The notes under the pieces are model-generated. The model ran no database searches. It saw only the letters and a list, made by a program, of their open reading frames with translations, and was not told where the DNA came from. A stretch of 22,346 nt of DNA from a virus. Its lineage: Duplodnaviria; Heunggongvirae; Uroviricota; Caudoviricetes. Every line of letters begins with the position of its first letter. The stretch's first letter is position 1. Positions 1 to 22,346 of this stretch are shown here, one piece after another. The position numbers were made by a program, and so were the translations under genes. The stretch lies in IMG/VR virus record IMGVR_UViG_3300045988_116769. The stretch is one strand, 5' to 3'.

Positions 1-919
1 CTCCGTTGCATTTTAGCCAGCCTGTTGGCGGAGTGGCTGAGGGCCACGGAACAGGCACACCAACGGGTAATGCCGAACCTTCTCCCAAACCAAGGTATGC
101 GAGAAGACCGGCAACATCCTTCCCACTCAAATGAGTCAGCGTCTCATCCAGTGGCTGCTTACCTGACAGCGCATTGTTAATGGTGGTGCTGAATTTCGGG
201 TCATTGTTAATGGCTGCGGCAATTTCTTTCAGTGTATCCAGCGTGGCAGGCGCACCGTTAATCAGAGCGGTGATAGCGGCCTGTACAAACGCAGTGGTCG
301 CAATCCGCGTGGTGTTATTTCCTGCGGCAGGCGTCGGCGCTTTTGGTTCTCCGGTAAATGTCGGATTATGTTTCTGTGCATACTGGGTATGAGGATCCTG
401 TGCGGCAATGTGGTTTCTCATCTGGTCATCCACATACAGCTTTAATTCCAGGACTTCATCATCCACGTATTTACGGGTCGCCAGTACCACCGACGGGTCG
501 ATTTTCAGCGTGATGGCTTCGGTATTCGTGACAACCAGAATCATGCGGATAGTCTGGGTACGACCGCTGCCTTCCTGCAACTGCGGTTTGTACGTTTCCG
601 GGCAGTTCGCCACCGCAATGAGTACGCCTTCATCATCATAAAGCCCAATCTCACGGATCCAGAATCCGCCCTCGTTCTCAGGGATGATTTGCTCCGCAAT
701 AATCTGGCTCTGGTTGTTCGGGTCAACACTCAGAAGATTCAGCGGCGCGATGCGTTTCTGGTTAATCAGTTTTGTCTGTGCCGGGTCTGGTGTCGGCAAG
801 ACACCATTCGCATCACCAACGGCCATTTGCGTCAGATTCAGCTTACTGCCGAGCATCGTCGCGTTAGCCAGCCGTGCTGCGCCCTGATTAGTCAGAATGG
901 CGTAGTATTTCACTGTCAT
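1..919 (-). CDS. H: Tail fibre protein H, N-terminal part only (gene runs off the window start; about 306 codons visible)
   Basis: Hand translation of the minus strand from ATG at 919-917 gives MTVKYYAILTNQGAARLANATMLGSKLNLTQMAVGDANG..., open to position 1, resembling the conserved N-terminal domain of P2 gpH. Start overlaps the stop of I (ATGA). Absent from the ORF track because it is incomplete. Confidence 0.8.
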   Translation of the reverse strand, partial: MTVKYYAILTNQGAARLANATMLGSKLNLTQMAVGDANGVLPTPDPAQTKLINQKRIAPLNLLSVDPNNQSQIIAEQIIPENEGGFWIREIGLYDDEGVLIAVANCPETYKPQLQEGSGRTQTIRMILVVTNTEAITLKIDPSVVLATRKYVDDEVLELKLYVDDQMRNHIAAQDPHTQYAQKHNPTFTGEPKAPTPAAGNNTTRIATTAFVQAAITALINGAPATLDTLKEIAAAINNDPKFSTTINNALSGKQPLDETLTHLSGKDVAGLLAYLGLGEGSALPVGVPVPWPSATPPTGWLKCNG

Positions 920-1527
920 GCGTTTACTCTCAGGTTATCAATTAAATGAATGGCCGAGGCCGGGAAATAATCCCCTCCGACAATAATGGCCTCCGGGGTG
1001 TAGGGATAAACCGTCAGGGCGTCACCGTGATAGCATCCCGCACCGGCAAAAATGTTGCCGGTTGTACTTAAACTGATAGCCAGTCCCGTCAGATGGCGGC
1101 TTGCCGGTTTTGCATCAGCAACGAGGCGCTCCAGCTCCTGATACATTTCCTCGGTAATACCCTGCTCAAGCACGCCGACAACGATACGGAACGTCCCCGG
1201 CTCCTCGTTGAGCTGCCACCACTCCCTCACCTCAATCAGATAGCCGAGTGGCTCCACCACACGGCGAATCGCACCAATAGTGCCCTTATGGCAGTGAATG
1301 AAATACGCATCGCGGATAACAGCGCGTTTTGTCGCTTCCGGCCACTTATCATCCCAGCGGTCAACCGAAAATGACCACGCCAGCCACGGCAGCAGATTTG
1401 CCGGACAGGTATCCGGGTTCCACAGCTCACGAATACTGACCGGCGTTTTTTCAATTTCCGCACAGGCTTTTGCGGCGGCGACTTCAAGCGGTGATGAGCC
1501 GGTCGGCAGCAGGCGCGAATCACTCAT
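916..1527 (-). CDS. I: Baseplate assembly protein I
   Basis: 203-aa ORF starting MSDSRLLPTGSSPLEVAAAKACAEIEKTPVSIRELWNPD, matching P2 gpI from memory; sits between J and H as in P2. ORF is longer than the 176 aa I recall for P2. Confidence 0.8.
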   Translation of the reverse strand: MSDSRLLPTGSSPLEVAAAKACAEIEKTPVSIRELWNPDTCPANLLPWLAWSFSVDRWDDKWPEATKRAVIRDAYFIHCHKGTIGAIRRVVEPLGYLIEVREWWQLNEEPGTFRIVVGVLEQGITEEMYQELERLVADAKPASRHLTGLAISLSTTGNIFAGAGCYHGDALTVYPYTPEAIIVGGDYFPASAIHLIDNLRVNA

Positions 1528-2428
1528 CCGAGCCTCCGGTCACGACGCTGTATTCGGTGCAGAAAGACGCCTGCGTACTGTTGAGCACAATGTCGGCCAG
1601 TGGTGCGGCCAGCTCGACACGCTGCACGCCTTCCACATGCAAAGCGGCATAAATGGCAGACAGACGGATGTCACGCCCCAGCCGGTGCTGTGCCGTGATA
1701 TACGCTTCCAGTTTTTTCACGGCGGCGGCGCGGATGGGTTCGCTTTCGGGACCAGGGTAAAGGTAAAGCGTGGCGTTTATCTGGTATTCAACAATGGCGG
1801 CAGACTGCACGGTCACGCGGTCGGCCACCGGCCTGACGTCCTCGCCATTAAGGGCGTTACGCACCACCGCCAGCAGGTCTTCGGATGCCACACCGTTATT
1901 TTCACGTGACAGCACGGAGATGGTGACGCAGGCCGGAGACGGACTGGTGACAGAGATATCTGCGACACGCCCGTCGGCACTGCGACCATGATACTGATAG
2001 GCACCCACCGACCCGGCGACGCTTAAGCCCTCAAACGCCTGCTGAATACGCAGACGATAATCGGTATCAGATTCCATCACTGCCGGTGTCGGCGGGAGGG
2101 TCGAATCATCTGCCGGGGTGATAATCAGGCGCGTGGTGTTGTAATTGGCACCAATCACATCAAGGTCATTACCGGCGGCACAGGCCAGCATTACCGCCCG
2201 TGCGGCCTCATTCACACGCTGACGCCAGATAAGCTCACGATAAGCATTTTCCTCCAGCAGTTTGACGAGAGGTTCGGATTCCAGCGTCAGGGTACGGGCG
2301 ACCGCCTCCTGCTGGTCTTCCGGGTAAAGGGAAATCAGTGTCGCCTTGCGTTCGGCAAGAATGGTTTCAAAGTCCAGCTCCTCGACCACATCCGGTGCGG
2401 GTAGCTGGTTCAGGTCGATAATCGGCAT
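1520..2428 (-). CDS. J: Baseplate assembly protein J
   Basis: 302-aa ORF, same length as P2 gpJ; starts MPIIDLNQLPAPDVVEELDFETILAERKA; overlaps I by 8 nt. Confidence 0.85.
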   Translation of the reverse strand: MPIIDLNQLPAPDVVEELDFETILAERKATLISLYPEDQQEAVARTLTLESEPLVKLLEENAYRELIWRQRVNEAARAVMLACAAGNDLDVIGANYNTTRLIITPADDSTLPPTPAVMESDTDYRLRIQQAFEGLSVAGSVGAYQYHGRSADGRVADISVTSPSPACVTISVLSRENNGVASEDLLAVVRNALNGEDVRPVADRVTVQSAAIVEYQINATLYLYPGPESEPIRAAAVKKLEAYITAQHRLGRDIRLSAIYAALHVEGVQRVELAAPLADIVLNSTQASFCTEYSVVTGGSDE

Positions 2429-2432
2429 GGTT

Positions 2433-2780
2433 TCAACTCACAGGGATGGTTAACGAAAGTGGCTGGCCGGTGTCGTTGTGCTGACCGGTTAACGTGACCG
2501 TCATTCGCCCGTCAAAACTGCGCGCCGTGGTGACGGATGACAGGGTGACGCGGGGTTCCCATTTCAGCACTGCCATGTAACAGGCGACCTTAATCTGCAA
2601 CTCAAGCGCCGGAGTCTGCGGCTGGTCAATCATTGACGCCAGCAACGAGCCGTAATCACGACGCATCACCCGTGAGCCGACCGGTGTGCGCAGGATATCG
2701 CCGATACTCTGGCTGATATGCTCAAGGTCAGTGACCGTCAGGCCATCACTGCGATTCATTCCGAGATAACGCGCTGTCAT
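2433..2780 (-). CDS. W: Baseplate wedge protein W (gp25/GPW family)
   Basis: 115-aa ORF, same length and position as P2 gpW, immediately upstream of J. Confidence 0.8.
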   Translation of the reverse strand: MTARYLGMNRSDGLTVTDLEHISQSIGDILRTPVGSRVMRRDYGSLLASMIDQPQTPALELQIKVACYMAVLKWEPRVTLSSVTTARSFDGRMTVTLTGQHNDTGQPLSLTIPVS

Positions 2781-3412
2781 AAAGGACTCCCGGTTGTGCC
2801 GCCGCTGTCGCCGGGGTGTTTGTGGGTATGCAGTACCTTACCGTTTGATGAGAGTTCACCGCCGGTGTGTTCAATGTTGCCGCGCATCGTCCCGCCCTTC
2901 TGCACTTCCAGCGTGCCGGTAGTCAGTTTGTTAGTGCAGACCACTTCCGGTGTGTCCAGGGTGACACGGGTTGACGCTTTCACCGTGACCACCGGTACCG
3001 TGGCAGTAACAGAATCAGAAGCCGTCACGCTGGCCGTTTTAATTCCGCTTACCGTGAGTGCACTGGTTTCGGGTTCATACTCAATCACCGCCCCGTCAGG
3101 GAAACGGATATGCAGGGCATCCGCCGACGCAGACGGCGCGGGGTTATCGCCGGAATAAATCCCCGGCAGAACAAACGCCGTGTCAAGTTCACCGCCCACG
3201 GCCAGAATCAGCACCTGCTCCCCCACGGAAGGTGCCCACCATGTGCGCGAACGCCCGGCACGACAGGTCAGCCACTGAAGCCAGTCGGTGCACATGCCGC
3301 CGGTCTGCACACGGCAGCGACCGGCGTTAAGGTCGGTTTCGACGATAATGCCGGTGCGAATCATGTTGCGCAGTGCGCGCGCGAGTTCCTGAATATTTGC
3401 GAGAGTGTTCAT
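2777..3412 (-). CDS. V: Baseplate spike protein V
   Basis: 211-aa ORF, same length as P2 gpV; 4-nt overlap with W; first gene of the V-W-J-I-H operon. Confidence 0.8.
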   Translation of the reverse strand: MNTLANIQELARALRNMIRTGIIVETDLNAGRCRVQTGGMCTDWLQWLTCRAGRSRTWWAPSVGEQVLILAVGGELDTAFVLPGIYSGDNPAPSASADALHIRFPDGAVIEYEPETSALTVSGIKTASVTASDSVTATVPVVTVKASTRVTLDTPEVVCTNKLTTGTLEVQKGGTMRGNIEHTGGELSSNGKVLHTHKHPGDSGGTTGSPL

Positions 3413-3478
3413 AACGGGAAGGATGCCGCCGGGTCATACCGGCGGCAATGTGACGATGAGGTGTCGGGGATGGCACAA
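3413..3478 (-). promoter_or_regulatory. S-V intergenic region; probable late promoter for the V operon; contains an 8-bp-stem hairpin at 3425-3446
   Basis: P2 has an Ogr-dependent late promoter upstream of V. The sequence shows inverted repeat GCCGCCGG-gtcata-CCGGCGGC. No exact TGT-N12-ACA activator site found, so the call is positional. Confidence 0.35.
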
Positions 3479-3931
3479 CTAACGGTCGAGGTGCGCCAGA
3501 ATAATCTCTTCAATCATCTGCACATCCTCACCGGTAAAGCCGAGCAGAGGACGCGCCGGATAATCAATTTTCTTACCGTCTTTCCGGGTTTCTTCCGACA
3601 GACCGAACTGATGCACGCTGGCGATTTTCGGTGACTTCCCGCCGTAAAACTCCATTGATGCCTGTTCCGGGCTGGCGCGGATATGCAAAAAACGACTGGT
3701 GATAAGTTTCGCAAACATTTTTCGCTTAACACGACCAGTCTTTTTTCTGGCGCTCTGCTGCTGGCGTGGCGCGTAGGGTGTGCCGTCCGGGGCTTTCTGA
3801 GCCATCACCCGACGCTGCTGACTCTGCCGCAGACGTTTCGCCAGTTCGGCGCTCAGTCGCCGACGCCCTGACGGTGACAGCGATTCAATCAGTCCGGTCA
3901 GCCGGTCTTCAAAACGCTTAAACTCATTCAT
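3479..3931 (-). CDS. S: Tail completion protein S
   Basis: 150-aa ORF, same length and position as P2 gpS; overlaps R by 8 nt. Confidence 0.8.
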   Translation of the reverse strand: MNEFKRFEDRLTGLIESLSPSGRRRLSAELAKRLRQSQQRRVMAQKAPDGTPYAPRQQQSARKKTGRVKRKMFAKLITSRFLHIRASPEQASMEFYGGKSPKIASVHQFGLSEETRKDGKKIDYPARPLLGFTGEDVQMIEEIILAHLDR

Positions 3932-4391
3932 CCCACTTGCTCACCAGTTCGCCATTGATATAAAGCTCCACCGGGCGGGTGACCGGCTCCGGCGGCGTGG
4001 GTTCCGGGATATTCTTCACATGCAGTGCGCCGTCCACCTCACTGACCAGCGTGCGCTCGGTCAGCATCAGGCTGATGCTGATATCAAAGCTGCTGTCATT
4101 GTTGATGTCTGCATAAAACGTGAAGCCCTTTTTCTGGCCTTCGTCAGTGGTCATGATGTCGGGCTGATTTTCCCGCAGCCACGCCAGCACCGGCACGATG
4201 AGCAGGTCAAAATCACCGGTAAAGTCGGTCACAATCACATTGAGCGTGTAACGCTTTTCGAATGACAGCGACGTCGCCAGTGTGGAGGCAATACTCCCGT
4301 TATCCATGAATATCCGCAGCATCTCGGGGCTGGTTTTCAGCACCGTGACGGCATCAGTCAGTGCCCTGCGCAGGCTGTCGGGTTTGAGCAT
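3924..4391 (-). CDS. R: Tail completion protein R
   Basis: 155-aa ORF, same length and position as P2 gpR. Confidence 0.8.
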   Translation of the reverse strand: MLKPDSLRRALTDAVTVLKTSPEMLRIFMDNGSIASTLATSLSFEKRYTLNVIVTDFTGDFDLLIVPVLAWLRENQPDIMTTDEGQKKGFTFYADINNDSSFDISISLMLTERTLVSEVDGALHVKNIPEPTPPEPVTRPVELYINGELVSKWDE

Positions 4392-4644
4392 CGTTTTCGT
4401 CCTGACAGTGTTTAATCATTTTTACCTGGCTGGCACAACGTGCCAGCGCGTTCTCAAGCTGCCGGATATCGGCACTTAAATCGCCGTTCGTCTGCGGGTC
4501 ACTGCCCGGCATCGGGCAAAGACTCACTTTCGGGCAGGAGTTGTGGACAATCACTGGCGTCGGCGCAGGCCGGGCGCTGGTGCAACCGGCGCACAGCATC
4601 AGGCAGATCAGCACCGTACCAGCGGCGAAAATCTTCGTTTTCAT
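4354..4644 (-). CDS. lysC: LysC, Rz1-like outer-membrane lipoprotein (o-spanin), overlapping lysB and R in another frame
   Basis: 96-aa ORF starting MKTKIFAAGTVLICLMLCAGCTSARP: signal peptide plus lipobox-like LCAGC, then a Pro-rich stretch. Overlaps the 3' end of lysB as P2 lysC does. Confidence 0.65.
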   Translation of the reverse strand: MKTKIFAAGTVLICLMLCAGCTSARPAPTPVIVHNSCPKVSLCPMPGSDPQTNGDLSADIRQLENALARCASQVKMIKHCQDENDAQTRQPAQGTD

Positions 4645-4924
4645 TCAGTAACCTCGTGATGGTTTTCTCGCGCTGTGCTTCACGCTTCGCGGCGTTCTCC
4701 AGTTCCTGACGCAGTGCCACCTGCGCCAGCTCGTTTTTGTCTGCCCTGGTGAGGGCAACATGAAGCTGATTTTTCAGCATGGTGATGGTCGTCTGCTGTT
4801 CACTGGCGACGTTGTTCACCCTGTCCAGCGAGGCGCGCAGGCTGGCGTTTTCATGCTTCGCCAGAAACAGCCCCACCACCGCCAGCGATAACAACACAAC
4901 CATCACAATCATCAGCTTTGACAT
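4499..4924 (-). CDS. lysB: LysB, Rz-like inner-membrane spanin
   Basis: 141-aa ORF with N-terminal transmembrane segment (MSKLMIVMVVLLSLAVVGLFLA) and coiled-coil-like remainder; same length as P2 LysB. Confidence 0.7.
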   Translation of the reverse strand: MSKLMIVMVVLLSLAVVGLFLAKHENASLRASLDRVNNVASEQQTTITMLKNQLHVALTRADKNELAQVALRQELENAAKREAQREKTITRLLNENEDFRRWYGADLPDAVRRLHQRPACADASDCPQLLPESESLPDAGQ

Positions 4925-5337
4925 GGTTGCCGCTCCTCAAAACGCTGACGGCAGGCCGTACGTATCAGCCGGAAAAACAGCGATGCCACGAGATAAATCA
5001 GTGCGGTAAAAATCCACCCGGCAGCGACCAGCGAGATAAACGTCGCCACCATCACCACCAGAGCCGCCGCCCGTCTGCGCCACGGCACCGGCTGCAAAAA
5101 CAGCGACGTGACAATCTTCACGGCCAGCGATTCCGGCGGCAGCTCCCGCCCGTAGCGTTCCAGCACATACTCCGTGGCATACACGCCGACACCACCGGCA
5201 ACCACACAGATAACCGTCGCCAGAATCGCCCAGGCAGCGACAAAACTGACGGCCACGCTCTGCGGGTAAATCAGGGACAGTGCCAGCATCAGCGCCAGCG
5301 ACACGTTCAGCATCAGTGAAAGGGATAATTTCTTCAT
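4912..5337 (-). CDS. lysA: LysA, membrane protein of the lysis cassette (lysis timing)
   Basis: 141-aa ORF with several hydrophobic segments; same length and position as P2 LysA, between K and lysB. Confidence 0.65.
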   Translation of the reverse strand: MKKLSLSLMLNVSLALMLALSLIYPQSVAVSFVAAWAILATVICVVAGGVGVYATEYVLERYGRELPPESLAVKIVTSLFLQPVPWRRRAAALVVMVATFISLVAAGWIFTALIYLVASLFFRLIRTACRQRFEERQPCQS

Positions 5338-5351
5338 GGTGTTTACTCCGT

Positions 5352-5849
5352 TTAAGCCGGTACGCCGCCAGCGGTACGCCAGACGGTGACCAGTTTTTCC
5401 AGTGAATGCTCACGCTGACCGTAACCGGCACCCGGCAGGGACGCCCAGATATTGCGACAGCGTGAAATGGCGCGCTCAATGCGTCCCGCCCGGATGTCAT
5501 CCAGTGCACCGCATTCGCGGATCAACTGAATGGCGAGCCTGTCCTGTGACAACGGACTGAAATCCGGCAGGGCAAGCTGTTTGCGGTAATGCGGCCAGAA
5601 CAGGTAAAGCTGCTGATAGCGACCGGAGGCCGTGGATTTTTCACCGCGACGGTTAAACACCTTCGCTGGTCGGCCATGCGCGAACGGGTGGTCGCTGTAG
5701 TCGGTGAAAATTTCCGGCTTCCCGTCCAGTCCGGTGACTATCACGTCATAGCCCCGGTTTTTCGTCAGCGTATGATTCGCCGTCCCTTCGGACACGGCCA
5801 GCATGTCGAGAAAGGCGGCGATATTCTGATGCGTGTTAATTACCGGCAT
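5352..5849 (-). CDS. K: Endolysin K (phage lysozyme)
   Basis: 165-aa ORF starting MPVINTHQNIAAFLDMLAVSEGTANH, close to P2 gpK as I recall it. Confidence 0.9.
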   Translation of the reverse strand: MPVINTHQNIAAFLDMLAVSEGTANHTLTKNRGYDVIVTGLDGKPEIFTDYSDHPFAHGRPAKVFNRRGEKSTASGRYQQLYLFWPHYRKQLALPDFSPLSQDRLAIQLIRECGALDDIRAGRIERAISRCRNIWASLPGAGYGQREHSLEKLVTVWRTAGGVPA

Positions 5850-6130
5850 TACGGTTTCCCCCTGCCCTTAAAACGGCGCTGAATGGCAATCTCAATCACC
5901 TGATAACCGGCGATACCCAGCATGGAGCCGATACCGCACACCGCAGGCAGTGACAGGTCAGGAAACTGCACCAGAACAACACCGGCAACCATCGAGACAA
6001 AACCACCGAGCAACATGCGCCCGATAAACAGACGCGGGGTGATGGGTTCACCACCGGCAAGCACCTTGCCGACAACAATCAGCACCCCAATCATGAAAAG
6101 CGACAGGACGCTTTTTTCTTCTGCTGTCAT
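5849..6130 (-). CDS. Y: Holin Y
   Basis: 93-aa ORF with hydrophobic transmembrane segments and a charged C-terminal tail (RRFKGRGKP); same length as P2 gpY; start overlaps the K stop. Confidence 0.8.
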   Translation of the reverse strand: MTAEEKSVLSLFMIGVLIVVGKVLAGGEPITPRLFIGRMLLGGFVSMVAGVVLVQFPDLSLPAVCGIGSMLGIAGYQVIEIAIQRRFKGRGKP

Positions 6131-6133
6131 GCG

Positions 6134-6337
6134 TTACTCCCACAGATTGACAGTTTCAGCTACGGGCGCGGTCTGAACGTCGGGCAGTTCGACGGCGGTG
6201 CCGTGTGGCAGCATCGCGCCCAGTTCAGCCAGTCCCGGATTTGCGGCGAGCACGGTCTCAACCACGCCCTCAGTGCGCCCGTAATACCGGACACAAATGG
6301 CGTCGAGCGTGTCGCCCTGTAGCGCAAAGGTCTTCAT
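6134..6337 (-). CDS. X: Tail protein X (LysM-like domain)
   Basis: Internal start MKTFALQGDTLDAICVRYYG chosen, giving 67 aa as in P2 gpX; its ATG (6337-6335) overlaps the L stop by 1 nt. The track ORF 6134-6406 has a 23-codon upstream extension. Confidence 0.7.
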   Translation of the reverse strand: MKTFALQGDTLDAICVRYYGRTEGVVETVLAANPGLAELGAMLPHGTAVELPDVQTAPVAETVNLWE

Positions 6338-6846
6338 CAGATTTGACTCACGATGCAGCGCGGCTTGTCCTGGATACGCGCCACCGCCCAGCGCATATCC
6401 CGCCACAGCTCATCAATGGTGCTGTCAATGCTGTCGGCCTTCTTGTCGCCTTTCGCACTGGCATCCACGCCGCGGTAACGCTCATAAAGCGACGCGGTCG
6501 CCATCGCACACACGGCGCGCTCGTAGTAAAAAACTTTGATGCTTTCACCGTCGATGTCGTCCGCCGGAACGTCCGCCAGACGCGTAAAACCGGCGGCAAT
6601 TTTCTGTTCGCGGTACTCGTACAGCTCCGCATTCGTCTCCGCCATGCCTGACTTGATGGCCTCACGCAGACGGGCGGGGGCGACGGTCTGCTCAAGGCGC
6701 ATACGTTCCCGGACGCGCTTCGGGTCGATATCGGGAAAAAAGAACGTGTTTTTAATCACCGGCTCGTCGCCTGCCGGTTGCGGGATGACCACCGTACCCT
6801 CACCGGACACGGGAGCCTCCTTTCGCGGAATAATCAGCGTCATCAT
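6337..6846 (-). CDS. L: Head completion / stabilisation protein L
   Basis: Start MMTLIIPRKEAPVSGEG at 6846 gives 169 aa as in P2 gpL; the track ORF (189 aa) has a 20-codon upstream extension. Confidence 0.8.
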   Translation of the reverse strand: MMTLIIPRKEAPVSGEGTVVIPQPAGDEPVIKNTFFFPDIDPKRVRERMRLEQTVAPARLREAIKSGMAETNAELYEYREQKIAAGFTRLADVPADDIDGESIKVFYYERAVCAMATASLYERYRGVDASAKGDKKADSIDSTIDELWRDMRWAVARIQDKPRCIVSQI

Positions 6847-6945
6847 GACTACCTCTGAAAAGTCGGGCGGTGGACGCCGGTACAGCGTCAGGTGATTCAC
6901 CCTCACAGACCGGCGTGCCGCCCTGGCGCGGGGCGCATTCGGTTG

Positions 6946-7689
6946 TTAACTGGCTTTCTTTTTCGGGCGTCCACGTTTTGCCGGTGTCACGCTCCGGGTC
7001 TTACGCGGGGTACGGGTGGCCGCTTTGGGCTGCGGCTCCGGCTTCGGTTTCAGCTCCCGCTCCAGTCGTTCAATCTCTTTTTTGACGCCTGCCTGACAGT
7101 CGAGCTGTGTCGCACGTTGCAGGTGAGCCAGCGCACCGGCGGCATCACCACCGTCACGCAGAAACAGACCGGTGATTTTGTGCAGCTTTGCGCGCACTTC
7201 ATCAGGCATGTCAGCCGTGGCGGTAAGTTCAAGTGTGTCCGTCAGCAGGCGGGGATCCACAGACTCACCGGCAGCGTGAGCGCGCATGGCCGCAAGCGCC
7301 ACCTCCTCGGTGAACATGTACGGCGGGGTGCGGCGGTGTTTACCCGGCATGGTCAGACCGTACTTCAGGGCATAACGGGCAATCTCCAGCGCACCGGCAA
7401 TATCGCCGGTATCCAGACGCCACAGCATGACCGTCATCAGAATGTCATCCTGTGCACCTTTGCCCTGCTCCAGCACGCCGTTCACCCACGGCAACCAGAA
7501 CGGCAGCAGTTCGCGTTTTTTCGCGGCCTTAAGCTCTTTTGAATAAATCGCTTTCAGTGTGCGCTGATCTGCGGCGAGCTTAACCAGCATCTGCTCATAG
7601 ACAGTTGCATGTCGCAGCGGGGCGGCTTCCCGCTGCGCGGTCATCGCTGCCGAGACCCGCATCATGTGGCGCTGTGCGGGACTCGTCAT
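6946..7689 (-). CDS. M: Terminase subunit M (small / endonuclease subunit)
   Basis: 247-aa ORF, same length as P2 gpM; basic Lys/Arg/Pro-rich C-terminal tail; sits between N and L. Confidence 0.85.
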   Translation of the reverse strand: MTSPAQRHMMRVSAAMTAQREAAPLRHATVYEQMLVKLAADQRTLKAIYSKELKAAKKRELLPFWLPWVNGVLEQGKGAQDDILMTVMLWRLDTGDIAGALEIARYALKYGLTMPGKHRRTPPYMFTEEVALAAMRAHAAGESVDPRLLTDTLELTATADMPDEVRAKLHKITGLFLRDGGDAAGALAHLQRATQLDCQAGVKKEIERLERELKPKPEPQPKAATRTPRKTRSVTPAKRGRPKKKAS

Positions 7690-7692
7690 CGG

Positions 7693-8766
7693 TTACGCTC
7701 CCGGCTCTGCGGTCGCCTTAGCCGGTGTGGAGAAATCACCGACCTTAATTTTTTCCACCAGACAACCGGCGGCGTAGTCTTCCACCACGTAATCAATGTT
7801 CATTGACTCGTAGTTCTCCACGCGGTCGAGTTTCGGGTTTTCCACAATCACGCGGCGATGGCTGTCATCCATGTAGTAGATGGACAGGTTTTCCAGCTTC
7901 GTGATGAGCATCGCATCCGCCGGGAAGTACGGGACGCGTACCGCCGGCAGGTTACCGATGCGTTTCTGGCTGATGATGACGTCAGCGGCCAGCATTTCGC
8001 TGTTGTCCTGCTCCTTGTTGACGATGGGGAAATATTTGTCCGCCAGCAGCTGACGCCCCACAATCACCACAAGGTCAGGGTCTTCCTGATACCACGGCTC
8101 AATCAGGTTGTTGGTCGCATCCATCACCAGTGCATCGAGGCTGGCATAATCACCGCCCTTACCCACGCGGATGACCTCAGAGGTGGTGTGCCCTTCCTCG
8201 TCAGTGACCTTGCTCATCACGCGCGCCGGTGCTTCATTGCGGTATTTCTGCAGCCAGCCGACCGCCACATCCTGCAGCATCGGATTGCTGCTGCGGTCAG
8301 AGGTTTCGGCACGCTTCACGCCGTTAAAACCGGCCATGATGAAATCAAGGGACTGGCGTTTGATAATGGCGTTACGGATACGGAGCTGGAAATCCTGATA
8401 ACGCGCCCACAGGTCCAGCGTTTTGTAGCGGATATAAAAATCGAAGTTAATCTGGTCGCATTCGTACTTGTTAGACGCCAGCTTCGAGAAGTCCTTCGGC
8501 TGACGCTCGGTGCCACCGGCGGTGTCGGTGGTGCTGGCGATGGAGCCGGTGACACCGATGCCAATTTTTTCCCCTTTCATTTCGCTGACCGGCACAATGT
8601 TGATGCGGGTCAGAAAGTCAGAGGACTCCTGCATGGTGTTCATCAGGGTCTGGGTGACCGACGGTTCAACGGTGAATTTTTTCGACACATCACCGGCGTC
8701 GATGCCGTTCAGTTCGGCAACACGGGACAGGTAAGCATTAAATTTAAAGCGGGTTTCCTGGCGCAT
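7693..8766 (-). CDS. N: Major capsid protein N
   Basis: 357-aa ORF, same length as P2 gpN; starts MRQETRFKFNAYLSRVAELNG; sits between O and M. Confidence 0.9.
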   Translation of the reverse strand: MRQETRFKFNAYLSRVAELNGIDAGDVSKKFTVEPSVTQTLMNTMQESSDFLTRINIVPVSEMKGEKIGIGVTGSIASTTDTAGGTERQPKDFSKLASNKYECDQINFDFYIRYKTLDLWARYQDFQLRIRNAIIKRQSLDFIMAGFNGVKRAETSDRSSNPMLQDVAVGWLQKYRNEAPARVMSKVTDEEGHTTSEVIRVGKGGDYASLDALVMDATNNLIEPWYQEDPDLVVIVGRQLLADKYFPIVNKEQDNSEMLAADVIISQKRIGNLPAVRVPYFPADAMLITKLENLSIYYMDDSHRRVIVENPKLDRVENYESMNIDYVVEDYAAGCLVEKIKVGDFSTPAKATAEPGA

Positions 8767-8824
8767 AGTTTTTCCTGAAATTAAGGGTTAATCGTGAAGG
8801 TTTTCCCGGACTGACTGACGCCGG

Positions 8825-9679
8825 TCAGCAGTTCGTCAGCAGGGCATCACCGCCACCGCCGGTGGCTTTACTGCGGCGCTGCTGGGTCAGACTTTCGGTG
8901 CTGTCGAGACTGTTTTTCAGGCGGGTGAATGCCTGGCTGGTTTCATCCGCCCTGTCAGTCACATCCTGCTTAAGTGCGGAAAAGGCGGTTTCCATCTCAG
9001 CGAGGCGCTGCTCAGTGGCGCTCAGTTTTTCCTGCACATGTTCAGCAACAGCGGTCACCGCTTCATGCACATCATTCAGACGGGCATCATCGCTGGCCTG
9101 TTTGCGGCCAAAAATGGATTTCACCTTTTCGGTCAGGGCGGTGAACACGGTTTCAGGCAGGTCTTCAAATTCCAGCTCAACAGGCGTTGCCACTGAAATC
9201 AGGTTTTCAGGGCTTAATTTGAAGCGGTTCAGGGGGTTGTGTTTTGCCGTGCGGCAGAATTCCAGGTATTCCGTGCCGAGGCTTGCCGGGTCATCGGTGA
9301 CGGCCAGCCCCACCAGATAACATTTGCCGGTATTGGCAAAGTTCGGCTGAATTTCCATTGAGGTGTAGACCTTCTGCGCGGCCTTGTTCATCGCGATAAG
9401 GTCATCGGTCGGGGTGATTTTCGCAAACAGCGCCCATTTGCCTTTCAGCGCCGAATCGTCGTCAATCTTTTCGGCCTTCAGTTCGGCCACATCGCCATAA
9501 CGCTTAAAAATACCGTCAGGCAGGATGCCACGCAGATGTTCCAGGTTAATGCGGCAACCATAGACTCGCGGGTCAAAGGTTTCGGCCATTTCCTGAATAT
9601 CCTGCGCACTGATGACACGCCCGTCACAGGTGTCACCCTCAACGCCGATACGAAAGAATTTTGAGACTTTTTTTGCCAT
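8825..9679 (-). CDS. O: Capsid scaffolding protein O
   Basis: Internal start MAKKVSKFFRIGVEGDTCDGRV at 9679 gives 284 aa as in P2 gpO; the track ORF has a 22-codon upstream extension. Confidence 0.85.
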   Translation of the reverse strand: MAKKVSKFFRIGVEGDTCDGRVISAQDIQEMAETFDPRVYGCRINLEHLRGILPDGIFKRYGDVAELKAEKIDDDSALKGKWALFAKITPTDDLIAMNKAAQKVYTSMEIQPNFANTGKCYLVGLAVTDDPASLGTEYLEFCRTAKHNPLNRFKLSPENLISVATPVELEFEDLPETVFTALTEKVKSIFGRKQASDDARLNDVHEAVTAVAEHVQEKLSATEQRLAEMETAFSALKQDVTDRADETSQAFTRLKNSLDSTESLTQQRRSKATGGGGDALLTNC

Positions 9680-9852
9680 TGTCAGGAGTCCTGAATAGTG
9701 ATTAGAGGAGTCACATGTCGGCATCAGTTTCCCGACGATGCGCATCCTCCGCCATCAGTCCCGGATGGCTTATCACTGACACAACAGCACCTTAGCGAAT
9801 CGCGGGGCGCGACTCAGTAGCCTTGCCGTGTATTCATCACGGCGAGGTATTC
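9680..9852. promoter_or_regulatory. Divergent late-promoter region between O (minus) and P (plus)
   Basis: In P2 this intergenic region carries the divergent Ogr-activated late promoters. A near-consensus activator dyad TGG-N12-ACA lies at 9766-9783, about 70 nt upstream of the P start. Positional call. Confidence 0.4.
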
Positions 9853-11625
9853 ATGACCATCACCACAGACACCACTCTTTTACACGACCCGCGTCGTCAG
9901 GCGGCGCTGCTGTACTGGCAGGGATTTTCCGTGCCGCAGATTGCCGCCATGTTGCAGATGAAACGCCCGACGGTGCAGAGCTGGAAACAGCGCGACGGCT
10001 GGGACAGCGTTGCCCCCATCAGCCGTGTCGAAATGAGTCTGGAAGCGCGGCTGACCCAGCTCATCATCAAACCGCAGAAAACCGGCGGTGACTTCAAGGA
10101 AATTGACCTGCTCGGACGCCAGATTGAACGACTGGCACGGGTCAACCGTTACAGTGAGACCGGCAACGAGGCAGACCTTAATCCGAACGTCGCTAACCGC
10201 AACAAAGGCGGGCGTCGCAAACCGAAAAAGAATTTTTTCAGTGACGAGGCCATCGAAAAGCTGGAGCAGATTTTCTTTGAGCAGTCTTTCGAATATCAGT
10301 TGCACTGGTATCGCGCCGGGCTTGAGCACCGCATCCGCGATATCCTGAAATCCCGCCAGATTGGCGCGACGTTTTATTTTTCCCGCGAGGCGCTGCTGCG
10401 CGCCCTGAAAACCGGTCATAACCAGATTTTTCTGTCGGCCAGTAAAACGCAGGCGTATGTGTTCCGCGAATACATCATCGCCTTTGCCCGGCTGGTTGAC
10501 GTTGACCTGACCGGTGACCCGATTGTCCTGGGCAATAACGGCGCAAAACTGATTTTTCTCGGCACCAACTCCAACACCGCGCAGAGCCATAACGGCGACC
10601 TGTACGTCGACGAGATTTTCTGGATCCCGAATTTTCAGGTACTGCGTAAGGTGGCATCAGGTATGGCCTCACAGAGTCACCTGCGTTCGACCTATTTCTC
10701 CACCCCGTCCACGCTGGCGCACGACGCCTACCCGTTCTGGTCGGGTGAACTGTTCAACCGGGGACGCGCCAGCGCCGCCGAACGCGTGGAAATCGACGTC
10801 AGTCATAACGCCCTTGCCGGTGGGCTTCTCTGTGCAGACGGCCAGTGGCGGCAGATTGTCACCATTGAGGACGCGCTGAAAGGCGGCTGCACGCTGTTCG
10901 ACATTGAGCAGCTCAAACGCGAAAACAGCGCCGACGATTTTAAAAACCTGTTCATGTGTGAATTTGTTGACGACAAGGCGTCAGTGTTCCCGTTCGAGGA
11001 GCTGCAACGCTGCATGGTCGACACGCTGGAAGAATGGGAAGACTACGCGCCGTTTGCCGCAAATCCGTTCGGCTCCCGCCCGGTATGGATTGGTTACGAC
11101 CCGTCACACCGTGGCGACAGTGCCGGATGCGTGGTACTGGCACCGCCGGTGGTGGCCGGTGGCAAATTCAGAATACTTGAGCGTCACCAGTGGAAAGGCA
11201 TGGACTTTGCCACCCAGGCTGAATCCATCCGCAAACTCACCGAAAAATACAACGTCGAATACATCGGAATTGATGCCACCGGCCTCGGTGTCGGCGTGTT
11301 TCAGCTCGTTCGCTCGTTCTATCCCGCCGCGCGCGATATCCGCTACACGCCGGAAATGAAAACCGCAATGGTGCTCAAGGCAAAAGACGTTATTCGCCGT
11401 GGCTGTCTGGAATATGACGTCAGCGCCACCGACATCACCAGCTCGTTTATGGCTATCCGCAAGACCATGACCAGCAGCGGACGCAGCGCCACCTATGAGG
11501 CCAGCCGCAGCGAGGAAGCCAGCCATGCCGACCTCGCCTGGGCGACCATGCACGCCCTGTTAAATGAGCCACTCACCGCCGGTATCAGCACCCCGCTGAC
11601 ATCCACCATTCTGGAGTTTTACTGA
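9853..11625 (+). CDS. P: Terminase ATPase (large) subunit P
   Basis: Start MTITTDTTLLHDPRRQAALLYWQGF at 9853 with GAGGT Shine-Dalgarno 5 nt upstream gives 590 aa as in P2 gpP; the track ORF starts 10 codons earlier. Confidence 0.9.
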   Translation: MTITTDTTLLHDPRRQAALLYWQGFSVPQIAAMLQMKRPTVQSWKQRDGWDSVAPISRVEMSLEARLTQLIIKPQKTGGDFKEIDLLGRQIERLARVNRYSETGNEADLNPNVANRNKGGRRKPKKNFFSDEAIEKLEQIFFEQSFEYQLHWYRAGLEHRIRDILKSRQIGATFYFSREALLRALKTGHNQIFLSASKTQAYVFREYIIAFARLVDVDLTGDPIVLGNNGAKLIFLGTNSNTAQSHNGDLYVDEIFWIPNFQVLRKVASGMASQSHLRSTYFSTPSTLAHDAYPFWSGELFNRGRASAAERVEIDVSHNALAGGLLCADGQWRQIVTIEDALKGGCTLFDIEQLKRENSADDFKNLFMCEFVDDKASVFPFEELQRCMVDTLEEWEDYAPFAANPFGSRPVWIGYDPSHRGDSAGCVVLAPPVVAGGKFRILERHQWKGMDFATQAESIRKLTEKYNVEYIGIDATGLGVGVFQLVRSFYPAARDIRYTPEMKTAMVLKAKDVIRRGCLEYDVSATDITSSFMAIRKTMTSSGRSATYEASRSEEASHADLAWATMHALLNEPLTAGISTPLTSTILEFY

Positions 11626-12659
11626 TGAGCAAGAAAAAAGGGAAAACACCGCAACCTGCGGCAAAAAAAATGACCCCCAGCGCACCGAAAATGGAGGCAT
11701 TCACCTTTGGTGAGCCGGTGCCGGTACTCGACCGCCGTGACATTCTGGATTACGTCGAGTGCATCAGTAACGGCAGATGGTATGAGCCACCGGTCAGCTT
11801 TACCGGTCTGGCAAAAAGCCTGCGTGCTGCCGTGCATCACAGCTCACCGATTTACGTTAAACGCAATATTCTGGCCTCGACATTTATCCCGCATCCGTGG
11901 CTTTCCCAGCAGGATTTCAGCCGCTTTGTGCTGGATTTTCTGGTTTTCGGTAATGCGTTTCTGGAAAAGCGTTACAGCACCACCGGTAAGGTCATCAGAC
12001 TGGAAACCTCACCGGCAAAATATACCCGCCGTGGCGTGGAGGAGGATGTTTACTGGTGGGTGCCGTCCTTCAACGAGCCGACAGCCTTCACGCCCGGCTC
12101 CGTGTTTCACCTGCTGGAGCCGGATATTAATCAGGAGTTGTACGGCCTGCCGGAATATCTCAGCGCCCTTAATTCTGCCTGGCTGAATGAGTCGGCCACG
12201 CTGTTCCGCCGAAAGTATTACGAAAATGGCGCTCATGCCGGATACATCATGTACGTCACCGATGCCGTGCAGGATCGCAACGATATCGAAATGCTTCGCG
12301 AAAACATGGTTAAGTCGAAAGGCCGCAACAACTTTAAAAATCTGTTTCTCTATGCCCCGCAGGGGAAAGCTGACGGCATTAAAATTATCCCGCTCAGTGA
12401 AGTGGCAACGAAGGACGATTTTTTTAATATCAAAAAAGCCAGCGCCGCTGACCTGCTGGACGCGCACCGCATCCCCTTTCAGTTGATGGGCGGCAAGCCG
12501 GAGAACGTCGGGTCACTGGGAGATATTGAGAAAGTGGCAAAGGTCTTTGTCCGCAATGAGCTTATCCCGCTACAGGACAGGATCCGCGAGATAAACGGCT
12601 GGCTCGGTCAGGAGGTCATCCGCTTTAAAAACTACTCACTGGACACTGACAACGGCTGA
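11625..12659 (+). CDS. Q: Portal (capsid vertex) protein Q
   Basis: 344-aa ORF, same length as P2 gpQ; start overlaps the P stop (ATGA); ends 168 nt before cos as in P2. Confidence 0.9.
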   Translation: MSKKKGKTPQPAAKKMTPSAPKMEAFTFGEPVPVLDRRDILDYVECISNGRWYEPPVSFTGLAKSLRAAVHHSSPIYVKRNILASTFIPHPWLSQQDFSRFVLDFLVFGNAFLEKRYSTTGKVIRLETSPAKYTRRGVEEDVYWWVPSFNEPTAFTPGSVFHLLEPDINQELYGLPEYLSALNSAWLNESATLFRRKYYENGAHAGYIMYVTDAVQDRNDIEMLRENMVKSKGRNNFKNLFLYAPQGKADGIKIIPLSEVATKDDFFNIKKASAADLLDAHRIPFQLMGGKPENVGSLGDIEKVAKVFVRNELIPLQDRIREINGWLGQEVIRFKNYSLDTDNG

Positions 12660-12664
12660 ACATC

Positions 12665-12686
12665 GCCGCCTGCGGGCGGCTTTTTT
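12665..12686 (+). terminator. Rho-independent terminator of the P-Q operon
   Basis: GCCGCC-tgcg-GGCGGC hairpin followed by TTTTTT, 5 nt after the Q stop codon. Confidence 0.75.
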
Positions 12687-12826
12687 ACATCCCGTCATCA
12701 CGCCCTCACACACTCACCACCGCACAAAACAGCCCGCAGGCAAACCAACGCCCAACGGACAGACTAAGCGCCGTCACGACGCGCTGAGACGCTGAAAAAA
12801 TAAAATCAGCACCACCGCCAGCGCGC

Positions 12827-12845
12827 AGTGCTTTCCCCGCCTCGC
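12827..12845. other. cos site (19-nt cohesive end of P2/186)
   Basis: GTGCTTTCCCCGCCTCGCC is the reverse complement of the cohesive end GGCGAGGCGGGGAAAGCAC as I recall it. Adjacent bases (reverse complement of about 12720-12845) also match my recollection of the P2 left-end sequence. Confidence 0.8.
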
Positions 12846-13121
12846 CCGCCCGCTTCATGGGGCGGTTTTAATGCAGTTGCATGAGTACGTTGAATCCTCG
12901 CTAGCTGTGACGTAAAGCAATGAGGACGCATAACTTTGACACATGCAAAACCATGCACCTGATACATGCATAGTTATTACTTTGTAAAAACATAAAAAAA
13001 GGAAATCCCATGAACAAAAATCAAACTATTAATAAAAATTTTTATATCTCTTAGAACAAAAGATTTTGCTTGAACAAAGTAAACTTCTGAGGTAGATCTT
13101 TATCGTTTAGCAAAATAATTC

Positions 13122-13175
13122 ATGTTAAACAGCTTAAATATTTATACAATATCATTGGCAATGATGAGGTTTTAA
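13122..13175 (+). promoter_or_regulatory. Putative promoter/operator and RBS of the cargo gene
   Basis: -10-like TACAAT at 13145-13150; 15-bp palindrome ATCATTG-G-CAATGAT at 13151-13165; GAGGT Shine-Dalgarno at 13166-13170, 5 nt before the ATG. AT-rich context, -35 not clear. Confidence 0.35.
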
Positions 13176-15395
13176 ATGGAACTTAAATTAAAGAATATAA
13201 CCAGCTATAAGAAAGATAGCTTCACGACTCTTAATCTCTCAAAAAAAATTAATATACTTTATGGTCACAACGGTTGTGGAAAATCAACCATATCTAATTA
13301 TTTCTATAATCCAAATAACACGGACTACAAAGAATGCGAATGTCCTTTCATAGATACTTTTCGCCTATTGGTTTATAATACTAAGTTTGTTGAGGATAAT
13401 TTTTATAATGCAAAAGAGCAAAAAGGAGTATTCACTTTAAGTAAGGAAAATGCTGACATTGAAAAAGAATTGTTGGAAAAAGAAGCTATAAGACAAGACC
13501 TACTTACAAAATACAAAGATAAAAAAAACGTTATTGAGCGTTTAATTAAAGATAAAAACAATAAAGAAAATGAATATATTGATTTAATATGGAATAAAGC
13601 AGAACCTTTTAGATCATCTGACTTAAAGAACTTGATGAAAGGTCAGTTAGGAAGCAAGAGATCATTTTATGAGCAAGTTAAAAAAGCCCCTCAAACCACT
13701 GACGTTAACATCGAGTCACTTGCTCAAGAATATAGTATTCTTTTAAAGAACAAAGATAAATTCACTGCATCAATTACACCTTTAGAAAAATATATCATTT
13801 CAGAAAAAGATAAAGAATCTTTATCCACTCCGATTATAGACTCAAGTAATAGCTATTTGTCAGAAACAATTAAACAACTTCAAAACCTTGACTGGGTGAA
13901 AAAAGGGAAGGAATTATATTTAAATGGCACATGTTGCCCATTCTGCCAAGAAGACACTATTAAAGACAAATTTTTAGAAGCAATTGAATCTATCTTTGAT
14001 GATAGCTACTCCAAGAAAGTTGACCAAATACGCATTATCAGATCGTCTTATGAATCCGCTACCATAGATAATTTAAGAAAAATAAAACAAGAGATTTCAT
14101 CTTGTGAATTAATCACCTCAAAAGAAAAAGATATAACATCATCTCATATAGCGTTATTAGAGGAAATAGCAAACAAAAACTTAAAATTGATGTTAGATAA
14201 AATCAATAACCCATCTATATCTATTATTTTGGAATCCAATAGCGACCTTGAAGCAAAGGTAGTTGATAATATAGCAGAGTACAACAATAGAATTAAAGAA
14301 ATAAATATTAAAGTCAAACAATTTAAGGATAGTGAAAAGTCTATACGTTACAAAATATGGGGAGCAATAAGAGAATTATGCAACGCTGAGTTTGAAGCTT
14401 TCTCAAAATATGAGAATGACTATAAAATCATTTATGAACAATATCAACTTGAATTAAATACCATAAAAGAACAAGGAGATAACAATAGCAAAAAGATCAA
14501 AGAGCTACGCGATCAAATATCTAACATTGATGCAACCATAGATTCTATAAATCAACGTCTAAAATTATTAGGAATTTATGGTTTTAGCATAAAAAAACAC
14601 ACTGAGAGCAATGATAAATATATTATATCACGTTCTGAAAACACAACAGATAAAGATGTATACAGATCTCTTAGCGAGGGTGAAAAAACTTTAATTACCT
14701 TTCTCTACTTTCTGGAATGCTGTAAAGGTAAGACAGATAAGAATGATACGGATATGCGAGATGTATTTATCGTTATTGATGATCCAATATCCAGCCTCTC
14801 TCAAAATTATGTGTACGATATTGCTTCAATAATTCACCATGAAATAATCAACAATAACAAAGCAGTAAAGAAAACATTAATACTCACACATAACCTTTAT
14901 TTCTTTCATGAACTTATCAAATTAGCTCCTAGAAGCAAAGAAGATAGAACATTCAAGCGTGATTATTATCTTGGACGAGTAACAAAAAATGAATATAGCA
15001 TAATTACAGAAATAGAGAAAAAGAGCATTCAGAATGAATACCAGTCCCTATGGCAAGTATTAAAAGATGCGAAGGATGGAAGGGTAAATAAAGTCATAAT
15101 ACCTAACATCATGAGAAATATACTGGAATACTACTTCGCATTTGTTCATAGAACGGATGCATTACAGACAGAGTTAAATAAACTTGCTAGCGATGATAAG
15201 AATAATGATTTTAGAGCATTTTATAGATACATTAATAGAGGTTCCCATTCAGATGCAGTTAATATCACAGACATGGGAGATATATCTCCAGAGAAATATA
15301 TGGAGCAACTAAAAACCATTTTTCGTATGACTGGTGATGAAAAACATTATTTGAAAATGATGGACGAAGAGGAAGAGGAAACCGTTACCGCTTAG
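13176..15395 (+). CDS. Cargo gene: 739-aa ABC/SMC-like ATPase of the AAA_13 type with a coiled-coil insert carrying CxxC and a C-terminal domain; candidate RloC/PrrC-like anti-phage protein
   Basis: Walker A GHNGCGKST (13263-13289); C253-C254-P-F-C257 (13932-13946) in a Lys/Glu-rich coiled-coil-like stretch; signature LSEGEK (14670-14687); Walker B VFIVIDD with D-loop PISSLS (14763-14801); H-loop LILTHN; C-terminal R647-x3-E651 and His 658/691. About 30% GC against roughly 55% in flanking phage genes. Convergent with gene A. Confidence 0.75.
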   Translation: MELKLKNITSYKKDSFTTLNLSKKINILYGHNGCGKSTISNYFYNPNNTDYKECECPFIDTFRLLVYNTKFVEDNFYNAKEQKGVFTLSKENADIEKELLEKEAIRQDLLTKYKDKKNVIERLIKDKNNKENEYIDLIWNKAEPFRSSDLKNLMKGQLGSKRSFYEQVKKAPQTTDVNIESLAQEYSILLKNKDKFTASITPLEKYIISEKDKESLSTPIIDSSNSYLSETIKQLQNLDWVKKGKELYLNGTCCPFCQEDTIKDKFLEAIESIFDDSYSKKVDQIRIIRSSYESATIDNLRKIKQEISSCELITSKEKDITSSHIALLEEIANKNLKLMLDKINNPSISIILESNSDLEAKVVDNIAEYNNRIKEINIKVKQFKDSEKSIRYKIWGAIRELCNAEFEAFSKYENDYKIIYEQYQLELNTIKEQGDNNSKKIKELRDQISNIDATIDSINQRLKLLGIYGFSIKKHTESNDKYIISRSENTTDKDVYRSLSEGEKTLITFLYFLECCKGKTDKNDTDMRDVFIVIDDPISSLSQNYVYDIASIIHHEIINNNKAVKKTLILTHNLYFFHELIKLAPRSKEDRTFKRDYYLGRVTKNEYSIITEIEKKSIQNEYQSLWQVLKDAKDGRVNKVIIPNIMRNILEYYFAFVHRTDALQTELNKLASDDKNNDFRAFYRYINRGSHSDAVNITDMGDISPEKYMEQLKTIFRMTGDEKHYLKMMDEEEEETVTA

Positions 15396-15642
15396 GCCGC
15401 ATATCATCGGGTTGGGTAAGAACGACGGTGTTCACACACCGTCTCCCACTTACCGAAACGATAGCGATTGTACTGACGTACTTTCACTAACTTTAACATG
15501 AGATTATCTCCATGCCAGCACTATTGTTGCCAATAGCAGCCTTTACACCCTTTGTATAAAGCTAATACCAAGAGCAATGCAAGGATACCCCAAGCGGTAA
15601 CTGGCGTGGATTCTAGAGCAGCCTAACTAAAAAATCAAAGCA

Positions 15643-17952
15643 TTAATTAAATCCCGGCCACTCATCATTTACCGGATACCTGAAGTTTACCCCCTCATAA
15701 TTTACGGTTGCCCCACGCGCCAGCGCCTCAAGCTCCCATCGCTGAGGCCTGATACCGTTCTGACCAAGGTCAACGCGGATACGGGGGATTTGCATTCGTT
15801 CCGACCGGGTCAGTCTGGCCGAAGGCGCAATTTCATGCGGTTTTAACGGGCTTCCGTTTCTTTGCTGACGATTTGGTGTTCTCAGTTCGTGTTTTAATGC
15901 CCCCCTGAGCGCCCTCACGACATCCGGGTCATTCCATTCGATAACACCGTCATCGACCAGATTAAGCACGGCTGCGGCATGTTCAGAAGGTGTGGGAGCC
16001 GTTAACGAAGTATCACTGCCGGTGAACTTTCCACAGTTATTGACAGGACTCCGAGGCGCGGCGATGCCGCTTTTTAAAGTCAAAGGCTCAACGACCGGAA
16101 CTTTCGGCACAATGCGCCAGTCCGTCGTTCTGGTGATATGAATATGACGCGCGCCGAGATGCGGCGCGTAAATGCCGACCACTCTCCCGACTTCTTCCTC
16201 GTACTCGTTAACGTCATCCGACGGGCTACGGGCGACTCTGACAGTCTGGCAATCACGCGGAACATTTGCCCCACCCTGCGCGCTGATATACAACGCAAAA
16301 TCACCACTGTCTGCGGCGGCACGTGCAGCCTCAACGCGTTCGTCAAACTCATCAGCAATGCTGACGCCGCGAGGCAATTTGCGTAGTTCACGGTAAGCCC
16401 CCATTGTCGGCAGGCCAACCGTTTTAAATTGCGGGATGCGCCACGTTGACGCCCATGCGGTAACAGCCGCAGCAGTATCTTTCAGCGGCCTGCCGGTATC
16501 GTTATCGAGCTGACCATCCAGTGCATAGCCATCGATGTTTTTTGAGATGTATTTCGCGATATACCCCGCAGCACCGCCCCGGTTAAGATGTTTTGCCTGA
16601 AAACGGTTTCGCGCGGCTCCTCTTTCGTCGCCATCCTCTTTGAGCGCATAGCGACGCATGATTTCGATAATCTGGTTACGCTGGCGTGGATTACAAAAAA
16701 GCATCATATGCCAGTGCGGCGTTCCGTCGTGGTGTGGCTCGACGACTCGCAAACCGTAGACCTGTAAATCATTATCCTTGAATGCCGTGCGCATCAGGCT
16801 CCAGATACGGCAGAGATAACGCTGCGCATCCTTTGGATTAAATGCCTCATCGTTCCAGCCGTGATTAAGCTGAACGGTTTTACTTTCGCCTTTTCTGACC
16901 TGACGAGTCGGGTGATACTTTGACGGCGCGGTCAGCGTGATAAACATCCCCACATCACCCTCTGCGGCGGCGTAACGCTCAATACCGGCAATGGTGTTCA
17001 TCAGCTCCATCCGGCGAATTTCAGGATTAGAAATACTGCCCATCACCTTACTGATAAGGTCGATGCGCTCGCCGGTTTCCCTGTTTTCAAGGTCACACGA
17101 TTTAAGAAATTCCAGATTTGCCTGGCGGCGCGCACGCACATCACGAATGGCGTGTTTACTGGCATAAGGAGAACGGTCTTTATTGACCTCCCCGACAGCT
17201 ATCAGTAACGCTTCATGCCAGCGCATACGCTGGCCTTTAAGCTGATGAGTCCACCACTCATCGTTAAACAGACGGGCAATGGCAGAATATGCCTGCCTCG
17301 TGGTCATCTGCCCTTTACGGTATTTTTTCCAGTAGAGAGGGGAAATATTGAAAGCACGTGCAGCGCCAGCAACATGACCATAGAGGTGAGCCTGCGCCTC
17401 ATCCGTAAACAGCGATTCTTTTTCGCCATGCGCATCCACCCAGGCATCGCTGAGTTCCTCATACATCATGAAAAGCTGCGATGAGATACGGGCAGCAAAC
17501 TTTTTCAGCTCCTTGTCATTCATTCCCGGCAGGCGCGCATAGTGGTCACGCTCTGCCAGAAACAGTAACGACGCGTCGGTGTTCATTTCATGGCGCTGAT
17601 TCACACGCTCAATGCGCGGCCATAAACGACGCTGAAAAGTGGATGTGAGGAAATAAAACCCGTGTACCGGGCTTTTATTGCGCCGGATGTAGTCATAGCG
17701 TGAAGTAAACAGCGAGCGCAAAAAGTAAGGCAGGCGGTTAATCGTGGATAAAACACCTTGCACCTGACGCATCTCGTCACGTGTAAGGGGTCTTTCGCGC
17801 CCGACGGCCTCGCGTGGCGCGTTCCATGCATAAGCACCGGTAAACGCCTTACCGGTGCCTGCAGCAAATGCTGAAGGAGGGACAAAACGCCCGGAGGCTT
17901 TAACGGCCATATGAGCCAAAAGCCTCTGAACAACGCCTGCTGAGTTGCTCAA
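15643..17952 (-). CDS. A: Replication initiation protein A (rolling-circle nickase)
   Basis: 769-aa ORF containing MAVKASGRFVPPSAFAAGTGKAFTGAYAWNAPREAVGRERPLTRDEMRQ, matching P2 gpA as I recall it. True start may be the internal Met at 17910 (755 aa). Confidence 0.9.
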   Translation of the reverse strand: MSNSAGVVQRLLAHMAVKASGRFVPPSAFAAGTGKAFTGAYAWNAPREAVGRERPLTRDEMRQVQGVLSTINRLPYFLRSLFTSRYDYIRRNKSPVHGFYFLTSTFQRRLWPRIERVNQRHEMNTDASLLFLAERDHYARLPGMNDKELKKFAARISSQLFMMYEELSDAWVDAHGEKESLFTDEAQAHLYGHVAGAARAFNISPLYWKKYRKGQMTTRQAYSAIARLFNDEWWTHQLKGQRMRWHEALLIAVGEVNKDRSPYASKHAIRDVRARRQANLEFLKSCDLENRETGERIDLISKVMGSISNPEIRRMELMNTIAGIERYAAAEGDVGMFITLTAPSKYHPTRQVRKGESKTVQLNHGWNDEAFNPKDAQRYLCRIWSLMRTAFKDNDLQVYGLRVVEPHHDGTPHWHMMLFCNPRQRNQIIEIMRRYALKEDGDERGAARNRFQAKHLNRGGAAGYIAKYISKNIDGYALDGQLDNDTGRPLKDTAAAVTAWASTWRIPQFKTVGLPTMGAYRELRKLPRGVSIADEFDERVEAARAAADSGDFALYISAQGGANVPRDCQTVRVARSPSDDVNEYEEEVGRVVGIYAPHLGARHIHITRTTDWRIVPKVPVVEPLTLKSGIAAPRSPVNNCGKFTGSDTSLTAPTPSEHAAAVLNLVDDGVIEWNDPDVVRALRGALKHELRTPNRQQRNGSPLKPHEIAPSARLTRSERMQIPRIRVDLGQNGIRPQRWELEALARGATVNYEGVNFRYPVNDEWPGFN

Positions 17953-18175
17953 CCTGCGCGTTTAAATCAGCAAAAGACTTTGCGCTTCCGGTCAGAATAT
18001 CGTGATGCATCAGGCCGGAAACGAGCTGGCTTAATTTCGGATAATAACCAACCACCGCCAGCCATTCCTGACCGGCGTTTTTACCGCTTTCCGCTCTCTT
18101 TTTCTCGTGGAGAATAAACTGAAAGCTGTCACTGGTAACGACATAACGTTCGCCAATTTCAATACGAATACTCAT
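17900..18175 (-). CDS. Hypothetical early-region protein (P2 orf83 position)
   Basis: 91-aa ORF immediately upstream of A in the same orientation. Confidence 0.5.
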   Translation of the reverse strand: MSIRIEIGERYVVTSDSFQFILHEKKRAESGKNAGQEWLAVVGYYPKLSQLVSGLMHHDILTGSAKSFADLNAQVEQLSRRCSEAFGSYGR

Positions 18176-18396
18176 GCCGTTCTCCGGTAATGTTTGTTTT
18201 TTGCTTCAAAGACTGACTGGCAGGAAACACAACGCGTGGCTGACGGATAAGCCGCACGACGGGCAGCAGGTATTGGCGCGTCACACTCTTCGCAAACCAG
18301 CGCAGAAGCTCCGCAATGTTTTACCCTTGCCGCGTTAATCTGACGCTCCAGTAATTCAGCCTGTTGTTCCTGAATAAAATCTACGTTGTCCGGCAT
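18172..18396 (-). CDS. TraR/DksA-family C4 zinc-finger protein (P2 orf82 position)
   Basis: 74-aa ORF with CEEC-x17-CVSC (C-x2-C ... C-x2-C) motif typical of TraR/DksA zinc fingers; 4-nt overlaps with neighbours. Confidence 0.65.
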   Translation of the reverse strand: MPDNVDFIQEQQAELLERQINAARVKHCGASALVCEECDAPIPAARRAAYPSATRCVSCQSVFEAKNKHYRRTA

Positions 18397-18701
18397 TACC
18401 AGTTCCTTTTGTCGTTAAGTTTTTTAAATTCATCAGCGCAATAGCTGGCAATTTCTGTCGTTAATTTCGTCAGTTCATCCACGGAGGAGATTTGCTTGTG
18501 AAATACAGCGCGTTTAACAAGTAAATTGACCACATCAGACAGGAGATTTAATTCGTTCTGATAAATCGCGATAACAGACTCAGTTATTTCGCGTTTTTCT
18601 TTATCAAGACCAAGTTGAATAAGAGATAGATCGCCATTTTTCATAACGGTGATTTTTAAGGCGTTATTCAGTAATACAACTGAACGAGAACAGGACATCA
18701 A
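18396..18701 (-). CDS. Hypothetical early-region protein (P2 orf81 position)
   Basis: 101-aa ORF in the B-to-A operon, translationally coupled to neighbours. Confidence 0.5.
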
Positions 18702-18955
18702 AGCACCTCCCCGCGAGACAATCCGATATTGTGAAATTTTTCCGACTCCTGACTGAGCAGCTCGACTATCTCTACGCGGGATAACTCCGCCTTTGTGATG
18801 TGGCGAATCATGGCGTCAAGATGAGAAGAAAAGCGCGTCGCTGCGTCGGCCTGTGCTTCGGTTCTGGCCTGTTGCAGCAGTAATGCGTATTTACCGCACT
18901 GATTTTCAGAAACTGTATGCATGACTTTCTCCAAGCAAAAAGAAGCCCCGCACAA
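18698..18955 (-). CDS. Hypothetical early-region protein (P2 orf80 position)
   Basis: 85-aa ORF between B and the orf81-position gene, same orientation. Confidence 0.5.
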
Positions 18956-18985
18956 TTAAGTGCGTTAAAAACTCTGGTTAATTAC

Positions 18986-19486
18986 TTAATGCAGATATTG
19001 CTCTGGTTTTACCGACGTCAGAATTGTCGGTGCATACTCAAACAGGCTGAATAATTCACGTAATGCACGGAATAAGGCATCACGCCAGTAACATGATTCT
19101 TCATTAATTCGCCAGTATGGCTGGTTGAATTCTTTTTCAGTCAATCCGGCATGCATAAATAAAGTACGGCGCTGACTGACAGTTAAAAAGCTAATATATG
19201 CATACTCACTTGCACCGACCTGACGGCGTTTTGAGAATGCCCCACGCAGTTCATCAATTGCACAAACCAGCCGTTCACGTTCGACGTCGTTCATTTCTTC
19301 AAAACGCATCGTTGCGTGACGCTGTTTTAACTGCGCATGGAAGCAAACCGTTAGCCGTTCGCGTTCCATCATCTGATTATAATAATCGCATGTCTCCTGC
19401 CAGCGAGGGACGGCCAGATGCTTACCAATTATCCGGCGCATAGCTGCTGGCTGTTTTTCAACGAGATTGAGCGTCATCACTGTCAT
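18986..19486 (-). CDS. B: Replication protein B
   Basis: 166-aa ORF, same length and position as P2 gpB (between cox/orf78 and the small orfs before A). Confidence 0.75.
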   Translation of the reverse strand: MTVMTLNLVEKQPAAMRRIIGKHLAVPRWQETCDYYNQMMERERLTVCFHAQLKQRHATMRFEEMNDVERERLVCAIDELRGAFSKRRQVGASEYAYISFLTVSQRRTLFMHAGLTEKEFNQPYWRINEESCYWRDALFRALRELFSLFEYAPTILTSVKPEQYLH

Positions 19487-19677
19487 TTCCAGACCCTCCG
19501 GCTTTTCAGAAAGGTCAGAGCCTTTTTTAACGGACTCTGTTTTTTGGTGCGGATAATGATTCCCTTACGCCCCTTACCGTGGGTGATGGTGAAGTCAATC
19601 GCCCTGGGGCTTTCGTTACGCAATAACTGAGCAATACAACGAGGCTCATTCATACGGTTCTCCTTAACGTGGTTCAC
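19483..19677 (-). CDS. Hypothetical early protein (P2 orf78 position)
   Basis: 64-aa basic ORF between cox and B, overlapping both ends. Confidence 0.5.
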   Translation of the reverse strand: MNHVKENRMNEPRCIAQLLRNESPRAIDFTITHGKGRKGIIIRTKKQSPLKKALTFLKSRRVWK

Positions 19678-19939
19678 CGAGACCTAACCACATCAACCAG
19701 CCGTCACGAATCTCTTTAGGACGGCTTTCATAAGCCAGTTTTAGTCCGTTATTCCATGCCGGAAGGTATACCCAATATTCACCAGCACGCCCCGATACTG
19801 ACTGAGGGTCAGTAATCTCAATAACTGGTAATTTCCCTTTCTCAATCATGCCCCTTACAGCTCTTGGAGTTTTACCAATGAGTTTTGCAAACTCCTGATA
19901 AGGCACGGCATCAGTCACGCTTACAAGCTGTCTATTCAT
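19664..19939 (-). CDS. cox: Cox (early-operon repressor / excisionase-like directionality factor)
   Basis: 91-aa ORF, same length as P2 Cox; first gene of the minus-strand early operon, divergent from C. Confidence 0.8.
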   Translation of the reverse strand: MNRQLVSVTDAVPYQEFAKLIGKTPRAVRGMIEKGKLPVIEITDPQSVSGRAGEYWVYLPAWNNGLKLAYESRPKEIRDGWLMWLGLGEPR

Positions 19940-20060
19940 CTGCTACGATTCTCCCTTAGTGCTTCTAATGGCTCCTAATGGCTAATTATTGCCTAAAAGG
20001 ATAACTCCAGAAGCGCAACATCTCACACTATCAGCAAGAAATTACGCAATCGGAGTAATT
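19940..20060. promoter_or_regulatory. Immunity switch region: divergent early (toward cox) and repressor (toward C) promoters with candidate operator repeats
   Basis: Intergenic between divergent cox and C. Tandem direct repeat GCTTCTAATG / GCTCCTAATG / GCTAATTA at 19961-19988. Confidence 0.5.
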
Positions 20061-20360
20061 ATGTCAATAGACGTTTCGGAGAAGTTGAAGCTAATCCGTG
20101 AATCTGAAAGGTTAAACCGTAAAGAATTCAGTGAATTAACTGGTGTAGCCTACAGCTCACTTTCGAGCTATGAGAGCCGGTCAAAAAACGCTGGAGTTGA
20201 AGCCATAATGAAGGTCTTACAACATCCCAGATTTACTAAATATACTTTGTGGTTCATGACTGATCAGGTAGCTCCAGAAGCCGGGCAAATTGCGCCCGCT
20301 CTCGCACACTTTGGGCAAAACGAAACAACGTCGCCCCACTCCGGTCAAAAGACTGGTTAA
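20061..20360 (+). CDS. C: Immunity repressor C
   Basis: Start MSIDVSEKLKLIRESERLNRKEFSELTGVAYSSLSSYESR at 20061 gives 99 aa as in P2 C (HTH). C-terminus ...QIAPALAHFGQNETTSPHSGQKTG matches P2 C from memory. The track ORF starts 24 codons upstream. Confidence 0.85.
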   Translation: MSIDVSEKLKLIRESERLNRKEFSELTGVAYSSLSSYESRSKNAGVEAIMKVLQHPRFTKYTLWFMTDQVAPEAGQIAPALAHFGQNETTSPHSGQKTG

Positions 20361-20475
20361 CAATTTATCGCGAATATATTCATCACAAGTGCCTACTATT
20401 GGTGGCTAAATTTCAGCCACCACGAAAAAAGCGATTAGTAGTAGCAAAAAAAAGTACCACTCGGAGGGTTTTCTG

Positions 20476-21489
20476 ATGGCAATCAAAAAACTCGATGATG
20501 GTCGATATGAAGTGGACATCCGCCCTACTGGACGTAACGGAAAACGCATCCGTAGGAAGTTTGATAAGAAAAGCGAAGCTGTCGCTTTCGAAAAATACAC
20601 GTTGTACAACCACCACAATAAAGAATGGCTATCAAAACCAACAGACAAACGACGTCTGTCGGAACTGACACAGATCTGGTGGGATTTAAAGGGTAAACAC
20701 GAAGAGCATGGGAAATCTAATCTTGGAAAAATTGAAATCTTCACAAAAATAACGAATGACCCATGCGCATTTCAAATCACGAAATCCCTTATCAGCCAGT
20801 ACTGCGCCACCCGAAGAAGTCAGGGTATTAAACCTTCGAGTATCAATCGTGATTTAACATGTATTAGCGGCATGTTTACAGCCCTGATTGAAGCGGAGTT
20901 ATTCTTTGGTGAGCACCCTATCAGAGGGACAAAGAGGCTTAAGGAGGAAAAACCAGAAACAGGCTATCTCACACAGGAAGAAATTGCCTTACTGCTTGCA
21001 GCACTTGACGGCGACAACAAAAAGATTGCGATTCTTTGCCTGAGTACAGGAGCACGTTGGGGAGAAGCAGCTCGTTTGAAAGCAGAAAATATCATCCATA
21101 ACCGCGTCACGTTTGTTAAAACGAAAACAAACAAACCACGCACCGTCCCGATCTCAGAGGCTGTTGCCAAAATGATCGCGGATAACAAACGAGGTTTTTT
21201 ATTCCCTGATGCTGATTACCCTCGCTTCAGACGAACAATGAAAGCAATAAAACCGGATTTGCCAACGGGGCAAGCCACACATGCACTAAGGCACAGCTTT
21301 GCCACTCATTTCATGATTAATGGAGGAAGTATTATCACGCTACAACGGATACTAGGTCACACGCGGATTGAGCAAACTATGGTTTACGCTCATTTTGCGC
21401 CAGAGTACCTTCAGGACGCCATTTCTCTTAATCCGCTAAGAGGTGGTACTGAAGCCGAGAGTGTCCACACAGTGTCCACAGTAGAGTAA
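20476..21489 (+). CDS. int: Tyrosine integrase
   Basis: 337-aa ORF starting MAIKKLDDGRYEVDIRPTGRNGKRIRRKFDKKSEAVAFEKY, essentially the P2 Int sequence as I recall it; C-terminal HALRHSF ... GHTRIEQTMVYAHF holds the catalytic His/Arg/Tyr. Confidence 0.95.
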   Translation: MAIKKLDDGRYEVDIRPTGRNGKRIRRKFDKKSEAVAFEKYTLYNHHNKEWLSKPTDKRRLSELTQIWWDLKGKHEEHGKSNLGKIEIFTKITNDPCAFQITKSLISQYCATRRSQGIKPSSINRDLTCISGMFTALIEAELFFGEHPIRGTKRLKEEKPETGYLTQEEIALLLAALDGDNKKIAILCLSTGARWGEAARLKAENIIHNRVTFVKTKTNKPRTVPISEAVAKMIADNKRGFLFPDADYPRFRRTMKAIKPDLPTGQATHALRHSFATHFMINGGSIITLQRILGHTRIEQTMVYAHFAPEYLQDAISLNPLRGGTEAESVHTVSTVE

Positions 21490-21568
21490 CGTTTAAGGGC
21501 TTTCAGTGGTAATTTATGCCACTCAAACCCGCATTGTACCGTTGAAAGCCCCTACTGGTGACACCCTA

Positions 21569-21595
21569 AATCTCCCTTACACGGGCTTATTTTTT
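21569..21595. other. att core (27 bp) at the int-proximal prophage/host junction
   Basis: AATCTCCCTTACACGGGCTTATTTTTT is the reverse complement of the P2 att core AAAAAATAAGCCCGTGTAAGGGAGATT as I recall it; lies 80 nt after the int stop. Confidence 0.75.
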
Positions 21596-21752
21596 ATGCA
21601 TAAGCCGTATCCTGGTCACCGTCTTCCATTGACCACATCGATAGAATCCCCCTTCATAACACGATGCCTTTCACGTAACGGCATCGTGCTCGTACAGATT
21701 CCGGCTACGCACAACCAGAACGCGCATGTTTGACGCTTACCAAAAAATATTC

Positions 21753-22070
21753 TCACTCTCCACATTTGAATGTCAGACGAGCGACGCCATGTAATCCTGC
21801 ACCTTCTGTCTTCAGGTCAACTATCTGCATTTTTTTTCCCTGAGTAACACAGAAATGAGCTGCATCATTTTTTACTATATTTTCTGCACCAGAAATTCTG
21901 CCCCTGGCTAAAGAAGCTTCGGCTTCGGTGTAGTATTGGTTATCGAGTTTACGCTGAATATTACTTTTATATGCAAGGCCAAATTTACCGATACTTGTCT
22001 CATCATTATGCACAGCACAACCAGACATAAGAAAAACACTAATTAATGATATAGCAGCTATCTTTTTCAT
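21753..22070 (-). CDS. Host-side small lipoprotein (hypothetical)
   Basis: Start MKKIAAISLISVFLMSGCAVHNDE: signal peptide plus lipobox LMSGC, 105 aa; the track ORF has a 20-codon upstream extension. AT-rich, outside the att core. Confidence 0.55.
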   Translation of the reverse strand: MKKIAAISLISVFLMSGCAVHNDETSIGKFGLAYKSNIQRKLDNQYYTEAEASLARGRISGAENIVKNDAAHFCVTQGKKMQIVDLKTEGAGLHGVARLTFKCGE

Positions 22071-22296
22071 CTTACCTTCCCCCATTAAATACCAACGACA
22101 CGCTCTGGTGTTTAAATATAATAATGGCATGATTATTATATTTGAATAGGATTATAATAAATGTTCTGTACAACATTTCCTACATAAGTAGGAATTACAG
22201 ACACGGATGCCCTTCCGGGTAACCCCATGGGGGGGTTAGTATATTTTTAATAGTATATTGAAGATGCCACTGTTTAGTTGAATATTAGGTATATGC

Positions 22297-22346
22297 CTGT
22301 CTCTTATACACATCTGACGCTGCCGACGAAGAGGATAGTGTAGATC
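22297..22346. other. Illumina Nextera adapter (Tn5 mosaic end, adapter, 8-nt index, flow-cell primer start); not biological
   Basis: CTGTCTCTTATACACATCT (mosaic end, reverse complement), GACGCTGCCGACGA, AGAGGATA (reverse complement of TATCCTCT, which I recall as index N503/S503), then GTGTAGATC. Confidence 0.9.

Follow-up and report, generated by a model that had tools for sequence, protein, structure and literature searches.

The locus examined here raises the question of whether a short sequence lying between a phage portal gene and a cargo gene is a genuine cos site, and whether the prophage around it could still give rise to phage particles. The window, by which we mean the whole 22,346-nt stretch of viral DNA that was analysed, had been described from its letters as carrying an intact P2-type cos next to the Q terminator, in a prophage thought to be functional, inducible or at least packageable and not a cryptic remnant. 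Judged from its sequence, the element is the genuine cos of a P2-like (Peduovirus) prophage. This prophage is best explained as sequence-intact, with a cos that very probably works as it does in P2, by homology.

A search of the window with the 19-nt P2 cohesive end, GGCGAGGCGGGGAAAGCAC, returned a single copy on the minus strand at 12828-12846. The preliminary description had recognized this sequence correctly, the match being exact, but had placed it one base off, at 12827-12845. Allowing up to three mismatches added no further match, and 100 shuffles of the window gave an expectation of 0.01. The P2 record AF063097.1 annotates the same sequence at both genome ends, as cosL (1-19) and cosR (33575-33593), each equal to GGCGAGGCGGGGAAAGCAC. 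Alignment to P2 and 186, which had been proposed as a check, bore out the assignment, with 19/19 positions identical to P2 and differences from 186 at 2/19. Moreover, the consensus of P2-type (Peduoviridae) cohesive ends, GGCG(A/T)GGCGGGGAAAGCA(C/T), is present on the minus strand at 12828-12846. The flanks also resemble P2, as had been noted: of 60 nt next to cos towards Q, 57 are shared with P2, and towards the cargo 29 of the first 30 nt are shared before similarity stops. When the window was compared by blastn with circularized P2, positions 3477-12875 formed a single alignment spanning cos, with 97.5% identity, and P2 DNA homology past the cargo resumed at 15650, close to the end of gene A. 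The Q terminator is indeed a near neighbor, with tQ at 12665-12680 followed by a T run, ~140 nt from cos. The site thus follows the portal gene Q and its terminator tQ and precedes the right-end accessory region, and the cognate terminase, gpM plus gpP, is encoded in cis.

The conserved extent of the site was defined by comparison across IMG/VR, which was scanned for GGCGWGGCGGGGAAAGCAY. At least 120 loci were recovered, and among the matches listed 110 unique P2- or P4-like loci had 200 nt on each side. When these 110 loci from the matches listed were anchored at cos, column conservation delimited a core of 62 nt, extending from -36 to +25 relative to the first cos base in P2 orientation (Table 1). 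The window agrees with 50/50 columns conserved at ≥90% among the 110 unique cos loci in the matches listed; over the whole core it is identical to Yersinia phage HQ103 at 62/62 positions, to P2 and to P4 at 57/62 each, and to 186 at 56/62. The core probably corresponds to the conserved "55-bp" cos common to P2 and P4, as given, with reference to Ziermann & Calendar 1990, in PMC9594776 and PMC2231350. HQ103 (MZ420230.2) is an isolated Peduovirus with a virion-derived genome, whose record opens with the 19-mer and closes at the base preceding it; the joined HQ103 termini are identical to 106 nt of the window. Phage D8 (OM475426) had also been considered as a close viable comparator and was dropped in favor of HQ103 because its record is partial and without cos. 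By every sequence criterion applied (the 19-mer, the conserved core, the termini of a viable phage and the cognate terminase genes), cos is intact.

A terminator-like hairpin, CCGCCC...GGGCGG followed by TTTT, abuts cos on the right-end side and forms part of the core. In the alignment it is conserved in P2 and P4 and has variant bases in 186. One base of the hairpin loop is A in the window and G in P2, A being the majority state among the 110 unique loci in the matches listed. The idea that the closing pair of the hairpin (G-C in P2, A-T in 186) must be kept was found unsupported, because an A-C mismatch takes its place in the window, in HQ103 and in the majority consensus alike.

The packaging genes themselves are in place. 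M, P, Q, O and N had been reported as intact reading frames; all are full length and gap-free relative to P2 by tblastn, and Pfam confirms their families. The module had been expected to look complete, and with L included its genes (Q, P, O, N, M, L) prove to be full length, at 98-99.7% identity to P2. The P protein matches Terminase_5, Terminase_6N and Terminase_6C in Pfam, and the RefSeq product name of M is "terminase endonuclease subunit". The word "packageable" is therefore accurate for the genes and for cos, both of which are intact, but needs a restriction, since the prophage cos is single and internal. The preferred substrate for packaging is covalently closed circular DNA, as stated for P4, a user of the P2 machinery (PMC2231350), and for these reasons the site would be usable only after excision and replication.

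Table 1 Coordinates of the cos region, packaging genes, cis sites and prophage boundaries (window numbering unless L003, the numbering of the Q65 locus, is given)
Feature	Position	Strand	Remarks
L, head completion protein, 169 aa	6337..6846	-	99.4% to P2, 169/169; Pfam Phage_GPL
M, terminase small subunit, 247 aa	6946..7689	-	98.4% to P2, 247/247; Pfam Phage_term_smal
N, major capsid protein, 357 aa	7693..8766	-	99.4% to P2, 357/357; Pfam Phage_cap_P2
O, capsid scaffold/protease, 284 aa	8825..9679	-	98.9% to P2, 284/284; Pfam Phage_GPO
Activator (Ogr) binding site, divergent late promoters pO/pP	9759..9789	-	31/31 to P2 3057-3087
P, terminase large (ATPase) subunit, 590 aa	9853..11625	+	99.7% to P2 gpP, 590/590
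Q, portal protein, 344 aa	11625..12659	+	98.8% to P2 gpQ over residues 1-343 (343/344 aa); Pfam Phage_portal
tQ, rho-independent terminator of the P-Q operon	12665..12686	+	P2 tQ = 160-181
Joined termini of Yersinia phage HQ103 (MZ420230.2)	12787..12892	-	106 nt, 100% identical
Conserved cos core, 62 nt	12821..12882	-	Offsets -36 to +25 from first cos base, P2 orientation
19-nt cohesive end	12828..12846	-	Exact match to P2 cosL/cosR
Predicted terminase nicks, 19 nt apart	minus 12847/12846; plus 12827/12828		Geometry from the cos annotation of the 186 record
Terminator-like hairpin with TTTT	12846..12869	+	Abuts cos on right-end side; part of core
Fourth TGCAT copy	12871-12875		Offset -29 from cos
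Distal TGCAT repeats	12943..12970	-	Offsets -124, -111, -101 from cos; candidate extended packaging signal
Cargo: RloC-like ABC ATPase / anticodon-nuclease candidate, 739 aa, ~30% GC	13176..15395	+	Place and orientation of P2 old
A, rolling-circle replication initiator	15643..17910	-	96.7% to P2 over 755 aa
ori nick region	16032-16071		40/40 identical to P2
P2-type immunity switch	19664..20360		cox 19664-19939 minus; C 20061-20360 plus
int, integrase, 337 aa	20476..21489	+	99.7% to P2 Int
attR core	21569..21595	-	27/27 to P2 attP core; prophage end beside yegR
Q65 prophage	L003 4268-35095		attL core L003 4268-4294; right end = window 21569-21595

Beyond the packaging module, the plus strand of the window is the P2 map reversed. 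It reads H' (cut), I, J, W, V, S, R, lysC/B/A, K, Y, X, L, M, N and O on the minus strand, then P and Q on the plus strand, tQ, cos and the cargo gene; past the cargo follow A, orf83-80, B, orf78 and cox (minus), C and int (plus), and attR. Most P2 proteins inside the window gave full-length, gap-free tblastn matches, and the window's essential genes for head, lysis, baseplate, replication and integration are full length and stand in P2 order. In this comparison X, Y, K, R, S, V, W, J, B and A are 95-100% identical to P2 at the amino acid level and I is 82% identical; H is only ~42-53% identical, in a tail-fiber region that differs from P2 and has an invertible segment. The P2 proteins orf30, orf91, Tin and Old were not found by tblastn against the window. 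At the places of two non-essential P2 genes, orf30 (3413-3476, between S and V) and orf91 (15396-15642, after A), short intergenic spacers are all that is seen.

The window starts within H and stops in adapter; attL and the part from the rest of H through ogr lie outside it, and completeness was judged from other genomes that match the 22.3 kb. Positions 1-22296 match three complete E. coli genomes at 100.0%. One of these, Q65, was inspected; a single one-base difference from the window was seen, in the last 70 nt. In Q65 the prophage is flanked by yegQ and yegR, extends from ogrK to int and bears zero pseudogene flags, and its full-length FI, FII, E, T, U, D and ogr are 98-100% identical to P2. 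Both 27-bp att cores are exact and stand as direct repeats, predicting a circle of 30,801 bp, which is comparable to 186 (30,624 bp) and falls inside the 29-34 kb of isolated relatives. Disruption of essential genes outside the window, named beforehand as the finding that would speak against a functional phage, was not seen in Q65, the one matching genome inspected. The rest of the prophage thus looks intact by proxy of Q65. That it is no cryptic remnant holds in the sense of sequence integrity, for the window genes and for Q65; the genes outside the window were seen in Q65 only. Directly established by comparison are the sequence identity of cos and its flanks, of the packaging genes and of the cis sites, and the intactness of the remaining prophage in one complete matching genome. 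A ~98% identical version of this 22-kb block is also present in several other E. coli genomes of varied sources, which suggests recent mobility. The same att site holds a whole phage in Q65 and only the P2 remnant ogrK in E. coli K-12.

Two observations concern the ends of the contig. The last 50 nt (22297-22346) are Illumina Nextera adapter, CTGTCTCTTATACACATCTGACGCTGCCGACGA and then index/P5; they represent an untrimmed contig end and not genome, and the matching chromosome diverges from the window where the adapter starts. At the opposite end, a gix/cix-like inversion crossover site lies inside H at window 79-105, with its inverted partner at L003 11707-11733. In the matching genome the partner site adjoins a gene for a "recombinase family protein" and alternative tail-fiber-assembly genes. 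Several E. coli genome matches start exactly at window 79, where the other orientation of the invertible segment would be expected to take over. An invertible host-range segment, absent from P2, probably explains the contig start.

The use of cos as a map anchor, with the cargo placed at the P2 right end, proved sound: the low-GC region at ~12971-15642 stands where P2 has orf91-tin-old, and the cargo gene is the only gene between cos and A. Its product matches Pfam AAA_13 (E=2e-102) and, in PADLOC, PDC-S06 (E=4e-253) as well as PrrC (E=2.5e-14) over residues 456-734, the C-terminal ~280. The ATPase motifs comprise Walker A (30-37), LSEGE (499-503), DDP (531-537) and THN (571-573); a zinc hook, CPFC, is found at 254-257, and a triad, R647-x3-E651-x39-H691, has S690 before the His. 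RloC has been defined by the motifs of an ABC ATPase, by a CXXC zinc hook carried in an insert, and by a C-terminal triad, Arg-X3-Glu-X36-52-His, whose His is preceded by Ser (PMC2610378). The cargo protein fits this family definition by its motifs, and an anticodon-nuclease or defence role is a candidate function. By sequence it had nothing meaningful in the PDB and no match to an NCBIfam model. The gene is present at ≥95% identity in ~20 of 5,426 complete E. coli genomes and absent from the isolated phages of the phage collection, where the exact genome was not seen as a virion.

The location of this gene has a precedent. The gpA-gpQ locus adjacent to cos has been described as a hotspot: among 18,150 loci, 1,650 gene arrangements were distinguished (Rousset 2022, PMC9122126). 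The exact cargo protein, WP_021520307, is listed at the gpA-gpQ hotspot in Table S5A of that study, and "AAA_13, RloC-like" is its system #5, with 420 occurrences in Table S5B (Rousset et al. 2022, PMC9122126). In the available text of the same paper, experimental validation of the AAA_13, RloC-like system was not found. The cos, the hotspot and this cargo protein at the hotspot have thus all been published already.

In the window, TGCAT motifs occur at all four canonical offsets from cos (-124, -111, -101 and -29), and the same fixed offsets recur in 65 unique P2-like and 24 unique P4-like loci among the IMG/VR matches listed. In the IMG/VR matches listed, TGCAT density is 3.4-3.8 per 140 nt adjoining cos, compared with 0.17-0.49 in the next 260 nt. 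The repeats on the right-end side are also visible in the alignment of the window with P2, P4 and 186; in HQ103 the distal block was not found at the same ungapped offsets. A cosmid study reported that longer cos flanks raised transduction >1000-fold (PMC9594776). We read the TGCAT block as a candidate packaging signal because the P4 block faces away from P4's own hotspot, and its role is suggested by conservation. The alternative of a cargo promoter was rejected as the main reading of the distal block, since in P4 the block lies opposite the hotspot across cos. Tentatively, the repeats might form a cosB-like binding array for the terminase small subunit, a proposal to which we give somewhat less than even weight; the functional cos would then measure ~150 bp, and the inner boundary of the hotspot would lie at ~12971. 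If so, this boundary would replace the end of P2 homology (12875). Such an extended cos may already be implied by the 1990 work of Ziermann and Calendar.

Other readings of the locus were weighed against these data. That the cos derives from a P4-like satellite, is an isolated cos remnant or arose as a chance match is hardly credible. P4-like satellites do carry the identical 19-mer and core, and no Q stands beside cos in 24 of the 94 classified IMG/VR loci (24 unique versus 65 unique P2-like loci, among the matches listed). In the window, however, Q, P, O, N, M and L lie on one side of cos and A, B, cox, C and int on the other, and because of this full P2 synteny the satellite or remnant reading is already refuted; a chance match is opposed by the expectation of 0.01. 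Induction by the SOS response in the manner of 186 is very improbable as well. The 186 record places the SOS module (p95-tum) in the cos-proximal region between A and cos, the same A-cos region that is occupied by cargo here, and cargo could in principle include such a module, but the sole gene found there is the RloC-like ATPase. No tblastn match to 186 Tum, CI, Apl, CII or Orf97 was obtained in the whole 49-kb locus, and LexA-box searches gave 7 one-mismatch matches versus 6.5 expected, which is chance level, with none between cos and A. The C/Cox switch is as in P2, which is without an SOS-inducible phenotype, while 186 owes its SOS induction to the LexA-controlled tum (PMC7708051). The traits of SOS-inducible 186-like phages (Eganvirus), a LexA-controlled Tum and a CI/Apl/CII switch, were accordingly not found in this locus. 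With a P2-type C/Cox switch, no Tum and no LexA box above chance, the earlier description of the prophage as "inducible" is unsupported, and we expect that it would be non-SOS-inducible, like P2. Two further papers, PMC4856287 and PMC13100340, contained nothing on P2 cos or on induction. Cox and C are 84% and 65% identical to P2 at the amino acid level, and DNA homology is interrupted at 19917-20231; the lower identity of C and Cox points to a heteroimmune P2 relative. This relative keeps the P2 attachment site, with Int 99.7% identical and the att core exact.

It is also conceivable, though improbable, that cos and the reading frames are intact in a prophage that is nonetheless non-viable, having been recently inactivated or domesticated and kept for its cargo or as a helper of P4-like satellites. 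The defect would then be a missense or regulatory change invisible at the level of reading frames, or a lesion in the unseen half of the source strain's prophage. The left half of the source is indeed unseen, as the window stops inside H and ends in adapter; no isolated phage in the collection carries the cargo, and C and Cox have diverged from P2. Against this stand the 95-100% amino acid identity across most essential window genes (with I at 82%, Cox at 84% and H far lower), the lack of any frameshift or stop, and cis sites identical to those of P2. The prophage is moreover complete and unflagged in the matching genome inspected (Q65), and the recent mobility suggested by the ~98% identical 22-kb block in further, varied E. 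coli genomes also speaks for a working phage.

Taking the prophage as sequence-intact and operating as P2 does, we propose the following course of events. After derepression, Cox and Int would excise the prophage at the 27-bp att cores to give a circle of ~30.8 kb, in which gpA would nick ori and initiate replication to circular monomers. Ogr-dependent late promoters would drive O-N-M-L and P-Q. The terminase (gpM and gpP) would recognize the conserved cos core, and probably also the right-end TGCAT repeats, and would nick the strands 19 nt apart, at the positions given in Table 1; from these positions, the virion chromosome would begin at Q and end with the cargo gene. The linear DNA would pass through the gpQ portal into gpN/gpO procapsids. 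The RloC-like defence candidate would thereby come to lie at the right end, right beside cos, in the gpA-gpQ hotspot. Cleavage, excision and particle production are inferred here by homology to P2. Release is expected to be spontaneous or to follow derepression by a P4-type satellite. The latter route is suggested because, in an engineered P2 system, the prophage is switched to lytic replication by the P4 epsilon gene (PMC9942202).

The assignment has several consequences. The cos sets the orientation and the ends of the virion map and shows the RloC-like gene to lie in the known hotspot adjoining cos, and the prophage can be marked as sequence-intact rather than as a remnant. A lysogen of this kind could release phage spontaneously, serve as a helper for P4-like satellites with the same cos and spread its defence gene horizontally. 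The arrangement is correct but ordinary and well described, and holds no new biology.

Among known systems, P2 (AF063097.1 / NC_001895) has the identical 19-nt end at the same place, ~140 nt downstream of tQ/Q, with the same right-end hairpin and the same terminase (gpP 99.7% and gpM 98.4% identical). It differs in two bases just distal to the proximal TGCAT copy, and past 12875 the old promoter, old, tin and orf91 of P2 are replaced in the window by other DNA. HQ103 differs in carrying other cargo genes at its right end. P4 (NC_001609) and 186 (U32222) have in common with the window a core of the form TGCATTAAAACCG...GGCG(A/T)GGCGGGGAAAGCA(C/T)nGCGCGC, together with TGCAT repeats at -124, -111, -101 and -29. 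P4 has the identical 19-mer, is without Q, P and M of its own and borrows the terminase of its helper; unlike in the window, its hotspot lies on the opposite side of cos. The two cohesive-end positions noted above set 186 apart, as does its SOS module tum beside cos. The gpA-gpQ hotspot (Rousset et al. 2022) is the same cos-adjacent locus and shows no difference in kind. The likeness to lambda consists of a cos-type site at which a two-subunit terminase generates 5' cohesive ends. The lambda ends, however, are 12 nt long and of unrelated sequence, and the recognition elements are arranged otherwise. Lambda packages linear multimers, whereas the P2/P4 system prefers covalently closed circles (PMC2231350). 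Compared with lambda, the cos of the window has its conserved elements mostly on the right-end side of the nicks.

What the first reader, a model, noticed from the sequence alone, without database searches (positions are those of the whole stretch)
13176..15395. Single 739-aa cargo gene: ABC/SMC-type ATPase with coiled-coil CxxC insert and a C-terminal effector-like domain, a candidate RloC/PrrC-like anti-phage system
Seen in sequence: Walker A GHNGCGKST (aa 30-38); a roughly 400-aa Lys/Glu-rich insert with CCPFC (aa 253-257); signature-like LSEGEK (aa 499-504); Walker B VFIVIDD plus D-loop PISSLS (aa 530-541); H-loop LILTHN (aa 568-573); then about 165 aa with R647-NIL-E651 and His 658/691. 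A second Cys pair (C54, C56 in ECECPF) shares the CPF context and could form a 4-Cys zinc site with C254/C257. Established knowledge: this split-head layout with a D-loop of the SSL type is typical of AAA_13 ATPases, which include anticodon nuclease PrrC and the Rad50-like zinc-hook tRNase RloC; their catalytic triad is Arg-x3-Glu plus a downstream His. Inference: a stand-alone ATP-regulated suicide tRNase or other abortive-infection effector carried by the prophage against competing phages. There is no Toprim-like motif, so it is not an Old homologue, and no partner gene is adjacent.
Basis: partly seen in the sequence, partly recalled or inferred. Interest (0 to 1): 0.85.

Follow-up and report, generated by a model that had tools for sequence, protein, structure and literature searches.

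The report
RloC-like tRNase gene on P2 prophage
An E. coli P2-type prophage carries, in its known defence-gene slot, a Rad50-like ATPase fused to a PrrC/RloC-type RNase domain; this family is already catalogued there as 'RloC-like', so the gene is ordinary, but an unannotated, conserved 31-codon gene sits right beside it.

Summary
It is a full-length AAA_13 protein (Pfam E 2e-102) and matches PADLOC candidate PDC-S06 (E 4e-253); its C-terminal half matches the PrrC model (E 2.5e-14). In 33 homologues down to 18% identity these residues are invariant: Walker A K36, the hook C254-x-F256-C257, LSEGE 499-503, D535/D536, H572, and R647-x3-E651-x39-S690-H691. That meets the published definition of RloC. 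The gene is a 30% GC island between cos/portal and gpA of a P2-like prophage, the old/tin defence hotspot. This is not new: Rousset et al. 2022 (Table S5B) list 'AAA_13, RloC-like' as the fifth commonest P2-hotspot system (420 loci). I found no experimental test of it. The most likely mechanism, inferred by homology, is a DNA-activated ATPase switch that unleashes an anticodon nuclease and aborts infection. Three side claims fail: C56 and H658 are not conserved, and 'no partner gene' is doubtful. A 31-aa ORF (15404-15499, -) lies 8 nt downstream, convergent. It has a conserved Shine-Dalgarno sequence and pN/pS of about 0.23. It accompanies the big gene from E. coli to Vibrio and Pseudomonas, in and outside P2.

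The parts
13176..15395 (+). RloC-like gene, 739 aa (AAA_13 / PADLOC PDC-S06): ABC ATPase head split by a helical CxxC insert, plus a C-terminal PrrC/RloC-type RNase-like domain
13166..13169 (+). Shine-Dalgarno-like GAGG, 6 nt before the ATG of the big gene
   Evidence: read from the sequence
13263..13289 (+). Walker A GHNGCGKST (aa 30-38); G30, N32, G35, K36 and T38 invariant in 33 homologues
13443..14570 (+). Lys/Glu-rich helical insert (aa 90-465) splitting the ATPase head; long helices 90-141, 276-309, 315-344, 356-381, 383-401 and 403-447
13935..13946 (+). Hook motif C254-P-F-C257 in the loop 249-263 between helices; C254, F256 and C257 invariant, P255 in 30/33, preceded by invariant W240 and G244
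14670..14684 (+). ABC signature LSEGE (aa 499-503), invariant
14766..14798 (+). Walker B plus D-loop FIVIDDPISSL (aa 531-541); D535, D536, P537 and S540 invariant
14877..14894 (+). H-loop LILTHN (aa 568-573); H572 invariant
15012..15392 (+). C-terminal all-helical nuclease-like domain (aa 613-739), covered by the PADLOC PrrC model match (aa 456-734)
15114..15128 (+). R647-N-I-L-E651, the Arg-x3-Glu of the PrrC/RloC triad; N644, R647 and E651 invariant
15243..15248 (+). S690-H691, the triad His preceded by Ser, 39 residues after E651; invariant in 33/33
   Evidence: definition in PMC2610378
15404..15499 (-). Unannotated 31-aa ORF MLKLVKVRQYNRYRFGKWETVCEHRRSYPTR, convergent with the big gene and 8 nt from its stop; candidate partner gene
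15506..15511 (-). Shine-Dalgarno GGAGAT, 6 nt before the ATG of the 31-aa ORF; a GGAGA core is conserved in all 13 versions
15396..15642 (.). Spacer between the big gene and gpA. It aligns at 82-89% nucleotide identity in loci where the big protein is 54-70% identical. It occurs in only 69 complete E. coli genomes, so it travels with the cargo and not with P2
12973..13175 (+). Low-GC upstream part of the cassette, past the end of similarity to other P2-like phages. It holds one promoter-like site at 13126-13155, though such sites are no more frequent here than chance
12828..12846 (-). Exact match to a 19-nt sequence that I recall as the P2 cos cohesive end (GGCGAGGCGGGGAAAGCAC; the identity as cos rests on memory, not a tool result); marks the left edge of the hotspot
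11625..12659 (+). Portal protein gpQ, left flank of the hotspot
15643..17952 (-). Replication endonuclease gpA, right flank of the hotspot

Best explanation
The gene encodes a member of the RloC family: a Rad50-like ABC ATPase whose head is split by a helical arm with a CxxC zinc hook, fused to a PrrC/RloC-type (HEPN-class) anticodon-nuclease domain. It sits in the cos-proximal defence hotspot of a P2-like prophage, the site of old and tin in P2. Shown here: the family membership, intact and invariant ATPase, hook and nuclease-triad residues, and the prophage-hotspot location. Inferred by homology with Geobacillus and Acinetobacter RloC: the nuclease is silent in the resting dimer, and binding of DNA ends or breaks (here, replicating or damaged DNA during infection by another phage) turns on ATP hydrolysis. 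That hydrolysis releases the C-terminal RNase, which cuts tRNA anticodon loops. Translation then stops and the infected lysogen does not yield phage (abortive infection). A conserved 31-aa basic micro-protein encoded convergently 8 nt downstream may modulate this switch.
For: Family assignment: Pfam AAA_13 full length, E 2e-102. PADLOC PDC-S06 E 4e-253, and PrrC model E 2.5e-14 over aa 456-734. Motifs: 33 homologues at 18-100% identity keep K36, C254/F256/C257, LSEGE, D535/D536, H572, N644, R647, E651 and S690-H691 invariant. The Glu-His spacing is 34-42 across the set and 39 here, against the published 36-52. Structure: AlphaFold2 model pLDDT 82 with a helical insert and the CPFC in an inter-helix loop. 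The best solved-structure matches are Rad50 heads, then SMC, Lamassu LmuB, PtuA and AriA. Location: P2-like prophage, portal / cargo / gpA. Homologues 46-70% identical sit at the same site in other E. coli, APEC O1, Yersinia, Serratia fonticola and the isolated Enterobacter phage ENT4. Family context: restriction-modification genes are the commonest neighbours of 37 distant homologues. One example is hsdM-hsdS-[35% identical homologue]-hsdR in Helicobacter, the context that gave rloC its name. Literature: RloC's triad, zinc hook, DNA-dependent ATPase switch and activation by DNA breaks. P2 Old at the same locus is reported as a DNA-activated abortive tRNase.
Confidence: 0.65

Rival explanations
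1. Two-gene system. The RloC-like nuclease of this gammaproteobacterial clade needs the adjacent 31-aa basic micro-protein. The peptide would act as a silencer or antitoxin lost on infection, as an adaptor, or as a decoy for a phage factor, playing the role that the R-M complex plays for PrrC. This modifies the best explanation rather than excluding it.
For: The ORF is present next to the big gene in all 13 distinct related loci checked (plus 8 places), from E. coli to Vibrio (big protein 39% identical) and Pseudomonas (36%). It is there both inside and outside P2 prophages, and in the opposite orientation in Pseudomonas. A GGAGA Shine-Dalgarno core is conserved in all. Variable sites by codon position are 12/10/22, mean pS 0.54 against pN 0.12. 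The 247-bp stretch occurs in 69 complete E. coli genomes, against 2172 with the P2 flanks. In 8 of 8 places where the peptide was called as a gene, it lies 13 nt from a convergent AAA_13 gene.
Against: Linkage is the only evidence; no interaction or phenotype is known. Related peptides (PHROG 21154, function unknown) occur in other phages with no AAA_13 gene nearby. These are Ralstonia P2-like phages next to an XRE-HTH/M78 peptidase pair, a Stx1 phage between cI and N, and a faecal phage near serine recombinases. More distant RloC-like loci lack the peptide, and GkaRloC is regulated without any partner.
Confidence: 0.3
2. Same architecture but a different effector chemistry. The C-terminal domain would cut mRNA, rRNA or DNA, or act only as a nucleic-acid-binding module, so the protein would be an Abi ATPase but not an anticodon nuclease.
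For: No fold match confirms a HEPN RNase. HEPN-class domains include mRNases and non-catalytic binders. Even among characterised RloCs the tRNA targets differ.
Against: The Arg-x3-Glu...Ser-His triad shown by mutagenesis to be essential for RloC and PrrC tRNase activity is invariant here. The PrrC profile aligns through this domain.
Confidence: 0.12
3. Not defence. The protein would be a Rad50/SbcC-like DNA-end-processing or prophage-maintenance (addiction) factor that benefits the P2-like phage's own replication or stability.
For: The head fold is closest to Rad50. About a quarter of P2 hotspots carry non-defence cargo such as partition systems.
Against: There is no Mre11/SbcD-type partner. 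A nuclease-triad domain absent from Rad50 is invariant. Family members sit in R-M loci and variable islands. The gene is sporadic: this allele is in 32 of 5426 complete E. coli genomes, and the AAA_13 system is in 420 of 18150 P2 loci. It is replaced by other cargo in related prophages, which is not expected of a replication function.
Confidence: 0.05
4. Conjugative-transfer or transporter ATPase mis-assigned to a prophage.
For: Only weak P-loop-level hits to ABC_tran and other NTPases.
Against: No transfer or membrane genes are nearby. The flanks are portal and gpA. The full-length match is to AAA_13 / PDC-S06.
Confidence: 0.01

Closest known systems
RloC (Geobacillus kaustophilus, Acinetobacter baylyi; Davidov & Kaufmann 2008; Klaiman et al. 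2012, 2014)
   Same: Size class (658-897 aa). ABC ATPase head split by a helical insert with a central CxxC. C-terminal Arg-x3-Glu-x36-52-(Ser)His triad. Usually no cis-linked silencer. Some family members lie inside R-M loci.
   Different: A divergent subfamily: 18-23% identity to the longer Geobacillus-like relatives in my set. It is prophage-borne at the P2 hotspot. The first arm of the insert is not one long helix in the model. In this clade it is accompanied by a conserved 31-aa ORF. No activity has been measured.
'AAA_13, RloC-like' system #5 of the P2 hotspot (Rousset et al. 2022, Table S5B) and PADLOC candidate PDC-S06
   Same: Same family at the same prophage site. The Rousset representative is 48% identical over its printed 399 residues. 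Proteins WP_001583661 and WP_021547827 from that table flank the same downstream element. The best PDC-S06 model matches at E 4e-253.
   Different: Both resources treat it as a single-gene system and neither reports a test. The 31-aa ORF is not part of either description.
PrrC anticodon nuclease (E. coli CT196)
   Same: ABC-type NTPase plus C-terminal nuclease with the Arg-Glu-His triad. The PrrC profile matches aa 456-734.
   Different: PrrC is 341-416 aa, lacks the coiled-coil/zinc-hook insert and is always embedded in a type Ic R-M locus that silences it. Here there is an insert and no R-M locus.
P2 Old (ABC ATPase + Toprim)
   Same: Same prophage locus. An ABC ATPase sensor is coupled to a nuclease. 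Old is reported as a DNA-activated abortive tRNase (2026 preprint).
   Different: Old's effector is a Toprim domain. Here there is no Toprim hit and the effector is a PrrC/RloC-type helical domain. The ATPase has a hook-bearing insert.
Rad50 / SbcC
   Same: Best structural match for the head. A CPxC-type hook motif sits in a helical insert.
   Different: No Mre11/SbcD partner. The arm is much shorter. There is an extra C-terminal nuclease-like domain.
APECO1_4465-type prophage ABC-HEPN proteins (Anantharaman et al. 2013)
   Same: ABC ATPase plus C-terminal PrrC/RloC-class HEPN domain on prophages, proposed to exclude other phages. APEC O1 carries a 65% identical homologue at the same P2 site.
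   Different: I could not verify that this APEC O1 gene is APECO1_4465 itself, because old locus tags are not shown.

Membership tests
RloC (sensu Davidov & Kaufmann 2008) | ABC ATPase motifs: Walker A, signature, Walker B, D-loop, H-loop | tested here: met
   All are present and invariant in 33 homologues. Full-length AAA_13 match. Rad50-like head fold.
RloC (sensu Davidov & Kaufmann 2008) | Largely alpha-helical insert splitting the ATPase domain, interrupted by a central loop with CX2C | tested here: met
   aa 90-465 are predicted helical, with C254-P-F-C257 in the loop 249-263. Both Cys are invariant. Whether the arms form an antiparallel coiled coil with an apical hook could not be checked, because no model coordinates were available.
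RloC (sensu Davidov & Kaufmann 2008) | C-proximal Arg-X3-Glu-X36-52-His, Ser often before His | tested here: met
   R647-x3-E651-x39-S690-H691, invariant in 33/33. Definition read.
RloC (sensu Davidov & Kaufmann 2008) | Length 658-897 aa, about twice that of PrrC | tested here: met
   739 aa.
RloC (sensu Davidov & Kaufmann 2008) | Detectable homology to PrrC | tested here: met
   PADLOC PrrC model E 2.5e-14, aa 456-734 against profile positions 108-355 of 372.
RloC (sensu Davidov & Kaufmann 2008) | Direct sequence similarity to the characterised GkaRloC or AbaRloC proteins | not tested
   Their sequences were not obtainable with the tools, and the genome scan returned no Geobacillus or A. baylyi locus. 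Indirect evidence only: homologue P0087 has its triad at R689/E693/H734, against GkaRloC R692/E696/H737.
RloC (sensu Davidov & Kaufmann 2008) | Wobble-nucleotide-excising tRNase activity, zinc response, DNA-dependent ATPase switch | not testable with these tools
   These are biochemical properties, known only for GkaRloC and AbaRloC.
RloC (name: restriction-linked ORF) | Some members inserted in type I/III R-M loci | tested here: met
   Met at family level: R-M domains are the commonest neighbours of 37 homologues, for example Helicobacter hsdM-hsdS-homologue-hsdR. This locus itself has no R-M genes, as is true of most RloCs.
PrrC | 341-416 aa, no coiled-coil/zinc-hook insert | tested here: not met
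   739 aa with an insert of about 375 aa.
PrrC | Always linked to a silencing type Ic R-M locus | tested here: not met
   The flanks are the P2 portal and gpA.
HEPN superfamily (PrrC/RloC/APECO1_4465 clade, Anantharaman 2013) | All-alpha domain with an Rx4-6H motif | tested here: inconclusive
OLD family | C-terminal Toprim nuclease domain | tested here: not met
   No Toprim family among the Pfam hits up to E 1.
Rad50/SbcC | Works with an Mre11/SbcD nuclease partner; very long coiled coil; no C-terminal RNase domain | tested here: not met
   No such neighbour. There is an extra triad-bearing domain. Only the head fold is shared.
PADLOC PDC-S06 (candidate single-gene defence system) | Match to a PDC-S06 HMM | tested here: met
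   PDLC04886 E 4.4e-253 over aa 2-732. The same HMM set also covers the distant RloC-like homologues.

The most novel reading that the evidence does not exclude
In the gammaproteobacterial clade that includes this gene, the RloC-like nuclease may not be a stand-alone protein with a purely internal switch. It may be a two-gene module whose second part is an overlooked 31-34 aa basic micro-protein (V-R-Q-Y-x-R-[YF]-R-x-G-x-x-E-x-V-x-x-H-x-R-S-x-P) encoded just past its stop codon. The peptide would silence, license or tune the nuclease. The same micro-protein family (PHROG 21154) may serve as a portable regulator beside other phage accessory genes.
Probability: 0.3. Interest if true: 0.55.

Novelty: already known. 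Interest (0 to 1): 0.28.

Why it matters
The gene is one more instance of a common prophage-borne defence candidate. It confirms that P2 hotspots spread RloC-type suicide nucleases among enterobacteria. RloC itself has never, in the papers I could read, been shown directly to block a phage. An E. coli P2-borne version with its native flanks would therefore be a convenient system for that test. The practical gain from this re-examination is the conserved 31-codon gene. Anyone cloning the 'single-gene' system by its annotated coordinates might or might not include it. If it regulates the nuclease, that choice would decide toxicity and phenotype.

Tried and rejected
- NCBIfam gave nothing for the big protein or for the peptide.
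- Sequence searches of the PDB, with the single protein and with profiles, found only P-loop-level matches to Rad50 and AriA. They found no relative of the C-terminal domain.
- Fold searches with the C-terminal model were inconclusive. The afdb50 library was unavailable, so structural similarity to the PrrC AlphaFold model could not be tested.
- The genome scan did not return Geobacillus or A. baylyi loci, so there was no direct comparison with the characterised RloCs.
- My first guess for the position of APECO1_4465 in APEC O1 (860-909 kb) was wrong. The P2-like prophage was found later at 921-930 kb, but the old locus tag could not be confirmed.
- Promoter-like sites in the region are no more frequent than in shuffled sequence (13 against 12.2), so no promoter is claimed. 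No terminator-like site lies between the two convergent genes.
- Rfam found no RNA family in 12600-15700; the best hit was E 0.66. This argues against a known sRNA explaining the conserved spacer.
- The intramolecular 4-Cys zinc site was rejected on conservation.
- The conjugation-ATPase reading was rejected on context.
- The conserved hydrophobic reading frame upstream of the peptide is not claimed as a gene. It lacks a start codon in the window, is broken by stop codons in most versions, and is absent in Xenorhabdus, Vibrio and Pseudomonas.
Full report
**Observation.**
The ORF is real. It runs 13176..15395 on the + strand, starts with ATG and encodes 739 aa. GAGG lies 6 nt before the start.
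- Walker A GHNGCGKST, aa 30-38
- ECECPF, aa 53-58
- CCPFC, aa 253-257
- LSEGEK, aa 499-504
- VFIVIDD / PISSLS, aa 530-542
- LILTHN, aa 568-573
- R647-NIL-E651, H658 and H691

The stretch aa 90-465 is Lys/Glu-rich (13.6% and 10.4%). The gene is a compositional island: 30.3% GC against 53.4% for the rest of the window.

**Surroundings.**
The window is a P2-like prophage. PHROG matches identify terminase large subunit (9823-11625), portal (11625-12659), replication endonuclease gpA (15643-17952, minus strand), Cox, a repressor and integrase. An exact match to a 19-nt sequence that I recall as the P2 cos cohesive end lies at 12828-12846 (the identity of this sequence rests on my memory, not on a tool result). 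The gene therefore occupies the cos-proximal slot between portal and gpA. In P2 that slot holds old and tin, and it is a documented hotspot of anti-phage cargo (Rousset 2022; Vassallo 2022). Similarity to other P2-like phages ends near 12972. In 5426 complete E. coli genomes, 2172 have the flanks but only 32 have this cargo, annotated 'AAA family ATPase'.

**What the protein is.**
- Pfam AAA_13 matches aa 16-716 with E 2e-102.
- PADLOC gives PDC-S06, a candidate single-gene defence system, at E 4e-253. The PrrC model matches aa 456-734 at E 2.5e-14.
- PHROG 2801 matches but has no known function. NCBIfam gives nothing.
- A word-indexed search returned 88 homologues. An exhaustive profile-free search found 880 clusters (at 50% identity) with E <= 1e-30.

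In an alignment of 33 homologues spanning 18-100% identity, the invariant residues are exactly the functional ones:
- G30, N32, G35, K36, T38 (Walker A)
- W240, G244, C254, F256, C257 (hook region)
- L499-S-E-G-E503 (signature)
- D535, D536, P537, S540 (Walker B and D-loop)
- H572 (H-loop)
- N644, R647, E651, S690, H691 (nuclease triad region)

H658 is kept in only 14/33, C56 in 9/33 and C54 in 26/33.

**Structure.**
An AlphaFold2 model built on that alignment has mean pLDDT 82. It shows:
- an N-terminal head lobe (strands within aa 2-67);
- a helical insert, with long helices 90-141 and 264-447 and shorter ones between;
- the CPFC in the loop 249-263;
- a C-terminal head lobe (aa 471-612);
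- a helical C-terminal domain (aa 621-728).

**Membership in RloC.**
Davidov & Kaufmann (PMC2610378) define RloC as distant PrrC homologues with these features:
- 658-897 aa;
- an ABC ATPase split by a largely helical insert with a central CX2C;
- a C-proximal Arg-X3-Glu-X36-52-His motif, often with Ser before His.

Mutating R692, E696 or H737 of the Geobacillus protein abolishes tRNase activity and toxicity. Here the motif is R647-x3-E651-x39-S690-H691. Across my homologue set the Glu-His spacing is 34-42. All sequence-level criteria are met.

The family context fits too. Among the neighbours of 37 distant homologues, restriction-modification domains are the commonest Pfam families: ResIII 7, Methylase_S 6, N6_Mtase 4, HsdM_N 4 and HSDR_N 4. 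Phage integrases account for 4. In Helicobacter burdigaliensis a 35% identical homologue lies between hsdS and hsdR, the 'restriction-linked ORF' setting that gave rloC its name.

It is not a PrrC, because it is too long, has the insert and has no linked R-M locus. It is not an Old homologue, because there is no Toprim hit.

**Same gene at the same prophage site elsewhere.**
Homologues 46-67% identical sit between portal and gpA in the following:
- another E. coli prophage;
- APEC O1, 65% identical;
- two further E. coli genomes;
- Yersinia and Serratia fonticola;
- the isolated Enterobacter phage ENT4, 64% identical.

Relatives also occur outside P2 in Serratia marcescens, Klebsiella michiganensis, Xenorhabdus and Vibrio islands.

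**What was already known.**
The printed representative is 48% identical to this protein over 399 residues. Accessions from their table are the proteins I found at this site.
- The system does not appear among the systems they cloned.
- Anantharaman et al. 2013 placed the PrrC/RloC/APECO1_4465 C-domains in the HEPN superfamily. They proposed that prophage-borne ABC-HEPN proteins exclude other phages.
- A 2025 preprint mentions an E. coli AAA ATPase called only by PADLOC, as PDC-S06.

I found no paper testing it.

**How it most likely works.**
Shown here: the protein is intact, all catalytic and hook residues are conserved under strong constraint, and it sits in a defence hotspot.

Inferred from the Geobacillus and Acinetobacter work:
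- The nuclease is silent in the free dimer.
- DNA, especially ends or breaks, stimulates the ATPase.
- ATP hydrolysis unleashes the nuclease.
- Zinc-hook mutations short-circuit the switch.
- The enzyme cuts the anticodon loop and can excise the wobble nucleotide, which frustrates phage tRNA repair.

For a prophage, this would abort infection by a competing phage whose replication or nucleases generate DNA ends. P2 Old, the classical occupant of this very locus, is reported in a 2026 preprint to be a DNA-activated abortive tRNase built on an ABC ATPase. That makes the functional analogy at the locus close. The tRNA target, the trigger and the oligomeric state are unknown for this protein.

**The unexpected part.**
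The 247 bp between the gene's stop and gpA's stop align at 82-89% nucleotide identity in loci where the big protein is only 54-70% identical. On the minus strand, 8 nt from the big gene's stop, lies a 31-aa ORF at 15404..15499: MLKLVKVRQYNRYRFGKWETVCEHRRSYPTR. GGAGAT sits 6 nt before its ATG.

Evidence that it travels with the big gene:
- The same ORF follows the big gene in every related locus I checked. These are seven further P2-hotspot loci, plus the non-P2 loci of S. marcescens, K. michiganensis and Xenorhabdus.
- It also follows it in Vibrio, where the big protein is 39% identical, and in Pseudomonas (36%). In Pseudomonas it lies on the same strand as the big gene.
- The 247-bp stretch occurs in only 69 complete E. 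coli genomes, so it travels with the cargo and not with P2.
- In 8 of 8 places inspected where the peptide was called as a gene, it lies 13 nt from a convergent AAA_13 gene.

Evidence that it is translated:
- Thirteen distinct nucleotide versions keep a GGAGA Shine-Dalgarno core.
- Variable sites fall 12/10/22 by codon position.
- Mean pS is 0.54 against pN 0.12.

Annotation status:
- It is unannotated in RefSeq E. coli.
- It was called as a 31-aa hypothetical protein in some assemblies (P0297, P0298).
- It matches PHROG 21154, function unknown, at E about 1e-9. It has no Pfam, NCBIfam or Rfam match.

Limits on the partner reading:
- More distant RloC-like loci lack it.
- Related peptides occur in other phages without an AAA_13 neighbour: Ralstonia P2-like phages after an XRE-HTH/M78 peptidase pair, a Stx1 phage between cI and N, and a faecal phage near serine recombinases.

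I therefore regard it as a real small gene that is part of this cassette. Whether it regulates the nuclease is open. I put that at about 0.3.

**Verdict.**
However, the thing is an already catalogued, untested RloC-like cargo of the P2 defence hotspot. The claims about C54/C56 and H658 are not supported, and 'single gene' is doubtful. Overall interest is low to modest. The only element a specialist might not expect is the conserved micro-ORF.

Noticed in passing
window 15404-15499 (-), with Shine-Dalgarno at 15506-15511: Unannotated 31-aa basic ORF, convergent with the RloC-like gene and 8 nt from its stop. It is conserved with the big gene from E. coli to Vibrio and Pseudomonas (pN/pS about 0.23). 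It matches PHROG 21154, function unknown.
   Followed up: yes
window 15512-15600 (-): A hydrophobic reading frame (...VTAWGILALLLVLALYKGCKGCYWQQ*) lies in frame with and just upstream of the 31-aa ORF, separated from it by a TAG. The frame is continuous, giving 57-69 aa, in L001 and in Yersinia L091. It is broken in most other versions and absent in Xenorhabdus, Vibrio and Pseudomonas. It may be a decayed N-terminal extension, or the promoter and leader of the small gene.
   Followed up: partly
window 12828-12846 (-): Exact match to a 19-nt sequence that I recall as the P2 cos cohesive end, GGCGAGGCGGGGAAAGCAC (recollection, not checked against a reference). It lies between a terminator-like hairpin after the portal gene (12665-12680) and the cargo.
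   Followed up: yes
L087 (E. coli APEC O1, NC_008563.1 925932-928148): APEC O1 carries a 65% identical, 738-aa homologue (WP_000423308.1) at the same portal/gpA site. It is probably the 'APECO1_4465' ABC-HEPN prototype of Anantharaman et al. 2013, but the old locus tag could not be checked.
   Followed up: partly
Searches (H12; cluster of P0046): One complete genome annotates the gene as two 'AAA family ATPase' pieces. A related cluster of 1244 members, mostly Salmonella, is represented by a 546-aa protein, and most listed members are shorter than the full ~735 aa (one listed member is full length). This may reflect frequent inactivation or assembly breaks.
   Followed up: no
L093 1641-2357 (Serratia fonticola P2-like prophage): An HNH-domain gene shares the hotspot with the RloC-like gene, upstream of it.
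   Followed up: no
L002-L004 8735-9289 (Vibrio splendidus): A gene with a weak DUF4145 hit lies downstream of the RloC-like gene and micro-ORF in three Vibrio contigs whose upstream flanks differ. DUF4145 also appears as P2-hotspot cargo in Rousset's table.
   Followed up: no
L103 3956-4090; L104 2185-2295; L105 2770-2850: Relatives of the micro-protein occur in other phage accessory regions without an AAA_13 gene. These are Stx1 phage SH2026 gp19 (44 aa) between cI and N, Ralstonia P2-like phages (36 aa) after an XRE-HTH/M78 peptidase pair, and a faecal phage scaffold near serine recombinases.
   Followed up: partly
L041 1848-11097: A distant homologue (29% identical) is embedded between an SNF2-type helicase plus DUF4391 and an N6_N4 methylase plus a YhcG nuclease, an R-M-like island.
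   Followed up: no

Follow-up and report, generated by a model that had tools for sequence, protein, structure and literature searches.

A probable P2-type attL at the 3' end of the small RNA gene cyaR, and a possible older P2-like relic in the adjoining yegR flank of Escherichia coli

Directly after the integrase gene of a P2-type prophage, the DNA considered here passes from phage into Escherichia coli sequence, and this raises three questions: where the two parents meet, which proteins would bind between the integrase gene and the crossover, and from where the chromosomal arm itself came. The window, that is, the whole stretch of DNA that was analysed, is the virus contig IMGVR_UViG_3300045988_116769 (22,346 nt, one strand). 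It is filled by a Peduovirus prophage that shows ~97% identity with sequenced P2 relatives up to the att core. The segment 21455-21643 is, with high confidence, the attL (B-O-P') of this P2-type (Peduovirus) prophage at the canonical E. coli site, the 3' end of cyaR between yegQ/trhP and yegR. The attL of P2 at cyaR is already known, so that this is a textbook junction at a textbook site, and the finding is mainly useful for annotation, where it places the edge of the prophage at 21569-21596. If anything here is new, it lies in the history of the chromosomal flank, which may hold the remains of an earlier P2-like element.

Lysogeny genes, att core and boundary

The lysogeny operon is of P2 type, with C followed by int on the plus strand and cox in the divergent orientation. 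The P2-type tyrosine integrase gene lies directly beside the att site, with 79 nt between its stop codon and the core, and the protein-binding sites annotated in the attP of P2 transfer to the window at a constant offset of +19799. The features on which this part of the description is based are the following:

19664-19939, minus strand: cox, excision directionality factor and Pc repressor (Pfam Phage_Cox, 2.3e-42; position matching cox of the P2 record AF063097)
20061-20360, plus strand: C, immunity repressor (P2 C CDS at offset +19799; HTH_3 domain; Pc transcript shared with int)
20476-21489, plus strand: int, P2 tyrosine integrase (Int_N and Phage_integrase domains; 336 of 337 amino acids as in P2 Int)
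21569-21595, plus strand: att core (attP core of P2 without a mismatch; repeats the final 27 nt of cyaR)
22297-22346, no strand: adapter read-through, non-biological (homology to E. coli ends at 22296 and CTGTCTCTTATACACATCT begins at 22297)

The core, AATCTCCCTTACACGGGCTTATTTTTT, is present as a single copy in the window (plus strand, 0 mismatches, 0 copies expected by chance) and is identical to the attP feature of AF063097 (24356-24382). A first-pass annotation had placed the P2 att core at 21569-21595, directly after int, and the exact single match with P2 Int adjoining it bears this out. Between 21440 and 21596 the window differs from P2 at two positions only, 21453 and 21521. Homology with P2 stops at 21596 and homology with the unoccupied chromosomal site begins at 21569, so that both parents overlap over 28 bp (21569-21596), one base beyond the 27-bp core; this overlap is the crossover segment. 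The boundary at 21595/21596 is set by homology and not by composition: the GC content is 47-48.5% across 21400-21800 and reaches 30-39% only from ~21800, within and upstream of yegR. The change to AT-rich DNA that had been reported past 21595 is therefore not found at that point.

The contig is the product of a short-read assembly, as the window ends in adapter. Its last 50 nt consist of CTGTCTCTTATACACATCT, GACGCTGCCGACGA, an 8-nt index (AGAGGATA) and GTGTAGATC, a read-through of the Nextera/Tn5 adapter. Since this means that untrimmed reads got into the assembly, the junction itself might be thought to be a chimera of short reads. Such an origin is scarcely credible, given that the junction is 100% identical over 321 nt in complete, closed chromosomes, among them that of strain Q65 (CP180222), and that Q65 is collinear with window positions 1440-22296 (20,857 nt, 99.95% identity, 10 mismatches, no gaps). 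Furthermore, a query spanning the junction was covered by at least 80% in 812 of the 5426 complete E. coli genomes, which indicates that the real junction belongs to a common type of lysogen.

The 3' end of cyaR as attachment site

The core contains the 3' end of cyaR: it begins with the final two bases of the 5' strand of the terminator stem and goes on through the loop and the 3' strand to the U-tract. In the empty-site locus (L002) the core is found at 5974-6000 and CyaR (RF00112, 100.7 bits) at 5912-5997, and the Rfam CyaR match ends on the core both in this empty site and in K-12, where cyaR (2167114-2167200) stands directly downstream of trhP/yegQ and its 3' end coincides exactly with the end of the core. 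Because the core consists of the final 27 nt of this gene, the integration is of the RNA-gene 3'-end type and follows the same logic as that of tRNA-targeting phages. The first-pass annotation had stated that the insertion was not into a tRNA gene. ARAGORN indeed detects neither tRNA nor tmRNA, so that the statement is correct as far as it goes, but it is incomplete, as the site is the terminator at the 3' end of cyaR, an sRNA gene. At the window junction, and in the whole window as well, no CyaR or other Rfam family is matched (E up to 10), and the core fragment present there does not fold as a terminator.

The gene ryeE (= cyaR) was "previously known to be targeted by phages" (PMC3603311), and in older MG1655 coordinates the mapped site of P2 in E. 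coli C corresponds to position 2165238 (PMC3448106). As a P2 target, cyaR is thus already published. If the shift of ~2 kb between MG1655 sequence versions is allowed for, this position would lie ~15 bp past the end of cyaR.

On the chromosomal side, the first gene after the core is the following:

21753-22070, minus strand: yegR, uncharacterised small (lipo)protein gene (E. coli annotation; family PF27694, nearly confined to E. coli)

The lipoprotein gene previously noticed in the flank is this one; it starts MKKIAAISLISVFLMSGC and is named "lipoprotein YegR" in one RefSeq record. Inactivation of yegR gave no phenotype in one study (PMC3708739). The flank with yegR (21596-22296) is found in 5424 of the 5426 complete E. 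coli genomes. Strain CFSAN061770 has an empty site, in which a perfect core comes after yegQ and leads into the same flank and yegR. This unoccupied yegQ-cyaR-core-yegR arrangement provides the comparison with uninfected strains that had been proposed for the locus, and the flank, being present in strains without the prophage, is chromosomal DNA, as a prophage/host junction implies.

The far end of the prophage lies outside the window. In Q65 the order at that end is yegQ, an intact cyaR (100.7 bits) with the second core as its end, the P arm, a terminator and ogr; the P arm is a true one, with the sequence of the IHF region plus CTGGTCACGTCCACACATTGACCACATCGACA, and the two cores are 30.8 kb apart. 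The second core copy that was expected at the other end has thus been located, beside yegQ, in a sibling prophage that is 99.95% identical, and from this near-identical genome the isolate studied here would be expected to have the same attR. The attR side of Q65 gives the full CyaR match and the window junction only a 3' fragment. By this comparison cyaR would be intact only at the ogr-side junction, the int side keeping a probably non-functional fragment of 27 nt.

Comparison with known prophages places this junction very close to the attL of P2 at its primary site, which is the preferred one in E. coli C and corresponds to the cyaR/ogrK locus of MG1655: Int is 99.7% identical, the 27-bp core and the tandem P' arm sites are identical, the Cox region agrees in 73 of 74 nt and the chromosomal locus is the same. 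P2 differs from the prophage of the window only away from the junction, with ~97% identity and other cargo at old/tin. Related to this, a 739-aa ORF (window 13176-15395, plus strand) occupies the variable slot of P2 old/tin. It gives a strong match (4e-253) to the PADLOC candidate defence family PDC-S06, its C-terminus is PrrC-like (2.5e-14) and Pfam assigns it to AAA_13; by these matches it is, as a prediction, typical anti-phage cargo of a P2 hotspot.

The cryptic prophage PR-X of K-12 (ogrK, yegZ) uses the same attachment site. Its left end starts in the 3' core of cyaR, it has a true P arm and ogr, and it is followed by the same B arm and yegR. However, PR-X is a 629-bp remnant of the ogr side, from which the int side, the P' arm, the Cox region and most of the second core have been deleted, whereas the int side in the window is intact. 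Phages and islands that integrate at the 3' end of tRNA or tmRNA genes (for example 186, and Fels-2/SopE-phi at ssrA) likewise have a core over the 3' end of a small RNA, and their replacement end keeps the gene intact (PMC3448106). Unlike in these cases, the target here is the Hfq-dependent sRNA CyaR and the part replaced is an intrinsic terminator, not the acceptor or T arm. The prophage of the Phollow preprint is another one, 186-like and located at a different site.

Protein-binding sites between int and the core

Three features lie on the phage side of the core:

21455-21481, minus strand: P' arm, two tandem arm-type Int sites (P2 feature "Int, P' arm" by offset)
21479-21552, no strand: Cox-binding region (P2 "protein_bind Cox" by offset; 73 of 74 nt as in P2, with the difference at 21521)
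21494-21511 and 21537-21554, no strand: extended inverted repeat (18-nt arms, 83% complementarity)

The assignment of Cox, Int and IHF sites is taken over from the annotation of the P2 record and from the literature, and the sites are to be read as predicted ones. The arm-type sites (TGTGGACA) are exact on the minus strand at 21462-21469 and 21473-21480, 11 bp apart, and form part of an exact direct repeat (AGTGTCCACA twice, 21460-21469 and 21471-21480). Written as TGTCCACA twice, they sit within the 3' end of int, in its last ten codons. The consensus published for P2-type arm sites is tgTGGaCa (PMC3448106), and in a consensus scan both P' arm sites are perfect copies of it. They are invariant in Klebsiella Reipivirus phages: L094-L096, which are ~75% identical and have a different att core, retain both TGTCCACA sites with the same 11-bp spacing.

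For Cox, the consensus TTAAA(G/C)NC(A/C) has been reported, and the attP is described as holding six cox-boxes "facing two different ways" with a spacing of 10-11 nt, on which a Cox filament wraps the DNA (PMC3936717). The footprint in the window contains about six cox-box-like 9-mers at 6/8 or better. Left-facing boxes (minus strand) are found at 21488-21496 and 21497-21505, and right-facing boxes (plus strand) start at 21513, 21523 and 21543, with 10-nt phasing. This layout agrees with the six boxes of two orientations described in the literature, and the density of boxes is about three times the window-wide rate; only two of them reach 8/9, the four or more others standing at 6/8, a background level met 2.7 times per 100 nt elsewhere in the window.

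The imperfect inverted repeat that had been noticed at 21497-21506 and 21542-21551 is present at these coordinates, where its arms, GGGCTTTCAG and TTGAAAGCCC, are complementary in 9 of 10 positions. Each arm contains TGAAAGCCC, which agrees with the cox-box in 8 of 9 positions, and the two copies are oppositely oriented. The repeat is thereby created by the opposed boxes, and it is accordingly read as a pair of oppositely oriented putative cox-boxes in the Cox-binding region.

It had been proposed instead that arm-type Int sites or IHF sites would be found here, between the int stop and the core. This is the general expectation from an attP of lambda type, and the P' arm sites are just ~15 nt leftward of the repeat. 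Nevertheless, it is very improbable that the repeat represents such sites: in the P2 record the P' arm is at 21455-21481, inside int, and the interval after it is the Cox footprint, while no match to TGTGGACA (arm-type) or WATCAANNNNTTR (IHF) with up to one mismatch occurs within 21490-21552. In the annotated attP of P2 the IHF site, the P-arm Int sites and the ogr terminator are all on the opposite (P) side of the core; since the IHF and P-arm Int sites lie beyond the core in attP, they are located at the other prophage junction.

On the other hand, the repeat could act in RNA. According to this second alternative, 21494-21554 forms a hairpin of the C-int transcript, acting as a 3' stabiliser, a processing site or a weak terminator, either instead of the Cox sites or besides them. 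As RNA the repeat folds into a 15-bp stem with -24.8 kcal/mol (z = -3.3). In the Klebsiella Reipivirus phages, ~75% identical overall and using a different core, both arms are invariant and the spacer diverges. The conservation of the arms together with the folding indicates that the element is genuine and conserved, and that the repeat did not arise by chance. In addition, the two differences in the stem between P2 and the Klebsiella phages are compatible with G.U pairing, one pair being altered on both sides (U.G to G-C). Most pairs are invariant, though, and therefore uninformative, and the comparison comprises effectively two lineages, with a covariation term of -0.2 kcal/mol, which is too thin for covariation to be retained as support. 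Moreover, the stem lacks a T-run after it, no terminator is predicted at the repeat, and the same bases make up the experimentally annotated Cox footprint, with arms that agree in 8 of 9 positions with the cox-box consensus. Conservation of a protein site is sufficient by itself to account for the invariance of the arms. A hairpin role is thus unlikely, a minor alternative that may hold alongside Cox binding. An Rfam miRNA-model match on the inverted repeat was judged to be due to chance. As a separate observation, the repeat arms of L094-L096, GGCTTTCA and CCGTTGAAAGCC, form a perfect 13-bp complement.

With the repeat read as Cox sites, the way in which the junction would be formed and resolved can be outlined from P2 biology (PMC3936717, PMC3448106 and established knowledge). 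In integration, Int would bridge the arm and core sites of attP, with its N-terminal domain on the arm sites and its core-binding and catalytic domains on the core sites, IHF bending the P arm, and the attP core would recombine with the same 27 bp where cyaR ends. As the core carries the terminator of cyaR, an intact gene would be regenerated at the ogr-side attR. In excision, Cox would oligomerise on the attL boxes that separate the P' arm from the core, bending or wrapping the DNA; Int bound at 21462-21480 could thereby reach the core and synapse with attR, which would hold the IHF and P-arm sites and where IHF would bend the P arm.

The attL/attR system of lambda with Xis is comparable in that, as in P2, a heterobivalent tyrosine integrase acts on arm-type and core-type sites with IHF as host factor. 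Lambda Xis and P2 Cox are both small winged-helix directionality factors which form an array between arm and core and bend the DNA (PMC3936717 and established knowledge). Unlike in lambda, the Cox protein of P2 binds on the int-proximal P' side, hence in attL, on about six boxes that face two ways; P2 also differs in having a single annotated IHF site, on the P arm, and P' arm sites within the reading frame of int.

Origin of the yegR flank

Two further features stand between the core and yegR:

21612-21643, no strand: P-arm-like element of the B arm, CTGGTCACCGTCTTCCATTGACCACATCGATA (alignment to the P2 P arm)
21660-21688, minus strand: hairpin downstream of the yegR stop (inverted repeat; -18.4 kcal/mol, z = -4.8)

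The chromosomal arm after the core reads ATGCATAAGCCGTATC-CTGGTCACCGTCTTCCATTGACCACATCGATA, and the P arm of P2 reads ACGTACAA, then the IHF region, then CTGGTCACGTCCACACATTGACCACATCGACA. The two can be aligned if a gap of 16 nt is opened at the IHF region; the local alignment score is 38, against 15.5 +/- 2.1 for shuffles, and none of 1000 shuffles reaches it (z ~10). An arm-type-like site in this element, TGTGGTCA (21630-21637, minus strand), has the same sequence as the P-arm site farther from the core. As for the hairpin at 21660-21688, it has no T-run after it and, with respect to core and P-arm-like element, takes the place of the ogr/F-operon terminator of P2.

A survey of 80 species-representative yegQ loci showed that the 3' end of cyaR generally resembles the core (0-3 mismatches) in Enterobacteriaceae, and that the E. 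coli-type flank is absent from all other species surveyed. In several genera, C. youngae and E. albertii being two of the species, a true P arm or what is left of one stands after cyaR, so that the cyaR terminator is an attachment site in wide use by P2-like phages, whose core variants agree with the cyaR of each host. A P2-type P arm of this kind, true or truncated (TGAAATAAAAGGATTTATTT...GTCCACACATTGACCACATCGA), is found ~50-110 nt past the cyaR seed in eight of the loci (L011, which is E. albertii, L013, L044, L058, L069, L070, L081 and L082). One record titled Enterobacter hormaechei B17-3 (L009) combines a YegQ 100% identical to that of E. coli and an E. coli-type cyaR and core (0 mismatches) with a downstream flank of the Enterobacter type. 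The locus is a recombinant unless the record is mixed or mislabelled.

Directly beyond the end of cyaR comes the upstream region of yegS in four loci, those of Escherichia sp. E1V33, C. amalonaticus, K. pneumoniae and Trabulsiella. In E. coli an extra 792 bp (L002 6001-6792), which include yegR, are inserted between both, exactly at the att core. The right boundary of this segment, beyond the window end, carries AATCCTCTATACTTGAACTGATTTTTT, which matches the core in 18 of 27 positions and is the best core-like match in 900 nt; its position-specific P is ~1e-4, and a match as good turns up somewhere in the region in 2.4% of shuffles. Immediately before this degenerate core there is an 18/24 match to the core-proximal cox-box region of P2, collinear within 1 nt. 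Taken as a free alignment, this P'-side similarity is not significant (164 of 1000 shuffles) and was discarded as such, being notable only for its collinearity. All the E. coli alleles examined have the same B-arm and segment structure.

These observations lean slightly towards the yegR segment (~790 bp) being the relic of an older P2-like element at cyaR, so that the present prophage would be inserted beside an earlier scar. In favour of this, the segment is extra in E. coli with respect to the four bare loci, its left end resembles the P arm of P2, the best core-like match falls exactly at a right boundary that was defined independently, with the collinear match preceding it, and the structure is shared by all E. 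coli alleles, P arms or remnants following cyaR in several other genera as well. Against it, besides the shuffle frequencies given above for the degenerate core and for the P' side, the bare arrangement is seen in a single non-coli Escherichia genome (E1V33), and the segment has no phage gene, yegR itself being without P2-linked relatives and, in a tblastn search against phages, without homologues apart from records that include host DNA. YegR was considered as P2 cargo and rejected, as this search gave only ON470606 and AY639599, and both include host DNA: the former is a prophage cut-out carrying yegR, yegS and gatR, and the latter ("Phage TP") is a K-12-like remnant, so neither, although its match to the window extended beyond the core, was accepted as a phage-borne flank. 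Divergent YegR homologues are found in unrelated, non-P2 contexts: one is in an IS-rich island of Enterobacter and another, on a contig from a metagenome, is next to mug, and neither neighbourhood has P2 genes. The absence of a phenotype after yegR inactivation (PMC3708739) is counted on the same side.

The full arrangement, in which the chromosomal arm of attB would be a fixed miniature relic of ~790 bp running from the P-arm-like element through yegR to a degenerate core before yegS, is rated as an even chance from the comparisons made. It had been considered that the junction would fall if the downstream flank proved to be phage DNA in related genomes; the flank may indeed derive from an older P2-like element, and the junction still stands, with this older layer on its chromosomal side. 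In the literature searched, yegR is not described as a prophage relic.

If the flank is a relic, both attB and yegR, an orphan of the E. coli core genome, may have come from an earlier integration and its decay at the same sRNA terminator. With TGTGGTCA retained, the attB and attL of today would be partly attP-like on the chromosomal side, and the relic could add to the strong preference of P2 for the cyaR site or influence excision, a functional effect on recombination that is considered quite improbable. Such scars could leave integrase arm sites in what passes as attB, which would be of modest value for the understanding of phage-host co-evolution.

Some minor features of the same flank were also recorded. 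The AT-rich spacer from yegR to yegS, which is part of the E. coli-specific segment, contains a terminator-like hairpin (22220-22248, plus strand; TAACCCCATGGGGGGGTTA and then GTATATTTTT), with no gene upstream on the plus strand. Strains of the SF-173 type (L098/L099; matches H117-H122 in the ecoli_genomes set) have an additional insertion of ~170 bp between the B arm and yegR, and in strain E308, from the L098/L099 set, a truncated P2-like prophage (partial baseplate J) is fused near yegR and the B arm is deleted.

Follow-up and report, generated by a model that had tools for sequence, protein, structure and literature searches.

A contig carrying a P2-like Escherichia coli prophage ends in Nextera adapter sequence

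Introduction

The closest described counterpart of the contig end studied here is the i5-side read-2 contaminant of Nextera and Nextera XT libraries, in which CTGTCTCTTATACACATCTGACGCTGCCGACGA is followed by an index and the complement of P5. CTGTCTCTTATACACATCTGACGCTGCCGACGA is the adapter that is trimmed from read 2 of Nextera XT libraries, and a run of As is what reads show once they are past the end of the library molecule (PMC3906532). The corresponding oligonucleotides have been published as well: in Table 1 of PMC12702366, i5 index 3 is given as TATCCTCT and the primer that carries it as AATGATACGGCGACCACCGAGATCTACAC-TATCCTCT-TCGTCGGCAGCGTCAGATGTGTAT, with TCGTCGGCAGCGTC right after the index. 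The mosaic end (ME) at the inner side of the construct is an engineered hybrid of the outside and inside ends of Tn5/IS50 and has 15-16 of its 19 bases in common with each of them. We take the natural 19-bp ends to be CTGACTCTTATACACAAGT (outside) and CTGTCTCTTGATCAGATCT (inside).

The window, i.e., the whole stretch of 22,346 bases analyzed here, ends in a sequence that an initial annotation had read as a Tn5 mosaic end, adapter, an 8-nt index and the start of the flow-cell primer. The same annotation placed the end of genuine sequence at 22296 and warned that the assembly close to this point may be less reliable. In this study, we compare the contig end with the published library oligonucleotides, with E. 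coli chromosomes and with other public records that carry the same construct.

Results

Prophage Context

The window contains about two thirds of a P2-like (Peduovirus) prophage (positions 1-21595), which lies beside ordinary E. coli chromosome and is integrated between yegQ and yegR, presumably the position that the cryptic P2 remnant ogrK/yegZ occupies in K-12. The prophage genes follow the order gpH, I, J, W, V, S, R, lysis genes, L, M, N, O, P, Q, A, B, cox, C and int (coordinates of individual features are collected in Table 1). At the left side, homology to several P2-like phages begins only at ~1091. Since the frame of gene H is open to base 1 and the other end carries adapter, both window ends are assembly breaks; tail-fibre genes, when variable or repeated, are typical places for short-read assemblies to break. 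No Pfam match was obtained for the 124-aa long version of the yegR ORF or for a 75-aa ORF at 21506-21730.

The slot between Q/cos and A, where we assume P2 to carry old/tin, is occupied by a 739-aa ORF. Pfam AAA_13 covers it from end to end (E 2e-102), PDC-S06, a candidate defence family of PADLOC, matches as well (E 4e-253), and the C-terminal half gives a weaker PrrC-like hit (E 2.5e-14). An identical protein is widespread in E. coli assemblies (699 index blocks). The product is probably a prophage-borne anti-phage defence ATPase.

Table 1. Features of the window, with their coordinates and the basis of their assignment.
Feature	Coordinates	Strand	Basis or remark
Tail-fibre gene H, cut by the left window end	1-905	-	frame beginning MTVKYYAILTNQGAARLANATMLGSKLNLTQ... 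open to base 1
739-aa ORF	13176-15395	+	variable region between portal gene Q/cos and replication gene A
27-bp att core AATCTCCCTTACACGGGCTTATTTTTT	21569-21595		identical sequence in the annotated attP of phage P2 and at the unoccupied yegQ-yegR site of E. coli MS 21-1
Last genuine sequence, E. coli chromosome flank: yegR, then yegR-yegS intergenic region	21596-22296	.	E. coli genome matches
yegR	21753-22070	-	RefSeq annotation of matching chromosomes
Tn5 mosaic end CTGTCTCTTATACACATCT	22297-22315	+	read-out orientation, insert into adapter; single exact match
GACGCTGCCGACGA, reverse complement of the read-1 (i5-side) Nextera transposase adapter TCGTCGGCAGCGTC	22316-22329	+	matches the published string and Tn5ME-A
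8-nt i5 index read as AGAGGATA, reverse complement of TATCCTCT	22330-22337	+	PMC12702366 Table 1
GTGTAGATC, first 9 bases of the reverse-complemented P5 flow-cell sequence (…GATCTACAC)	22338-22346	+	i5 primer identity

Identity and Layout of the Terminal 50 Bases

Read directly, the letters at 22297-22346 are CTGTCTCTTATACACATCT GACGCTGCCGACGA AGAGGATA GTGTAGATC, and base for base they equal the i5 side of an Illumina Nextera library molecule, running from the insert outward. The mosaic end named in the initial annotation is exact: the 19-nt sequence has one match in the window, directly after the insert sequence and with 0 mismatches, while only about 0.02 chance matches with up to three mismatches are expected. 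The adapter that had been proposed to follow it is likewise borne out, as the first 33 bases (22297-22329) are identical to the read-2 trimming string (PMC3906532) and to the reverse complement of the Tn5ME-A oligonucleotide. Moreover, reverse-complementing the published i5 index PCR primer with TATCCTCT (PMC12702366) reproduces 22306-22346 at 41/41 positions, and because of this identity the octamer AGAGGATA, correctly recognized as an index, is read as the complement of i5 index TATCCTCT. The same primer identity covers the supposed start of the flow-cell primer: nine bases of the P5 complement GTGTAGATCTCGGTGGTCGCCGTATCATT are present, all of them matching, and the contig stops before the other 20.

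When the 42 fixed bases were searched with the 8-nt index slot left free, 42/42 constant positions matched at 22297-22346 as the sole site in the whole window, in agreement with the exact adapter match claimed earlier. In 100 dinucleotide-preserving shuffles the 50-nt pattern never arose, not even at a tolerance of three mismatches, and no other Nextera, TruSeq, P5 or P7 16-mers occur elsewhere in the window on either strand. We take TATCCTCT to be the Illumina kit index N503/S503; a literature search pairing TATCCTCT with the name N503 found nothing. Compared with the Nextera i5-side read-2 contaminant, the sequence, the order of its parts, the orientation and the position at a contig end are the same. 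There is no difference from a Nextera i5-side read-through; the one sample-specific part is the index (AGAGGATA, i5 TATCCTCT), and the contig ends 9 bases into P5.

Junction With the E. coli Chromosome

The last 747 bases of the window were matched in 5,424 of 5,426 complete E. coli genomes and, among the best matches listed, the match covers query positions 1-697, corresponding to window 21600-22296; for this span, 5,385 of the 5,426 genomes are counted as matching. Where the window carries adapter, the references go on with TCTTTTTTGAAATTTA... toward yegS. A multiple alignment with E. coli ST2747 and the prophage record ON470606 gives the same picture, with agreement through ...GGTATATGC, after which the references read TCTTTTTTGAAATTTATC and the window reads adapter. 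Eight of the 12 compared loci reach this region; the alignment of seven stops at 22296 and that of one at 22294. In the closest reference, the true continuation matches 20 of the final 50 window bases and differs at the other 30. A search of 20,395 records from 5,426 complete E. coli genomes gave no match to the exact 50-mer, and the 36-nt junction (GAATATTAGGTATATGC joined to CTGTCTCTTATACACATCT) has no match in viral, genome or metagenome contig collections.

With E. coli homology lost exactly at the junction, the placement of the last genuine base at 22296 holds and the genuine contig is 1-22296. In register with locus L002, the yegS start is predicted ~189 nt past 22296; the junction is thus located within the yegR-yegS intergenic region and no real gene is cut. 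In the reference loci, yegS and a DeoR-family regulator gene lie on this side of yegR, and the expected distance between the yegR and yegS coding regions is about 415 bp.

Reliability and Variation of the Host Flank

The warning about the nearby assembly did not hold up. The 697 bases before the junction align without gaps with E. coli chromosomes, and the finished chromosome of E. coli MS 21-1 reproduces the last 177 of them (22120-22296) at 100% identity. An assembly that degrades toward the junction was considered and rejected, as there is no decay in identity approaching 22296.

The closest reference, GCA_964046355.1 (locus L124), shares 99.95% identity over 19,121 bases. The prophage part (3176-21836) is 100% identical to this reference, and all nine substitutions fall in the host flank around yegR (21837-22239), without gaps; none of the nine lies in the last 57 genuine bases. 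Six of them are alleles common to other E. coli references, while three (21837 T, 22141 T and 22239 G) have no counterpart in the eight references compared; two of the three, 22141 T and 22239 G, belong to the 177 bases that E. coli MS 21-1 matches at 100%. The yegR region is polymorphic, its identity to complete genomes ranging from below 90% to 98.7%. An identical prophage next to a differing flank suggests either the same prophage in different hosts or local recombination in a polymorphic region.

The Same Construct in Other Public Records

Scanning IMG/VR for exact copies of this construct, with the index slot free, retrieved at least 120 contigs (loci L003-L122), for which 125 copies are listed. 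These contigs are unrelated and originate from many different samples, yet none of the 125 listed copies is more than 70 nt away from a locus end, and all of them point outward. Their index slot is filled by 15 different octamers: in 100 of the 125 the index is the reverse complement of one of the eight i5 indices in the table of PMC12702366, and AGAGGATA itself occurs in four. After the index, 124 of the 125 read exactly GTGTAGATCTCGGTGGTCGCCGTATCATT up to the contig end, and the longest copies listed contain the rest of P5, followed by poly-A or poly-G. Many of the listed adapter contigs come from few samples (3300009124, 3300045988, 3300040985 and 3300013414) and, among the matches listed, loci L076 and L081 carry adapter at both contig ends.

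GenBank phage and plasmid records with the construct belong to unrelated hosts (Bacillus, Paenibacillus, Vibrio, Listeria, Enterococcus, Klebsiella and Acinetobacter), with sites such as MH538296.1 55-104, MK373775.1 149749-149798, LR597643.1/NC_049948.1 50020-50068 and LR595870.1 1297-1329. The plasmid collection yielded eight records only, from Klebsiella and Enterococcus, mostly with the 33-nt constant part; three of them, each of 2.6 kb, begin with the adapter. An internal copy of the 33-nt constant part sits beneath the terminase ATPase gene of Peduovirus P22H1 (LR595870.1) and may mark a chimeric join.

The contig end studied here thus resembles the other contaminated records in IMG/VR and GenBank, which share the same construct at or near record ends across unrelated taxa. 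Whereas some of these records extend through the full P5 to poly-A or poly-G, this contig stops 9 bases into P5. In several GenBank phage records a 'hypothetical protein' is annotated across the adapter, while nothing is annotated there in this window. A sequence that faces outward at the ends of unrelated contigs and whose index is specific to the sample is an artefact of the library and does not belong to the genome.

Discussion

We interpret the 50 terminal bases as untrimmed Nextera adapter read-through at a contig end, with a probability of about 0.98. The feature is an ordinary technical artefact and not a biological one, and no observation of weight speaks against this reading. The following course of events is proposed. 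In a Nextera library made by Tn5 tagmentation, one transposase insertion would have taken place at 22296/22297, and the reads would have been longer than the insert of this fragment. Read 2 would then have run rightward from the insert through the mosaic end, the read-1 primer site and the i5 index into the start of P5; the assignment to read 2 and to a short insert follows the working of the library as described in PMC3906532. If trimming was absent or incomplete before assembly, the assembler may have extended the contig tip with adapter-bearing reads, giving rise to a synthetic end, and the true path toward yegS would have been lost.

Thin local coverage is a plausible contributor to this loss. 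The G+C content of the last 350 genuine bases is 34%, compared to 51% for the whole window, and tagmentation libraries under-represent AT-rich DNA. Because of this combination, thin coverage near the junction may explain why the path to yegS is missing. The length of the adapter run was also considered as a trace of the assembler, since 50 nt equals k-1 for a k-mer of 51, but this idea was rejected because the runs in other contigs vary continuously between 50 and 120 nt.

A natural origin of the terminal sequence would be conceivable if the contig had broken at a repeat, at the end of a Tn5/IS50 copy or another real mobile element upstream of yegS. Indeed, the 19-mer is derived from Tn5 ends and contigs frequently break at insertion sequences. 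Yet, the 19-mer equals the engineered mosaic end with 0 mismatches, compared to three for the outside end and four for the inside end, and the next 31 bases are the Illumina primer site, index and P5 instead of IS50 sequence. In addition, such an element would be expected to turn up among real genomes, whereas the 50-mer occurs in 0 of the 5,426 complete E. coli genomes and the plasmid collection contributes only the eight records described above. We therefore regard a natural element as extremely improbable. Commercial transposomes share the 19-nt mosaic end, so that a contig reading into a laboratory ME-flanked synthetic transposon of the EZ-Tn5 type at this site would begin in the same way; such transposons, however, have a marker or an origin immediately inside the ME, while in this contig a sequencing-primer site, a sample index and P5 come after the ME. 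As this combination is assembled only by the indexing PCR of library preparation, the adapter structure cannot pre-exist in a genome, and the same arrangement with other indices ends at least 120 unrelated environmental contigs. A synthetic transposon is accordingly given hardly any credence.

A chance likeness of genuine E. coli intergenic sequence to the adapter can be judged from the shuffled sequences, in which the pattern never appeared, and from the true intergenic sequence, which thousands of genomes document and which departs from the adapter at 30/50 positions; this possibility is practically nil. The 50 bases might also be physically present in the source chromosome, for example as library DNA that integrated when a strain was contaminated in the laboratory, or as part of an ME-flanked synthetic construct. 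We consider this very unlikely indeed but, if true, it would represent a real engineered insertion upstream of yegS and not an assembly artefact.

The reading as adapter read-through has direct consequences for the use of these data. The bases at 22297-22346 must be trimmed ahead of annotation, homology search or submission, since untrimmed adapter creates false links between unrelated contigs and can seed spurious ORFs at contig edges. The - strand of 22239-22346 is open for 36 codons from the contig end, beginning DLHYPLRRQRQMCIRDRH... (DLHYPLRRQRQMCIRDRHIPNIQLNSGIFNILLKIY, then stop), and a gene caller that permits partial edge genes could report this adapter-derived 36-codon peptide. At the same time, the adapter documents how the sample was handled: it was sequenced from a Nextera-type library with i5 index TATCCTCT and its read trimming was presumably incomplete. 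Consequently, the other contigs of the same assembly need adapter screening as well.
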